From: Fibrobacterales bacterium
Lineage (GTDB): Bacteria > Fibrobacterota > Fibrobacteria > Fibrobacterales > JAOPTW01
NCBI GenBank assembly: GCA_051532055.1
Contig: JAOPTX010000032.1
Coordinates: 64,001-128,000 of the forward strand
Length of the DNA stretch: 64,000 nt
Direction of reading: 5' to 3'
The translations under genes were made by a program, and so were the position numbers. Positions 1 through 64,000 of this stretch are shown piece by piece (the first letter of the stretch is position 1; each line of letters opens with the position of its first letter). The notes beneath the pieces were generated by a model that was not told where the DNA came from, did no database searches, and saw only the letters and a program-made list of their open reading frames with translations.

Positions 1-800
1 TAAAAAAGAATATACTGGCCGACATCAGTTACTTGATAACTTACTTGATACAGTTTTTTATCTGCGTTTATGAGATACAATTTTTGTTTGTAAGGAGTAT
101 AAGGCGATTTTTTCATGTGACCTTGTATTTGAATCTCATAAGGAAACTCTCTTGGCAAATAGTAGCTCACAAAACCTAATGGTGGGCGTGTAGAGCTTGT
201 CATTAAATTAAAACGCTTCTCATGACTCGCCGGTTCAATTTTAGTAACCTCTCCCGCTTTATTTTTTAACTCAGTTGGTGTGGTCACATTTTTATCCATT
301 TGTATGCTTTTAACACCTTCAATGATTATACCATCAATATTAAGTACATTACGCACCTTATCAATTACCAACACAGAATCACCTAGATTATTAATAATAG
401 CCTCTAGCAAACTACTACTTGATTCAAGCTCTTCACTACTCGATTCATTATCAGACGAAGAGGAAACGGATGATGAGATCTCTTCTGTGCTACTTGATTC
501 CTGAACAGAACTTATTTCTTCTCCACTGCTTGACTCTATTTCTGATGATTCACCATCTATAGTTTCTTCAGAAGACTCTGTATTGATAGGGTCACCACCA
601 ACCTCAGAGCTTTCATCTATAGAAATGTCAGAACTTTCAACAGCATCACTGCTTTGACCATCAAAGGCCTCGATACTTGATTGTTCATTTTCTGAGCTAC
701 TCCCATTCTCCGAAACCTCTGGTGATGTTTGTCCATCATTTGAGCAATTACAGAGTACTACTACCGCAGCAACAAGCCACGCGTGTTTAAATAATTTCAT
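1..800 (-). CDS. Ser/Glu-rich linker lipoprotein, partial (runs off the left edge)
   Basis: Not in the ORF track. Hand translation from ATG at 800 gives MKLFKHAWLVAAVVVLCNCSNDGQTSP..., a lipobox-like LCNC followed by a long S/E-rich linker. G-run RBS upstream. The start and the last 120 nt were translated in frame without stops. Confidence 0.8.
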   Translation of the reverse strand, partial: MKLFKHAWLVAAVVVLCNCSNDGQTSPEVSENGSSSENEQSSIEAFDGQSSDAVESSDISIDESSEVGGDPINTESSEETIDGESSEIESSSGEEISSVQESSSTEEISSSVSSSSDNESSSEELESSSSLLEAIINNLGDSVLVIDKVRNVLNIDGIIIEGVKSIQMDKNVTTPTELKNKAGEVTKIEPASHEKRFNLMTSSTRPPLGFVSYYLPREFPYEIQIQGHMKKSPYTPYKQKLYLINADKKLYQVSYQVTDVGQYILF

Positions 801-896
801 AATTCCCCCCAGAATTATTAGAGAAGCTCTGCACCAGTAATTACCTTCACTAAAGAGAGCCCTCTGAATGTATATGTGCGTTTTAAATCTATTAAC

Positions 897-929
897 GAAT
901 AAGGGGATTCGCATGGAATCCCCTTATTC
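897..929 (-). terminator. Intrinsic terminator-like hairpin downstream of the esterase gene
   Basis: GAATAAGGGGATTC-gcatg-GAATCCCCTTATTC, a perfect 14-bp stem. Confidence 0.65.
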
Positions 930-999
930 AAATAGTTGTTTCAGTGATATCTGTTCATTAACTGTTCTTTTACCCCTGTTATTGGGGCAAATACACGTA

Positions 1000-1971
1000 T
1001 TATTGCACTTTTTGAAGCATCTCCGAAAATACACGTTCTTGTAATACGCTGTCTGCTGCAGTTGCACGGTTATCGAGATGGGTAAATACATGAGTGTCAC
1101 TATCAAGCAACTCTACATGAGAACGATTGAGGTCAGAACCATTAGCTTGCTGTAACCCACGATATATATAGAGTGCACTTACTGGATCTGCTGAACCATC
1201 AATTTTAGCTTTATACACCTTAATTGAGCTCCCCTCTGGTAATGAAAAGCCCTCTTCAAGTTTATCTCTCACGATACCGATTAAATCAACGAGCTGATTG
1301 AGGGCTTCTTCTGGACGAGTAGAATACCAACCCGCCTTTTTATCGTCCTTCATTGTTGCAACATCATTGCCCAGTACAGGGCCAGCAATATCAATTAAAG
1401 TCAATATTTTATTACCCGGTACAATGATAGGATCAATCAGAAAAAACTGATTGACACTATTAGCGGCAAAGCGACCCCGCTCTATTTCATTTAATAGAAT
1501 GGTACCCCCTGTAGATGAGCCAGCAAAGCTAATATTAGTATACCCGAGCGCTTGAAGTTTTTTAAATTCATCAATCACAGGCTTACTCCAGTCCTCCCAA
1601 GTCCCCCGCTCAAAGCTCTCATAATCACGCCCATGAGCCCCCATAAGAACCAATGAGATAAAGGCGTGATGTTGACTACTCGCAGAATCAGCAAAAGTTC
1701 TAAACTGGTGCCATTCATAGGTCGAAGCAGAAAAACCATGCACTGCTATAATTACCGGAACATTGAGCTCCTCTGCAGTCGGGCTTGGCTTCCAAGTAGA
1801 GAGTAGATACTCGCTTGAGTCTTTTAAATAGAGACTCGGCAACAGTTCTGGATTATTGGCCAGAGATGGATCAACAATAACAGCACCATCAAGTAGTGTG
1901 TCATCTGTCTTAGGATCAACTAAACATCCCACAAAAAGGGTTACGCACCAAATCATTACTAAGAGTTTCAT
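1000..1971 (-). CDS. Alpha/beta-hydrolase (carboxylesterase-like) lipoprotein
   Basis: Lipobox FVGC; HGF oxyanion motif; GSSTGG nucleophile elbow; candidate catalytic Asp (DGSADP) and His (HVFT). Confidence 0.8.
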   Translation of the reverse strand: MKLLVMIWCVTLFVGCLVDPKTDDTLLDGAVIVDPSLANNPELLPSLYLKDSSEYLLSTWKPSPTAEELNVPVIIAVHGFSASTYEWHQFRTFADSASSQHHAFISLVLMGAHGRDYESFERGTWEDWSKPVIDEFKKLQALGYTNISFAGSSTGGTILLNEIERGRFAANSVNQFFLIDPIIVPGNKILTLIDIAGPVLGNDVATMKDDKKAGWYSTRPEEALNQLVDLIGIVRDKLEEGFSLPEGSSIKVYKAKIDGSADPVSALYIYRGLQQANGSDLNRSHVELLDSDTHVFTHLDNRATAADSVLQERVFSEMLQKVQ

Positions 1972-2580
1972 CTATAGCCCCCATGCATAGGTTAAGCCAA
2001 TAGAATACGTAAGGGGAAATACCAGATTCGACTCCTGAATTACATGATATCCTGCACTTCCATAGATAGAAAAACAGTCATAAAAGTTAGATTGGACACC
2101 AAAAGTAGGCAGTACAATAAATGAGCTTGTTGTGAGGACATTACCAAAAATTTCTTCTTCATCACTGGTCAACTCATTAAAAAAGTATCCCCCTTTGAGC
2201 CCTATAAAAGGCGAGATATACCGTCCCTCTCGAAAGAAGTAGGTCACCCCACCAAGAAACAGATTTCCAACGATAACATTTGGGGCAAGTAATCCTGAAC
2301 CCAAACGGCTACTACTATACTCGGCAGAGAATTCCAGACTCTTGCTCAATATCGTTTCTGATTGTAAGCCAACCTTTAAACCCATAGACCAATTTAAATT
2401 ATGATTATTTCTATAATGCGGCGTTACATTTACACGCACTTCCCTTGCGAGCACCATTTGAGCCATGAGCAAAAGAAGGCAGAAAATTATTTTCGGTGCT
2501 CCAAAGAGCGAACCAAAGGTATGTTGCGTCATTTTATTTACCATAAAAATGTTATCCCAAATATAAATATATACCCCCAT
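1972..2580 (-). CDS. Putative outer-membrane beta-barrel protein
   Basis: Signal-peptide-like segment, amphipathic beta-strands, C-terminal YSIGLTYAW. The true start is probably a downstream Met. Abuts the esterase gene. Confidence 0.55.
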   Translation of the reverse strand: MGVYIYIWDNIFMVNKMTQHTFGSLFGAPKIIFCLLLLMAQMVLAREVRVNVTPHYRNNHNLNWSMGLKVGLQSETILSKSLEFSAEYSSSRLGSGLLAPNVIVGNLFLGGVTYFFREGRYISPFIGLKGGYFFNELTSDEEEIFGNVLTTSSFIVLPTFGVQSNFYDCFSIYGSAGYHVIQESNLVFPLTYSIGLTYAWGL

Positions 2581-2723
2581 TAGACGAATAACACCCTCTT
2601 CTTGGGGTACGAATCCTACAAAAAAAGAATTGCTCCTCCCTTTTTTCCATTTATGGTTGCATCCTCCACTTTTGAATGATACACTGGTTACACAATTATA
2701 TTTTATATCTAATAAGGAATACT

Positions 2724-2987
2724 ATGAGTTTAATCGAGTACAATGAGTTTTGGAAACAAGTACACAACCTTCTTGAAACAATTAAATGCGAAAACACACC
2801 ACTTGATTACCAGCTCTATGCAGTTGAAGAAGATGATGACCTTAATGTTGTCGTTCTGTCTCATTACCAAGAAAAGCTCGGCCTTCTTAAAGGTGACATG
2901 GTCGACACCCTCCCAATCAACATAGCATACCATCGGCTTATGACCTTATCCCACTCAATTAAGTCCTTTTTTAAGGTCGCATGCTAA
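2724..2987 (+). CDS. Hypothetical protein
   Basis: ORF 2676-2987; AAGGA RBS precedes ATG at 2724 (MSLIEY). Confidence 0.55.
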   Translation: MSLIEYNEFWKQVHNLLETIKCENTPLDYQLYAVEEDDDLNVVVLSHYQEKLGLLKGDMVDTLPINIAYHRLMTLSHSIKSFFKVAC

Positions 2988-3135
2988 GAACATATCTGTC
3001 AGATACATAAGATTTATCTAATATCCACACTATTTTCAAGCAAGCTTAGCTACAACACATAAACTAGTTTGAATACCTAAAATTTCGAATATATTTATAG
3101 GGCCCCTATAATTTCCTGCTTACGATAAGGACCCT

Positions 3136-3267
3136 ATGTATACTCTACTTTTTTTATCTATTGTTGCACTTTTCTGCATCTGTTGCTCTGATTATGATGG
3201 ATCAGCTCTTTCAAACTCAGTGCCTCATTCTTCTCAAGAACAGACTATCCAGCCTCCCCAACAATAA
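3136..3267 (+). CDS. Small (43 aa) putative lipoprotein
   Basis: Below the ORF-track cut-off. ATAAGGA RBS, then MYTLLFLSIVALFCICCSDYDGSALSNSVPHSSQEQTIQPPQQ*. Confidence 0.45.
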   Translation: MYTLLFLSIVALFCICCSDYDGSALSNSVPHSSQEQTIQPPQQ

Positions 3268-3283
3268 CGGCTTTTGGCAACTA

Positions 3284-3691
3284 TTACTCAATAGTTGCCA
3301 AAAGCGCTTCAACTTCTTTCACAATGGGTACATCTGCATCAGCCCACTCAATACTCCAAAGATCAGAAACTGATAACCACCGAAGCTCTTCATGCTCATA
3401 TAACAAAATGCGATCAAGGAAGCCATCAAACACCTTACAAACAAAAGGGTACAGAGTAATGTGGGGACCTCCAACATAATGCCATTCAACTGGTGTCAGA
3501 GGATATTCAACACTTATTTCTATACCAAGCTCCTCCATTATCTCTCGCTGCAATGATGCAGTATGGCTTTCATCCGCTTCAACTTTCCCCCCAGGGAACT
3601 CCCAATAACCCGCCATTTTCATAGCATTCCCACGTTTTACCGTCAAAATTTTTCGATTATCAAATAGTACTGCACAGGTTACTGGAACCAT
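3284..3691 (-). CDS. NUDIX hydrolase, MutT/NudG-like (d)NTP pyrophosphohydrolase
   Basis: WEFPGGKVEADESHTASLQREIMEELG Nudix box; C-terminal WADAD.PIV. Confidence 0.88.
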   Translation of the reverse strand: MVPVTCAVLFDNRKILTVKRGNAMKMAGYWEFPGGKVEADESHTASLQREIMEELGIEISVEYPLTPVEWHYVGGPHITLYPFVCKVFDGFLDRILLYEHEELRWLSVSDLWSIEWADADVPIVKEVEALLATIE

Positions 3692-3766
3692 TCTATCCTC
3701 GCAATAGCTTCAAGACCCTTCAGGGTCATTGCACTCATTAAAAAATAGTACTATAATAAATGAACT

Positions 3767-4936
3767 ATGACTATTAAAGAAGTTACCCTTGATGAGTTAG
3801 AAAAAACTCTCACCTGTAGTATTGAAGAAGATGGATATGTTGCATCAGTAACAGTCGTTCAAGAACTGACTCTCAGAGAAGTCACTCAAGACTCACTCAA
3901 AAAGTACCTCAATGAACACGACATATGTGTAGGAATATTACCCTTTGGCTTAAAGCGTATTATCAATGGCATAAAAAAGTCCACCATCGGTGTCCCTACA
4001 ATTATCGCCCGAGGAACCCCAAAAGAAGAGAGTATCGAAGGAATATACACCTCACCATTTGTTGATAGTGAAAAAAACAACGCCCCCCTTGAAGGCATTC
4101 GCAAAGTACGAGCAGGTCAGGTCGTTCTCACTTATAGACCGGCCGTACGCGGTAAACCAGGCATACGCATCTCTGGTGAAATGGACCCCGTAACACCTTA
4201 TCCCCTTTTTGAAAAACCCATACCCGGCACACATATTCAAGTAATAGAAGAGAACGATACTACAACATTTATCTCTATGCAACATGGACATGTAGCGATA
4301 GATCGAAATAGCTGGTCTGTTGAGACAACCTATACACATATAGGCCCCTTTACTTCAGACTCAGCCCCCATTAACTTTCCTGGGGATGTCGTTATCCGTG
4401 GTGATGTAGAAGGCGGAACCGATCTCAATGTTAAAGGAAATCTGACCATCGTTGGCTCAATCAATCGCGGTGCAACAGTACACACCGATGGAGTGCTCAC
4501 CGTACAAAAAGAGATAGGGTGTGGCGAGAAAGGACACTGTAGTGCGGGCGTAACGATTATTGCAAAAAGCTGTACTGGTAGTACTATTAGTTCAAAAGGT
4601 GATATTGTCATTCAAAGTATGGTAATGAATAGTACCATTCATTCTGGAGGTATCTTTGCAACTCCCAAAGGAGTCATTATGGATAGCACAATTCACACAC
4701 TTAAAGGCTGTACCATTCATAGTGTTGGCGTTCCCGAAAAAGAGACCCAAAACTGCATTACGGCTGGAGTATACACTGACCCTCTCGACCAAAATGAAAT
4801 ACAGGCCCCCGAGGCACTTATAACCATAACCAACGATATCTACGGTCAAACAACCCTCGTCAACGGAGCAAAACAAATTGTTATGAGTGAGCTTACTCAC
4901 GGACCGACACGCATCAAGTTTTTTGAAATTGATTAA
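3767..4936 (+). CDS. FapA/DUF342 family protein
   Basis: IARGTP, PAVRGKPG..ISGE and INFPGDVVIRGDV beta-solenoid repeats typical of DUF342. Confidence 0.8.
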   Translation: MTIKEVTLDELEKTLTCSIEEDGYVASVTVVQELTLREVTQDSLKKYLNEHDICVGILPFGLKRIINGIKKSTIGVPTIIARGTPKEESIEGIYTSPFVDSEKNNAPLEGIRKVRAGQVVLTYRPAVRGKPGIRISGEMDPVTPYPLFEKPIPGTHIQVIEENDTTTFISMQHGHVAIDRNSWSVETTYTHIGPFTSDSAPINFPGDVVIRGDVEGGTDLNVKGNLTIVGSINRGATVHTDGVLTVQKEIGCGEKGHCSAGVTIIAKSCTGSTISSKGDIVIQSMVMNSTIHSGGIFATPKGVIMDSTIHTLKGCTIHSVGVPEKETQNCITAGVYTDPLDQNEIQAPEALITITNDIYGQTTLVNGAKQIVMSELTHGPTRIKFFEID

Positions 4937-5026
4937 TAATCATCTCTCACCGACTCATGAATAAGCAACCACTCCCAAATGGTTCTTTACTATCTTTTCC
5001 CCGATATATTTCGTTTCTTGGATAGC

Positions 5027-7906
5027 ATGGCAGATTGGCAGATTGGACAACGTTGGTTAAGTGAAGCAGAGCCCGAACTCGGACTTGGTGCCGTTATTGA
5101 ATTAGCTGGTAAAACAGTTAAACTTGAGTTCCCCGCAGTGAATGAAATACGAATGTATGTTCAAGAAAACGCTCCACTCCGCCGCTATGCACTATCAGTC
5201 GGCGACACCATACAAAGTCTCAGTGGGCTCAGTGAAGTTGTCACTGAAATCAAAAAGCAGAATGGCCTCCGCTTCTTTTTTTGTGGTGATGAAATGATAC
5301 CTGAAACCGAAATCGCCTATTCAGCAACCATCCCTAAAGATGAACTTCTCGACAAAATTCTTCATCTTGAATTTGATTCTAATGATGCCTATGAGCTCCG
5401 AATTAAAGCACATGAAATAAACCGAGAGATTATCGGATCGCGCACTCGAGGACTTATCGGCCCTAAAGTAAGCCTGATTCCCCACCAATTTTATATCGCC
5501 GACTCTTCTGTGACTAAAAATCGCCTCCCTCGAAAGCTCCTTGCCGACGAAGTCGGTCTTGGAAAAACTATCGAAGCGGGCCTCATTTACCATCAGCTCA
5601 AACTTACAAGTCGGGTGACAAAAACGTTAATTCTTACCCCCCCTTCTCTTAAACACCAATGGATGGTTGAGCTCTATAGACGCTTTAATCAAATGTTTAC
5701 CATCATTGATGAAGAGGCTGTTGAAGCACTCTGTGGCCCCGATGAAGACACCAACCCCTTTGAAAGTGCACAAGAAATCTTATGTGACATTGACTACCTT
5801 ATTGAGACTCCCGACGTAATGGAAGACCTCCTCAATACTAAATTCGATCTCCTCATAGTCGATGAAGCACACCACTACGAACTCGATTCCCCCGAAACTG
5901 CAGCCCAGTATGCGCTTTTAAAAGCACTATGCGATCGCACACCAGGAGTCCTCCTCCTTACTGCAACTCCCGAGCAGCTCAATCCAGTCTCTCACTTTAA
6001 TCGATTACAACTCCTCGATCCGCTCAAATACAGCACCTTCGAAGAGTGGCAAGAGAATCGAACCCACTATTCAGAACTCGCGCACACCCTTGAAGCGCTC
6101 CTACAAAGTCATATTGATGGGCATACTATTACTTGGAAAGACCTCATTGAAGCATTCCCCAATGATAATCGTATACATGCCCTTGCAGAGAGTACCGAAC
6201 ACAATTTTAGACCTCAAGATGTCATTCGTCATCTTATTGATACTATGGGTACCGGTGAAGTTATGGTTCGTAATACTCGAGCAGCCATTGGTGGTTTTCC
6301 CGGCCGTGCGGTCCATGGATATGCTCTCGACCTTTCGACAGAGTATCGAGACGCAGTCACAAAGTATCAAGCTGTTGATACCTCACTCGGCTTTGCCATT
6401 AACAATTTTATGGCTCTCGATAGTGACGCATTTAAAAAAACCACCAATCCACTCCCTAAGAAAACAACCCTCAGTCAACTCTGGCTTAAAGACGAACGAG
6501 TCGTTTGGCTTGCCCAATTTCTTGAGGCCAATCACAATAAAAAAATCCTTTGTATTTGCGCCCACAAGCAAACCGTTCTTGCCCTCAAAGAGGCTATTGA
6601 TAGAATTTATAAAATCAATATCGCTCTCTTTTACGAAGAGATGTCACTGGTTGCTCGTGACCGCGCAGCTGCATGGTTTGCAGAAGATGAAGGGGCACGG
6701 CTTCTCATCGCTTCAGAAATAGGCAGTGAAGGGCGTAACTTCCAGTTCTCTCACGACCTTGTACTCTTTGACCTCATGCCTGAACCAGGTGTTATTGATC
6801 AACGTATTGGACGACTCGATAGAATCGGACAAACAGAAACCATCAACATCCATGTTCCCTATGTTGCCGGAACCGCTCTTGAAGCGCTCTTTACCTGGCA
6901 CCATAGCGGTCTCAACTCTCTGAACTTCCCTATTCTTGGGGGCGACACACTGTACCACACCTTTTTTGATCAACTCCATCACTTTTTGGCCAATGGGGTG
7001 GATGACTCCTTCTCATCATTTATTGAATCAGTACAAAAAGAAACTGCATCAGTCAGACAGACTCTTGAAGAAGGGCGTGATAAACTCCTCGAGCTTAACT
7101 CATTTGACAAAGAGTATACCGAGAAACTCCTGGACTCAATAAAAGAACAGGATGAGAGTGGTAATACACAAGAATTTGCCTTTGATGTACTTTCACATAT
7201 TGGGCTCGATATTGAAAAAGCACCCCACCCCTATTCATGGGTCTTTTTACCTAATGCACAAATGAAAATTGATTCGTTCCCTGGCATTCCGGAAGAAGGC
7301 CTTACGGTAACAACCAGCCGAGAGCAAGCACTCGTTCGTGATGACCTCGCCTACCTCAGTACCGACCACCCAGTAACTCTAGCTGCACTTGATATGACCT
7401 TAGGCACCACTGCTGGTCAAGCCGCTTTTGTTACCTGGAAAAAATCGCCCAAAAGTGGCCTCTACTTTGAGTTCTCTTTTACCTGGCATGTATCATCGAG
7501 TCCAGAATGGGGTGTACAACACCTTCTCGTTCCTCAAAACTATCACATGGTATTTGATGTAACAGGCAAAGAGTTTTCTACCCTTAATTTTGCAGAAGAG
7601 CTCATTGATGATGGACAACCAGCAATGCTTGAACCATATATTGAACTCATCGACTCCCTCGTGCCTAATTTGAAAAACCACGCATATACCTTATTACAAG
7701 AACGGGTAGAGATGGAAAAAGTCACCATGACTGAAGAAGTTGCCAAAAGTTTTAGTAGTGATCTAGAGCGGGTACAATTCTTTTGCGAAGGAAGCGATGT
7801 TAAAAAAGAGATTGCGCTTATTAAGAATAAAATTGCAACACTCAGCCAAGCAATCAGTTCGACCGACATCCAATTAGATGGTATCCGAATTGTTCTAGCA
7901 GAGTAA
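5027..7906 (+). CDS. rapA: RNA polymerase-associated SNF2-family ATPase RapA (HepA)
   Basis: GQRWLSEAEPELGLG N-terminus, LADEVGLGKTIEAG, DEAH, LLTATPEQL, SEIGSEGRNFQF, QRIGRLDRIGQ. The ORF track starts at 4979; the likely start is MADWQIGQ at 5027. Confidence 0.93.
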   Translation: MADWQIGQRWLSEAEPELGLGAVIELAGKTVKLEFPAVNEIRMYVQENAPLRRYALSVGDTIQSLSGLSEVVTEIKKQNGLRFFFCGDEMIPETEIAYSATIPKDELLDKILHLEFDSNDAYELRIKAHEINREIIGSRTRGLIGPKVSLIPHQFYIADSSVTKNRLPRKLLADEVGLGKTIEAGLIYHQLKLTSRVTKTLILTPPSLKHQWMVELYRRFNQMFTIIDEEAVEALCGPDEDTNPFESAQEILCDIDYLIETPDVMEDLLNTKFDLLIVDEAHHYELDSPETAAQYALLKALCDRTPGVLLLTATPEQLNPVSHFNRLQLLDPLKYSTFEEWQENRTHYSELAHTLEALLQSHIDGHTITWKDLIEAFPNDNRIHALAESTEHNFRPQDVIRHLIDTMGTGEVMVRNTRAAIGGFPGRAVHGYALDLSTEYRDAVTKYQAVDTSLGFAINNFMALDSDAFKKTTNPLPKKTTLSQLWLKDERVVWLAQFLEANHNKKILCICAHKQTVLALKEAIDRIYKINIALFYEEMSLVARDRAAAWFAEDEGARLLIASEIGSEGRNFQFSHDLVLFDLMPEPGVIDQRIGRLDRIGQTETINIHVPYVAGTALEALFTWHHSGLNSLNFPILGGDTLYHTFFDQLHHFLANGVDDSFSSFIESVQKETASVRQTLEEGRDKLLELNSFDKEYTEKLLDSIKEQDESGNTQEFAFDVLSHIGLDIEKAPHPYSWVFLPNAQMKIDSFPGIPEEGLTVTTSREQALVRDDLAYLSTDHPVTLAALDMTLGTTAGQAAFVTWKKSPKSGLYFEFSFTWHVSSSPEWGVQHLLVPQNYHMVFDVTGKEFSTLNFAEELIDDGQPAMLEPYIELIDSLVPNLKNHAYTLLQERVEMEKVTMTEEVAKSFSSDLERVQFFCEGSDVKKEIALIKNKIATLSQAISSTDIQLDGIRIVLAE

Positions 7907-7920
7907 ATAGGTACTATTTT

Positions 7921-8460
7921 TTATATAGGAATTGCTATGCGAGGGCGATTTGAGAACCATTTCATTCGAGAAAAGAATGTCATATACTCAATGATCAGCA
8001 TGATATTGAGTGCAAGAGCCAGAAGCGACTGCAGGCCAAAGAGTTGTTTGGAAGTTGCAATATGCTCTTCTATCTCGTATGCATCAAGTACAAGATAAGG
8101 CGAATCAATATCAGTCACTAAATAGCGACCAAATATGGTTTTCTTAGCAAATACTCGTACTGCATCGTGTAAATTAAGCGCCAATTCGAACTCTTGTGCA
8201 TTCGATGGGTCCAGCATAAGGTCAAACTTAAGCTCATTACTAAACTTAAAAGAATACCGATTCGTTATTTGCTTAGAAATAGTAGTCAGATGACCATACA
8301 CCATAATTGTTGGAGACGTATCAGCTCTATCAATAATTAAGTAATTCAATGCTGAATAACTAAATAAAATAGTGACCAATAGCATTAATACCAAGCACCA
8401 AATACGATTTATTACTCTTCTAAAGGCTCTACGGAGAATGAATACGTCTGAATGTGCCAT
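7921..8460 (-). CDS. Hypothetical membrane protein (2 TM)
   Basis: Two hydrophobic helices; start overlaps the upstream stop (TAATG). Confidence 0.6.
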   Translation of the reverse strand: MAHSDVFILRRAFRRVINRIWCLVLMLLVTILFSYSALNYLIIDRADTSPTIMVYGHLTTISKQITNRYSFKFSNELKFDLMLDPSNAQEFELALNLHDAVRVFAKKTIFGRYLVTDIDSPYLVLDAYEIEEHIATSKQLFGLQSLLALALNIMLIIEYMTFFSRMKWFSNRPRIAIPI

Positions 8461-9164
8461 TAAATATTATCGCGTCCGGTTATAAGCTTCTTGATATAAT
8501 ACCGTATAGGGTTACGATATTTCTCTTTTTTCCACGGTCGGCTACTGTGCGGGCGGTGGTATACTCTTTGGTTTAGTAGTATATAATTTTTATACCCAAA
8601 ACTCCGTGCTTTTTTTGATAATTCAACATCAAACCACGATTTTTTTGGATGGAGCTCCTCTATCGGAAATTGAGATAAAAAAGTATCCGTTATGAGCGTG
8701 CAACAAAAAGAGACCCTTTTATGCGTTTCAACAATCTCTCCTGTATGTTTACCCACATATTCATAAGGATAACAGACTGCATTATGCTCATCAACCGTCA
8801 CCGCCCCGACCATTCCTGGCTTATCTGCATTACGAGAAAATTCATAAAGTTCCTCTATTGTCGATTTTTCGATGCGTACATCCGACTCAATAAAAAGAAT
8901 CGCTCTTCCTTTACGCCTTTGGGCAAGCTCTTGTAAGAGATGCCATTGATTTGGTGAATCACCAGCCCCAATCTCTTTCGCGGTGATAAGAGAAAGAGAA
9001 TAAAAAGTAGCGGCATTTTTAAGCCATTCCCTGGTTTCATCTCCAGAGTGGTCATCAAAGAGTAAATACTCACTATCGCCTTTATAAGCAACCACTGTTT
9101 CAATGGTCTCACGTGCGGTATTGAGAGAATCTTTGACAGGTGTGACAATCAAAATTGGTAACAA
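8460..9164 (-). CDS. Glycosyltransferase family 2 protein
   Basis: IVTPVKD, FDDHSGD and FIESDV (DxD-like) motifs; GT-A fold pattern. Confidence 0.8.
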   Translation of the reverse strand: MLPILIVTPVKDSLNTARETIETVVAYKGDSEYLLFDDHSGDETREWLKNAATFYSLSLITAKEIGAGDSPNQWHLLQELAQRRKGRAILFIESDVRIEKSTIEELYEFSRNADKPGMVGAVTVDEHNAVCYPYEYVGKHTGEIVETHKRVSFCCTLITDTFLSQFPIEELHPKKSWFDVELSKKARSFGYKNYILLNQRVYHRPHSSRPWKKEKYRNPIRYYIKKLITGRDNI

Positions 9165-9259
9165 TTGTACTCACTCATGCTCAAATTAAGCATATTAGAC
9201 AGGAATTCATACACCATTTATAGTATACTTTACACAGAGCGACAACTAAAAATGGGACC

Positions 9260-10279
9260 ATGTCAGAGTTTAGACAAAACGTTACAACGGGAGAATGGGT
9301 AATCATATCCAAAGAACGTGCTGCACGCCCGGAAGATTTTAAATGTTCACTTTCGGCCGAACGTGATTCCCTTTCAAATTATGATGTTGATTGCCCGTTC
9401 TGCAAAGGCAATGAGCACAAAGCAACGGAAAAGACTCACCAAATCGGCGAAGACCACAACTGGTCCATTCGAGTTTTTCCCAATAAATTTGCGGCCCTTA
9501 ATACTCAAGCCAATCCAAGAAGAGTGAGTAATGGAATGCACCTCACTGCTGGTGGCTATGGAATTTCAGAGGTAATTGTCGAATCCCCGTTACATAATGC
9601 AAATCCTGCACTTATGTCGGCCTGCCACATTGAAGATATTCTTACTGCCTATAAAGAGCGCTACACAGCCATTACCTCAGATTTAAATATATCAATGGTC
9701 AATATATTTAGAAATCATGGACCTACTGCAGGTGCCTCACTCAACCACCCCCATTCACAAATTATTGGGAGTATGGTTTCGACACCAGCAATTAACGAGC
9801 AAATAAATTATGCACGCCGTGCATCAAATACCTGGGGTACCTGTGTCTACTGTGACCTCATTACTTTTGAGCTCAAAGAAAAAGAGCGCATTATTGCCGA
9901 ATCTGAGCACTTTATTGCTCTTTCGCCATTCGCTTCACGCTCACCCTTTGAGACCCGCATCTACCCCAAAAGACATCAATCACACTATAACGAAATTTCA
10001 AGTGTAGAGATTATAGACTTAGCTACAGTCCTAAAATCGGCCCTGGGCAAGCTCTATGTTTGTCTTGACAATCCAGATTATAATTATATAATCAGATCTA
10101 TGACGACAAAAGATGGGGAAGTCCCCTACTATCATTGGTATGTAGTAATCATACCTAAGATATCAAAAGTCGCCGGATTTGAAATTGGCAGTGGTATTTA
10201 TATCAATACAGCTATACCGGAGATGTGCGCACAGGCCCTCCGTGAGGCGAATGAACCGGAGGTAACCTGTGGAGAATAG
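9260..10279 (+). CDS. galT: Galactose-1-phosphate uridylyltransferase
   Basis: ERAARP, CPFC, PNKF, GASLNHPHSQ active-site motif, GFEIGSG. Confidence 0.92.
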   Translation: MSEFRQNVTTGEWVIISKERAARPEDFKCSLSAERDSLSNYDVDCPFCKGNEHKATEKTHQIGEDHNWSIRVFPNKFAALNTQANPRRVSNGMHLTAGGYGISEVIVESPLHNANPALMSACHIEDILTAYKERYTAITSDLNISMVNIFRNHGPTAGASLNHPHSQIIGSMVSTPAINEQINYARRASNTWGTCVYCDLITFELKEKERIIAESEHFIALSPFASRSPFETRIYPKRHQSHYNEISSVEIIDLATVLKSALGKLYVCLDNPDYNYIIRSMTTKDGEVPYYHWYVVIIPKISKVAGFEIGSGIYINTAIPEMCAQALREANEPEVTCGE

Positions 10280-10622
10280 AAGACTCAAGCGGAAACATCT
10301 TATCTACTATTTACGAATATTTTTTGCACACAATCGCGAATTGGTAGGTCATCTAGTAGATATTACGACGGAAGGCATCATGGTCATCAGTGAAGAGCCT
10401 ATAGAAAACAACACTGTCTACGAATTTGCTATGGACCTCCCAGAAGAGATCGCAGGCAAAAAAGAGATGCATTTTAAGGCGAAATGTGTGTGGGCCACAA
10501 ATGCTTCAAATCCTGATTTCTACGACTCGGGCTTCACCTTAGTCGATGCAAGTGAAGAGAACCTTCTCATCATTAAAACACTTGTACAAATTTTTGGATT
10601 TGGTTCGGAAAAAGAGGGTTAA
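10269..10622 (+). CDS. PilZ domain protein (c-di-GMP receptor)
   Basis: NRRLKRK (RxxxR) and DITTEG (DxSxxG-like) motifs; GTG start. Confidence 0.82.
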   Translation: MENRRLKRKHLIYYLRIFFAHNRELVGHLVDITTEGIMVISEEPIENNTVYEFAMDLPEEIAGKKEMHFKAKCVWATNASNPDFYDSGFTLVDASEENLLIIKTLVQIFGFGSEKEG

Positions 10623-10704
10623 CAGCAAACCCTCTCTGTGTATCCTCAAGATATGATTGTATCTTAAGGCTTATCACATTCACAACATAAATGAGCGCAT
10701 ACCA

Positions 10705-11874
10705 ATGCCCTATCGCGTACTACCCATTTTAAAAATAGTCCCTCTGATATTTTTTCTCTTTACTGCCTGCTCAACTCCAAAAGAGGTTATCGTAGACCGC
10801 TATGCCAATGGGGTTAAAAAAAAAGTGACGGTACTCGAAGACACGATCATCACCACTATAAAAACATATCATTTTAACGCTCTTCGTGCAACTGAGTTAG
10901 AAGTCGTTAATGGGCGACCGCATGGACGCTTCCAATCCTGGAGATCTGACGGCACACTCAACCAAACAGGAGAATATATCTATGGCAAAAAAGAGGGACT
11001 CTGGTTGGAATGGTATGGAGCAGAACGTCCATTACAAGAACAATCTTATATAGATGGTATACAAGAAGGCCCCTTCAAAAAATTCTATCCATCAGGATCA
11101 CTTTGGGTCACGGGAACATACATAAACAACCTCCCTCGTAGAACCCACACCACTTACTATAGAAGTGGCTCTATAAAAAACATTAATGGCTGTTTTGAAC
11201 CTGCGAGTCAAACCTATACTGCATATTTTGAGAGTGGTGCCTTACAAGAAAACTACCTCTGCAATGACTCGCTCAAAACAGACCTCTACCGAGCTTACTA
11301 CAGTAATGGGCAAACCCGTATCTCTGGATTTTTTAAAAATGGAAAGCCCGAAGCAATCTGGTCATACTATACCATTTCAGGTACAATCACTTCACTAGAG
11401 AGTTATTACAACAACCAAAAACATGGCCTCTTTACCCGCTTTTCAGCAACAGGGGATACCCTTGCTCGGGCCTTTTTCCACAATGGGTCAGGTATCCTCA
11501 TCACCCAATGCCCCCACAACCTCCACCAAACCTGTAGCGACTCCACCTGGGTTAATGGACTACTCCACGGCATGATTTCATACTCCGATACCACACAACA
11601 GGTTCGACATATTGAACAGTGGAACCAGGGTGTTAAACTTCATGAGAAGAAATACCGTAATGGCACCCTTGTTTTAGAAGGAGGCTACTTAAATAATAGA
11701 CGAGAAGGCCCTTGGAATATTTACTATCAAAGTGGAGTTATTAAAGAGCGACTCAATTTTAAAGATGATGACTATATTGGACTACAACAGTTATATGACT
11801 CTACAGGTACCCTTACCATGAAGCGCCACCACTATGGTAAAGGGAAAAAAGTTGAAGTGGAAATTGTTAAATAA
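10705..11874 (+). CDS. MORN-variant/YwqK-like repeat lipoprotein
   Basis: Lipobox FTAC; many Y.NG...G.Y..G...G.W repeats. The ORF track starts at 10657. Confidence 0.8.
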   Translation: MPYRVLPILKIVPLIFFLFTACSTPKEVIVDRYANGVKKKVTVLEDTIITTIKTYHFNALRATELEVVNGRPHGRFQSWRSDGTLNQTGEYIYGKKEGLWLEWYGAERPLQEQSYIDGIQEGPFKKFYPSGSLWVTGTYINNLPRRTHTTYYRSGSIKNINGCFEPASQTYTAYFESGALQENYLCNDSLKTDLYRAYYSNGQTRISGFFKNGKPEAIWSYYTISGTITSLESYYNNQKHGLFTRFSATGDTLARAFFHNGSGILITQCPHNLHQTCSDSTWVNGLLHGMISYSDTTQQVRHIEQWNQGVKLHEKKYRNGTLVLEGGYLNNRREGPWNIYYQSGVIKERLNFKDDDYIGLQQLYDSTGTLTMKRHHYGKGKKVEVEIVK

Positions 11875-11877
11875 TGA

Positions 11878-12618
11878 CTACTCTTCAACCCATGCTTTAT
11901 AGTCACTAAAAGCCTGTTTGACCAACGCATTGAGGTCTGCAAACTGTTTCGAAAATGGTGGGTACTTACCCCCTGGAATACCAAGCATATCATGAAGTAC
12001 CATCACCTGACCATCACATAATTTACCTGCACCGCATCCAATAGTAGGGATCGATATTTTATCACTAATAAGACCGCCCAGTGCATCAGGAATATGCTCA
12101 AGCACTATGGCAATTGCCCCGAGCTGTTGTAACTGAAGAGCATCATCAATCATCTGTTCAGCTTCACTATCACTCTTGCCCACTTGCTTAAGACTTGTAG
12201 CTGTTTGAGGGGTGAGTCCTAAATGACCCACTACATCAATACCTTTTTCAGTAAGGGCTTTAATCTGGTCAAACTTAGTGCCTTCTATTTTTACCGAATG
12301 AGCGCCTGCCGCAACAAGCTTCTGACCATTTTCAAGCGCCAGCTCTACTGAACTATCTGACTGATAGGGCATATCGCTGATTATATGTGTATTCCGAGCA
12401 CCACGAGCAACTGCAGCTGTAGAGAGAATCATCTCTTCCATACCGATATCACGAGTTGAGCCATGACCCCAGACCACATTTGCCGCAGAGTCACCCACTA
12501 AAATTGCATCAATTTGTACCTCTTCAAGCAACCGCGCAAAATTAACATCATACGCCGTCAACACAGAAATCTTCTGTCCACTCTTTTTCTGATGAATAAA
12601 ATCAATTGGCTTCAACAT
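11878..12618 (-). CDS. panB: 3-methyl-2-oxobutanoate hydroxymethyltransferase
   Basis: LTAYD, ILVGDS, SDMPY, VKIEG, GHLGLTPQ, CDGQV.V.HD. GGAGG RBS before Met at 12618. Confidence 0.95.
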   Translation of the reverse strand: MLKPIDFIHQKKSGQKISVLTAYDVNFARLLEEVQIDAILVGDSAANVVWGHGSTRDIGMEEMILSTAAVARGARNTHIISDMPYQSDSSVELALENGQKLVAAGAHSVKIEGTKFDQIKALTEKGIDVVGHLGLTPQTATSLKQVGKSDSEAEQMIDDALQLQQLGAIAIVLEHIPDALGGLISDKISIPTIGCGAGKLCDGQVMVLHDMLGIPGGKYPPFSKQFADLNALVKQAFSDYKAWVEE

Positions 12619-12670
12619 ACACACCTCCATTTAACCCTCAAAAACATAGAAAATTCCCCATGAAAGCAAA

Positions 12671-12772
12671 CTCTACCAAAGGCAAACAAGCAGACAATAT
12701 CAAGTAATGTTTGCCAAAGGCAAACGAATAACTCTAACCCTAGCAACGTTCGCAAAGCGAACGAGCAGACAA
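12671..12772. repeat. Three short REP-like hairpin units
   Basis: CTCTACC-AAA-GGCAAAC, GTTTGCC-AAA-GGCAAAC (12709-12725) and CGTTCGC-AAA-GCGAACG (12747-12763); units 1 and 3 are followed by AGCAGACAA. Confidence 0.55.
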
Positions 12773-12779
12773 AAAACGA

Positions 12780-12885
12780 TTAATGAGCGTATAAATACTC
12801 AGATATGAGGCATTTTTTGCGACTGCGTACGCGAGTACGTCGAGTGAAAAATAACGAAGTAGATGAGCGTTTATACGCTCATTAA
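12780..12885. mobile_element. ~106-bp palindromic MITE-like element
   Basis: Perfect 16-bp terminal inverted repeats TTAATGAGCGTATAAA / TTTATACGCTCATTAA; central GCGTAC-GCGA-GTACGT hairpin. The right end supplies the TAA stop of the adjacent gene. Confidence 0.65.
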
Positions 12886-13142
12886 ATTCCGAGAGAGTTT
12901 AGGGTGTCGACAATCGACGTGAGCGTCTTAGCTATTTTCGGATGGCTCTCCTCAAAGTTATGCACTGCCTGCTCAACACTCGCCCCAATCGAATCATTCT
13001 CTGCTTCAGCAGGGTCAAGATGCTTTTTAATATCACCAACGAGTACTTCAAGCTGTTCTTTTGAAAAAGAGTCAAGCTCAGATTGACTGTCTAATTCCGT
13101 GTTAAGGTCTTGGAGTAGTTCTTTCAAACGATCGGCAGGCAT
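12882..13142 (-). CDS. DUF4404-like small helical protein
   Basis: FEESHPKIA...IVDTLNSLGI C-terminus; GAGGA RBS before Met at 13142. The ORF track starts at 13181. Confidence 0.75.
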   Translation of the reverse strand: MPADRLKELLQDLNTELDSQSELDSFSKEQLEVLVGDIKKHLDPAEAENDSIGASVEQAVHNFEESHPKIAKTLTSIVDTLNSLGI

Positions 13143-13202
13143 AGAGTCCTCAAAGGTAAGTGATGTAGTTCTATTATACATCTTAAAGCACAGAGTGGCA
13201 AG

Positions 13203-13964
13203 TTAAAATGCACGCACCGTTTTAAGATATTCATAGGATTTCACAAGGTGCATACTCTCACTATGAAGGGATAAAAAAGTAAAAAGAAGTTCTTCGAGTC
13301 TCGGAAGATAGAGAATAAGCTCTTTTGGATATCCCCCTTGTCTCTTGCTTGACCCAACATGGCATATCGCTACCGCGAGCGCCCTAGACTTCTCAGTCGA
13401 ATGTTCAGCGCAGGCATTACAGATACACCCACCCCGCTCTATGGAAAAATGTACCGGGTCACGAAGAAGGTGCATGCACTCTATGCAATACTCAGTATTA
13501 ATTTCAAAGCCATAAATTCGAGAGACATGAACTAAATAGCGACACAATATTAAATAGGACCGTTCTACAGAGAGTTCGGGTTGCTCAGTCAAAAAATCAA
13601 GACCTCGACTCAGCAGTTCAAAAAGCTCTTCTGCTCCCAGTTTTCCGTGATTACATTGCAGTACAATTTCCATCATTACTTGAGCGACTGCCGATGAAAT
13701 CATTTTTTCTGAAAGGGCACTGCGCTGCGTAATAATTGCACTCTCTTTTAAGGTATGAAGCTCTCTCGAATCACTGTAATACACTTCTAGATTGAGTGTA
13801 TTACAAAATGAGAAGTGCACACCTGTGACACTTTTTTTACGTTTTGCCCCTTTTGCCACCACCGAAATAACCCCATATTCGGCAGTCAACACACGCGCAA
13901 TGATTGAAGTTTCCCGATAGGGAATCGTATGCAATACCAATGCACTTAATTTTTGAAGCGCCAT
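13203..13964 (-). CDS. recO: DNA repair protein RecO
   Basis: VLHTIPYRETSII..LT..YG.ISVVAKGAKR N-terminal OB fold; CxxC...CxxC zinc motif. Confidence 0.9.
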   Translation of the reverse strand: MALQKLSALVLHTIPYRETSIIARVLTAEYGVISVVAKGAKRKKSVTGVHFSFCNTLNLEVYYSDSRELHTLKESAIITQRSALSEKMISSAVAQVMMEIVLQCNHGKLGAEELFELLSRGLDFLTEQPELSVERSYLILCRYLVHVSRIYGFEINTEYCIECMHLLRDPVHFSIERGGCICNACAEHSTEKSRALAVAICHVGSSKRQGGYPKELILYLPRLEELLFTFLSLHSESMHLVKSYEYLKTVRAF

Positions 13965-16900
13965 TATCCCTTAGGTCGCGGTGAAGTTTGATCCATCGCT
14001 TGCAAATAATTATAGGCACGAGAACCCAGGGCTCCAGATTTACCATCTCGATCCACAATTTTCTGATACATTTTACGAGCACGCTCTGGGTCACCACTTC
14101 GTTCATAGATTTGCCCAATATCAAAGAGTGCCGTCAGAGCCCACATACCACCACCTGCATACAGATAATTCACTTTGTAATACTCTTTTACTGCCTCGTC
14201 AACACTCCCCAGGCGATCAAGTGTTTTCGCATACCAGTAGTGAGATTCTGCGACACGTTCGGACTCTGGATCATCTAATGCTCTTTTAAAAAGGTTACGA
14301 GCTTTAACAAATTCTTGTGCATTAAACCAACAGAAACCGGCACTTACATAGAGTGCCGCATTGTCAGCCTGTTTTTTAAAGTCCTTCATAAGAAGGTCAT
14401 AGAGTTGGGCCGCCTGAGCCCATTGATTACTTTTCTCGTGAGCAATTGCTGCATTATAGGCTGCGCGATAACGGGTTGACTCTGAGACGCCACCACTTTT
14501 TAAAACCCTACGGTACAACTCTGAAGCCCTCAAAAAGTTTTTTTGCTGATAATAACATGTTGCCATTTTAAATACAACATCCGACTTACTCTGCCCCTCA
14601 GGGTAGTCAGCGACATACCCTTTGAATATATTCAGAGCCTTATTAAAGTTTCCTTTCTTAAAGGCAAGAATGCCAAGATAGTAGACCCCTTCTCCAGCCC
14701 AGGTAGTCTCATTAAACTTTTCTGAAAGGTACTCAAACCTCTTCTGCGCTTTTTTTGGTTCATGACGATCCATAAAGGCTCGTCCGGAATAATAGATAAT
14801 ACGAGCATGCCCTTCAGGGTCGGTATCAAATCGATCTTTGTACTCTTTATACGCATCATGGTATCGATCTTTTTTTCCAAGCATTGCAAGACAGGCAACC
14901 TGTCCGCCCATTGCTTGTGCACTATCACGACTATTCTGTGATGCCGATACCGCTTTTTCATAATACCCTTCTGCATCTTTAAAGCGATCCATCAATAAAG
15001 TCATTTCTGCAACATGATAGTAGAGATACCCTTTTGACCCTTTTGGCGATATCACAATTGCATTCAGTAATACTGCTACCGCCGCCTCTTTCTCACCTGC
15101 AAATTTAAGAAGTTTTCCCTGTGCCTCAAGAGCATCTGCTTTACGAGGATGTTTCGGTAGCTGAGTAACAAATTGCCCATACATATCAGCAGCCTTTTTC
15201 CATTGGTGCTCTTTTTGTGATATCGAAGCAAGAGATTGATATGCGTTATATATTGAATCACTATAGGTAAATCGCTCAATATATCCATTGTATGCTTTTT
15301 TTGCAGCAAGGAGATCACCTTGAGCTTCATAAGCACGAGCAATTTGAAGCTGTGCCTGTTCTGCAGATGTAGTTGAGAAAAACCGGTACTGCACCTGTTT
15401 AAATTGTCGAATTGCCTCACGGTGATTTTTCTTTTTTATATACACAAGGCCACTATAATAGAGCCCTGCTGACTCTATCTCTTTCGAAAGTGCCTTTTCT
15501 TTTAAAAGTAATCTCAAAGTCGGTTCTGCTTTTACAAAAGAATCGGTCAGATAGTATGCTTGTGACACCCCAAGAAGTGCTGCTACTCTGAGTGTACTAT
15601 CTCGATATTCATTTAAGATGCGCTGAAAATACTCGACAGCCTTTAGGCCAATCGAACCCCCAAAGGATTCCGCCTGTTTTAGATATGAATTACCCATAGC
15701 ATAGAGCACATTCGGAATAAAATTACTCTCAGGATACCGCTTTACAAATTCTTGATAGGCAGAGAGATTAAACACCTCCATCTCTAATAAATGATATGCA
15801 GCATCATCAGCATAACTACTCATAGGAAAATTCTTTTGAACCATCTCATACGCAATTCGCCCTTGATATACTAGTTCAGGCACTACACTTGTTCTGTTTT
15901 CATAGCGAGCACGCTCTATGAGGAGCTCATACATTTCTCCACTTTTTAACCAAGCGTAATCCCTTTGCTCACCAACGGGAAACTCAGTAATATAGCGCTG
16001 ATAACTCTTTAATGCGCGATGGTATTCTTTTAAATCTTCTTCGAGAATTCGTGCCACATGGAGTGGCTTCTCAGAATACTCTCCACGCTCAAGAACGAGC
16101 AAAATATGATTCAAGGCTTCGTCTCTATTTTTTAATTTAAATCGACTTAGATAGTTGTAGTGCTTTTGAGCCTCTTTCGATTCAATACTCGATGGATAAT
16201 CCTCCATTAATTTTCGATATTCATAGGAAGCCTCTTTTAACTTCTCTTCATGCAGATAGCAGCGGGCCACACCCAGAGCCGCTTGAGGCGCTTCGGATGC
16301 AGAAGGAAAGTTCTGAATAAATTCCTCAAACACACTAATAGCAACCTTATACCGAAAGAGCTTCACTTCATATATCTCTGCAATTTTCAGAAGCAACTCT
16401 TTTTTATCAATTTCAGATGCAATATCTACTGCACGATAGTATGATTGAATGGCATTTTGATACATTGCATCTTTTAAATACGCATCACCCGCCATGCGAT
16501 AAGCCTGTACATGACCTTCCGCTCCCAGAGCGGTAAGCAATGCAATGCCTTCACGAGGCTCACCCACTCCTATTAAAACTTTTGCACGGAGGTATCGAAG
16601 CCCCTTGATAAAATATGCATCAGTAAAAACCACTGTTTGAGCTACAGAATGTGCTATAGTAAAGTTTTTGGTTTCAACGAGTGCCGAAAGAAGGTGATAC
16701 CGAGTTCGTTCACTCAATTCAGCAAGTGACTTTGAGTCAAGAAATCCTATGAGTGTTCTGTATTGCTCTGACGCATACAAAAATCCAGAATATTCATTAA
16801 TTAATGAAAGACTATCTGTGGAATCTCCTACTGATAGCAGGTTTTTATAGAGGACCGTTGCACTATCATTCTGAGAGAGTTGTGACCAAGATCGAGCCAT

Positions 16901-17521
16901 GAGGAGCCATGCACGTTTTTTGTTCCGCTCCTTCATTCCCTGTTCAAGAGAACGTTTAAGCCATTGAATAGCATCAATCCACTCAGACTCTTTAAATGAG
17001 GTTCTTCCAAGAAGCGCCATACAAAGCTGACGCTCATCACCTTTGGGAAACTGTTCGAGATATTGCCGTGCATATCCTTTTGTCGATTCAAAGTCATTGG
17101 CTACAAAGGAGTAGTGCCCCGCTTTATATAATGCACGCTGACCCAGCACCTTTTTATTGCGCTGTGAAAATTTGTAAAACAAATCACTCGCCGCTCCTGG
17201 CTTATGTAATTTAGTCAAAACATCAGCTCGTTCATAGAGAACTGCACTTATTTCGGTATGTAAGGGATACGATAGGAGAAAATCTTGATAGACCTGGCTC
17301 GCTTTTTCGTATTCAAACAGCCGGGTCAAGCTCCGGGCAAGCCCAACCCGTGCCTCTGGCTCACTATCTTTTTCAGGGCTATCAGAAAGAAATGCTCTAT
17401 AGTGTTCGGCGGCAGCATTGTAGACTTCGTCTTTAAAATATTTGTGTGCGAGCACTAAATCTCGCGGTGTTGCAGACACCAATCCTACCCAGAGGAACAC
17501 AATAGTTACACTTACATTCAT
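13964..17521 (-). CDS. Large exported tetratricopeptide-repeat protein
   Basis: Signal peptide; many TPR repeats (A.Y..G..Y...F...YP); stop overlaps the recO start. Confidence 0.85.
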   Translation of the reverse strand: MNVSVTIVFLWVGLVSATPRDLVLAHKYFKDEVYNAAAEHYRAFLSDSPEKDSEPEARVGLARSLTRLFEYEKASQVYQDFLLSYPLHTEISAVLYERADVLTKLHKPGAASDLFYKFSQRNKKVLGQRALYKAGHYSFVANDFESTKGYARQYLEQFPKGDERQLCMALLGRTSFKESEWIDAIQWLKRSLEQGMKERNKKRAWLLMARSWSQLSQNDSATVLYKNLLSVGDSTDSLSLINEYSGFLYASEQYRTLIGFLDSKSLAELSERTRYHLLSALVETKNFTIAHSVAQTVVFTDAYFIKGLRYLRAKVLIGVGEPREGIALLTALGAEGHVQAYRMAGDAYLKDAMYQNAIQSYYRAVDIASEIDKKELLLKIAEIYEVKLFRYKVAISVFEEFIQNFPSASEAPQAALGVARCYLHEEKLKEASYEYRKLMEDYPSSIESKEAQKHYNYLSRFKLKNRDEALNHILLVLERGEYSEKPLHVARILEEDLKEYHRALKSYQRYITEFPVGEQRDYAWLKSGEMYELLIERARYENRTSVVPELVYQGRIAYEMVQKNFPMSSYADDAAYHLLEMEVFNLSAYQEFVKRYPESNFIPNVLYAMGNSYLKQAESFGGSIGLKAVEYFQRILNEYRDSTLRVAALLGVSQAYYLTDSFVKAEPTLRLLLKEKALSKEIESAGLYYSGLVYIKKKNHREAIRQFKQVQYRFFSTTSAEQAQLQIARAYEAQGDLLAAKKAYNGYIERFTYSDSIYNAYQSLASISQKEHQWKKAADMYGQFVTQLPKHPRKADALEAQGKLLKFAGEKEAAVAVLLNAIVISPKGSKGYLYYHVAEMTLLMDRFKDAEGYYEKAVSASQNSRDSAQAMGGQVACLAMLGKKDRYHDAYKEYKDRFDTDPEGHARIIYYSGRAFMDRHEPKKAQKRFEYLSEKFNETTWAGEGVYYLGILAFKKGNFNKALNIFKGYVADYPEGQSKSDVVFKMATCYYQQKNFLRASELYRRVLKSGGVSESTRYRAAYNAAIAHEKSNQWAQAAQLYDLLMKDFKKQADNAALYVSAGFCWFNAQEFVKARNLFKRALDDPESERVAESHYWYAKTLDRLGSVDEAVKEYYKVNYLYAGGGMWALTALFDIGQIYERSGDPERARKMYQKIVDRDGKSGALGSRAYNYLQAMDQTSPRPKG

Positions 17522-17571
17522 ATTCTATCCTGTTATATCATCTCTTATGTAAAAAACTCTCAGTTAAGTCA

Positions 17572-17919
17572 TTACCCCATTGCGGTGCCCATTTTTCTGC
17601 CACCAAGTACATGAAGATGGAGGTGATTTACTACTTGACCACCATCACTTTTAGTATTCACAATCATGCGAAAACCATTTTCTTCAAGCCCCAGTTCTTC
17701 TGCAACTTTTTTTGCGACCAAAAAAAGGCGTCCAAGAAGTACACTATCACTCTCTTCAAATTCAAAGATTGTTTTTTTATGCACTTTGGGAATTACCAAA
17801 AAATGAACTGGTGCTTGAGGAGCAATATCTTTTATGGCAATGATTGATTCATCTTCATAATATTTTTCCGTTAACATATCGTCACCCGACAATTTGCAAA
17901 AGACACAATTATCTGCCAT
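17572..17919 (-). CDS. Histidine triad (HIT/HinT-like) nucleotide-binding protein
   Basis: CVFC, DIAPQAPVHFLVIPK, GGQVVNHLHLHVLGGR. Confidence 0.93.
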   Translation of the reverse strand: MADNCVFCKLSGDDMLTEKYYEDESIIAIKDIAPQAPVHFLVIPKVHKKTIFEFEESDSVLLGRLFLVAKKVAEELGLEENGFRMIVNTKSDGGQVVNHLHLHVLGGRKMGTAMG

Positions 17920-18080
17920 TTGAACCTCACTTAATATTTCTAATAGATTTAAAAGTAAAAAAATCCCTCTTATACGCCATAAATAGTGGAATATTGCCGA
18001 TTTCTTTTGGTATAATTAACTAACAGAGATACAGCGTTTTGTGGTCTGTCTACCACTGAGAGATTTATATAGGATTCACT

Positions 18081-19274
18081 ATGTCAAACAATATTGAAAC
18101 ACTCGAAACAGAAATAGAGGCCCTAAAGGATGAACTCCTTATAGCAAAACGTGAAGCCCAAAAAGCGCGAATTGCAAAAGAAAACTTCATCGCCAATCTC
18201 AGTTACGAAATTCGAACACCCATGAATAGTGTTCTTGGCTTTTCACACTTTCTTCTCGACACCGCTCTTGACCCTGAGCAACAAGAAAACATTGAAGACC
18301 TCTGTTCAGCTTCCAACAAGCTCATCGATACTATTAATAATATAGTTGATCTCTCGAAAATGGAAGCCGGGGAACTCAAAATAGAATCCACAGGCTTTAA
18401 TCTCAAAAATATTATTGACCGATCCTTTAAAGATATTGAACCGCTTCTTACCAAAACCAATATTAGCCTTCCCGAACTCGATCTCTATTGGGAAGACTTC
18501 GAGAAACTCGATGGCGACCCCAACAGAATCAAGCAGATACTCATAAATATTCTTACGACATCCGTCGAAAACACCAAATCGGCCGACATCAGTTTTGACA
18601 TTTCCATTGAAGAAGAAAATCAGCAAGAAGTAACTCTCCGTTTTGAAGTATTTGACAACAAAACTATGATCAGTGAAAAAACTATTGAAGCAATGTTCTT
18701 AAAATTTAGTGACGATGACATCACCGATCACTCGCTTCACACATGCTCTGGAATAGGTCTCTCAATTGCTGAACATTTGGTCCACCTCATGCATGGTGAT
18801 ATTGGTATCGAGACTGCTGAAGCAGGAACCTCTTATTGGTTCACTTTATGCTTCAAACGAGTTGATGTTGCTGAAGCTGAAACTATTGGTGCTGCAACTA
18901 TCAATAAGAATATCACTATTCTGATCGCTGAAGACAACTCTCTTAATCAAAAAATGATTACCCGCCTACTCAACAAAGAAAATTTTAAAAACCTTATAAT
19001 GGCAAATGATGGTAAAGAAGCATTAGACAAAGTTAAAGAAACGACTGTTGACCTTATATTAATGGATATGCAAATGCCCGTAATGAATGGTTTGGAATCA
19101 ACTGATGCTATTCGCTGCCTCGAAAGCGATAAAGCAGGCATTCCAATTATTGCCCTTACCGCAAATGCAATGGAGAATGATATTAAGAAATGCCTCAATG
19201 CAGGTATGAATGATCATATCGCTAAACCTATTAACAAAGAAGACCTTCTTCAAAAAATTAAAAAATGGGTGTAA
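18081..19274 (+). CDS. Hybrid HisKA-HATPase-REC protein, probable pseudokinase
   Basis: H-box reads NLSYEIRTP (Tyr for His); N- and G1-boxes degenerate; intact receiver (AED, MDMQMP, KP). Confidence 0.85.
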   Translation: MSNNIETLETEIEALKDELLIAKREAQKARIAKENFIANLSYEIRTPMNSVLGFSHFLLDTALDPEQQENIEDLCSASNKLIDTINNIVDLSKMEAGELKIESTGFNLKNIIDRSFKDIEPLLTKTNISLPELDLYWEDFEKLDGDPNRIKQILINILTTSVENTKSADISFDISIEEENQQEVTLRFEVFDNKTMISEKTIEAMFLKFSDDDITDHSLHTCSGIGLSIAEHLVHLMHGDIGIETAEAGTSYWFTLCFKRVDVAEAETIGAATINKNITILIAEDNSLNQKMITRLLNKENFKNLIMANDGKEALDKVKETTVDLILMDMQMPVMNGLESTDAIRCLESDKAGIPIIALTANAMENDIKKCLNAGMNDHIAKPINKEDLLQKIKKWV

Positions 19275-19283
19275 CTCTTACCT

Positions 19284-21389
19284 ATGTATAAGTCTACTAA
19301 GTTCCGAGTCATTACTACTTCGTTAATATTTTTCAGTAGCATATTAGCTGTCTACATTGTTTCCTCTAATTTGCAACAAGAGTATTCATTTAAACAAATT
19401 CACTCATTAAAGAGTGAACTTCAGGTTCTCCAAAACAATATTAATTCTGAAACCCATCTAAAAAAAACTATTTATAAGTCGCTTATAAATGCTCTTTCTC
19501 ATACAAAAGAAATCACTCACCAAGAGTTTATTAATCACACTAATTTTCTATTACAAGACCAGTTCAATAGTGTTTCCTCTATTTCATATATTTCCAGTGA
19601 CTCAATTCTCTATTCAAATTACAACCCCCTTTCCCAAAAGGTTATTATACCTTCAACCTATTCTCAATTTTCAAATTTCCGCACTCTACAAGCGCAACAG
19701 TACGAAATACCTATATTCACTACTACCGAGGCTACGTACCTTTACTATAATTTACCCCTCTCCCAGGGAGGCTCCCTTCTCATAGTCACTAACTTGACTG
19801 ACATTGTATCTCGTATTACCCCATCAGCAATTACGAAACATGCCTTTGGAACTCTCTACATTTGTGATTCTCTTGCACAACCCCTTCTCCATATTAGTGG
19901 CGATACAACTCATGTGACTTCAAACGCCCTTTCATTTGTCATGAAAGGATACCAAAGTCACTGGCTCATTTTTGTCTCACCCAAATCAGGTTGGATCTAC
20001 AACAAATCACTCTTCTCTTTTCATCCCTATATTTGGCCTATTGGTATTGTGATCACCCTACTACTCACCCTTATTTCACACTACTACTTCTCACAATTAC
20101 AAGCCAATGAAGCACGCACTCAGAGTATTAAAGAATATCAAGAACTTGTTGAAGGGGCAAACTCTTTAATACTTCGACTCGATCCAGAAGGAACTATCAC
20201 CTACATCAACTCCTTCTGTCGACGGTTTCTTGGGTATAAAACATACGAATTACTTCATAAAAAAATATTCGATGTTCTTAATAGCAGTGGTAACTCAACA
20301 GGTTGGGACACCAAACAGTTCCTCGCACAGCTCGTTCGGCACCATATCAACAACTCTATGCTTGAGCTTGACAGTACTAAAAAAAGCGGCGAGCCTGTCT
20401 GTATTCTCTGGTCAATACGCGTCATCAGAACACCTGATGGATCAATATCTGAATTACTCTTTGTGGGTCAAGACCACACTGAACGGAAACAAGCAGAGAA
20501 TGAATTAGAGTCCTATAGAAACAACCTTGAAGAACTCGTTAAGCATAGGACCCAAGAGCTTGAATCGAGCAACCGAAAACTTAAAGGGGAAATACAAGAG
20601 CGAAGACATGCTGAAGCACGACTCATGAAAAGTGAAGAAGAACTGACTCTTGCCAAAGAGTACGCAGAAGTTGCCAATCTAGCAAAGAGTGAGTTTCTCG
20701 CAAACATGTCACATGAATTACGCACCCCTTTGAATGCTATAATTGGTTTTTCTGAGATGCTCAAAGATGGATTTTTAAACGGCCAAGAAGAAGAGCAACA
20801 GAATATTTACAAGCGGGTATTTGATAGTGGTACACACCTTCTCTCACTCATAAATAATATTCTAGATCTTTCAAAAATCGAGTCGGGCAAAATGCAACTC
20901 GAGGCAGAAGAGACTGAGATAAACGATGTACTTGAAGATAGTATTCAAATTATCAAAGACAAAGCGCTCAACCATAGAATTACCATTGGCTTTAATATAC
21001 AACCAAATATGGGAATCCTTATACTCGACAGAACAAAAGTCCGTCAAATCCTTTTCAACTTGCTCTCAAATGCTGTTAAATTTACCCCTGATAGAGGTGA
21101 GATTGAGGTTGGTGCTGCTATTGTTACTATTCCTGGTTCTGATATCACCGGAGATATTCTTAAATTATGGGTCAAAGACTCTGGTATTGGTATTCCAGAA
21201 AAGAGCATTAACGAGCTCTTTAAACCATTCGAACAACTCGATAGTTCACTAGCAAAGCAGCATGAGGGTACCGGTTTAGGACTTGTGATCACCAAACGAA
21301 TTGTTACGCTCCATGGTGGTGAAATAGAAGTAGAATCTGAGAGTGGTAAAGGCAGTACCTTCACTGTTCTGATTCCAGCTAAACGATAG
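19284..21389 (+). CDS. Membrane sensor histidine kinase with PAS domain
   Basis: Two TM segments flanking an extracytoplasmic domain, [36 protein letters not shown]. Confidence 0.92.
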
Positions 21390-21433
21390 TATACCTCTAT
21401 TCAAGGTATTCACAATTTACAACAGATGGTTAC

Positions 21434-23035
21434 TTAGGATTGTTCATCAACACGTTTTAAGAATTTTGAAAGCACTTGTACAAAACGTGTTTTATTAATG
21501 GGCTTCACAATAAAGTCCGTAAAATCCATATTCTTCATCTCTTTTTCTTTAGCAGAGTAAGCCGAAACACCAACCACGGGCGTATCTTTTATCTCTTTTG
21601 TCTTTCGAATGATTCGTGTCGCTTCTAGACCATCCATTACCGGCATCTGAATATCCATCAATATTAAGTCAGGTTTCAATTTCTTTGCCTTCTCAACACC
21701 TATTTGACCATTCATAGCCACTTCTATTTCAAGTCCCATTTTTTTGAGCATCTTCTTAATGATCATAACATTTATAGGCTGGTCTTCACATAAGAGGATT
21801 TTATTTTCCGAAGAAAATTGAATATCAGTCCAATCAGCTTTTTTAGTTGGATCTACTGCAACTACATATGGTATAGAGAATAGCAGTGTGCATTCTTGTG
21901 GTGTTGCATTTTTAACAATCACATCACCCTTCATTAACTGAGCATACCGCTTTGCGAGAGGGAGTCCGATACCAAGACCTTTGAGTCCACTATTATCATA
22001 TGAAGTCATATCAATTTTAGTATCAAATAAGGTATTTATAGTTTCGGGACTGAGATTAACCCCTTTAAATGTCGCAGTAATTTCGAGTTTATCACGCTGA
22101 AGGTCCATACCCAACCCAATAGCACCTTTACTATGAATCTCACTATAGCCAAACTCCATTATGGCAAAAATCACTTGTTTAAACTTTATTTTATCTGTTA
22201 CAATATTTTCATTTAAAGCTTCGTTTTTATGATACGAAAATTCAAGTCCCTTCTCTGAGGCCTTCACCTTAAACAAAGAAACCATCGAGCTCATGATCCC
22301 TGCAACATCAAAGGATTCAATCTCTTCATTCAAGCTTCCATGCTCAATTTCCGAAAGAGTTATTATGTTATCAAGTATTTTTGCGAGGTTAGTACTACTC
22401 ACATTTACTGCTTCTAGAATTGATTCAAAATCTTCAAAATCTTTTTGCCGATACATCTCAAGAAGCATAGATGAAAAATTGATTATCACATTGAGGGGAT
22501 TCCGTACTTCATGTGAAATATCTGAAAGCAATTCACTCTTTATCTTATATGCTTTTTCGATAACCTCACGAGAATCAGATAAATTCTTGTGCTCTTTTAC
22601 CAGTTCATTAGTTCGTTCTTTTGAAAGTCGATCAATATGTTCTTGAAATGAGATCCTCTTTTTACGCTGCTGGAGCATAACGGCATTGCGAACAACTGAC
22701 ATCAAGTCATAGATATTAAGCGGTTTACGTATAATATCAAAAACCCCTCTCTGATAACACGTTTTGGACGTCTCCATGCTCGTATCTCCAGTCATAACGA
22801 CCACTGAGAAGGTGCTATCAAAATTGAGCTTAATATGATCTATAAATTCAAATCCACTCATTTTGGGCATATTTAAATCAAGAAGAATGCAGAGAGGAGT
22901 ATGCTTTTCAAAGAGCTCTAAACCCTCTTCTGGCTTTGTTGTTACATGAATGGTATAGTTTTCATCACTCAATGCTTCAACAACCAAGTCGAGACTTGAC
23001 TGATCATCATCAATAACGAGTATACTATTCTTCAT
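21434..23035 (-). CDS. REC-HisKA-degenerate HATPase-REC hybrid signalling protein
   Basis: LDLNMP and MDIQMP receivers; SHEVRNPLN H-box intact; N-box (QVIFAIMEFGYS) and G1 (TATFKGVNL) degenerate. Confidence 0.85.
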   Translation of the reverse strand: MKNSILVIDDDQSSLDLVVEALSDENYTIHVTTKPEEGLELFEKHTPLCILLDLNMPKMSGFEFIDHIKLNFDSTFSVVVMTGDTSMETSKTCYQRGVFDIIRKPLNIYDLMSVVRNAVMLQQRKKRISFQEHIDRLSKERTNELVKEHKNLSDSREVIEKAYKIKSELLSDISHEVRNPLNVIINFSSMLLEMYRQKDFEDFESILEAVNVSSTNLAKILDNIITLSEIEHGSLNEEIESFDVAGIMSSMVSLFKVKASEKGLEFSYHKNEALNENIVTDKIKFKQVIFAIMEFGYSEIHSKGAIGLGMDLQRDKLEITATFKGVNLSPETINTLFDTKIDMTSYDNSGLKGLGIGLPLAKRYAQLMKGDVIVKNATPQECTLLFSIPYVVAVDPTKKADWTDIQFSSENKILLCEDQPINVMIIKKMLKKMGLEIEVAMNGQIGVEKAKKLKPDLILMDIQMPVMDGLEATRIIRKTKEIKDTPVVGVSAYSAKEKEMKNMDFTDFIVKPINKTRFVQVLSKFLKRVDEQS

Positions 23036-23093
23036 ATAAGTTGTAGGGCAAAACGATATTGATTTATTATACTACTTTTCTATCAATTTGCCA

Positions 23094-23136
23094 CAAAAAA
23101 CAAAAAGGCAGCCTGAAATTAATCAGGCTGCCTTTT
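23094..23136 (-). terminator. Intrinsic terminator of secDF
   Basis: AAAAGGCAGCCTGA-aattaa-TCAGGCTGCCTTTT with a U-tract on the minus strand. Confidence 0.85.
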
Positions 23137-23154
23137 CCAAAGTTATTTTAACAC

Positions 23155-25797
23155 TTATTTGATTTTAAGTGAATACCGTTTTGACCACCATACTACGAAT
23201 GGTGACGCTACAAATACTGATGAGTAAGTACCAACAATAACACCAATAATAAGTGCATAGGCAAATTGTTGTACCGCAGGACCGCCAACAAATGCCATTA
23301 CAACAACAACAAAGAGAGTTGTAATAGATGTTATAATGGTACGTGAAAGTGACTGATTAATAGAGAGGTTCACTCTGCTATCAAAAGAGTCTTTTCCGAG
23401 AAGTTGTGTATTCTCACGAACACGGTCAAATACAACAATCGTATCATTCAGAGAGTAACCAACAATTGTGAGTACCGCTGCAATAGTTGTTGCATCAACA
23501 CTAAAGTCCATGATAGCAAAGACACCTAAAGTAATAATCACATCGTGAGTAAGAGCTACTACAGATGCAAGACCAAACCCAAGACCATTTTTTCCAAAAC
23601 GCATCCAGATATAGAAGATAATAATCAGAAGAGAAAGACAAATGGCCCATAAAGCATCTTCTTTAAGTTCTTTACCAATTGCAGGCCCAACCATCTCTTC
23701 ATTAATAACTTCAGAGGTAAGGTTTGCCGCAGAAAGGCTTGATAGAATCAATGAATCAATGCGTATCCCTTTGCTCTCATTTTTAATTGAGATAAGATAA
23801 TGCGTTTTTCCACTCGGTGACTCAACAGGACGTACTATTGAACCTTTAAGAACATCCTCACTATTAAGAGCTGTTGAAACTTGATTAGCAGTAACGCCGT
23901 TTTGGTCAAGTTCTACAGTGATTACGTTACCACCAGTGAAGTCAATACCATAATTCAAACCGTGTATAGCAAGTATTGCGACTGATGCAATAATTACAAC
24001 ACCTGAGAGCACTGCTGATATATGACGTTTTGGAATAATCTGAAGGTTAAGGTTACGAATAAAAGAAAAGTCTTTACCGATACTCATTTTAGTTGAATCA
24101 TTTGATTTCATTGTGAGATCAAAAATATATCGAGTAACAAAGAGTGATGTAAAGAGTGATGCAAGAATACCGATCATCATGGTAAGACCGAAGCCTTTAA
24201 TAGGGCCAGCACCAATGTTATAGAGGATAAATGCAGTGAGGAATGTAGTAATGTTCGCATCCATAATAGTTGAAAATGCTTTTTCATAACCTGCAGAGAT
24301 TGCAGTACGTACTGTTTTACCCGCAGCAAGTTCTTCTCTAATCCTCTCAAGGATAATTACGTTTGCATCAACCGCCATACCAATAGTAAGAAGGACACCA
24401 GCAAGACCAGGAAGTGTAAGAGTCGCGTTAAACATCGACATTACACCACCAATAATAACAACATTAAACACTACTGCAATAATTGCATTGAGGCCTGCAC
24501 CTGCGTAGTAGAAGATCATGAAGAGTACCACAAGTGCCATGCCGTAAACAGCAGAGCTCAGACCACTTTCAATATTCTCTTGACCAAGTGTTGCGCCTAC
24601 AGAACGGAGCTCAATGATCTCCATTGGAGCAGGTAACGCACCAGCTTTAAGAACAATTGACAGTTGCTTTGCTTCGTTCATATCGTCAAGGCCAGTAATT
24701 TGTGCTCTACCGTTCGCAATTTTTGTTTGAATAACTGGAGCAGAAATGACTTGTCCATCAAGAACGATTGCCATTTTTCTACCAATGTTGTTACCGGTAA
24801 CTGTTGCAAACTTTTTAGGACCAAGGCCTTTAAATTGAAGATCTACCGATACTTCACCAACACTCATACCATCAGATACACGATTCGCTGTAGCATTGTC
24901 AATCTCACGACCATCCATTTCGTAACGTTTTTTAAGAAGATAAAGACGTTTAACTTTTTGTCCTTCAACTTCATCAGTTCCCATACCCCAAGCAAACTCA
25001 AGGTCAAAAGGAATTTTTGAAAGGACTGTTTTATCTTCAAGAATTGTTTTTACTTTAAAGAGATCTTGGTCTTTAACAACGATCACCCCTTGTGGGCTCG
25101 GCTGAAGAAGTCCAGTAAACCCGATTTTCTTGATTTCATCCCAAACGTTATCAGAAGTAACTTCTGTACCTTCAGCTGATGCTGAATCAGTAGCAGGAGC
25201 CTCATCTGTTTTACCAGCGGTACCACCAATATCAAGGTTACTGAGTACATCTTCTGCACTCTCTTCTTTTTTCACACTTGTTGTGTCAGTGCCAGTAGAG
25301 TCAAGATCATATGCCGTTCTACTTTTTACATACTCATCAATATCTTGATAGACTTTAATGAAACGCTCTTGCGCTGCAACAATTTTAAATTCAAGTTTCG
25401 CAGTACCACCAATAAGGGTGCGAGCACCATCAGCGTCTACACCAGCAAGGTCAGCAACAATTCTGTTTTTGCCCGAAGACATGATAACAGGTTCGCTCAC
25501 ACCAAACTTATCCACACGATTACGGATAATCTCTAAACTTCTATCAAGAACACCTTCGCGATCTTTAGCTTTCTTGATAGCCGCAGTGTCAATCTCTACA
25601 ACCACGTGAGTACCACCGGCGAGATCGAGTCCAAAGTTTACTGCTTTTTTTGCAGTGCGAGGAAATTTCTCAACAAATTGCTCTTTCTCTTCACCCTGAA
25701 GTGAATGTACCTGGAAGGTCGGCAGCAAACTCCAAACCGAAAGTCCCAGAATGAGTAAAATAAAGAAGGTTCTAAAACTATTATTGTTTTGTTTCAT
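23155..25797 (-). CDS. secDF: Protein translocase subunit SecDF (fused)
   Basis: GLDLAGG, RNRVDKFGVSEP, GMAVDANVIILERIREE, GIDFTGG, GYSLNDTIVVFDRVRE. Confidence 0.96.
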   Translation of the reverse strand: MKQNNNSFRTFFILLILGLSVWSLLPTFQVHSLQGEEKEQFVEKFPRTAKKAVNFGLDLAGGTHVVVEIDTAAIKKAKDREGVLDRSLEIIRNRVDKFGVSEPVIMSSGKNRIVADLAGVDADGARTLIGGTAKLEFKIVAAQERFIKVYQDIDEYVKSRTAYDLDSTGTDTTSVKKEESAEDVLSNLDIGGTAGKTDEAPATDSASAEGTEVTSDNVWDEIKKIGFTGLLQPSPQGVIVVKDQDLFKVKTILEDKTVLSKIPFDLEFAWGMGTDEVEGQKVKRLYLLKKRYEMDGREIDNATANRVSDGMSVGEVSVDLQFKGLGPKKFATVTGNNIGRKMAIVLDGQVISAPVIQTKIANGRAQITGLDDMNEAKQLSIVLKAGALPAPMEIIELRSVGATLGQENIESGLSSAVYGMALVVLFMIFYYAGAGLNAIIAVVFNVVIIGGVMSMFNATLTLPGLAGVLLTIGMAVDANVIILERIREELAAGKTVRTAISAGYEKAFSTIMDANITTFLTAFILYNIGAGPIKGFGLTMMIGILASLFTSLFVTRYIFDLTMKSNDSTKMSIGKDFSFIRNLNLQIIPKRHISAVLSGVVIIASVAILAIHGLNYGIDFTGGNVITVELDQNGVTANQVSTALNSEDVLKGSIVRPVESPSGKTHYLISIKNESKGIRIDSLILSSLSAANLTSEVINEEMVGPAIGKELKEDALWAICLSLLIIIFYIWMRFGKNGLGFGLASVVALTHDVIITLGVFAIMDFSVDATTIAAVLTIVGYSLNDTIVVFDRVRENTQLLGKDSFDSRVNLSINQSLSRTIITSITTLFVVVVMAFVGGPAVQQFAYALIIGVIVGTYSSVFVASPFVVWWSKRYSLKIK

Positions 25798-25985
25798 GTG
25801 ATACTCTACTTTTTAAAATCCATAATACGGGGCAAAAAGCCCATTTTAATATCGAGTAAATGTACATAAATGTGGGGTATTTTCAATTATATTATGTAGT
25901 TAGAACGTTATGGCCATTACTCCATAGGTCATTTTATCCATTTAAATTCTATTTGTGAACTCTTTTGAGCGATTCAATAGGGGCC

Positions 25986-27314
25986 TCACCCCTCATTTAT
26001 CTCAATTCTTGAAGCATTGGTACTTATTTCAAGAGTAAGGCTTACCCGATTATCCCTTTCGGTACGAATAATGGTAAGAGTACTCCCCTCAGCCTCAACA
26101 TGACAGGCCCCATATTGCAAGGCGCGGTGGCGCTTTCTCAACACTATCAACTCTTTCACAAAGGAAAACAAAGGCGACTCACTTTCGGTAGAGTCCCATG
26201 GGTAACATCGGCGACACTCTGGATCCGCCCCACCAGAGAGCCCGATTTCATCTCCATAATAGATACAAGGCGCCCCTGGGAGAAAAAAGAGTAGAGCAAA
26301 TGCCTGTTTCACTCGTTTAAGACTCCCTTTTGCAATTGTCATAATACGGTGAGTATCGTGTGACCCCAGTAGATTCATTTGTGCATGAGGCTCACTCACT
26401 GTAAACGCCTTCTGTAATAATCTCAAAAAATGCTCTGTCGAGACTCTATTCCCCAATGATGACTGGTCGCTCTTTGGAACTTTACAGAGCACATTGAGAA
26501 TAGCCTGTCGGATACGGTAATTCATAACCGCATCAAATTGATCACCCGCGAGCCACCGTGAGGGGTCATCCCAAATTTCACCAACAATATAGGCTTCGGG
26601 ATTAATTTTTTTTACTCGACCTCGAAATTCCTGCCAAAACGAATCATCATCAATCTCATTAGGGACATCTAACCGCCAACCATCAATTCCAAGCTTCAAC
26701 CAGTATTCTGCAACCGAAAAGATAAAGTTTCGCACTTCGCGGCTATCAGTATTAAACTTTGGGAGTGCTTTATTGTTCCACCAGCACTCATATTCAACAG
26801 TTTTAGTTCGCGTATAGGGCTTAATAGGATAGTGATTGATATGAAACCAGTCCCGAAATGGAGACTCTTGCCCTTGTTCTAGCACAGAATTAAACTGATA
26901 AAACCCTCGTGAGCAATGATTAAAGACCCCATCTAATACAATTTTTATACCTCGTTCATGAGCTGTCGCTATCAGCTCTTTAAAATCATCAATTGTGCCC
27001 AAAATCGGGTCAATCTCAAAATAATCATGAGTATGGTAGCGGTGATTCGAGGCTGAAGTAAAAATAGGACAGAGATAGAGCGCCGTCACGCCAAGGTCAG
27101 TGAGATAATCGAGCTTTTCAATCACCCCTCTCAGATTACCACCCATAATATTAGCATAGGTAGGCTCAGTTCCCCAATCTTCATAGGCGCCTATGGGAGT
27201 CACTGATGAGGAACGCGCAAATCTATCAGGAAATATCTGATAGAATACTGCAGATTTTACCCATTCAGGGGCAAAGGAATGTGAGTTATTAAGTGGGATA
27301 TCCATGTAAGACAA
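25986..27314 (-). CDS. GH13 glycoside hydrolase (neopullulanase/cyclomaltodextrinase-like)
   Basis: FYQIFPDRF, DGVFNH, GWRLDV, GEIW, GSHD, YYGDEIG. No signal peptide. Confidence 0.9.
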   Translation of the reverse strand: MSYMDIPLNNSHSFAPEWVKSAVFYQIFPDRFARSSSVTPIGAYEDWGTEPTYANIMGGNLRGVIEKLDYLTDLGVTALYLCPIFTSASNHRYHTHDYFEIDPILGTIDDFKELIATAHERGIKIVLDGVFNHCSRGFYQFNSVLEQGQESPFRDWFHINHYPIKPYTRTKTVEYECWWNNKALPKFNTDSREVRNFIFSVAEYWLKLGIDGWRLDVPNEIDDDSFWQEFRGRVKKINPEAYIVGEIWDDPSRWLAGDQFDAVMNYRIRQAILNVLCKVPKSDQSSLGNRVSTEHFLRLLQKAFTVSEPHAQMNLLGSHDTHRIMTIAKGSLKRVKQAFALLFFLPGAPCIYYGDEIGLSGGADPECRRCYPWDSTESESPLFSFVKELIVLRKRHRALQYGACHVEAEGSTLTIIRTERDNRVSLTLEISTNASRIEINEG

Positions 27315-27346
27315 TATAGCTTATCTAATATGGGTGAATCAAAAAT

Positions 27347-28873
27347 TTACCAACCAGTGCGCCCTAACCTAAAACCAATGGTATCACCAAACGTTGTAAA
27401 ACCTGCAAAAGGTTGATTATCTATTTTTTCGGCCCAACCTTCAGACTCTGACCCAAAATGTCCCCCCTTTAGTACAACCCTATTCCCTAAAAAATGTTCT
27501 TCTTGGGGTTGTACCATTTCTGCAACATTTCCTGCCATATTGTAGAGATTTGCCATAGATGGATACACAGAATTAACAGCATCAGTACGGCTTCCCGATA
27601 TAACAAAAGATTCATAGGCTTTTGAATTGTCAATCAAGCTGTCAGCAACGGTCCAAAAAAAGTTCCCACTGTTCCTTTTGCTATATGCAACCTCCCATTC
27701 AAGTTCTGTGGGGAGTCTAAAGCCCCCACTCTCTGAGTCGACCTCAAAACCTACCGTATCACTATTCCAAAAGGCTCGAGCATCACCAACCCCTACTATA
27801 GAATCAAACTGATACGCTATTTTATAGTTTTGATCTTTTGAAAGCTCATTACAAAATTGTGCTACATCGAAAAAAGAGACATTTACAACAGGATACCGCT
27901 CCGTTCCCTCATCAAATTCATAATCAGGGTAGAAACGCTGCCACAGCTCATTAGTCACTTCAAAATTGCCAATAGAGAAGGAGTCTGATTCCGTGGTAAT
28001 TGTCATTTTTTCAAATGAAGTGTCACTCAAATCACCAACGGCATTGAAAAGTCTCGCGGCCTCAAAAAAGATCATGCTATCCTGAGTAAGGTACCCCTGA
28101 CTCTCGAGCTTTTCTGCAATACCATTATGCGCTACAAGCTCATAATCACCAGAATAAAAGCGATCACGTAATACCGTTTTCGAATCCTCATACCCCGTAC
28201 CCATAAAAGAAAATAGGTCACTTTCAAATTCCGCTTTATTATTTCGTTTTTGGAGAAAGAGGTCAATAATTTGGTTAATAAATGCCACCTTATTTACCGC
28301 AACTGAGTCTGCAAAATGTTTTGAATCTGTATAAATATCGAAATAGGCCGTTCGAAGTGAATCACTGCTTTTATTATCTGCAATGTACTCCACAAGCTTT
28401 GTTTCAAATTCACTATAAGTTACCGTAGCAATATCCAAAGAAAGTTCTTCTAAAATAAAGCTATTCTCTATATCCTTGTGTACTACAAAATCTTCCAATT
28501 CAGTATCATTTATACCAAACTCTCTATATACAGCAACAACAGCATAACCATTTATAAAACAGGTGTAATCAACCGTTATTCTTTCACCACTCTTAGCTGA
28601 GACTGCAAAGGTTATCTCATTATTACCCGTTTTTGAGTCATAATTAATGTTTCTACAATCGGCCTGATCTAAAACAGCGTCGCTACAAAAGCTGGTGGTA
28701 TCTTCTATACCATTAATTTCTTGTACCACAACAATACTATCATAAGACTGGCCATAGGGAGTACTATTGATTGAGATAGAATAATCACGATCAAGAGGTC
28801 CTGAGCTTTCTGTCACTACGCATGCGTACAATACTAACGAAACCATTGATAGTAAAATAAATCGTAAGAGCAT
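27347..28873 (-). CDS. Lipoprotein with C-terminal FGE-sulfatase (SUMF1, C-type-lectin-fold) domain
   Basis: Lipobox LYAC; FEVTN, YPVVNVSF, FRLPTELEWE, LYNMAGNVAEM, KGG, GFRL. Confidence 0.85.
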   Translation of the reverse strand: MLLRFILLSMVSLVLYACVVTESSGPLDRDYSISINSTPYGQSYDSIVVVQEINGIEDTTSFCSDAVLDQADCRNINYDSKTGNNEITFAVSAKSGERITVDYTCFINGYAVVAVYREFGINDTELEDFVVHKDIENSFILEELSLDIATVTYSEFETKLVEYIADNKSSDSLRTAYFDIYTDSKHFADSVAVNKVAFINQIIDLFLQKRNNKAEFESDLFSFMGTGYEDSKTVLRDRFYSGDYELVAHNGIAEKLESQGYLTQDSMIFFEAARLFNAVGDLSDTSFEKMTITTESDSFSIGNFEVTNELWQRFYPDYEFDEGTERYPVVNVSFFDVAQFCNELSKDQNYKIAYQFDSIVGVGDARAFWNSDTVGFEVDSESGGFRLPTELEWEVAYSKRNSGNFFWTVADSLIDNSKAYESFVISGSRTDAVNSVYPSMANLYNMAGNVAEMVQPQEEHFLGNRVVLKGGHFGSESEGWAEKIDNQPFAGFTTFGDTIGFRLGRTGW

Positions 28874-28974
28874 TTTGTGAGCCGCCGTGTATTAATAGAT
28901 AGATTGCTTAAAATATAGTAATCTTTTACCACTGCACAATTCACGGCTACCCTAAGTTCCTTGTTTGAAATAAA

Positions 28975-30858
28975 TTAAGGCGCCTCAATGAGAAGGTACG
29001 TAATTGAATACCCATCCAATGCAATCGAAATTGTCCCTTCAGTATCCCCGCTCATTGCTGGGATAGAAGTAATACCATCAGGTCCACCTTTCTGTGCCCC
29101 CTGATTCGTTCTCCCATTAACAGTAACTTTCTCAGTCCACACCTCATCACCCGCTCCATCTACTGAATACCAATAATATTGAGCTCCTACATCTGCTCCA
29201 TCAATTTCAAGGGCAACCTTTTTCTCATTACTCGAAGTATTAATAAGTATAACACCATAGCCCCCATCTTCGAATCCAGAGGCGAGAGATACAACATCAT
29301 CTCCTTCACCCTCTGTGGCAAACTCCACATCACCCAGGACCTGATTGAGGTAATAAAAATGAAAAAAGGCTGGGTATGGATCTGAATCTCCATGGTTCGG
29401 GTCGTGATTTCCAAAGAGAGCAAAATCTCCGCTATCCCCTCGCCAGTAGTCCTTAATACCAAAATAATTTGATGCTATAAACTTAAACTTATGCATATTC
29501 ACGATGGCGTTCACCGCATGCATTGCCCCAATATGGCTCGTCTGATGAGGTTTTTTAATATTCCACTCCGAAAGTGCAATTGGTACCCGGGCAGTCCCGG
29601 CATCATCCAGTTTTTGGTTTAATAGATTATACATTCGCTCTATCTGCCCCCACGCAGTACCAAGTACCGCCTCAGGAGAACTTTCATCATGATCCAAAAA
29701 GTATGAATGAGTTGTGATAAAGTCAGCATAGTTCCCCCCATCAGGTTTTTTGAGCTGAGTGGCAAGCTGACTGTTCCAGTTCAGAGTAACCCCTTTTTCA
29801 CTGCCATCCCACACATTATCATCATCGGCAAACATCACACCAACCATAATTTCAACTCCAATAGACTGAGCAGCCGCTTTCATTGAGTCTATAAATACCC
29901 GTGCATGCTGACCATAAAGCTCACCACTGATATATTCCGGCTGGCCATCGCGGTTTTGGCTGGTATTTATACGAAAACCACCCTCCCAACACGCATAGGT
30001 CTCATTTCCAATCTCCCACAACTTTGTGCGGCCATTATCATACCGCACCCAATCAGCCGCATAACTCGCTGCTTTTTCTACAGGATTATCACCCAACCCA
30101 TAGCGTGCATAGGGGTAGTTGACCGTTATAAATCCTTCAGCCCCTACAGAATTGAGCAATTCATAAAACCGTGGGGTGTTCATTCTCCCGGGAGACTGAT
30201 CCATGCCAGCAGTAAAGTCTGTCCACGTACCATCAAACGTGAGTGCTTCTGAAGGGAGATCACCTGGCCTTTGGTCAAAAAAGTACATATTACTCATATC
30301 ACCACCAGGGAACCGAATGGTAGAAGGCTTCATATCTTTAAGCATCTCTATAAGGCGACCATCTTCATTATAATTACCTGTATAGGTTGTTGCATTTATA
30401 CCATGCATATTAGTACTGAGTTCTCCCTCATGTTGAGATGCATCAATGGTAATAGTGACATCAATTTGTGAGGGTTTTTCACCTGGTTCCGTTTCCGGAG
30501 GATGGGGGAACGTTCTTTTCCACTTAAGAGACTTATTCTCAGTTTTCGAAGATGATGATGAACTTTCGGTTGCTTCACTGGATATCAAATCACTACTGTC
30601 GGATGAATATTTATCAGACGACCCTTGTTCATCATCTTCTGAAGAAGATAACTCAATCTGGCTACTCGATATTGATTGTTGGGAAGAAAGCCCTTTTAAA
30701 GCACTGCTACTATTCTGTCGCGTACTACTTTGCTGTATGACACTTTCTTCAACTTCACTGTCTGAAGAAAGGCCTGTCGGCTCAAGGGGTTCTGTGGTAC
30801 AATTAACAATGGCTATAAGTGCAAACGCGCTCATAGCAGAAAAAACCGAAATGCTCAT
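28975..30858 (-). CDS. Ser-rich lipoprotein with clan GH-A glycoside hydrolase (arabinofuranosidase-like)
   Basis: Lipobox IVNC; poly-Ser linker; IRFPGG, WEIGNE (acid/base), LSEWN (nucleophile). Exact GH family uncertain. The ORF track starts at 30891. Confidence 0.75.
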   Translation of the reverse strand: MSISVFSAMSAFALIAIVNCTTEPLEPTGLSSDSEVEESVIQQSSTRQNSSSALKGLSSQQSISSSQIELSSSEDDEQGSSDKYSSDSSDLISSEATESSSSSSKTENKSLKWKRTFPHPPETEPGEKPSQIDVTITIDASQHEGELSTNMHGINATTYTGNYNEDGRLIEMLKDMKPSTIRFPGGDMSNMYFFDQRPGDLPSEALTFDGTWTDFTAGMDQSPGRMNTPRFYELLNSVGAEGFITVNYPYARYGLGDNPVEKAASYAADWVRYDNGRTKLWEIGNETYACWEGGFRINTSQNRDGQPEYISGELYGQHARVFIDSMKAAAQSIGVEIMVGVMFADDDNVWDGSEKGVTLNWNSQLATQLKKPDGGNYADFITTHSYFLDHDESSPEAVLGTAWGQIERMYNLLNQKLDDAGTARVPIALSEWNIKKPHQTSHIGAMHAVNAIVNMHKFKFIASNYFGIKDYWRGDSGDFALFGNHDPNHGDSDPYPAFFHFYYLNQVLGDVEFATEGEGDDVVSLASGFEDGGYGVILINTSSNEKKVALEIDGADVGAQYYWYSVDGAGDEVWTEKVTVNGRTNQGAQKGGPDGITSIPAMSGDTEGTISIALDGYSITYLLIEAP

Positions 30859-31115
30859 CTGATTCCTACTCGTTTGTTCTCTCCCCCACAAGAGAGTGTG
30901 TGTATAGGCGATAATCTATATCGAATATGAGAAAAGTGTTATGAATACTTTATAATTTGTGCTTTTATGGCTCACATTTTTGGGCGGACTAACAAATTCT
31001 TAATAATTGCCCTATTCTTCTATACTGATCGATAAAAAGAAATCTATATTGAGACCCCTGGGGATTAGACAAAACAGCAGACTCTTTCTGCACTTAGATG
31101 AATATTGAGGCACCA

Positions 31116-32783
31116 ATGCAAAAGCTTATATTAGCGGTAAAATACGCACCTTCTCTTATTTCAGGCACACTCCTGAGTTCACTTATTCTCTTAAGCAGTT
31201 GCTCTCGAGATAACACCGTGGCCGCCGATGACAGCTCTCTATTGAGTAGCCAACACACAGGAACGCCTGATTCCACTCAAAGCTCTTCTCAAAATGCTCA
31301 AATGAGTTCTGGTATCTCACAAGGGTCATCTACTCAAACACCACTTTCGTCTGGTGCAAAAACATCTTCTGCAACCAATCCACAGTTCTCATTTTCACCC
31401 ATTTCAGGTGATGACAACACATCATCCAATAGTCAGAACCCAGACCAATCTTCTCCAGATCAAAACTCCTCAAATGGTAATACTAACTCATCAGCAGGAA
31501 CCTCTTCTCACTCAACCGACCCTAATGAAAGCTCTTCAGTTTCAAGTAGCGCTATAACACCGTCAAATTTTACTCTTGCACTCAATGATTCTGCCGACTA
31601 CCTCTTTAATCAAGATGTTGTACGTGAATACCATATTGTGCTCGACCCCGATTCCCTTGCCTTTATTGATAGTGACCCAGAAGCTGAAGACTATGTGGGT
31701 GGCTCTATAGTACTTGATGGCGACACCATTGGTCCTGTAGGCATTCGATACAATGGAGGTGACTGTGTAACCAACGGGCGACTCCCCAAAAATTGTCCCA
31801 AACTTTCAATGAAAATAAAACTTACCTGGAGCACCTCAAACCTTAGAATTTATGGGAAAAAGAGACTCATTTTTAAAGCGATGCTCAAAGATGACAGCCA
31901 AATGCATGAACGATTGGGCTTTTGGATCTATAATAAAATGGGAGTAAAAGCCCCCCGTGTTGTGCATGCGAAAGTATTTGTCAATGACACCTATGCCGGC
32001 CTCTTTAACCTCGTCGAAGAGGTAGATGGGAAATTTACCAAATCTCACTTCAGTACTGACGGTGATGGCAACCTCTACAAAGACACTTGGCCTACGGAAT
32101 ACACTGATACGGCTAAAACAGCTGAAAACTTTATAAACAACCTCGAAACCAATACCTCAACACCTAATGTCAATCTTATAAAAGGATTTGCGGACGAGAT
32201 TATTAGTGCAGGTACTCCCGCTGACGCTGCCTTTATTATTAGCAACTATATGGATGTCCCTACTATGATGAATTACATTGCTGTTGACCGCGCTATTCGC
32301 AATGACCAAGGTATTTTTCACTGGGACTGCAACAGCTCACAAACGAACTGTGAACCTGAAAACTTTTTCTGGTACGAAGAACCAACAAACGAACTCCTCT
32401 CTGTCATCCCGTGGGACCTCGATCGAGCTTTTGAAAACATCTCAGGCGAAAACAACGAGGACAGCTATATTAAAGACGTATGGAATGTTCAAAGTTCATG
32501 CACCCCTTTTATACAAGGAGGCGACCGTCAAATCTCTGCCGTTTGTGATGATGTTATTGAAGGACTTGGAACATTTACAAGCGAATATGCTGCCGCTCAA
32601 GCAAAGCTCAAACCTATCATGGGTGAAGCACTCCTCTTTTTGGAGCACATTAAGACTCAAATTTCTGATGCTACTGAAGCCGCATATACTGAGTATGGGA
32701 ATGAAGCGCTGAGCCCCGCTGACTGGGAAAGTGCTGTTTCTGAGTTGAAGGGTGATGTTGAAGATGCGCAGAGTGGGTTGTAG
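31116..32783 (+). CDS. Ser-rich lipoprotein with CotH-kinase-family domain (possibly inactive)
   Basis: Lipobox LSSC; Ser-rich linker; VGIRYNG, KLSMKIK, ERLG, YAGLFNLVEEVD, GNLYK, IPWDLD. The ORF track starts at 31098. Confidence 0.82.
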   Translation: MQKLILAVKYAPSLISGTLLSSLILLSSCSRDNTVAADDSSLLSSQHTGTPDSTQSSSQNAQMSSGISQGSSTQTPLSSGAKTSSATNPQFSFSPISGDDNTSSNSQNPDQSSPDQNSSNGNTNSSAGTSSHSTDPNESSSVSSSAITPSNFTLALNDSADYLFNQDVVREYHIVLDPDSLAFIDSDPEAEDYVGGSIVLDGDTIGPVGIRYNGGDCVTNGRLPKNCPKLSMKIKLTWSTSNLRIYGKKRLIFKAMLKDDSQMHERLGFWIYNKMGVKAPRVVHAKVFVNDTYAGLFNLVEEVDGKFTKSHFSTDGDGNLYKDTWPTEYTDTAKTAENFINNLETNTSTPNVNLIKGFADEIISAGTPADAAFIISNYMDVPTMMNYIAVDRAIRNDQGIFHWDCNSSQTNCEPENFFWYEEPTNELLSVIPWDLDRAFENISGENNEDSYIKDVWNVQSSCTPFIQGGDRQISAVCDDVIEGLGTFTSEYAAAQAKLKPIMGEALLFLEHIKTQISDATEAAYTEYGNEALSPADWESAVSELKGDVEDAQSGL

Positions 32784-32831
32784 GTTAAGGTTATACACCA
32801 GAGCAATAATATGACTATTATTGCTCCCCAT

Positions 32832-32847
32832 TGTGACTCAGATCACA
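32832..32847. promoter_or_regulatory. CRP/FNR-family-type operator
   Basis: TGTGA-CTCAGA-TCACA, a perfect TGTGA-N6-TCACA, about 90-100 bp upstream of the large OmpA-domain ORF. Confidence 0.55.
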
Positions 32848-32932
32848 CTCTACCTGCCCCCAATGTAAATTAGTACTTACACTCTAAACTGTTCCATTGA
32901 ATATTCTATGATTATTCTTTTACATCTTATGT

Positions 32933-35900
32933 TTGGAGTCCGTTGTGTCTTTCGGAAAAGCTAAAAACCCTCTTGACCATTCAATTTTTAATAAGTTTGA
33001 CGATGCTGCCTTCAGTCGCCCAAAATCTGGCGGCGGCGGCGGTGGTGGCCTTGGCCCTAACACAAATGCAGGAGGGGGTTCGTCTCGTGCGCCTCAATGC
33101 AATAGTGGATCAGGGGATACTGAAGAAGAAAATACCACATCGGAACAAGCGCCTATTCAAGAAGAGGAAGAAGAGGCTCAGGGCCAACTAGTAGATCTGA
33201 GTAATTTAGATTTTATTGATCCTGAAAATGCCACAATAGATGGAAATATAGAGGTTTCGGTAGAAGTTGAATATCTTACAGAGCGCACTCCACTAGAAAT
33301 AACCTTTACCCCAGAAGCTACCTTTGAAGGTTCTTCAGAAGCCGGGGTTCCGGTGACGAGCACTGTCAGTGATCGAGTGGCACAGGCAACAGTTAAGCTT
33401 GCTTTGCATCATGGGTATTATGAGAAAAAAGAGAAGTCTGCCGATGATACAGTTGAATATAGCGTAAAAGCAATCTGCTCTGCTGATGATACTGAGGTGG
33501 TTGCCGTGAGTACTATTAAACTTCCAGGAAAACCACTCTCTATCGATTGTATCGAGGTTATTGACCAAGTATTTAATCTTAATAGTGCTATTCCAGTTGT
33601 TGACGACAAAGGTACACTGGTGAGCATACTGAGCACCTGCTTTAAACATCTAGATGAGTGGCCCGATAAAGAACTGATGATTCTGGGCCATACCGATACC
33701 AGTGGTGAACCACAACCCAATTTTGATCTTTCTGAAAAGCGCGCACAGAGTATAAAAGCGTTATTGAGTAACGATGCTGAACTCTGGAAAGGGATGGCAA
33801 AAGCGCAAAGTGACGTTGTAGATTATCAACAAATAGTAAAAGGCTTAGATATACTCAAAGGATGGGGATGTGACCCAGGCACGGTAGATGGTGTAGATGG
33901 ATCGGCGACTCAAAAAGGATTGAAAGCTTTTCAGAGTGCCTATAATGAAAACTTTGATGGTTCTCTTGCGGTTGATGGAAACATTGGGCCCAATAGCTGG
34001 GCTGCACTGCTAGACGTCATCTATCAGACAGCCCTAGAGCAGTCTGAAATAAAACCGTCACGTATTAAGCCTCGTTTTCATGCCGAGTATGGAGTGTATC
34101 CTTGTGGTGAATCATTCCCCGTTGATCAGACCGGAATGGATGGCTTGCAATCGGCTTCTAATAGACGTGTGGAGATACACATGAGCGACCGGCCTAACCC
34201 TCCAAAGCTCCCTGAACCTATTCCAGAAATGGCCGTAGCAGATATTGTTCTTTACGATAGTGCTGTTACCGCAATGAATATTATTGCCATCATTAGGACC
34301 ACTGCGGGCTCAAATTGGCTTGATATTACCCTACATGATGATCTTGATAGTCCACTTGCGGGTTATACGGTGATCATTGAACTTCCAGATGGGACTCAAT
34401 TGGAAGAAGTACTCGATAATAAGGGTTCGGCCTCTGTTGAAATCACTGAACATAGAACGGTATCAGTCACAGTCAAAAGTGATGATGATTTTGAATATGA
34501 TGTAGTAATTGAAGATGATTCTGATCCGGAGAGTGAGCAAGCTGAGAAAAAAGAGCCAGAGTCTCTTATTAAAGTTGAGCGTACGGGCGATAAAGGAGAG
34601 AATTCGGTCTTAAGAAAAATAGTGACTCCACCATCACTGGTACTTTATAATCCCATTACAAAATCCTATACCGTTATAGACCCCAAAGAGACAGAGCTTT
34701 GGGAAAAATTTAGCGCCGAAGTGACAAATGTTGAAGAGATTCACGGAAAGATGCGTGAGTTTAGAGAGATGATTGCCAAAAATGAGGGTGATGCTGACGC
34801 CCTGGCAAAGGAGTCTCTTGATTTTACTACGGATCTTGTGAAAGAGCTCTACCCTGAAGGGGGAGAAAAGCTCGAAGAGATGATTGTACTCATAGATCAT
34901 CCAAGCTACGAGAACCTTATGAAGAACTCCACCTTTATTTATGCGCGAGATACTGTACTGAAAAAAGCTGGGCTTGAGTGGATCAAAGAAGAGAATGCCC
35001 TTGAAGACACCAAGGTGGGTAAGAAGCTTAAAAAGGCACTTCAGTTTAAAGGTACGTCTAAAAAGAAAAAACATTCCGGTGCGAAGTATGGACTGAGTAA
35101 AAATATTGAGTCGATGTATGCGAAAGATTATGAGCCGGACTTTGAGGCCCAGTGGCCTATTAAATGGAAGTGGGATACTGAGGTTGAGAGCTCGAGTGAC
35201 GCTCATGAATTTAAGATGACTAATGAGATGACCGTGTGTCGTTTTTTTGCCAAAGCACCGGCAGCACCGGAAATTGATTGGGAAAATATGAGCGTCAATC
35301 TAGAGTCACAAGGTGAAGTAGGCTATACCTTAGCGTCTGACACTCTAAAGGGTGAACTCTATGTTCCATCAAAAACTGGGTTTAATCTTTTTGCACCGAT
35401 TGAGTCTGTGGCAGAGCATGCTCCAGTATTTACTTTAAGCAAAAAGGCTAAAACTTCTCTTGATAAAAATAAAACAACAGGCAAAATATTAAATGGTGAA
35501 CTCTGTGTTCGTATTGCGACATCTTTTGAAGGCTCTGTTGAAGCGGGTGTAAAAGCTTGTTTCTCTTCTAAGGGAAGTATTGGGCTCAGTCAAGAGAATA
35601 AAGACATTATTAATCGACAGAAAAAGGTACTCACCGACCTAGTAAAATTACCTCATATGTGGGATGAAGAACCTGACGCTTTAGAGAAAGCCAAGAAAAA
35701 AGAACCCAAAGGGGGCAAGACTCGACACCTAGAAATGGGAGAACCTGTTGAGATAGAAGTTGAGGCATTTGCAGGTATTAAAGCCGGTGGCGAAATTAAA
35801 ACAGGTGTGGAGTGGTCAAAGGGTAAGTCTGAGACATTTGTAAATATCGCTTCATATTATGCAATTGCAGAGGGATACTTAGGTGTTGCTGTAGCATTGC

Positions 35901-36682
35901 GTTTAAAGATATTTTTTCGTAAAGGCAGAGTTTGTTTTCACTTTAAAGCGGGAGCGGCCTTTAAAATTGGTGGCTCAGTTGGGTGTGGATATGATGTCGA
36001 TCTTTGGCAGGGGTATGAGATTGTCAAGCATATTACAACCTGTATTGATTTTAGATACCTTGCGGAGATATGCCCAGTACTTCATCAGATCTATGTGCGT
36101 ATTTCAACAAAGATGGCTGTGCTTCGAGAAGATTATCAGGAATTTAAAGATAAGTTGATTGATGGTGGTACTGATCTTGTTGCTGATTTAGGAAAACTCT
36201 ATGCAAAAGTGTATGATCAAGGAATGAGGGAGGTTGATGAATTTGCGGATAAGCTTGATGATTATCTAGATGATACTGTTGAGTGGATTAATACAAGTTT
36301 CAAAGAAGTTTCAACTGAATTTATTAATGCGATTGATGATTATACTGATATGTTGCCTGAGTTTCCACCAGAGGTTACAGGTAACTTAATGCGTGTTGTG
36401 GATAGTTTTGTTAAAAATGAGGACAAAGAAACTAAGGGTGATGCATTTGCGACATTAATTGAAAGTGCCGCTGATGAAGGAGTCAGCTGGGTTATTAGAC
36501 AGTTTTCTGATGAGAAAGTACCTTTGAATAAGAATGATTCTAAGCGAGAGCTAGCTAAGAGCAAAGCAAAAGAATCAGGAGAAAGTAAACTTGCTGATAT
36601 AATAGACGAAAGACAGCTTAAAAAAATAGCAAAAGAGATTTTGCCTAAAAAAGGTTATACATGGCTTACAGAACTACTTTAA
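32933..36682 (+). CDS. Multidomain OmpA_C + peptidoglycan-binding + TTR-like protein with unknown C-terminal domain; candidate polymorphic toxin
   Basis: GHTDTSG..NFDLSEKRA and NRRVEI (OmpA_C) split by DPGTVDGVDG..T..GLKAFQ...VDGNIGP (PG_binding_1); WLDITLHDD...P...LPDG...LD..G; Gly-rich beta region. No signal peptide. The start may be GTG at 32945. Confidence 0.7.
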   Translation: MESVVSFGKAKNPLDHSIFNKFDDAAFSRPKSGGGGGGGLGPNTNAGGGSSRAPQCNSGSGDTEEENTTSEQAPIQEEEEEAQGQLVDLSNLDFIDPENATIDGNIEVSVEVEYLTERTPLEITFTPEATFEGSSEAGVPVTSTVSDRVAQATVKLALHHGYYEKKEKSADDTVEYSVKAICSADDTEVVAVSTIKLPGKPLSIDCIEVIDQVFNLNSAIPVVDDKGTLVSILSTCFKHLDEWPDKELMILGHTDTSGEPQPNFDLSEKRAQSIKALLSNDAELWKGMAKAQSDVVDYQQIVKGLDILKGWGCDPGTVDGVDGSATQKGLKAFQSAYNENFDGSLAVDGNIGPNSWAALLDVIYQTALEQSEIKPSRIKPRFHAEYGVYPCGESFPVDQTGMDGLQSASNRRVEIHMSDRPNPPKLPEPIPEMAVADIVLYDSAVTAMNIIAIIRTTAGSNWLDITLHDDLDSPLAGYTVIIELPDGTQLEEVLDNKGSASVEITEHRTVSVTVKSDDDFEYDVVIEDDSDPESEQAEKKEPESLIKVERTGDKGENSVLRKIVTPPSLVLYNPITKSYTVIDPKETELWEKFSAEVTNVEEIHGKMREFREMIAKNEGDADALAKESLDFTTDLVKELYPEGGEKLEEMIVLIDHPSYENLMKNSTFIYARDTVLKKAGLEWIKEENALEDTKVGKKLKKALQFKGTSKKKKHSGAKYGLSKNIESMYAKDYEPDFEAQWPIKWKWDTEVESSSDAHEFKMTNEMTVCRFFAKAPAAPEIDWENMSVNLESQGEVGYTLASDTLKGELYVPSKTGFNLFAPIESVAEHAPVFTLSKKAKTSLDKNKTTGKILNGELCVRIATSFEGSVEAGVKACFSSKGSIGLSQENKDIINRQKKVLTDLVKLPHMWDEEPDALEKAKKKEPKGGKTRHLEMGEPVEIEVEAFAGIKAGGEIKTGVEWSKGKSETFVNIASYYAIAEGYLGVAVALRLKIFFRKGRVCFHFKAGAAFKIGGSVGCGYDVDLWQGYEIVKHITTCIDFRYLAEICPVLHQIYVRISTKMAVLREDYQEFKDKLIDGGTDLVADLGKLYAKVYDQGMREVDEFADKLDDYLDDTVEWINTSFKEVSTEFINAIDDYTDMLPEFPPEVTGNLMRVVDSFVKNEDKETKGDAFATLIESAADEGVSWVIRQFSDEKVPLNKNDSKRELAKSKAKESGESKLADIIDERQLKKIAKEILPKKGYTWLTELL

Positions 36683-37422
36683 TATTTTTTTTTCTCACAG
36701 TTCTAGTGTACTCAAAAGGCATCACTAAGGACTGTAAAACAGTTAACAACAAAGAAATATGTAAAGTTTATAAAAATAAGATTTTGCGAAAAGTTACTGA
36801 GTATACTATATCAGAGAATACCGGTATTGAAACTACTTATCACGAAAATGGAAAGTTAAAATCAAAATTTAAGATGGTAAAAGGGCAATTTATTGACACA
36901 ATGTTTGTCTATCATGAAAACGGAAACCTGGAATCATCTTCTCCATTTATAAATGGAGAAGAAAATGGATTTGTAAAATATTGGTATTCAAATGGACAAC
37001 TGAAAATCATTAACAATTATGACGATGGAAAAAAAGATGGGGAATATAAGAAATTCTTTGAGAATGGAGTTTTAAAAGAGAAAGGCCAATTTGTAAAGAA
37101 AAGACGTAATGGAATCTTCACAGAGTTTTGGCCCAATAAACATAAGAAGATGATAACAGAATATAAAATGAATCAACCGCTTGTTGAAGAACGTTTTTTT
37201 AGAATATCTGGGAGAAATCAAAAGACAACTTTTATTAAGAAAAGAAAAATCGATACATTTACCAGTTATACCAAACCTGGCAAAGTCTATTTTTCAGTGA
37301 CAGACCTAAAAAAGGGCTATATCAAGTTTCTTGATCCAGTAACGGAAGAGTGTGTGGCTCATAAAATTAAGCGCTATCGTCGTATTGAAGAAGACCTGAA
37401 ATGCAGTGATGTGACAGGCTAA
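36661..37422 (+). CDS. Exported MORN-variant/YwqK-like repeat protein; candidate immunity protein
   Basis: Signal peptide; YHENG/WYSNG/FFENG repeats; overlaps the upstream gene by 22 nt. Confidence 0.75.
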   Translation: MAYRTTLIFFFLTVLVYSKGITKDCKTVNNKEICKVYKNKILRKVTEYTISENTGIETTYHENGKLKSKFKMVKGQFIDTMFVYHENGNLESSSPFINGEENGFVKYWYSNGQLKIINNYDDGKKDGEYKKFFENGVLKEKGQFVKKRRNGIFTEFWPNKHKKMITEYKMNQPLVEERFFRISGRNQKTTFIKKRKIDTFTSYTKPGKVYFSVTDLKKGYIKFLDPVTEECVAHKIKRYRRIEEDLKCSDVTG

Positions 37423-37444
37423 TACTGGGAGAAAAAGCGAGAGT

Positions 37445-38746
37445 TTAAATTAAAATGTTCTTTGAAATTGCAGATTTTAAATTTTTGTTAACTTCTGCAA
37501 TTGAGGCAAAGTGCTCCCAGTCTGATACCACTTCTTTAATATCACTAATAATCTTGTCAGCTTTTTTAATGTTATTTGCTTCAGCAATTGTCATCAAATC
37601 TTCCTTTATGATACTGTGATACTTGCCGTTAATACTTAAAGTGTGTTGACTCACCCAAATATTAGTGGGATCATAAGAATAACAGATATCATATGCAGGG
37701 GATAATTTCCACATCTCTCCCTGCTTAAGCATAAAAGCAAAATTTTTAGTGTGATCATCATAGTTGGTTGCATACGCATTAAATACCATTCTTCGAAACA
37801 TCTCTTTAGCCTCTGGATATGACAATTTGAGAAGCCGCATTGTTTGAAATAGCTGCTCATAACTATGACCCTGCAGATTCTTATAGTCAAAATGTTGGAT
37901 ACCACAAAAAGTTTGAATATGATGCTTGGTGTTATTCCCTCCTCTATCAAAACGTTTTGTCATAAAGTGAGCTCGGCCATTTTCCTCTATGAGCTTAGAT
38001 TCCATCATATTTATGCCGCACTCTTTTGCCATCAAATAATATGCATACTCTACTCGCCCAAAACCGTGACTCACTCCAAACTGGGCATCACTTACACCAT
38101 CTAATTTAATGAGCCAGTGTTCATACCCTTTAGGTGCATTTGCTTGACCTGAACGGATATCACCTGTTTTAGAATTATAGGTGATAACAGCCTTAGGTCT
38201 TGCTCCACCTGCAGAAGTCCCAATCTTAAGAATATCACTCATAGCTTTTTTTTCATCTTCATGAAGATTGGTATTAAAACCTTCTCTGTGCGAAAGTAGC
38301 TTACTTGCTGATTCTACTAGACTTTGTAGCTCAATTGAAAATGAATTCGTATTTGCGCTTGTAATAACAGGTTCAAACTCTAAAGCCCCCATGCCTCTTT
38401 TACCTATAAAGCATAATTGCTCAACAGGATTCATACTTCCCATAGGTCGGTCATTTTGCGCGAGCCATAAGTCAATTAATTGATTACCATATCTATCGGG
38501 GAGTGCATCAGCCAAAAGGCCAGGTAAGCCCTTGAAAGTAGACATGTCTTCATTTTTCTGCTTTCGCAATGCGGGGAACTGAAATATCCTTTGATCTGGA
38601 TCTAAGGGCATTTTCATTGGTGACAATTCATATCCTTTTGAAATAAATTTTTTATCATATTCAAAAATTGCTACTTGTCTTTCTTTATCCCACCTAACTG
38701 CTCCAACATCTTCACCCCAAATTTTTACTAATGCTACATCTACCAT
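37445..38746 (-). CDS. hipA: Type II TA toxin, HipA-family kinase
   Basis: N-terminal couple_hipA region (GLLADALPDRYG, RGMGALEF); GTSAGGARPKA loop; NYDDHTKNF; LSPAYD. Confidence 0.93.
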   Translation of the reverse strand: MVDVALVKIWGEDVGAVRWDKERQVAIFEYDKKFISKGYELSPMKMPLDPDQRIFQFPALRKQKNEDMSTFKGLPGLLADALPDRYGNQLIDLWLAQNDRPMGSMNPVEQLCFIGKRGMGALEFEPVITSANTNSFSIELQSLVESASKLLSHREGFNTNLHEDEKKAMSDILKIGTSAGGARPKAVITYNSKTGDIRSGQANAPKGYEHWLIKLDGVSDAQFGVSHGFGRVEYAYYLMAKECGINMMESKLIEENGRAHFMTKRFDRGGNNTKHHIQTFCGIQHFDYKNLQGHSYEQLFQTMRLLKLSYPEAKEMFRRMVFNAYATNYDDHTKNFAFMLKQGEMWKLSPAYDICYSYDPTNIWVSQHTLSINGKYHSIIKEDLMTIAEANNIKKADKIISDIKEVVSDWEHFASIAEVNKNLKSAISKNILI

Positions 38747-39093
38747 TCACTTTCCTCTTCTCCCTTTGATTTTTTCTTTCTGGCTCTCGATCGCAATTTA
38801 TTCTTTGATTTTAATTTCGCATATTCAATAGGGCTTATTTCATTCGACACTTGAAACGCATCAAGTACATGTAACAAATCAAGTACACGCAATACTTGAA
38901 TTAAACTATTCAATGAAGAGTTATCCCCTCGCTCTAATAGGCTTAATGTAGAACGACTTATTCCAGCCGCTTCCGCTACATCGCTTTGAGATTTATTTTG
39001 ATTTAATCGATGATGCTGGACAAATCCCCCTATAACCCCCCTTAATCCACCATCACTCATCGAATGCCAGTTATTGTCGTATAAATCACTCAT
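38740..39093 (-). CDS. hipB: HTH (XRE) antitoxin, HipB-like
   Basis: SQSDVAEAAGISRSTLSLLERG HTH; overlaps the hipA start. The ORF track starts at 39108. Confidence 0.85.
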   Translation of the reverse strand: MSDLYDNNWHSMSDGGLRGVIGGFVQHHRLNQNKSQSDVAEAAGISRSTLSLLERGDNSSLNSLIQVLRVLDLLHVLDAFQVSNEISPIEYAKLKSKNKLRSRARKKKSKGEEESEW

Positions 39094-39318
39094 AATAAAC
39101 CTTATCAAGTATTAATGCATTAAATATCATGCGCTACACCTTTAATATACATGAATCAACTGAAATATGTATATTAAATCACACATTAAGTACAATTTAC
39201 AACCATAGTGCGCACTATATCATACACAATATAACATTTTCGCTCACAATATTATATCATAAAAACGATCTAATTCCTAATTAACTATGTCAACGGTTTG
39301 AAGTCAGAAACACCCTAC

Positions 39319-41142
39319 TTACTCAACATTCAAATACACCGTTGTCGTATCACGACCACTCCGCACATCAGTCACCAATACCTTTAAGCTATCTAAACCT
39401 TGATAGCCTCCTTGAGGGGTATAAGTCACTACACCATCCGCAGTTATCGATACCAATCCTTCTTTGGGTTCTGATAAAACACTCCAAGTCAACCCATCAG
39501 GATCATCTACATCAGTAGCAACAGCCGACCATATAGGACTCGCTCCTGCCCCATGAGATAGAGCGAGTACTTGCTCTGGCTTATTCGTAATAATAGGATT
39601 ATCATTCACTTCATTAATAACCACTGGAATTCGCAAAGTGTCAAAATAGACATCATCCGTTACAATTACATTTAACGTATCAGCCCCATATTGATTATTC
39701 AGGCCACCATAGGTTACACTTTTAATTGTTCCCGATCCACTTATGCCAGAGGCCTCACCTATCATAGCGCCAAAGTATGACCACTTGAGCTGGTTTCCAT
39801 CAATATCACCAGCAGAAAGGACAAGCTCTTTAGATGTATCTTCATCTATTTTTAATACAAAACCTGCCGGGAGTGCATTAAAAATAGGTGCGTTGTCATT
39901 TTGATTTACAACTCGAATCACGATGTCCTTATAGGTCGTATCTAGAGCGTCATAAACTCCAATCGAAAAAGGTACCGTTTTAACCTCTTCAAAGTCAAAA
40001 GGCATTAATGAACTTATTGTCCCCATTGAATCAATAGCAAACAATTGAGAGTCTAGAATGAATTTCACTGCGTCGCCATCTATCTCATCAACAGAAATTG
40101 TTGCTATTTCTCCTTGTATATTCTCATTAACGACGAGTGTATCAACGGTGACAACAGGGGGCGTATTTACACGTACCGTTACCGTTGCAACACCACTCAG
40201 ATTACGACTGTCTACTGCTCTAAAAGAGATGGGAAGTATGCCAGACTCCCAAAACACTTTTTTGTACACGAGGTTATTTTCATTCGAAATCTCATATATC
40301 GAGTCATTATCAAAATCCCATTCATACCGGATAATGGATTCATCATCAGTAACCACTGTGGACAAAAGAAGGGTATCACCAACTCGAACTGTGGTATCTT
40401 TTTGATTGAACACAATGCTAGGTGCTTTGTTATGAAGAAGATGTTGTACTAAGGAATCTTGGCCAACAGTTGTGGGAAATATCGTTGTAAAAGCTTCTTC
40501 ACTGAGCTGCCCCCGACTTGATAGAGTATCTCCAATAACCCGAATGAGATCTGTGGTATCCAACCCATTCAATTGGAAGTGCAAATGATGGTTTTTATAT
40601 TGAGAGTAGAGTCCTGACCCATTTAATCCATCTGCATCAACAATAGAGCGCGTAAACAAAGAATCTAACACTGCTTTTCTATCTGCAAGCTCCATCAAAG
40701 GCCTGCCCTGAACAATTTTTGCATATTCAGTTAAACAGTCAGCACTTAACGTATCCACCACGCCATCAATAGCAACTACTTCTGCATCGAGTAGAAACGT
40801 ACTACTTCGTTTCAGCAGTGGTAATCCTTGACTATAGGCAACATACATTAAGTCAACATCATCAGATTTACCACTGCTTTCGGCTGCAACTCTAATCGTA
40901 ATGTTATCTTGGACAGAATCTACAACGGTTGTCGTAAATTCGTGGGTAAGGTAGGTACGCCGTGAAGACTCATCATCAACAGCCAAATCGACTACTACTG
41001 AATCTATCACCAACGCCTTATTTTTAGTAATAGAAACAACAATCTCTCGTCGGCTCTCGCCATATTCAAGGACATTACAACTGCTGAGAAGCTGCAGAGC
41101 AAAGACCGACCATAGTAACAATTTCGTATTCATATTTCTCAT
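39319..41142 (-). CDS. Lipoprotein with PKD, cadherin and Ig-like (Big_9) repeats
   Basis: Lipobox LSSC; YEWDFDND (PKD), FDFEE and NQNDNAPIF (cadherin), VTYTP..GYQGLDS. Likely start MRNMNTK at 41142; the ORF track starts at 41220. Confidence 0.78.
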   Translation of the reverse strand: MRNMNTKLLLWSVFALQLLSSCNVLEYGESRREIVVSITKNKALVIDSVVVDLAVDDESSRRTYLTHEFTTTVVDSVQDNITIRVAAESSGKSDDVDLMYVAYSQGLPLLKRSSTFLLDAEVVAIDGVVDTLSADCLTEYAKIVQGRPLMELADRKAVLDSLFTRSIVDADGLNGSGLYSQYKNHHLHFQLNGLDTTDLIRVIGDTLSSRGQLSEEAFTTIFPTTVGQDSLVQHLLHNKAPSIVFNQKDTTVRVGDTLLLSTVVTDDESIIRYEWDFDNDSIYEISNENNLVYKKVFWESGILPISFRAVDSRNLSGVATVTVRVNTPPVVTVDTLVVNENIQGEIATISVDEIDGDAVKFILDSQLFAIDSMGTISSLMPFDFEEVKTVPFSIGVYDALDTTYKDIVIRVVNQNDNAPIFNALPAGFVLKIDEDTSKELVLSAGDIDGNQLKWSYFGAMIGEASGISGSGTIKSVTYGGLNNQYGADTLNVIVTDDVYFDTLRIPVVINEVNDNPIITNKPEQVLALSHGAGASPIWSAVATDVDDPDGLTWSVLSEPKEGLVSITADGVVTYTPQGGYQGLDSLKVLVTDVRSGRDTTTVYLNVE

Positions 41143-41146
41143 AGTA

Positions 41147-44100
41147 TTAGTAGGTAAACTTAAGTACATACACGCCAGCATCCAAATGCAATGGAATAGA
41201 GACTGACGCTGCATCAACATTTAATTGAGAAACCAGCTCTCCACGGAGGGTAAAAATAGAGCACTCTTCTACATCATCTGGAATCGAAAACTCAGTTAAT
41301 GCACCAGCTGAATTATTTACAATAACCATTTTTCTCTGATCATCAATTAACGTATTACCATAGGTAATAGGTGAAATAGAGTCTACAGGATTGGGTAATG
41401 CAATAAGCGTCGTATCGCCCCGCTCTGGCTGTGGGACCGTTACAGGTACATCTATTTGTGTAGAACTCACAGCACTACCACCCTGCGCTGAAGAAAGCGA
41501 AATAGAATTGTCAATCACCTGTACTACTAGTGTATCTGTTTCAGACACTGCCAATCCATCGGTAACCTGAATTGGTATAGCAAGACGCCCTGTAAAGCCA
41601 TCCTGAGCAATCACGTTGGTACCATACGCTGTAAAATAGTCACTAAACCCTATAAGTACTGACAGCGCATCACCATCAGCATCAACTGCTTTAATCAAAG
41701 TATCGGCAACAGCTATCGTTGTTTGAGGCCCAATAGAAAGAGGTGCTATAGATTCAATATACGGTGCATCATTCACCGGCATAACATCAACAGATAACAG
41801 AACACTTTGAGACGTGTCAATGCCATCAGTGGCTGAGACGGGCACTTGCAGTGCACCATTATAATTACTTTCAGGAGTGACGGTTAATCCACTTACCGTA
41901 TAATGTTCACCGTGCCCTACGAGTATATTGAGATTCTCATTGTCTACATCAAGTAAGGTTACCATGTCTTTGGTAAATACAATGGGTGTATCTTCATTTA
42001 TTTTCTGCGACTTGGGAAGGAGTACTTGTGGCACATCATTTACCGGAGCAACCACAACAGTCATAGAAATATTTTTGATCGTATCTCTACCATTGGTTAT
42101 TGCTACCGGTACCGATAATTCGCCATTAAAATGCAAGGTTGGTGTAATCACATTATCAACGATTGTATAATTTGCACCACTGCTAATAATAACACTCAAA
42201 GGATCATCGACATCAACCGCATCGGTCATAGACAGAGTTATCTCTAGTGGAGCATCTTCATCAATTTCCTTATTATCAACCTTTGAAAAGGTAAGAGGGT
42301 CATCCACCGCATCTACTTGAATATGGAGCTGAATGGTATCCGACCTATCGGTACCATCAGACACACAAACAGGAACTGATAAGGCCCCAAAGAAATGTTC
42401 ATGGGGTAGTATTGAATCATTTCTTAAAACATATGATGAATCTGACAAAACAATCAGTGACAGATTATCACCTTCCACATCTGTAGCTTCATACATTATA
42501 GTGCTGATATCAATTCCTACCTCTTCTACTGTAGTTATTGAATCCACCTTCTTAAAGTCTGGTTTGTCATTAACAGAGTTGATAATAAGCTCCATTGGAA
42601 CATAACTCGTTGTCTCTGTCCCATCGGTAATTGCTATTTGCAGTTGAATTGTTCCATGAAAATTTTCTACTGGTTCCACAATTGCATCGGTGATCACAAC
42701 ATCTTTATGAGGTTCAATAACTACTTGTAGAGGGTCATTATCATCATCTTTTGCATCGGTCATTAGGGACGTGAGCTCGATGAGGCCATCTTCATCGATT
42801 ATTTGGTTATGGGCGAGGGATAGCGTCGGTAGGTCGTTTATTGGAGTTACTGTTAATTTAAAATCAACGGGGCCAATGATGTCTGTTCCGTCATCTACAG
42901 ATACTGGAATTGTAAGATTACCATTAAAGTTATGGCTGGGAATGATAGTAGTTCCTGAAACTGTGTAATTATCACCTTTTTGAATTAAAAAAGTAAGGTT
43001 ATCATCATCAACATTGAGGACATCAGTTATTTGCTGAGTAAGGGTTATATCTGAGTCTTCATCTATTGTTTTTGGTTGAATAGCAGTGAAGATGGTGGGG
43101 TCATTTACTGGTTGGACGGTAATTACAATTTCTGCTGTGTCTTTGAGTTCTCCATCTGTAATAATATGTTTCACCAAAAGCTCCCCATTCCAATGTTCAT
43201 CGGGAGAGATTATTAAAGTTTCATTTTCTATTCTATGAGTGGCATTTATTAATTCTCCTGAAATAACTTTTTCAAATTCTATTATACTAATATGGTCGGT
43301 GTCGTTTTGTAGTAATTCGGAGATTAATACAGATAATTCTATATCTTCTTGGATGATGTAAGCATCATTAACAGCATCTGGTTTATAATTTTTTTGTTTT
43401 ATAAACACAGCGAAGCTTTGATTACTCCACAAAGTATCTGAATTAAAATTTATTCCTGACCGATATACCACAGTATCTTTAGTCCCAATCGAATCGCCCT
43501 CATCAAACAAATACCACGATAGGGAATCTGTTGTCCCATTATTTAAAACACTATCAAATTTAAAAAATGTTGGCCGAGTAAATGTTTGGCCATTAACATC
43601 GTTTTTAAGAATACCATTAATCTTAGTTTTTCCACTGATTCCAATCGTTCCAAAAGTAAGGTCGTTATCTATTATTGCAGTAGGTGGATTTATAACATTT
43701 CTCAATGCAGGGTATGTATCACCATTACTCATTCTCCATATATATTGAAAGTTCCAATTTTCAAATAGGCTAATATTTTTCATGTTCTCTTCTGTTACCC
43801 CTTCGTAATTCGTACCATCACCATCAGATGTTGACTGTCCAGATGCATCAATCGCCCAATAACAATCTTCTATAACTACATCATAATACGCACTTCCAAT
43901 CAAGCCCCCCCCTCCAATTACACTACCAACCGAGTACACATTTCTTATTGTATCACTAGCATACCCAACTGCCCCCCCAACAGAGTAACGTCCCTCTATA
44001 CTTCCACTATTATAGCAGTCCTCTATCACGCTGATTGAATCTGAAAATCCATAATTTGTTTTCCCGACGAGTCCCCCAATATAAGAGTCTCCCATAACTC

Positions 44101-47014
44101 TTACTTGACTAATACATTTTTCTAAAACACCATTGTTTCCACCAACAAGGCCACCCAGATATCTTCCTCCTTCAATTTGTCCTTTCGCCACTACATTCCT
44201 AACTTGCCCAGAATTATATCCTACCACTCCACCAATGTATTCAGAATTAGCTTTTCCACTGATATTCACTTCAACTGAGACACCCTCAATTAATCCCTTA
44301 TTAGTTCCCGCCACCCCTCCAATATTATTTCTACTACTTATTATTTCTCCATTAAACTCTATTTCAACCTTCAAATTTTTGACTATTGCATTTTCATCTA
44401 TTACACCAAATAACCCAACATTATCATTTAATGGTTTATTAATATACAAATTCCTTATTCCAAAATTATTTCCAATAAACACGCCTTGAAAAGGTGTATT
44501 AAATGTCCCAATTGGACTAAAATACTCGTTTTTAGATTGTACAGCATCAATATTATTTTTTAACCTATAAATCCCATCGATTGGATATTTATGATTAATC
44601 CCAATATGTTTTAGCTCTGTATAACTGAGGAGATCAATAGTATCAAAAGGACATGCAACATACGTAACCCCCCCCCAAATAGTATCATCTATACCAGAAA
44701 GTATACCAGGCCTATAAAAAAGATAAATCGAATCCTTCACACTATTTAATTTATACTTACCGGAATATTGTGCTTCTGATATTGTATCATTTAGCAAACT
44801 AATATCATTATTTATAAACTGTTTAAAATCATTTAAACTCGGAATAGAATCTAAAACATCTGGAACTCCAACAGGCCCATTAGGTACATTTCTCAAAAAT
44901 GGAGACGTACTTGTATTTATATCCCAAGTATTAATAAAATCAAAATTATTAAAATTTTCTTTCTCTACTAATTCTCCAAACTGCAAACCTCTACAATGAC
45001 TTTCATCAGCATCAAAATAATCCCATGTAGTTTCACTATTCCAGTAAGAATTTGAATCACTATAATTAATAGCTCCTATAGGAGAAACCCGCCTCTCATT
45101 TGATTCAATGATACCATTGAAAAAATTATTCCTATTGGAAGCATAGCCAAAATATGTTTTACCCCCACTCAAGCCTCCAGAATATGTATTAACTCCTCTA
45201 CTATCTATAAAAGTCTCACTTGTTATATACCCCGTTGAATAACTATTTTCTAAGCATGTATAACTTATCCCAAGCCCAATAATTCCACCAGCGGATCCTG
45301 AAACATCAAAATTATTTACTGTAGCACTACTATATATTTCATTTAGACAAATGGTGCCATTATTTTCATTGCTACCTATTACCCCTCCAGTATACTTAGC
45401 ACCTTCAGTAATTCCATGAGTATACACTCTATCGATTTGGCCAGCATTTTTCCCAGCAAGAATACCCACATGATCTCTCCCTTTTACTTTTCCAATCACT
45501 CCAACATCAACTATCCATGACTCTTCACCGGCTACTCCAATTAACCCAATATTGTCTTCAAACTGCCGATCAATATTAAAATTGAAAATATGATAACCAT
45601 TCCCATTTAATGTTCCGGTAAATGGACTTTGAATTGTGCCAATAGGTATGAATCCTTCCCCACCATTTTCTGATTTTGAATTTCTTGCATCAATATCATT
45701 AATTAAGTTATAATAGCCATCAAGTGGATAGTCCTCATGTACTCCAATTTTTTTCAGATCTTGATAGGTCGAAATATTTTTTTGATCAAATGGTACCACA
45801 AGCTTTGCCTCAGCTCCCCAAAGAGTATCACCGTTCTGCAATATTTCGCCTGGTATATACATAAAATAGAGTGAATCTCTTGAATCGTTTCTAACACTAT
45901 ACCCTGTTGATCTTACTTCAGTAATCGTATGATTTTCATAATCTATATCATTTACCAAAAAAGCATTTAAATTTAATGTATCAGAAATACTAGAAGATAT
46001 ATCATTAATACCTTCTGGTGGATTTTCCAGATGTATAAGAGCAGGAAACCCACCATGATCATTATTCCATATTGTGGTAAAATTCCAATTTTTAAAATTG
46101 TTTACATCCCTCATTTCGCTTGATGTCAAACCTTTATATGATACCCCGTCTTGCCCCGCTGAGGTCAATACTCCACTTCGCTCTATGTCCCAATAACAAT
46201 TTTCTACAACCAGTGTTCCCATTGTAAACCCTAGCAACCCCCCTGAATTTCTAGGCACCCTTCCATAGCTATAGGAGTTAATGATAGTTGAGCTTCTTGC
46301 TGCCCGTATAAGGCCACCACACTTATCAACATTACATTCACTTTCTGATTGAATCACTGTATAAGCATAACTGTCTCTTATTATACCATCAGTATCCATA
46401 CCAACTAACCCACCACCAGAATTAATCGAGCCACCAGCATAACTTTGAACTATTTCTCCACTATTATTACCAACTAAACCCCCGCCTCTTGAATTATTTT
46501 GAGTTATAGAAAAACTTCTTTCAATTCTCCCATCATTATCTCCTACTAAGCCACCTGGCAACTCATACCCATATGCCTCAACAACACCCATACTATAACA
46601 ATTTATGATTCTTCCTTTGTTTATAGCTGTAAGCATACCAACAGTTCTATGACCACTAACAAACCCTTTCACACCAAGATTTTTTATTATTGCCGTATCT
46701 GAAACCATATAGAACAGTCCCGAGGCATACTTATCTGGAGATAGACTAAAATTATGAATTTTATGATTCCCCCCATCAAACGTTCCCCGGAATTCATCTA
46801 AGATTGCAATAATCACTCCTTGCCCACCAGCGTCAATATCCTGGGTCATTTCATAATGCGCCCCAAGATCATCATTCACCTTAAGCAGGTCCTCATAATC
46901 CTCTATCAAATACGGCCCCCCCACAGTCCCAGACCCACTCAAAACCCCACCAACAGCAAAAAGATTCACCGATAATAAGCAAAGAAAGAAAAAAGAAGTA
47001 ATGACTTGTTTCAC
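41147..47014 (-). CDS. Large secreted adhesin-like protein: three GLUG-type modules, tandem cadherin-like repeats, T9SS-like C-terminal domain
   Basis: Signal peptide from GTG at 47014 (GAGG RBS); GGLVG repeats; repeated V.PVNDxP...I.ED units; C-terminal SIFTLRGELV...GVYVLK. Confidence 0.8.
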   Translation of the reverse strand: MKQVITSFFFLCLLSVNLFAVGGVLSGSGTVGGPYLIEDYEDLLKVNDDLGAHYEMTQDIDAGGQGVIIAILDEFRGTFDGGNHKIHNFSLSPDKYASGLFYMVSDTAIIKNLGVKGFVSGHRTVGMLTAINKGRIINCYSMGVVEAYGYELPGGLVGDNDGRIERSFSITQNNSRGGGLVGNNSGEIVQSYAGGSINSGGGLVGMDTDGIIRDSYAYTVIQSESECNVDKCGGLIRAARSSTIINSYSYGRVPRNSGGLLGFTMGTLVVENCYWDIERSGVLTSAGQDGVSYKGLTSSEMRDVNNFKNWNFTTIWNNDHGGFPALIHLENPPEGINDISSSISDTLNLNAFLVNDIDYENHTITEVRSTGYSVRNDSRDSLYFMYIPGEILQNGDTLWGAEAKLVVPFDQKNISTYQDLKKIGVHEDYPLDGYYNLINDIDARNSKSENGGEGFIPIGTIQSPFTGTLNGNGYHIFNFNIDRQFEDNIGLIGVAGEESWIVDVGVIGKVKGRDHVGILAGKNAGQIDRVYTHGITEGAKYTGGVIGSNENNGTICLNEIYSSATVNNFDVSGSAGGIIGLGISYTCLENSYSTGYITSETFIDSRGVNTYSGGLSGGKTYFGYASNRNNFFNGIIESNERRVSPIGAINYSDSNSYWNSETTWDYFDADESHCRGLQFGELVEKENFNNFDFINTWDINTSTSPFLRNVPNGPVGVPDVLDSIPSLNDFKQFINNDISLLNDTISEAQYSGKYKLNSVKDSIYLFYRPGILSGIDDTIWGGVTYVACPFDTIDLLSYTELKHIGINHKYPIDGIYRLKNNIDAVQSKNEYFSPIGTFNTPFQGVFIGNNFGIRNLYINKPLNDNVGLFGVIDENAIVKNLKVEIEFNGEIISSRNNIGGVAGTNKGLIEGVSVEVNISGKANSEYIGGVVGYNSGQVRNVVAKGQIEGGRYLGGLVGGNNGVLEKCISQVRVMGDSYIGGLVGKTNYGFSDSISVIEDCYNSGSIEGRYSVGGAVGYASDTIRNVYSVGSVIGGGGLIGSAYYDVVIEDCYWAIDASGQSTSDGDGTNYEGVTEENMKNISLFENWNFQYIWRMSNGDTYPALRNVINPPTAIIDNDLTFGTIGISGKTKINGILKNDVNGQTFTRPTFFKFDSVLNNGTTDSLSWYLFDEGDSIGTKDTVVYRSGINFNSDTLWSNQSFAVFIKQKNYKPDAVNDAYIIQEDIELSVLISELLQNDTDHISIIEFEKVISGELINATHRIENETLIISPDEHWNGELLVKHIITDGELKDTAEIVITVQPVNDPTIFTAIQPKTIDEDSDITLTQQITDVLNVDDDNLTFLIQKGDNYTVSGTTIIPSHNFNGNLTIPVSVDDGTDIIGPVDFKLTVTPINDLPTLSLAHNQIIDEDGLIELTSLMTDAKDDDNDPLQVVIEPHKDVVITDAIVEPVENFHGTIQLQIAITDGTETTSYVPMELIINSVNDKPDFKKVDSITTVEEVGIDISTIMYEATDVEGDNLSLIVLSDSSYVLRNDSILPHEHFFGALSVPVCVSDGTDRSDTIQLHIQVDAVDDPLTFSKVDNKEIDEDAPLEITLSMTDAVDVDDPLSVIISSGANYTIVDNVITPTLHFNGELSVPVAITNGRDTIKNISMTVVVAPVNDVPQVLLPKSQKINEDTPIVFTKDMVTLLDVDNENLNILVGHGEHYTVSGLTVTPESNYNGALQVPVSATDGIDTSQSVLLSVDVMPVNDAPYIESIAPLSIGPQTTIAVADTLIKAVDADGDALSVLIGFSDYFTAYGTNVIAQDGFTGRLAIPIQVTDGLAVSETDTLVVQVIDNSISLSSAQGGSAVSSTQIDVPVTVPQPERGDTTLIALPNPVDSISPITYGNTLIDDQRKMVIVNNSAGALTEFSIPDDVEECSIFTLRGELVSQLNVDAASVSIPLHLDAGVYVLKFTY

Positions 47015-47338
47015 AGAAACCTCACAATAAATGCGCAAAGCATGAATGCTCTACAAAGAATATATCCCCAGACTGAGCAATAATAGAAAGCATTAGGCAA
47101 CACTGCTCAATGTTAATCCGAGTTTACATTCACACTCAATAAGTGTGACAACAAACACATTAAAATCCTCAAAAAGCCCCACTTATGTGGCGCCAAACCA
47201 AACCACGTAAATATTTTCAATACAGTAAGTTAAAAAAACGACTTACAGTGAACTATCAAGTATTTTCTTTATTAGATTTAAAAGACGCTACTCGCATCAG
47301 AACGAAGTAGTAACTACTGGGGACATAAAGGATTTCGA

Positions 47339-50300
47339 ATGATACAAAGCACCTTCGGGCACGTGCTCTTATTTTCGCGTTTTGTTACAGTTACTGTAGC
47401 ATTACTTATAACGTGCACCTCATCATCACTCTTTGCTGAGCAAGTAAAGGATACTAAGTTCGCCGTTGGGCGTGGGTTTTATGAAGGGGTTATCTATGAT
47501 ACCATAACGACAAAAACTGAAGGGGCGACTATATGGTACACCTTGGATGGGAGTGATCCGAGTGATGAGAATAGTAGAAGACTCAGCACAGGTTTTGATG
47601 GTACCTCTGGCGATTCAATTATTGTTGAAATAAACCCACTGAGTACAGATAACGATAGACCATTTACTCCAGGTGTAGTCATCCGGGCCTTTGCTCAGGC
47701 TGAACAAAGTTCTGGGCTAGACGACACGGACATAGATACTCATACTTATTTATTTGTTAAAGAAGTGCCTAATATTACAATGGGTAATTGGAAACCGGGG
47801 TCTGAATGGCCTGATCAACGAAAAATTGATAAAAATGCTTTTACCCCTCAAAGTTTTGACTATAGAATTGATCCAAATACAGTATCCCATTATGGATCCG
47901 AGTCAATTATTCTTTCCCTAAAATCCATTCCTAGTATTATGCTCACCGTTCCAACTGATAGTCTATTTGATGACAATTACGGAATATATGCTAACGCATG
48001 GAAAAGGAAAGGATATAACTTTGATGATTGGGAACGTTCTGGGTCTATAGAAATTATCACACATAATGATTCAATATCAGAACAAGTAAATACTGGAGTC
48101 AGAATCAGGGGGGGCTATAGTAGACATGGTGGGAATCCAAAACATGCATTTAGACTATTTTTCAGATCTGAGTATGGAGATAGCAAATTTAATTTTCCAT
48201 TATTCGGTACTGAAGGTGTCTCTAAATTTGATAAAATAGATCTTCGCACCGCTCAAAACCATTCATGGTCATTCAAAGGTAGTGGCAATAATACTTTTCT
48301 CCACGATGTTTTTTCCCGAGATTTACAGCGAGAGATGGGTCAACCTTATGGGAGAAGCAGATACTATCATCTCTATATTAATGGATTATACTGGGGTTTA
48401 TACCAGTCTGAAGAAAGACCAGAGGCTGCCTTTGCCTCTTCTTATTTTGGTGGTGACGCTGATGACTATGACGTATTGAAAGTAAAAGGAAGAATATATG
48501 AAAATGGAAATTTTGTAGACTACTACACTCTTGACACAGAAGGAGTTAATACTGCTCTTTATAGAGACTTATTTGAAAAAACAAAAAACAAAGTCACTTC
48601 AGTAACAGAATATTACTCCCTTCAATCAAAAGATCGAGATGGAATTTATGATCCAAATGGCACCAAGTTGCTTGACCCAATCAATCTTGCGGACTATATG
48701 ATCGGAATATATTACACAGGTGACCGTGATGCCCCCATTACTGAATACCAAGGAAACACCAAACTAAACAACTTTTATTGTTTCATTAATAGAGAAAATC
48801 CGGACGGCTTTAAATGGATAAGACATGATGCAGAGCATTCTTTGGATAGGACTGGGGTAGACAAAAATAGAACTGGTCCATTCGATAACACACAACAGTT
48901 CCACTTATTCAACCCCCAAGTTCTCCATCAACAACTCATAGACAATTCAGAATATAGAACCCTATTTAGCGACAGAGTGTATAGACACTTTTACAATAAC
49001 GGGGCACTTACCATCCACAATACCGAAGAATTACTTATCTCTAGAAGAGATGAAGTCGAAGGAGCTATTATAGCCGAATCCGCTCGTTGGGGGGATACTC
49101 ATATCAGCGGGAATGGGTTTTTATCATATGATGATTGGTCTACCGCTGTAGACACAACGTTACTTCAAAACTATATTCCTCATAGATTATCCAAGGTAAA
49201 ATCACAACTTAGAGATAAAGGCTGGCTTAGCTCAATGTATCCCCCAGAGGTTAAAAGAAATGGTAATAAAATTGAAGTTCAATCTACTGGATTTACATTA
49301 GGTGAGACTATAATTTTTGATTCACCTAATGCTATTTATTACACATTTAATGGTTCAGACCCTCGCGCCTCGAGAGGTGGCATACAAGGAATTCTCTATT
49401 CTAGCAACTCACTCATTCCAATTGAACATGGCGTTTTAAAAGTCAGAAGCCATGATGGAAATAACTGGAGTCCTCTTAGGGAAATTCAATTTCTACACGA
49501 ACTTGCCCCCCAATCCCTCGCAATAAACGAAATCCACTACAATCCTTTTGACACACTCTATCAAGGCGACACAGAAGCCACAGATGAAACAGACTTCCAA
49601 TATATTGAACTTAAAAATACAAGCTCAGAGCAACTTAACCTGACTGGCGTAACATTCACTCAAGGAGTTTTTTACGACTTCCCTGACAATACCGTCATCG
49701 AACCAGGAGAGCTGTATGTTATTGCAACGTCTATCCCCGATTTCGAAGCACGCTACGGATTCAAACCCCATGGCTGGATGAAAGGCGAGCTCAGTAAACG
49801 CGGTGAACCACTCGTCATAAAAGATTGGCTCGGTACTATTGTCGACTCCGTAAGCTACCTCGATGACTCACCATGGAATGCAGAAGCAGATGGTGAAGGA
49901 CTCTCACTCATCCGTATTGACCCAACAACTGGCGCAAACGACCCATTAAACTGGACTGCTTCAAAACAATTTAGCGGTTCACCTAATGTAGAGAACAGCA
50001 CTACAGTAGCCCCTTCACCACTCCAAAACGTTAAACTATCTGAAATCCACTACCACCCGAAAGACTCGGGACTCGTTGATGATGATGAATATGAATTTCT
50101 TGAATTTTACAACACCAGTGATCAAGAGCTCAGCCTCAAAGACCTCCGGTTTACATCTGGGGTTAACTACTGGTTTCCTGACATAACCATCAAACCTGAC
50201 AGTTTTTATGTAATCGCCTCAAATGCTACAGAATTTACAGCACGCTACGGCTTTGCTCCCCATGCAGAATACACCAAAGGGCTTAGTAATAGCGGTGAAT

Positions 50301-52237
50301 CTATATGCCTTCGTGATGGACTCGGTAACCTCATAAGTCGCGTTGACTACACCGACTCCCTGCCCTGGTCTCCTCTTGCAGATGGCAGTGGGAACTCACT
50401 TGAAATTACTCTCTTGACTGACACAACAAATACTGCTTTTCACGGGAACTGGGGTGCATCATTCCAAATCCATGGTACTCCTGGTGCCTTACCAGCACCT
50501 CCAAAACCCCCGTCATATACACTGACTTATAAACCAGGTATTAAAAATATTTTCGGATCCCTTATAATAGACGGCGATACGAATACCACTGATGTAACCA
50601 TCACACTCGAACAAGATCTTATTACCGACTCTATCAAGGCCCTCCCCAATTATGGCTACCGTTTTGATGGTTGGACTGATGGCTCTATGCAAAACCCTCG
50701 TGTCGACACCGCAACGGCTGAATTTTCTGTCATAACGAAGTTTGTCCCTCTTGACATGCAGGTTACCTACACCGCACTTACCGGCGGTACCCTGACAGGT
50801 ACACCTGCGCAAACTATTCCATACCTCACCCAAACAACAGTAGTGACGGCAACCGCAGACCCACACTACACTTTTATTCAGTGGTCAGATGGTTTAACTA
50901 CTGCCACTCGAAATGATACTGCATTGGTCATGGATACAACAATTACTGCCGAGTTTACTCTCAATCTTTTTGATGTAACGCTCCAGTCAGCCGGAAATGG
51001 CACCATTTCACCAACAGTCGATACCACCATCATCAGTGGTTCAACTATTGCTCTTACTGCAGTGCCTCATGAACACTACCATTTTACTCATTGGGACGTT
51101 ACCGAAGGCTTATCAGTCATTGATGCCAACACCTCATCTACAAGCCTTAATGCTGTATTGAGTAATGGTACCGTAACGGGACATTTTACTGCCGATACTT
51201 ACACCGTAACCTATGCAACAAAACAATCAAATGGCACAATCAATGGTACTACCAAACAAACCATCACTGCTTTTGAGGCCACGAGCTCTGTAACTGCAGT
51301 TCCTCAAACGGGGCTTCATTTTGTATCCTGGTCTGATGGTTCTATTGCCAATCCACGATCCGATAGTGCCTTCTACAAAGACACCACCTTTACGGCAAAC
51401 TTTTCGAGAAACAACTACACGTTAACGATCATTCTCGGAACCTTCGATACCATAGTTCAAACGATCCCTCATGGATCTGGACTCAGAATGTCGGCCACCT
51501 CTTCTCCGCAACACACCTTTTCCGGCTGGACTGCAACTGAGGGAATTACACTTTCTGACCCTGATTCATTAATTGTAAACCTTACTAATATTACCGAATC
51601 TGCAACCGTAACTGCTCACTTTATATCTCAGGCATTTGAGGTAAATTATAGCGCCTCGAATGGTGGTACCGTGACAGGTGAAAAAACGCAACTCGTTCAG
51701 TATGGTTCAAATGTTTCTTCTGTTACCGCAGTACCTGACCCTGGCTATACGTTTTTAGGATGGTCTGATGGCCTTACCGATAACCCTAGAACTGATATGA
51801 ATATTAATCACGTGCTGAATATAAACGCTCTGTTTGAACAGGCGGCAGCTACTGATCCAGATGTTCTCGATCCAACACAACCCAATGACACCATTATAGG
51901 TGATGCTAACCCAGACGACACCCTATCAACGCCTCTGAATGAGTTTAGCTCAGTAACCCCACTCACATTGACGCTCCAAAAACTCTATGATAGTCGTACC
52001 CTTGTTACTCTCGGTGGCGATAATATAGAGGGGGCTCAGTTACAAGTATTCACTATTGATGGCACCATGATAACAACCCTCACATCAGAACGTGACCTCT
52101 ATGTCATTGAAAATAGTGCACTCTCCTATGAACTACCTTCTGATGACTTTGCGCCGGGCCTCTACATCGTTTCGGCTCAAACCCTCATGAGTGACGGGTC
52201 TCAAAAATTCATCTCGAGACAGCTTCGTATCAAGTAA
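47339..52237 (+). CDS. Secreted CotH kinase + 2 lamin-tail domains + InlB B-repeat-like repeats + T9SS-like CTD
   Basis: IWYTLDGSDP; GVRIRGGYSR; YWGLY...ER; GDRD; NNFY; HDAE; INEIHYNP and LSEIHYHP (LTD); GY.F.GWSDG repeats; QVFTIDG...PGLYIV. Confidence 0.85.
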   Translation: MIQSTFGHVLLFSRFVTVTVALLITCTSSSLFAEQVKDTKFAVGRGFYEGVIYDTITTKTEGATIWYTLDGSDPSDENSRRLSTGFDGTSGDSIIVEINPLSTDNDRPFTPGVVIRAFAQAEQSSGLDDTDIDTHTYLFVKEVPNITMGNWKPGSEWPDQRKIDKNAFTPQSFDYRIDPNTVSHYGSESIILSLKSIPSIMLTVPTDSLFDDNYGIYANAWKRKGYNFDDWERSGSIEIITHNDSISEQVNTGVRIRGGYSRHGGNPKHAFRLFFRSEYGDSKFNFPLFGTEGVSKFDKIDLRTAQNHSWSFKGSGNNTFLHDVFSRDLQREMGQPYGRSRYYHLYINGLYWGLYQSEERPEAAFASSYFGGDADDYDVLKVKGRIYENGNFVDYYTLDTEGVNTALYRDLFEKTKNKVTSVTEYYSLQSKDRDGIYDPNGTKLLDPINLADYMIGIYYTGDRDAPITEYQGNTKLNNFYCFINRENPDGFKWIRHDAEHSLDRTGVDKNRTGPFDNTQQFHLFNPQVLHQQLIDNSEYRTLFSDRVYRHFYNNGALTIHNTEELLISRRDEVEGAIIAESARWGDTHISGNGFLSYDDWSTAVDTTLLQNYIPHRLSKVKSQLRDKGWLSSMYPPEVKRNGNKIEVQSTGFTLGETIIFDSPNAIYYTFNGSDPRASRGGIQGILYSSNSLIPIEHGVLKVRSHDGNNWSPLREIQFLHELAPQSLAINEIHYNPFDTLYQGDTEATDETDFQYIELKNTSSEQLNLTGVTFTQGVFYDFPDNTVIEPGELYVIATSIPDFEARYGFKPHGWMKGELSKRGEPLVIKDWLGTIVDSVSYLDDSPWNAEADGEGLSLIRIDPTTGANDPLNWTASKQFSGSPNVENSTTVAPSPLQNVKLSEIHYHPKDSGLVDDDEYEFLEFYNTSDQELSLKDLRFTSGVNYWFPDITIKPDSFYVIASNATEFTARYGFAPHAEYTKGLSNSGESICLRDGLGNLISRVDYTDSLPWSPLADGSGNSLEITLLTDTTNTAFHGNWGASFQIHGTPGALPAPPKPPSYTLTYKPGIKNIFGSLIIDGDTNTTDVTITLEQDLITDSIKALPNYGYRFDGWTDGSMQNPRVDTATAEFSVITKFVPLDMQVTYTALTGGTLTGTPAQTIPYLTQTTVVTATADPHYTFIQWSDGLTTATRNDTALVMDTTITAEFTLNLFDVTLQSAGNGTISPTVDTTIISGSTIALTAVPHEHYHFTHWDVTEGLSVIDANTSSTSLNAVLSNGTVTGHFTADTYTVTYATKQSNGTINGTTKQTITAFEATSSVTAVPQTGLHFVSWSDGSIANPRSDSAFYKDTTFTANFSRNNYTLTIILGTFDTIVQTIPHGSGLRMSATSSPQHTFSGWTATEGITLSDPDSLIVNLTNITESATVTAHFISQAFEVNYSASNGGTVTGEKTQLVQYGSNVSSVTAVPDPGYTFLGWSDGLTDNPRTDMNINHVLNINALFEQAAATDPDVLDPTQPNDTIIGDANPDDTLSTPLNEFSSVTPLTLTLQKLYDSRTLVTLGGDNIEGAQLQVFTIDGTMITTLTSERDLYVIENSALSYELPSDDFAPGLYIVSAQTLMSDGSQKFISRQLRIK

Positions 52238-52284
52238 AAAAAAGAGCCGTGTATCAATCAAAACCTGATAGATACACGGCTTTA
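52236..52284. terminator. Bidirectional intrinsic terminator between convergent genes
   Basis: A-run, AGCCGTGTATC...GATACACGGCT, then TT. Confidence 0.75.
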
Positions 52285-52312
52285 AAATACTTACTCAGTC
52301 TTAATGTTAAGG

Positions 52313-53776
52313 TTACCGTGAACGAACTACTCTAAAGCCTACATCTACAGCACTATCCGCAAAACCCCATGATTCAAATAACTCATCTCCGTAGATTGCT
52401 ATAGAGGTATCAAGATAACTTCCTCCAGCAACCTGTAATGTACCATTTAAATCGAGCGTCAGTTCAGCCGCATTACCAATCAAATCATACAGATGCCCAA
52501 CACTTGGCTTAAGGTATGACCCTACACCACTTAACTGACCCGTGCTATTAACATACTTACGCACATCTTCATCAAGGCTTGATCCTCCCCAAAAATAGGC
52601 AACGACCTCATCCTCAGTGTATCCATAGGTATAGGCCGCTTTCCATTCATCAGATGTAGGGAGTCGATAGCCATTTGCGCGAATCATACTGAGTGAACCA
52701 CCCTCAATGTTTCGATACACTGGAGTCAACCCTTCACTTTCGGAACGCGCATTACAATAAAGCATCATCTCTTTGAGTGTTAACGAGGTTTTTGGCAATT
52801 GCTCAGTACCCGGAACAAGACCACCCCCCATTAATGCTGCATACTGCTTGTGCGTCACCTCATATGACCCTATATAGAAGGCATCATTGATGAGTTGTAA
52901 CGCCCCTTCTTCAGGATTCTGTTCAGCAAAGCGGGCCATTGCAAGTGAGCGCATTGCAACAGGACTCACCGCATACGGTTCTGGTATATTGACAAGGTAG
53001 CTATTCTTCTGTTGATCCAAGTAGAATGCATACGTATACCTACCACTAAAAAAGAGCTGTTGTATCAAGCTATCCCGCTGAGTGATCCCCAATTGGCTCA
53101 ATACATCATCATACTCTGCAATAATATCTTTAGTATCATAAGCATAGATAAAGAGTGAATCAAGAAGTGTTCTACCCAGTGCATAGAGCGCGCCATCTAA
53201 ATCGTATTCAGGATTGCTCTCTAGATATTGAGTATAGAGGCCAACATAAGCCTTTACCGAATCTATATCTACGCTCGTAACCACCCGATCAGTAATTGTA
53301 CTCTTTACTACCTCATAGGTAATTACTCCTTGATGAGGAAACAATCTGATGAGATCAACAGTAAGGTTATTTGCCTCACATTCTTTAAGAATTGACCCTT
53401 TACCCGTCAGTGAAACGCCTCCATTGGTGACATTCATTTTTCTCGAGAAGGTCGCATAGCGAATATCATATTGAGAGCGAGCATCGCCATTAATAGAGAG
53501 TGTAAGCTCATTTTTTTGCTCTACCCCATCATAACGTACATCATAAAAGTCACAGGTTGCATCACTCTGTTGCACCATATCTTCACTACAGTGAACTTCA
53601 CTGTTTGCCAATGCCCCATCAATATAATAGGCAACAACCATGCTATCGAGCTGTTCTCCATTAGGGAGCTCATGACTGATATGATACGGCTGTGTGTAAT
53701 TATTACTTTCTACGATACACCCTACAAAGAGTGCTGGAATAAGGCTGAAGAGGAGCGCTTTCATAATTGTTCTCAC
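52313..53776 (-). CDS. Lipoprotein with C-terminal FGE-sulfatase (SUMF1) domain
   Basis: Lipobox FVGC; YEVT, YRLPTSDEW, LYDLIGNAAE, GGSY, GFRVVR. Confidence 0.85.
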   Translation of the reverse strand: MRTIMKALLFSLIPALFVGCIVESNNYTQPYHISHELPNGEQLDSMVVAYYIDGALANSEVHCSEDMVQQSDATCDFYDVRYDGVEQKNELTLSINGDARSQYDIRYATFSRKMNVTNGGVSLTGKGSILKECEANNLTVDLIRLFPHQGVITYEVVKSTITDRVVTSVDIDSVKAYVGLYTQYLESNPEYDLDGALYALGRTLLDSLFIYAYDTKDIIAEYDDVLSQLGITQRDSLIQQLFFSGRYTYAFYLDQQKNSYLVNIPEPYAVSPVAMRSLAMARFAEQNPEEGALQLINDAFYIGSYEVTHKQYAALMGGGLVPGTEQLPKTSLTLKEMMLYCNARSESEGLTPVYRNIEGGSLSMIRANGYRLPTSDEWKAAYTYGYTEDEVVAYFWGGSSLDEDVRKYVNSTGQLSGVGSYLKPSVGHLYDLIGNAAELTLDLNGTLQVAGGSYLDTSIAIYGDELFESWGFADSAVDVGFRVVRSR

Positions 53777-54064
53777 TTAATACTGATGTTCTAGCACTAA
53801 TGGTAAAAACTTGCACACCTCTCGGCATTCAATTCAAGTGATCTGCAAGTCACATTCCTGCATTTCCGTTTCAAAAAGTGTTTAAGAAATTGTACTTTGG
53901 TGTTTAAGAGATAATAATGAGGGTTGATGAGGGAGTTCTTGATTATTGGCTGGAATGAGGTGATTTTGTTTGATTTTAGGGTGGAGTTTAAACGGAGGGG
54001 AGATTTAAAGCGTATTTAATTTCGTGTTTCGCGAAATGTGAAAATCGGTATCCTGTAAAACTCC

Positions 54065-54346
54065 TCACAACGACTTCACCTTTTTGCTCAACCGGGCCGC
54101 ATGATTAAGACGCTTAACCTTCTTCGTACTTTGCGCATTATACAGATCAGTAGCCCGTTGAATATTAAGCCAAAAGTCTGGCATTGTGCCAAAGGCTTGA
54201 GAGAAGAGGATTACTGTTTCTGCGGATATACCTCGTTTGCCTTTCACGATTATATTTACTCTATTTGATGAAATTCCTGGGGGTCTTGCAAACTCTGCTT
54301 TCGTCATACCAATAGGATCTAAAAATTCATAGAGAAGTATTTCACC
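54065..54346 (-). pseudogene. higA: 5'-truncated orphan HigA-family antitoxin
   Basis: HigA motifs RGISAETV.LFSQAFGTMPDFWLNIQ. The in-frame upstream GEILLYEFLDPIG matches the HPGEIL.EEFL.P motif, but HP is missing, no ATG lies between it and the next in-frame stop, and no higB is adjacent. Confidence 0.7.
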
Positions 54347-54479
54347 TTCATTCTTTCCATATATAAGCAGCCAGATTTTATATGATACTCCCTATGATCA
54401 ACAAAATTCCGTTCCAAGAAAAGCATGGGAAAATGCAACGCTAGATCCTCTTCAATAGCAGGTTGTTATGTAATATTCG

Positions 54480-57400
54480 CTAAGGATCTTGAACGCAACG
54501 TACAGAGTAGTCATTCGACTTAGTCATATTGCTTCCACCGATATGAGTGTTAAATTTATGAGATATAGTCCTGGTATAGACGCTATTGGTGCTATTTTCT
54601 CGTTGAGTAGCACTCCACCACTCTGTATTGCTATCAGCTCTTACGAATTCTCCATCATAATAATTACGTCTTCCAGCAGGCAGGGCGGAAAACCCGTAAT
54701 CATCCGTTCCAGATCCATTGTCAGCCCATGTATCAGTACTTTTTAGTCTTCTTGCTACTTCATTACTTCCAGTGGTAGATTCAACAAAATTACTTAGCGC
54801 ACTCCATTCATCATCACTAGGTAAATGCCATCCATTTGGACAAATTCCTTGGTGCTCAATGTCACTTCCAGGCCAAGTTGTTGTATTGAAAGAGAAATCA
54901 ACTTTCATTGCAGTTCGCCAATCATATAAACGGCCATAAGTATCGCAGGTTATACTATCTGTATGATCTAATTTTCCATAACAATAACCAGTTGAAAATG
55001 TTTTATTGCCATTATCATCATCACCTGAGTAATTTAAGTTTTCAGCAAACCAAACTTGAGTTCCAATAGATATAATATCATATTCTTCACCGTCACGACC
55101 ATCAATAATCATCCCTGCTCCATTTTGGGGTGTATCCAATATTACCCCGGTATATTTAGAATCATTACTTACACTATTTACTCCATCAGAGCAAGTGACT
55201 AGTACATAAACATGCTCCCCAACATCGTCCGAGGTTAATGTATATGTTAAATTTTGCTCTCCACTAATAGCAACTCCATTGTTTCCGGAATCAGAACTAT
55301 CTCTATACCACTGATAACTAAATTCAGCACTAGGATTTTCCAAATCTATACATGTGCCTCTAGGACTTACTGTTAAGACAGAGTCTTTATAATCGGCTCC
55401 ACTTATTGACGGTGAACCAGTATACTCTGGGGGGTCATCCACAGCCTCAATTCTAACATCCAACACAACAATATCCCGAAATACCCCATCATCAATTTCA
55501 ATCTTTAATGAGTCAACACCGTTTGCGTTTTCTTTCAACACATAACTAATTACACCTGTCATACCATCAATCATCACAGTAGCAGAGTCAGGTCCCTCTA
55601 TCAATCGCCATACAACAGTATCACCATCAGCATCGCTAAAACTTAAAGAAAAAACACTATCAATATCTTCTACCATATCAAGCTGCATTCGATCACCAAT
55701 CACAAACTCCGGTGCATTATCATTTTCATTTCCCACATTAATATCAACTTTAACATCAACAGAGTCGTCACCATCTGATACTGTTACTATAAGTGAATAC
55801 CTACCTTGAATCTCATAGTCAAGTTCTTCTTTTACCTCAACAACTCCACTAAATACTCCAACAGAAAAAACATTGCTATCTCCAGACTTCAACGTGAATC
55901 GTTGCTGCTCATTATCTGCATCAATTGAAAAAACCGTTCCAACTATAGCAGTTTGATTTTCTTTTATGGAAAATGTATCGGGAATTGCCACAGGAACACT
56001 ATTTACTACGGCAACCTCTACGGTATCAATAACAACATTATTATCATCATCTACTGCCATAAGAGCATATTTAAATGCCCCCTTACTACCAGGATTTTGA
56101 ATTTTACGGGTTGTCGCTAATCCCATTGAAGTCCATGCATTATCATACACCTCCCTAAAAGAGTAACTGACAATATCCCCGTATGCGTCGCTTCCTGTCC
56201 AATTAAATACTAATGAATCAGCTTTCGTTACACTTGGTAATTCTGCCACTAAACTCACCTCCGGCTCATCCAACAACACCCTAACCACAACCGAGTCCAA
56301 AACCACATTACTATCACCATCCATAACCCGCACATACACCGGATAGTTCACATTAGCCGTATCAGGAACCCGAATAGAAAACACCGAATCAACCTGCGCA
56401 ACAAACACACCCGCTACACCATGCTTCCACTCAACCGAAACAACAGCGCCACCATCCAAGGTGTCTTTCGCACTATACTTTAACTCAATAGAATCCTTAA
56501 TAGAAACATCCACCAGTGAATCAATCTGGACCCACGGCTTCGAATTCCACGCATCAAAAGGCGCTACTTCCACATCAAAGCTCAAGTTGGTAAACGCCTT
56601 CTGCTTATACCCCGTCAAATGCCCCAGTGCGCCATACACTTTAATCTCAACAGAGTAGTTTGTACCCACAACGGCCTGTTTTATAAAACCAGTATATTTT
56701 GTAAGCTCTGCATCATAAGCCGCCTGTTTAACAACGGGAATTACAATATTATCTCCCGACAAGGTTATGAAAACAGTCGCAACATCCGTAGCATGCGCAT
56801 CTATCACACCATGAAAAGTAAAGGTCGTAGAATCCCCAACTACAACTGCTGCCACAGAACTTGAACTAACCGCCCCCACCGCACTCGACAAACCACCTAC
56901 CTCAGCCGAACTAGAAGAAACCCCTACAGGATCAGGTAATTGAGCGGTCGTATCTGTATTAAGTGCAACATACCCCATAATCTCAACTTCAGAAACACCA
57001 ATAAGACCTTCCAAGGTTTTCGCAGCCGCAGCATCCCCACGCCCAGTAAGTGAGTCCTTAAGGGCCACAACAAATGAGGCAATGTCGACACCCTCTTTTT
57101 TACTATAGGTTTCAAACAGTGTAGAGATAGTAGAGTCAATGACCGTCGTATCCTCTTTGAGAACATACCCAACAAACAACGAGTCAAGGAGCTGGGCCTG
57201 GCCCGTAGAATCAATAATGGTATCAGTGGTAACGCGACCCTGATATTCAAGCAACAGCTGAACTATCTTGGGGTTTACCCCGCCGGTTCCATTGGGATTT
57301 TCATCGGTAAAAGTAAAGCTTTTCCCTTTTTCAACAACGGGAATACCGTAAGAGTAACAGCGATAGGACACATCGACCTGTGCATCAAGTTCCGCACTGA

Positions 57401-57632
57401 TAGGAAAATCAACCGCTATGGCGCCTGCCCCATCATAGGCATCACCTCGTAGAAATTTTAATGTATCAGTAGCGCCATCGATGGTTCTTGCGACAATGAT
57501 ACTATCAATAACGAGTCCATTAGCGTTTTCGATATTTATGACATAGTCACGTGAATCGGCAATGTTGGTTGATTCGCACCCTAGAAACATAAACGCTATT
57601 AACGCAGAAATAAGTATTCCAATGAATTTCAT
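54480..57632 (-). CDS. Lipoprotein with Ser-rich linker, Ig/cadherin repeats and C-terminal FISUMP (Fib_succ_major) domain
   Basis: Lipobox FLGC; LDYE and NENDNAPEF; DGRDGEEY..IGTQVWFAENLNY, YGRLYDW, GICPNGWHLPS..EW, GFSALPAG, SVRCV. Confidence 0.88.
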   Translation of the reverse strand: MKFIGILISALIAFMFLGCESTNIADSRDYVINIENANGLVIDSIIVARTIDGATDTLKFLRGDAYDGAGAIAVDFPISAELDAQVDVSYRCYSYGIPVVEKGKSFTFTDENPNGTGGVNPKIVQLLLEYQGRVTTDTIIDSTGQAQLLDSLFVGYVLKEDTTVIDSTISTLFETYSKKEGVDIASFVVALKDSLTGRGDAAAAKTLEGLIGVSEVEIMGYVALNTDTTAQLPDPVGVSSSSAEVGGLSSAVGAVSSSSVAAVVVGDSTTFTFHGVIDAHATDVATVFITLSGDNIVIPVVKQAAYDAELTKYTGFIKQAVVGTNYSVEIKVYGALGHLTGYKQKAFTNLSFDVEVAPFDAWNSKPWVQIDSLVDVSIKDSIELKYSAKDTLDGGAVVSVEWKHGVAGVFVAQVDSVFSIRVPDTANVNYPVYVRVMDGDSNVVLDSVVVRVLLDEPEVSLVAELPSVTKADSLVFNWTGSDAYGDIVSYSFREVYDNAWTSMGLATTRKIQNPGSKGAFKYALMAVDDDNNVVIDTVEVAVVNSVPVAIPDTFSIKENQTAIVGTVFSIDADNEQQRFTLKSGDSNVFSVGVFSGVVEVKEELDYEIQGRYSLIVTVSDGDDSVDVKVDINVGNENDNAPEFVIGDRMQLDMVEDIDSVFSLSFSDADGDTVVWRLIEGPDSATVMIDGMTGVISYVLKENANGVDSLKIEIDDGVFRDIVVLDVRIEAVDDPPEYTGSPSISGADYKDSVLTVSPRGTCIDLENPSAEFSYQWYRDSSDSGNNGVAISGEQNLTYTLTSDDVGEHVYVLVTCSDGVNSVSNDSKYTGVILDTPQNGAGMIIDGRDGEEYDIISIGTQVWFAENLNYSGDDDNGNKTFSTGYCYGKLDHTDSITCDTYGRLYDWRTAMKVDFSFNTTTWPGSDIEHQGICPNGWHLPSDDEWSALSNFVESTTGSNEVARRLKSTDTWADNGSGTDDYGFSALPAGRRNYYDGEFVRADSNTEWWSATQRENSTNSVYTRTISHKFNTHIGGSNMTKSNDYSVRCVQDP

Positions 57633-57875
57633 ATCACTCTCTTCTAAAAAATGGATCTACATAGATGTTTTATAAGCAGACACAGCTATCGCTGACGGGC
57701 GTAAAGATAGTAAACGTTAAACCCAATTGTATCAAACTCAAATTGTTCTGAGGGCCGGCGTGATGGTGGTCACACTCTCTTACTCACACTATTTTAAAGT
57801 CGAGCGATCACCCATTAATCACAAAACGTCCCAACACAACGAAACCATCGATATACACAGCAAAATCACCTGGTT

Positions 57876-57911
57876 TTTTTTCACAAAAATGACGTCACTT
57901 TTGTGAAAAAA
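57876..57911. promoter_or_regulatory. 36-bp near-perfect palindrome, candidate operator
   Basis: TTTTTTCACAAAAATGAC|GTCACTTTTGTGAAAAAA; 17 of 18 pairs match; no loop. Confidence 0.5.
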
Positions 57912-58203
57912 TGATCACTGTAACTTTGCATAACTCAAACTATTCTATAAGAGGTACGTACATGTAAAACGGAAAAACATTACCGTAAATGGTACAAAAA
58001 TAGTGGGCTCTTTTCATCTCTATCACTCAAGATTACCATTCGTTAAAAAGGTTCTTTACAAGTCATACTAAGATTGTACTGTATCTATACTATTCAAATC
58101 AAGAAATATTTACAGTAACTTCTTTAGCTATAAAAAACTCTATCAATGATCCGTCTACATTCTCTGAACATGAGCATTAGCTATACTACCTATAACTACA
58201 GAC

Positions 58204-58236
58204 AAAAAAAGCCATCTCAAAGAGACGGCTTTTTTA
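58204..58236 (-). terminator. Intrinsic terminator downstream of tRNA-His
   Basis: AAAAAAAGCCATCTC-aaa-GAGACGGCTTTTTT. Confidence 0.8.
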
Positions 58237-58241
58237 TAAAG

Positions 58242-58315
58242 GGTGATTGAAGGGGTTTGAACCCTCGACAACCGGAATCACAATCCGGGACTCTACCAAC
58301 TGAGCTACAACCACC
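58242..58315 (-). tRNA. tRNA-His (GTG)
   Basis: Minus strand GGTGGTTGTAGCTCAGTTGGTAGAGTCCCGGATT-GTG-ATTCCGGTTGTCGAGGGTTCAAACCCCTTCAATCACC. Encoded G-1, C discriminator, CCA not encoded. Confidence 0.96.
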
Positions 58316-58383
58316 ACGATGCCACAAATGTAAAATAGTTTTCTGCAAAATACAAGGAAAAAGCAGAAGTGAAACTATAATAC

Positions 58384-58782
58384 CTACCCTTTAGGGGCTC
58401 TCATTTCCGCTTCTCTGAGCTTACGCTTTTGAAGACGGGCAAAGTTTTTACGTTTAAAATCATTACGGTGCTCTGAACAAAATTTTGGATAGATAAACTG
58501 TTTAGGGAATATCTTTACCGGAAATAATGTATTACAACCTTCAAGGCAACAAAGAAAAGGCGACTCGACAACTTCAGTCAAGTTATGCTTAAACACCATA
58601 TTTTTAGATTCTACAGAGTCAAGATTCTTTTTCTGCTTTTGACGCTGTTTAATATCTCTATGAAGCTCACAATATTTTGCAATTGGATGTCCCCAGAACT
58701 CACGGCCACAACCGGGTTCTTGACACACCTTGAGCTTAATTCTCTTTTTCTTTTTGTACTTTGGTAACTGCACCAGTACCAC
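58384..58782 (-). CDS. Basic hypothetical protein with two Cys/His clusters (putative Zn-binding)
   Basis: CQEPGC...KYCELH and CCLEGC...KFCSEH; Lys/Arg-rich. The start may be GTG at 58773. Confidence 0.7.
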   Translation of the reverse strand: MVLVQLPKYKKKKRIKLKVCQEPGCGREFWGHPIAKYCELHRDIKQRQKQKKNLDSVESKNMVFKHNLTEVVESPFLCCLEGCNTLFPVKIFPKQFIYPKFCSEHRNDFKRKNFARLQKRKLREAEMRAPKG

Positions 58783-58878
58783 CTCTAATCAGAAAGTTTT
58801 TCAAATATAATGAAATAGTAGGGATTTTCAACAAAAAACCCCCGACTGATTTCACTTAATAGTATTAGCTACAAGAAG

Positions 58879-59514
58879 TTACGCTTCTAAAGCTGATATA
58901 ATTCTTCCAAAAACTTCTTCAATCTCACCTGTAGCATCAATTTTGAAGAGATTTCCATTTTGCTCAAACCAATTGAGTACCGGCTTAGTTTCTTCATGAT
59001 ATGCTGACAAACGTTGACGAATCGCTGTTTCATTGTCATCAGCACGTTGTACGAGCTCTGCGCCACAGCCATTACATTTATTTTCAGTAGGTACATTAAT
59101 TAGATTATGCTCCATACCACATGATGGACATTTTTTACGAGCAAGCATACGTTGTACCACTTGTTCTTCATCTTCAATATCGAGATAAATACATCCATCA
59201 ACCTGATAATTCTCGAGTAACCAAGCGCGTTGTGCTTCATTTCTTGGGAAACCATCAAGAAGAAAGCCTTTTTTAGGATCTAGAGAATCCAATTTATCGG
59301 AAAGAATGCCTTTTACAGTATCATCAGATACCAATTTCCCTGATTGCATAGCCTCTTTAGCAACTTTACCATGTTCAGTTCCATTCTCAACATTCCAACG
59401 GAGTAAATCTCCAACACCAATAAACTCAAGATCAAGTTTTTCTACAAGTTTTGCAGCTTGGGTGCCTTTTCCGCTCCCTTGAATACCAGCAATAGCCAAC
59501 TTTTTGTTCATCAT
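58879..59514 (-). CDS. adk: Adenylate kinase (zinc-lid type)
   Basis: GIQGSGKGTQA, GDLLR, LDGFPRN, CPSC...CNGC lid, QRADD. The ORF track starts at 59616; likely start MMNKK. Confidence 0.9.
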   Translation of the reverse strand: MMNKKLAIAGIQGSGKGTQAAKLVEKLDLEFIGVGDLLRWNVENGTEHGKVAKEAMQSGKLVSDDTVKGILSDKLDSLDPKKGFLLDGFPRNEAQRAWLLENYQVDGCIYLDIEDEEQVVQRMLARKKCPSCGMEHNLINVPTENKCNGCGAELVQRADDNETAIRQRLSAYHEETKPVLNWFEQNGNLFKIDATGEIEEVFGRIISALEA

Positions 59515-59829
59515 ATCATTCCCGAAAATTTTCTGTGAGCCAAATATAACAATTGGAGTGCCATTCTTCACTGGCTTACAGTCAAATTGACTTCTCAGCC
59601 CTACAAACAAGACCAAAGTACTCTATACGGCTCATTTTTGCACTTTTCATCAATGAATACTGATTTTTTGTGAACAGCTTAGCATCAGTTATTACATAAA
59701 CTCGCCTAAATACATGAATAAATTACTGTTACGCACCATACCTTTATGTAATTTGTACAAATAGAGATACACTTTCGGGGAGCTACACACATGAGGGCTC
59801 ATACACCCCCCGAAACATATGGAGATATT

Positions 59830-60726
59830 ATGAAAAAACTACTCATTGCACCAGCAATTTTAGCAACACTTCTCATGGTTTCGTGCGCTTCTGACGCACC
59901 AACCGGCAGCGAATCGAGCGACGACCTAAAAGTCAACCTCAATACTAGCTCAGATCAAGGCGCATCATCTGATGAGGCCGTATCATCTGACGAAGTTTCT
60001 TCGGAAAGCACACCAAGTGAACCTGAAGAGTCTTCGAGCTCAGAGCCTGAAGATGGGTCTTCCGACGCAGATTCGTCAAGTGAAGCTGATGATTCTTCAG
60101 AGGCAAATGACGACTCATCTGAAGAAGCAAGCTCATCATCTGAAGATATTTTGGCAACAAGAGATGCTCTAGCCGATGCATTTGCAGAAGTTGAATCTAC
60201 TGTAGATGGCTCAGCTTTTGTTCTTTTTGATGCAGACGTCCCTCAGGATATTATGATCCAGACCTATCAAAAGCCAACACTTATAGTTGATGATGTGTTC
60301 TCGTATGAAGCAACTCGAACCACCGCAAGCGGATGGTTTATCGCAGACTCTAATGCATCAGAAACAGTTTTTGACCTGACAGGCAAAACAGTATTTACTT
60401 TTGTTTACCAAGCTGACGCAACCTTTGATATCCGCATTATGTGGGGTGCTGAGCCAGATGGGTATAACGAATGGGGGCCTTATTGGTCTGAGGCTGATTA
60501 TGCAGATCGCCCTGGCGGAGCGCTCCTTTTTGAAGGCGTCTCCAAATCTACAACCCCCAAGGAACTCTCTATCGACTTAGAAGACATGACTGACCCAGGG
60601 TATCTTGATGCAGTAAATAACTTCGAGTACACCGGTGACCCAATGTTTGATCCATCAAAAGTATGGCAAATAGTAATTCAAAACACTAAAGGCCCTATAC
60701 ACTTTACAAAAATACGATTCGAATAA
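59830..60726 (+). CDS. Ser/Asp/Glu-rich linker lipoprotein with beta-sandwich (CBM-like) C-terminus
   Basis: GGAG RBS; MKKLL...MVSC lipobox; long SSE/SSD linker. C-terminal fold is a guess. Confidence 0.7.
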   Translation: MKKLLIAPAILATLLMVSCASDAPTGSESSDDLKVNLNTSSDQGASSDEAVSSDEVSSESTPSEPEESSSSEPEDGSSDADSSSEADDSSEANDDSSEEASSSSEDILATRDALADAFAEVESTVDGSAFVLFDADVPQDIMIQTYQKPTLIVDDVFSYEATRTTASGWFIADSNASETVFDLTGKTVFTFVYQADATFDIRIMWGAEPDGYNEWGPYWSEADYADRPGGALLFEGVSKSTTPKELSIDLEDMTDPGYLDAVNNFEYTGDPMFDPSKVWQIVIQNTKGPIHFTKIRFE

Positions 60727-60748
60727 ATAACGCTCTACAATAGACTTT

Positions 60749-60776
60749 AGGCCCCTCATTTGAGGGGCCTTTTTTT
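60749..60776 (+). terminator. Intrinsic terminator
   Basis: AGGCCCCTC-attt-GAGGGGCCT followed by a T-run. Confidence 0.88.
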
Positions 60777-60888
60777 ATTTCTCTTTGTACGCGCACAAAC
60801 AGTCAAGTAATGTCCATCGCATACTTTTCTTGTCAAGAACCAATAAGAATATATATTTACCCTACACCGACTCCATCAGGAATACACA

Positions 60889-62037
60889 ATGAAACAATTG
60901 CTCATCTATGCCCTCATTTTCTCCGCGCTATCTGTTCTCATTTCCTGCGCCAGAGATACCGTTTCAAGTGGTACTGTCTACGGTATGGAGTCATCGGCGA
61001 GTTCTGCTCAACAGCCCTCTTCATCAATTGATTCTGTCGACGTTTCCACTAACCCAGACGCCACCTCATCATCCAACACCCAAGAAACACTTCCCTCTTC
61101 TCACGATCAAAACCAGACCTCATCAGACTCCCAAAGTACACCCTACTCTTCTCAAACTCATAATACAACGTCTTCAACAGATGCATCGACCCCTTCTTCA
61201 AGCATCAATAATTCAGCGGTGAACAATTCATCAAGTGAAAGTGAACCACCTGCGAGTAGTAGTAATGGTACAGTAGCTGGCGAACCTGATAGAATTAACA
61301 CCTTTGTCAGCGGAGACATTGAACATATCTATGGTAAAGGAACCACTCCGGATTCAAGTAAAATACTCAATGGTGCAACAAGCCTCCTAAAAGAGAACCG
61401 CTATTTTGACCCACAAGGCGCCCTCAAACATTGGGACCAGTATGACCCCACTAGTACCTACATCAAAACAACTCAACTATCGACTGATGGCGTCATTAGA
61501 CAAGTGACCCAGTGGTACGGGCCTGACTCTCTTGATTACATTCAAAATAGAGACACAAACTCCAAACCAACTGACCTTACAAAATACGAAAACAATAAGA
61601 AAGTAACGGTTCAATACTATAACCCTGCAGAACAGATCACTTCACAAATACAGTTCGACTCATTTGAAATCAAAAACGCAGAAATCAATTTTATAAACGG
61701 TATTAAAAGTGAGCGTGCCGATTTTTTAAGTGATGGAATCACTCGAGCAACATACACCACTTATGACGATTCAGGCATTGTTGCACAACAAACATCGTAC
61801 CATCCTGATGGCACTACTCTTAAAACAGTTAGTAACTATATTCCAAATAGTTCTGGAAGTCAAATGACCCTTCAAAAGTCATATGACACATCTGGAAAGA
61901 TTACCTTAGAACACCACTTTCATGCAGAGGGCTGGGAAGAAACACAAATTCAATATGACTATGGGCGAGATTTAAAAGTGGTTATCACTCTTAATGCTGC
62001 AGGTGAAATTGTGAACAGTATAGAGGTTGGGCCTTAA
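60889..62037 (+). CDS. Ser/Thr-rich linker lipoprotein with beta-repeat C-terminus
   Basis: Lipobox LISC; Ser-rich linker; repeated Y(D/H/N)xxG turns. Confidence 0.7.
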   Translation: MKQLLIYALIFSALSVLISCARDTVSSGTVYGMESSASSAQQPSSSIDSVDVSTNPDATSSSNTQETLPSSHDQNQTSSDSQSTPYSSQTHNTTSSTDASTPSSSINNSAVNNSSSESEPPASSSNGTVAGEPDRINTFVSGDIEHIYGKGTTPDSSKILNGATSLLKENRYFDPQGALKHWDQYDPTSTYIKTTQLSTDGVIRQVTQWYGPDSLDYIQNRDTNSKPTDLTKYENNKKVTVQYYNPAEQITSQIQFDSFEIKNAEINFINGIKSERADFLSDGITRATYTTYDDSGIVAQQTSYHPDGTTLKTVSNYIPNSSGSQMTLQKSYDTSGKITLEHHFHAEGWEETQIQYDYGRDLKVVITLNAAGEIVNSIEVGP

Positions 62038-64000
62038 TCAGGCCGCCCCATGAAGGTCATTTCTATCAAATCAGCCATATCAGAACCATTAACTGCAGAA
62101 ATGCAGATTCTATAATATTGATACTCCCCTGGCTGATTTAAGACAAAAGTCAACTCAGTCGATTTAAACCCTATATCAATCCAATCAACATCTACCACAA
62201 TATTGGACCGGGTATCAACTGTGGTCCAGTCTGCATTAGCAATATCATCAGTTACTTTAACACTTGAAGAATTTGCTCCCTGTAAAATCCAATCTTTTGG
62301 AAGCCTATCGTTAAGAGACTCATAGCGTCCACGGAGCACATATTCTAAAACTTTCTGCTGAGTATCAAAAGCATACATCACATTTGCTGTACCTGTACTT
62401 ATTACCGTGAAGTCCACTTCCGACCCTGATCCCCACTGAGTCCAGTTAGAAGCACCATCAAAAAGTTTCCACGTTGCAAACCTAGAATCGCTAGTTATGG
62501 TATTAGTAGATACTCTATCATGATCTATCTCTGTTGTAGGTATAGTGATATTTTGAATAGGTTCCTCCATAAGGCTAATCTCTATAATATCTACCAATGA
62601 TGAGCCATTCACTTCTTGTACACACAGTCTATAGATTAAATAATCAGCGGGCTTATCCACTGTGAATGCAATGGTGTCGTAACCAGTAGAAGACTGCCAC
62701 TCATCATTAGTATCAATGGAAAATTGAGTATCAATAGTAGTCCATGTACTGACATCAACTGCATCTTCTACAGCAACAGTTTCATCATTGGACCCCTGGA
62801 GAACCCATTTTTTAGGAAGGCGATCTTTTAATGTATCATACCGACCCATGATCCGATACTCTTTAATTCGTTTTGTTTCACCAAACCGGTACATATTATT
62901 TGCCGTTGAACCCACTGTGTCAAATGCATTTGTTGAAACCCAAGCCTTATCCATATCAAACTCTCTGTCAAAAGCCAGCCAGCCAGGATATGACGCATTA
63001 TATATTGAAGTTGTCGTAACCTCAATTGACCCCTGACTAGCGGCAACCATAGAATCAGTTGCAACAACAAGTGAAGTATCTATTATGGAAGGAAGGGCCC
63101 CTCTCATCACAGACTCAGAGGACGATGACACAATCACTAACGAAGAGGATGATACAATAACCGATGAAGAAATAACTATTTCTGGTTCAGAAGAACTCGA
63201 AGAGAGAGGAGTGACACTCGACAAGAGAGAATCACCACTCGCCGTGTCGACAATTGCTGTATCAACGACTATCAAATCATCTGCTGAAGATAGCAGAATA
63301 GGATCCTTATCAACCTGCTGCACAACTGAACTCAATAGTGCTGCCGAAGAACTTTGGCCCAAAGAATCTCCAGCGTCCGAACTACTCGGTACTATTACTT
63401 TCGATGATGAAAGCATAACGCTTGAAGACGAGAGCACCGCCTCTGAAGATGAAAAATCAAATACGATCTCACCATAACTCGACAATCCACTTGAAATAGG
63501 GTCGGGACGAGCAATACACACACTATTTGTCCAATCAAATACCTGAGTAGCACTACACTCCCGAGCGAGATCGAGAGATTCAACACATTTAAGCGTATCA
63601 CCCATTGGGCAGCCATAAGAGTAGGCTTCAATAATTTTTATAGAGACCGTATCAATCATCTCTTTTCCGTGGTCTACAACAAGCTCATCAACCGTAAACT
63701 CTTCTGCAAGTCCCGTACTCTCGTCACTGGTAATTTTAAATACGATTTCATATTCGCCCTCAGGCATATTTGGAATAACTACTGCACCATTTAAATCACG
63801 CACATAGCGAACCGGCTTACCCGAGACCATCACCTCAACAGTCACCGTAGGGTCTTCTGTTATCTGAAATACAACATCTTTTGCAGGCTTCAATGAAACA
63901 GTACTATCAGAATCGCTCTTATGAGTAAGAGAATCTATCCATACTGAAAAAGCCTCAGTACCCTCATGCCATTCAGCGGTCATAAAATAGTGAGCTGTTG
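62034..64000 (-). CDS. Ser-rich protein with two tandem discoidin/F5-8-type-C-like domains, partial (starts beyond the window)
   Basis: Frame open to 64000; duplicated unit Y...GRY..L.DRLPK.W.LQG.N...WTT.DT...Y..YR.C...VNGS. Confidence 0.7.
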   Translation of the reverse strand, partial: TAHYFMTAEWHEGTEAFSVWIDSLTHKSDSDSTVSLKPAKDVVFQITEDPTVTVEVMVSGKPVRYVRDLNGAVVIPNMPEGEYEIVFKITSDESTGLAEEFTVDELVVDHGKEMIDTVSIKIIEAYSYGCPMGDTLKCVESLDLARECSATQVFDWTNSVCIARPDPISSGLSSYGEIVFDFSSSEAVLSSSSVMLSSSKVIVPSSSDAGDSLGQSSSAALLSSVVQQVDKDPILLSSADDLIVVDTAIVDTASGDSLLSSVTPLSSSSSEPEIVISSSVIVSSSSLVIVSSSSESVMRGALPSIIDTSLVVATDSMVAASQGSIEVTTTSIYNASYPGWLAFDREFDMDKAWVSTNAFDTVGSTANNMYRFGETKRIKEYRIMGRYDTLKDRLPKKWVLQGSNDETVAVEDAVDVSTWTTIDTQFSIDTNDEWQSSTGYDTIAFTVDKPADYLIYRLCVQEVNGSSLVDIIEISLMEEPIQNITIPTTEIDHDRVSTNTITSDSRFATWKLFDGASNWTQWGSGSEVDFTVISTGTANVMYAFDTQQKVLEYVLRGRYESLNDRLPKDWILQGANSSSVKVTDDIANADWTTVDTRSNIVVDVDWIDIGFKSTELTFVLNQPGEYQYYRICISAVNGSDMADLIEMTFMGRPD

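Follow-up and report, generated by a model that had tools for sequence, protein, structure and literature searches.

The window analysed here, a 64,000-nucleotide stretch of a contig from a Fibrobacterales bacterium, carries on its forward strand a large open reading frame (32933-36682, 1249 aa counted from a TTG) whose end overlaps by 22 nt a second frame of 253 aa (Table 1); both frames, their overlap and the motifs quoted in the initial annotation are all present in the list of open reading frames and the translation. The true start of the large protein is probably the GTG at 32945, giving 1245 aa, because a GGAG precedes it by 6 nt, the database protein P0001 begins at this codon and the starts of the paralogues agree, a DHS-type motif opening these as well as the GTG-started protein. 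The large protein has neither a signal peptide nor a transmembrane helix. The locus has CotH and HipA-HTH genes as neighbours, and its gene order is kept in the sister genome G238; a promoter scan across the locus gave scores at chance level.

Table 1 Features of the effector locus, numbered from the first nucleotide of the window
Feature	Position	Strand	Basis
GGAG ribosome-binding site and likely GTG start (32945)	32935..32947	+	sequence, database protein
Gly/acidic low-complexity leader with DHS-type motif common to paralogues	32945..33178	+	translation, paralogues
N-domain (residues 83-200), without Pfam family; candidate T6SS delivery domain	33179..33532	+	copies in genome, spread across genomes
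OmpA_C-like domain with PG_binding_1 insert at 33851-34009	33533..34297	+	Pfam/NCBIfam
Small beta segment; TTR/Ig-like only on visual inspection	34298..34507	+	Big_1 E 0.018
Tse3-family core, first part (residues 560-760; E649 and Y670 conserved)	34610..35212	+	homology
Tse3-family beta-domain (residues 761-1030), three long amphipathic hairpins predicted	35213..36022	+	models
Helical tail (residues 1031-1249), predicted MORN-binding surface	36023..36682	+	models
MORN_2 repeat protein with signal peptide, predicted cognate immunity	36661..37422	+	Pfam, complex model, neighbourhood

The OmpA_C domain split by a PG_binding_1 insert, as originally described, was recovered: the best OmpA stretch covers residues 244-280 (E 8.6e-6, slightly under the Pfam cut-off), PG_binding_1 occupies residues 307-359 (E 4.1e-6, over the cut-off), and the motif NRRVE, with which OmpA_C ends, comes after the insert, at residues ~408-412. 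Residues 456-525, where a TTR-like domain had been proposed, gave only a weak Pfam match to Big_1 and no match in a PDB sequence search, and a profile built from 8 similar segments of spike proteins and effectors gave them no score. Ahead of these lies the N-domain of about 115 aa, which has no Pfam or PDB sequence match, occurs in 7 copies in this genome and is found in 50 of 296 Fibrobacterota genomes, all 50 of them TssC-positive. Among 20 chosen N-domain proteins from other genomes the C-termini include HExxH, Het-C, lipase, amidohydrolase, Tse3 and other types, and three of the 20 are Hcp fusions. The polymorphic-toxin trait of a common N-terminus with differing C-termini is thus present, both in the 7 genes of this genome and in the 20 proteins elsewhere, and we regard the N-domain together with OmpA/PG-binding as a candidate T6SS delivery module for many toxins in Fibrobacterota. 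The N-domain resembles the delivery domains WHIX, MIX and FIX, and LysM/PG_binding_1 in vgrG loci (PMC12135965, PMC10673891), in being N-terminal, stand-alone or fused, linked to many C-termini and confined to T6SS-positive genomes; it differs in its lack of a Pfam or PDB sequence match and was surveyed within Fibrobacterota. Split genes for N-module and toxin (C74, L014) recall the binary module of VP1390 (PMC8728615).

Residues 520-1249 matched no Pfam or NCBIfam family and had initially been taken for a new toxin. On sequence homology, the C-terminal ~690 aa is instead a distant member of the Acinetobacter baumannii Tse3 family, and hence no new toxin. A profile built from Fibrobacterota only, with the window's own genome left out, recovered the window core at E 6.7e-55 and 12 of 12 Tse3-type ORFs at E 5e-21 to 3e-16 (Z=1e9). 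Among 378 controls with shuffled or reversed sequences, the top score was 4.9 bits. HHalign aligned the core with Tse3 at 99.4% over 334 columns. The distance of the link is apparent from the Tse3-only profile, which ranks the window ORF top among 9,698, yet at an E of just 0.14, and from direct BLASTP (best E 1e-4). The Tse3 sequence used (L051) equals the printed Tse3 of strain ATCC 17978 in length (1001 aa) and at both ends. The conserved core spans ~550 residues with motifs in the same order as in Tse3, and the N-termini ahead of it vary across species (LysM, OmpA/PG-binding, Hcp, amidase, SLT). The predicted sharing of the N-terminus with exchange of the C-terminus holds for the N-domain genes, whereas across species it is the core, not the N-terminus, that is the conserved module. 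In a quick tree the Fibrobacterota members form a separate clade, with the window protein on a long branch. Genes for relatives of the core follow vgrG or vgrG-DUF4123, or the relative is an Hcp fusion (P0036); three relatives carry a WHxxxH motif. Searching for homologues by words, with either the core or alignment A1 as query, returned only the protein itself and its orthologue, PDB sequence searches with alignments A1, A3 and A4 gave nothing significant, and the ESM Atlas gave hypothetical-protein clusters at 0.88, to be read as a lead only, and LysM clusters for P0044.

In print, T6SS-dependent killing has been shown for Tse3, without which VgrG3 does not mediate killing of E. coli (PMC5061870); Tse2 of A. 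baylyi kills efficiently with slow lysis (PMC7274471) and was labelled 'of unknown mechanism' as late as 2025 (PMC12663445). For Tse3 the question of mechanism dates back to 2016, and our literature search, in which subscription journals were mostly outside coverage, found no paper that answers it or describes MORN immunity to Tse3. The A. baumannii ATCC 17978 Tse3-Tsi3 pair, with its A. baylyi counterpart ACIAD3114 (which we take to be Tse2 of that species), shares with the window pair the homologous ~550-residue core, the T6SS association and an exported immunity-type neighbour. The window protein differs in its N-terminus of N-domain plus OmpA/PG-binding, in its location away from vgrG and in its membership of a separate Fibrobacterota clade.

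A secretion system, which the initial annotation had suggested looking for, is encoded in the genome: contig C1 carries tssKLMABC, hcp, tssEFGH and the single vgrG of the genome, and a PAAR gene was also found, with the TssL and TssM matches below the NCBIfam cut-offs. The toxin gene adjoins no vgrG, PAAR or adaptor, and the T6SS cluster sits on another contig. The core occurs in 44 of 296 Fibrobacterota genomes, all 44 with TssC, and TssC in 115 of the 296; the core is thus patchy (44/115 TssC-positive genomes), and these co-occurrences are counted across related genomes and so are not independent. Taken together, the Tse3 homology, the T6SS genes and a conserved MORN neighbour bear out the reading as an interbacterial effector, and the pair is very probably a T6SS effector with its immunity protein. 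A literature search for T6SS effectors of Fibrobacterota found no paper.

The downstream protein matches MORN_2 (Pfam, E 5e-18) and has a signal peptide by eye, with a charged N-end and hydrophobic residues 6-17, which agrees with the exported MORN partner first proposed; an envelope target is the most likely reading. With an independent profile, a MORN gene was found directly 3' of the core gene in 21 of 26 evaluable Fibrobacterota loci and was not scored downstream in the other five. A complex model of toxin and MORN protein scored 0.70 (best control 0.00). The mark for this score, roughly valid here, was passed by 116 of 157 solved pairs and by 2 of 215 mismatched ones. The runs share at least 73% of contacts with partner pLDDT of at least 77, and the modelled contacts fall on tail residues 1129-1136, 1166, 1225-1239 and 1247-1249. 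Identity to the G238 orthologue is 55% at the tail end and 83-99% in the part of the core that precedes residue 1160; in the MORN protein it is 40% for residues 20-130 and 73% for the remainder, so that the predicted interface is the fastest-diverging part in both proteins. In 3 of 21 loci the MORN gene is followed by an orphan fragment of the tail; in the L032 cassette a MORN gene precedes the fragment, and in L033 one stands before and one after it. The MORN protein is thus predicted, from the models, to be the cognate immunity protein binding the helical tail.

What is new here is a Fibrobacterota Tse3-type core paired with an exported MORN protein instead of the FGE-fold Tsi3; also new are the model of MORN on the tail, the N-domain module with its many C-termini and the hairpin model of the beta-domain. 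Tsi3 has an FGE fold and often lies on the opposite strand, in arrays, whereas the MORN gene here is on the same strand and overlapping. No FGE-fold immunity gene is present next to the core gene, and an FGE gene 4 kb upstream (27347-28873), considered as a Tsi3-like candidate, was rejected because a Tsi3-like profile gave it just 8.4 bits. One toxin family is paired here with two unrelated immunity folds, FGE in Tsi3 and, as predicted, MORN. YwqK is presumably a MORN-variant protein. In YwqJ-YwqK of Bacillus subtilis (PMC8321402), too, a polymorphic toxin gene is followed by that of its antitoxin; the system is a cytoplasmic LXG/T7SS one with an unrelated toxin, whereas the MORN protein here is exported. 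By its description, the Vibrio parahaemolyticus pair VP1390-VP1389 is similar in having an OmpA_C T6SS effector, periplasmic action and a signal-peptide immunity protein; VP1390 lyses cells with blebbing and depends on the MIX co-effector VP1388 (PMC8728615).

AlphaFold modelled the beta-domain of the compact homologue L020 with six strands of 25-27 residues (pLDDT 87), predicted to form three amphipathic hairpins of ~25 residues, in which no clear catalytic set is seen; the model of the window protein's own core has a pLDDT of 67, with an uncertain first hairpin. Hydrophobic i,i+2 alternation was found in 8/8 segments (p <=0.02), the segments having been picked after the profile was viewed, and the core has no strong transmembrane helix (Kyte-Doolittle maximum 1.45). 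The near-invariant residues are mostly G, P and W; 49 of 51 sequences keep E649, Y670 and R770, for which a catalytic role is possible. Fold searches of PDB and viral libraries gave no match at E 0.001, which does not by itself indicate a new fold; the best scores were Z 5.9 for the whole core (helical repeats) and Z 8.3 at rmsd 14 for the beta-domain (FyuA). Solved beta pore-forming toxins of aerolysin and MACPF/gasdermin types gave no clear fold match in the structure searches, and amphipathic hairpins like theirs are present in the predicted model. A Tle lipase is unlikely because the GxSxG serine of Tse3 is found in only 21 of 51 sequences, with Tyr982 in the window protein.

Membrane perforation by the beta-domain is suggested by the confident amphipathic hairpins and the lack of a clear catalytic set; from these models we put it slightly short of an even chance, or marginally above even if the pair is a T6SS effector with immunity. 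The i,i+2 alternation, the lack of a strong transmembrane helix, the prevalence of G, P and W among near-invariant residues and the slow lysis by A. baylyi Tse2 also speak for it. Strands of 25 residues are about double what one bilayer needs, and one-sided sheets are known also from lipid-carrier and scaffold proteins, both of which count against a pore, as does the predicted position of MORN on the tail, away from the hairpins. It is this position, together with the rapid divergence of the tail, that would be expected if the helical tail carried the toxicity, or if this came from an enzyme site at E649/Y670/R770, the beta-sheet only delivering or positioning it. The orphan cassettes, which resemble orphan toxin modules and twice have an extra MORN gene, point the same way, as do the three conserved polar residues and a D and an R kept in 19/19 tails of the Fibrobacterota clade and an H in 18/19. 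That His is E in the window protein, however, a lipase is unlikely from the loss of the GxSxG serine, and the tail lacks transmembrane helices of the colicin-like type. We consider a toxic tail or enzyme unlikely.

Another possibility is a T6SS effector whose outer-membrane-protein-like strands jam or hijack the BAM/TAM/Lpt envelope machinery of the prey, or extract lipids, instead of forming a pore. The lowest-rmsd structures among the top matches are Omp85/LptD barrel parts (TamAB Z 7.6, rmsd 4.6 over 111 residues; LptD Z 7.2; BamA Z 7.0), and slow lysis by Tse2 is compatible with failing envelope assembly; such Z-scores are nevertheless within reach of generic antiparallel sheets, at 5-6% identity, and we judge this distinctly improbable. 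Still less probable is that the protein is no weapon, being an envelope or T6SS accessory protein on the cell's own peptidoglycan with MORN as a structural partner. OmpA_C and PG-binding domains are found too in T6SS anchoring proteins (TssL-long/TagL), and the synteny with G238 fits, but the lack of a signal peptide or transmembrane helix, the homology to a proven toxin, the patchy presence, the Hcp fusions and the fast paired divergence at the predicted interface all argue against it.

The best explanation overall, to which we give an even chance, is a T6SS-injected distant Tse3-family protein that permeabilises a membrane, with MORN protecting kin. The large protein would be injected into rival bacteria by the genome's own T6SS, perhaps loaded through the N-domain module, and OmpA/PG-binding may hold it on the prey peptidoglycan. 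The predicted long amphipathic beta-hairpins would then insert into the membrane and permeabilise it, possibly oligomerising into a beta-barrel, and in kin the exported MORN protein may bind the helical tail and neutralise the toxin. More doubtful, and proposed tentatively, is that the whole Tse3 family (Acinetobacter, Vibrio, Fibrobacterota) consists of T6SS beta-barrel pore-forming toxins of a new fold with three long hairpins per subunit, that its immunity underwent a single change of scaffold between FGE and MORN with specificity coming from the exchangeable helical tail, and that Fibrobacterota load Tse3-family and many other toxins through a delivery domain of their own.

The distant Fibrobacterota members widen the alignment enough for the beta-domain to be modelled with confidence and for the conserved residues to be narrowed to a few, which makes pore, enzyme and tail toxin directly testable. 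The locus also points to the T6SSs of TssC-positive Fibrobacterota, and the candidate delivery N-domain can be used for mining their effectors. Of 30 bins of the locus, 16 are covered by contigs from an RNA library, among them 1,228 nt within the core; neighbouring genes are covered too and DNA carry-over is possible, so this coverage need not reflect expression. One DNA run, possibly the source sample, covers all 30 bins with zero differences.

The gene pair is a real candidate for a type VI secretion system (T6SS) effector with its immunity protein, and the large protein belongs, at a distance, to the family of Acinetobacter baumannii Tse3. On re-examination the two ORFs exist and overlap by 22 nt. 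The large ORF probably starts at GTG 32945, with GGAG 6 nt upstream, giving 1245 aa; residue numbers here follow its 1249-aa frame. The OmpA and PG_binding_1 domains read by the initial annotation were matched by Pfam, with the OmpA_C end motif located 3' of the PG_binding_1 insert, and the small ORF matches MORN_2 (E 5e-18). No Pfam match was obtained anywhere in residues 520-1249 of the large ORF.

Coordinates of the gene pair, its neighbours and two further loci of the same genome
Feature	Sequence	Position	Strand	Content
CotH protein	window	31098-32783	+	CotH kinase domain
Large ORF	window	32933-36682	+	
OmpA	large ORF	244-280		
PG_binding_1	large ORF	307-359		
MORN gene	window	36661-37422	+	253 aa
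HipA-HTH pair	window	37445-39108	-	HipA kinase and HTH gene
Overlapping ORFs	window	39319-47038	-	1963 and 633 aa; Big_9/cadherin-like repeats, GLUG, PKD
CotH protein	window	47339-52237	+	CotH kinase domain
L011	contig C1	30759-39490		PAAR gene, 369-aa gene, 1179-aa protein, two convergent near-duplicate lipoprotein-like genes
L005	contig C74	2-2665		OmpA/PG-binding-like domain inserted within Tse3-family core; separate N-module gene precedes

A search across 1.84 billion representatives returned 57 matches to the C-terminal core. The closest relative is 88% identical over the core, and its source names it as belonging to a Fibrobacterales bacterium. Among 45 of the 57 matches scanned, Pfam placed no domain on the core itself and found LysM in seven, OmpA and/or PG_binding_1 in six, and amidase, SLT and Hcp in one each. 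The core-family profile matches 51 of 296 Fibrobacterota genomes; match ranges read by hand include the core in 44 (three as short pieces) and the N-part only in seven. The counts 51, 115 (below) and 296 take in the unpublished genome G253, and 44 leaves it out. In the LysM-core variants L045, P0042 and P0033 the helical tail is missing and a portion of the beta-domain is duplicated, and in L045 the neighbour after the core gene is vgrG instead of MORN. In P0020, P0052 and L035 the core is fused behind a WHxxxH segment, recognized by eye only, with an amidase or SLT domain ahead in two cases; these are possible double-toxin WHIX-type effectors.

The initial annotation proposed a new toxin at the C-terminus, but profiles, HHalign, motif order and proteobacterial gene layout place it instead in the Tse3 family. 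The Tse3 sequence in PMC6833914 supplement 4 carries the motifs of the core, arranged in the order seen there, and a motif scan retrieved 12 loci, all 12 with a Tse3-type ORF; that of L051 equals the printed Tse3 in length and at both ends. A Fibrobacterota-only profile, built with the window genome left out, scores the window core at 6.7e-55 and the 12 Tse3-type ORFs at 5e-21 to 3e-16, and HHalign gives 99.4%. Conversely, with a profile from 18 proteobacterial sequences the top three of 9,698 ORFs are the three core genes of the genome (window 3.9e-24). Direct BLASTP reaches 1e-4 at best and a Tse3-only profile E 0.14; judged by sequence, the link is a distant one. Core relatives in Vibrio, Aliivibrio, Cronobacter and Cupriavidus lie directly after vgrG or vgrG-DUF4123 and ahead of FGE/SUMF1 genes, and the Pseudoalteromonas copy has two FGE genes, with no vgrG in the stretch viewed. 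This layout matches that of tse3-tsi3 in the excerpted Lopez preprint (10.1101/2021.05.21.445229). The Tse3-Tsi3 module has an FGE immunity gene and an adjacent vgrG, whereas the window effector gene has neither, and the pair therefore stands outside that module.

T6SS genes sought elsewhere in the genome are present on contig C1 (tssK, L, M, A, B, C, hcp, tssE, F, G, H), together with the genome's single vgrG and a PAAR gene close by. TssC was found in 115 of the 296 Fibrobacterota genomes and in all 51 matched by the core-family profile, a co-occurrence that is not an independent test because the genomes are related. In f4, the largest Fibrobacterota family, just 14 of 151 genomes have TssC, and in the genus g9 none of 101 does. 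Locus L011 likely encodes a further effector with duplicated immunity.

Pfam and PDB searches with residues 83-200, the N-domain, gave no match. The window genome has seven copies: with Tse3 cores on C32, C37 and, split over two genes, C74; ahead of HExxH proteins on C3 and C49; with another beta-rich end on C27; and alone, after a DUF4123 adaptor, on C22. The domain occurs in 50 of 296 Fibrobacterota genomes, all 50 with TssC. Among 20 long examples chosen by hand, 16 carry OmpA and/or PG_binding_1 and three an Hcp fusion, and seven have C-terminal ends of HExxH type; Het-C, lipase, amidohydrolase and a Tse3 core are among the other ends. The predicted sharing of one N-terminus among swapped C-termini was seen both in the seven genome copies and in these 20 proteins. 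Known T6SS delivery domains behave similarly, and by analogy we infer that the N-domain may be one; LysM and PG_binding_1 are described in such a setting in the excerpt of PMC10673891. Proteins of an HExxH family without a Pfam entry, whose C-terminal His/Cys residues are conserved, are fused to the N-module or encoded after it (L001, L003 and L006 on C3, C49 and C22; L064, L067, L069, L072, L076, L077, L079) and are candidate metallopeptidase effectors.

Thirty Fibrobacterota loci were examined for the downstream gene; four stop inside the core gene, leaving 26. When unrelated MORN genes from the window genome supply the profile, a MORN gene lies immediately 3' of the core gene in 21 of the 26. 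In the other five the next gene encodes AraC in one, VgrG in one and an exported protein that may be MORN-like in one, and is unassigned in two. In a quick tree one branch (SH-aLRT 99) parts 18 MORN-linked from 8 FGE-linked cores; it coincides with the phylum split and therefore shows one switch but not its direction. The core-MORN complex model scores 0.70 against 0.00 for the best control, with at least 73% of contacts shared and partner pLDDT at least 77; among solved pairs 116 of 157 reach the score mark, which is roughly valid with the alignments used here, and among mismatched pairs 2 of 215 do. The model supports MORN binding, with the predicted contact site on the helical tail. Relative to the syntenic orthologue in sister genome G238, residues 1210-1249 are 55% identical versus 83-99% for the core before 1160, and MORN residues 20-130 are 40% identical versus 73% for the remainder. 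Loci L032, L033 and L037 carry orphan tail fragments 3' of their MORN gene.

The window core model is of moderate quality (pLDDT 67); the beta-domain of the compact homologue L020 (82 sequences) reaches pLDDT 87 and pTM 0.78, with six strands of 25-27 residues each. Apolar and polar residues alternate along the strands in the 51-sequence alignment, where P812, G872, G984 and G1013 are fully invariant. The Tse3 GxSxG serine is not conserved across the alignment, and no strong transmembrane helix was seen in the core. We take Tse2 of A. baylyi to be ACIAD3114. In excerpts of the sources, ACIAD3114 is the A. baylyi counterpart of Tse3 and VgrG3-dependent killing requires Tse3 (PMC5061870), and A. 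baylyi Tse2 kills with slow lysis by a mechanism not known (PMC7274471, PMC12663445).

A perforating, non-enzymatic toxin best accommodates an immunity protein that is exported, N-termini of the cell-wall-binding kind, amphipathic hairpins and slow lysis. Working from the prey periplasm, it would oligomerize into a beta-barrel that perforates a membrane, and MORN would cap the helical tail and so block assembly; we give this scheme close to an even chance, if not quite. Its main rival is toxicity from the tail itself, or from a site formed by E649, Y670 and R770, which are near-invariant in the 51-sequence alignment, as are W961, G816 and P1146. A second, lesser rival is the jamming of envelope assembly machines.

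The effector gene of the window is flanked by a CotH gene on one side and the HipA-HTH pair, immediately after the MORN gene, on the other. The HipA-HTH pair has no match at the corresponding place in G238 and is therefore likely a mobile insertion. One of the two CotH kinase-domain proteins carries lamin-tail and InlB B-repeat domains. The overlapping ORFs between them encode a large adhesin whose gene may be split or frameshifted close to 41147-41220.
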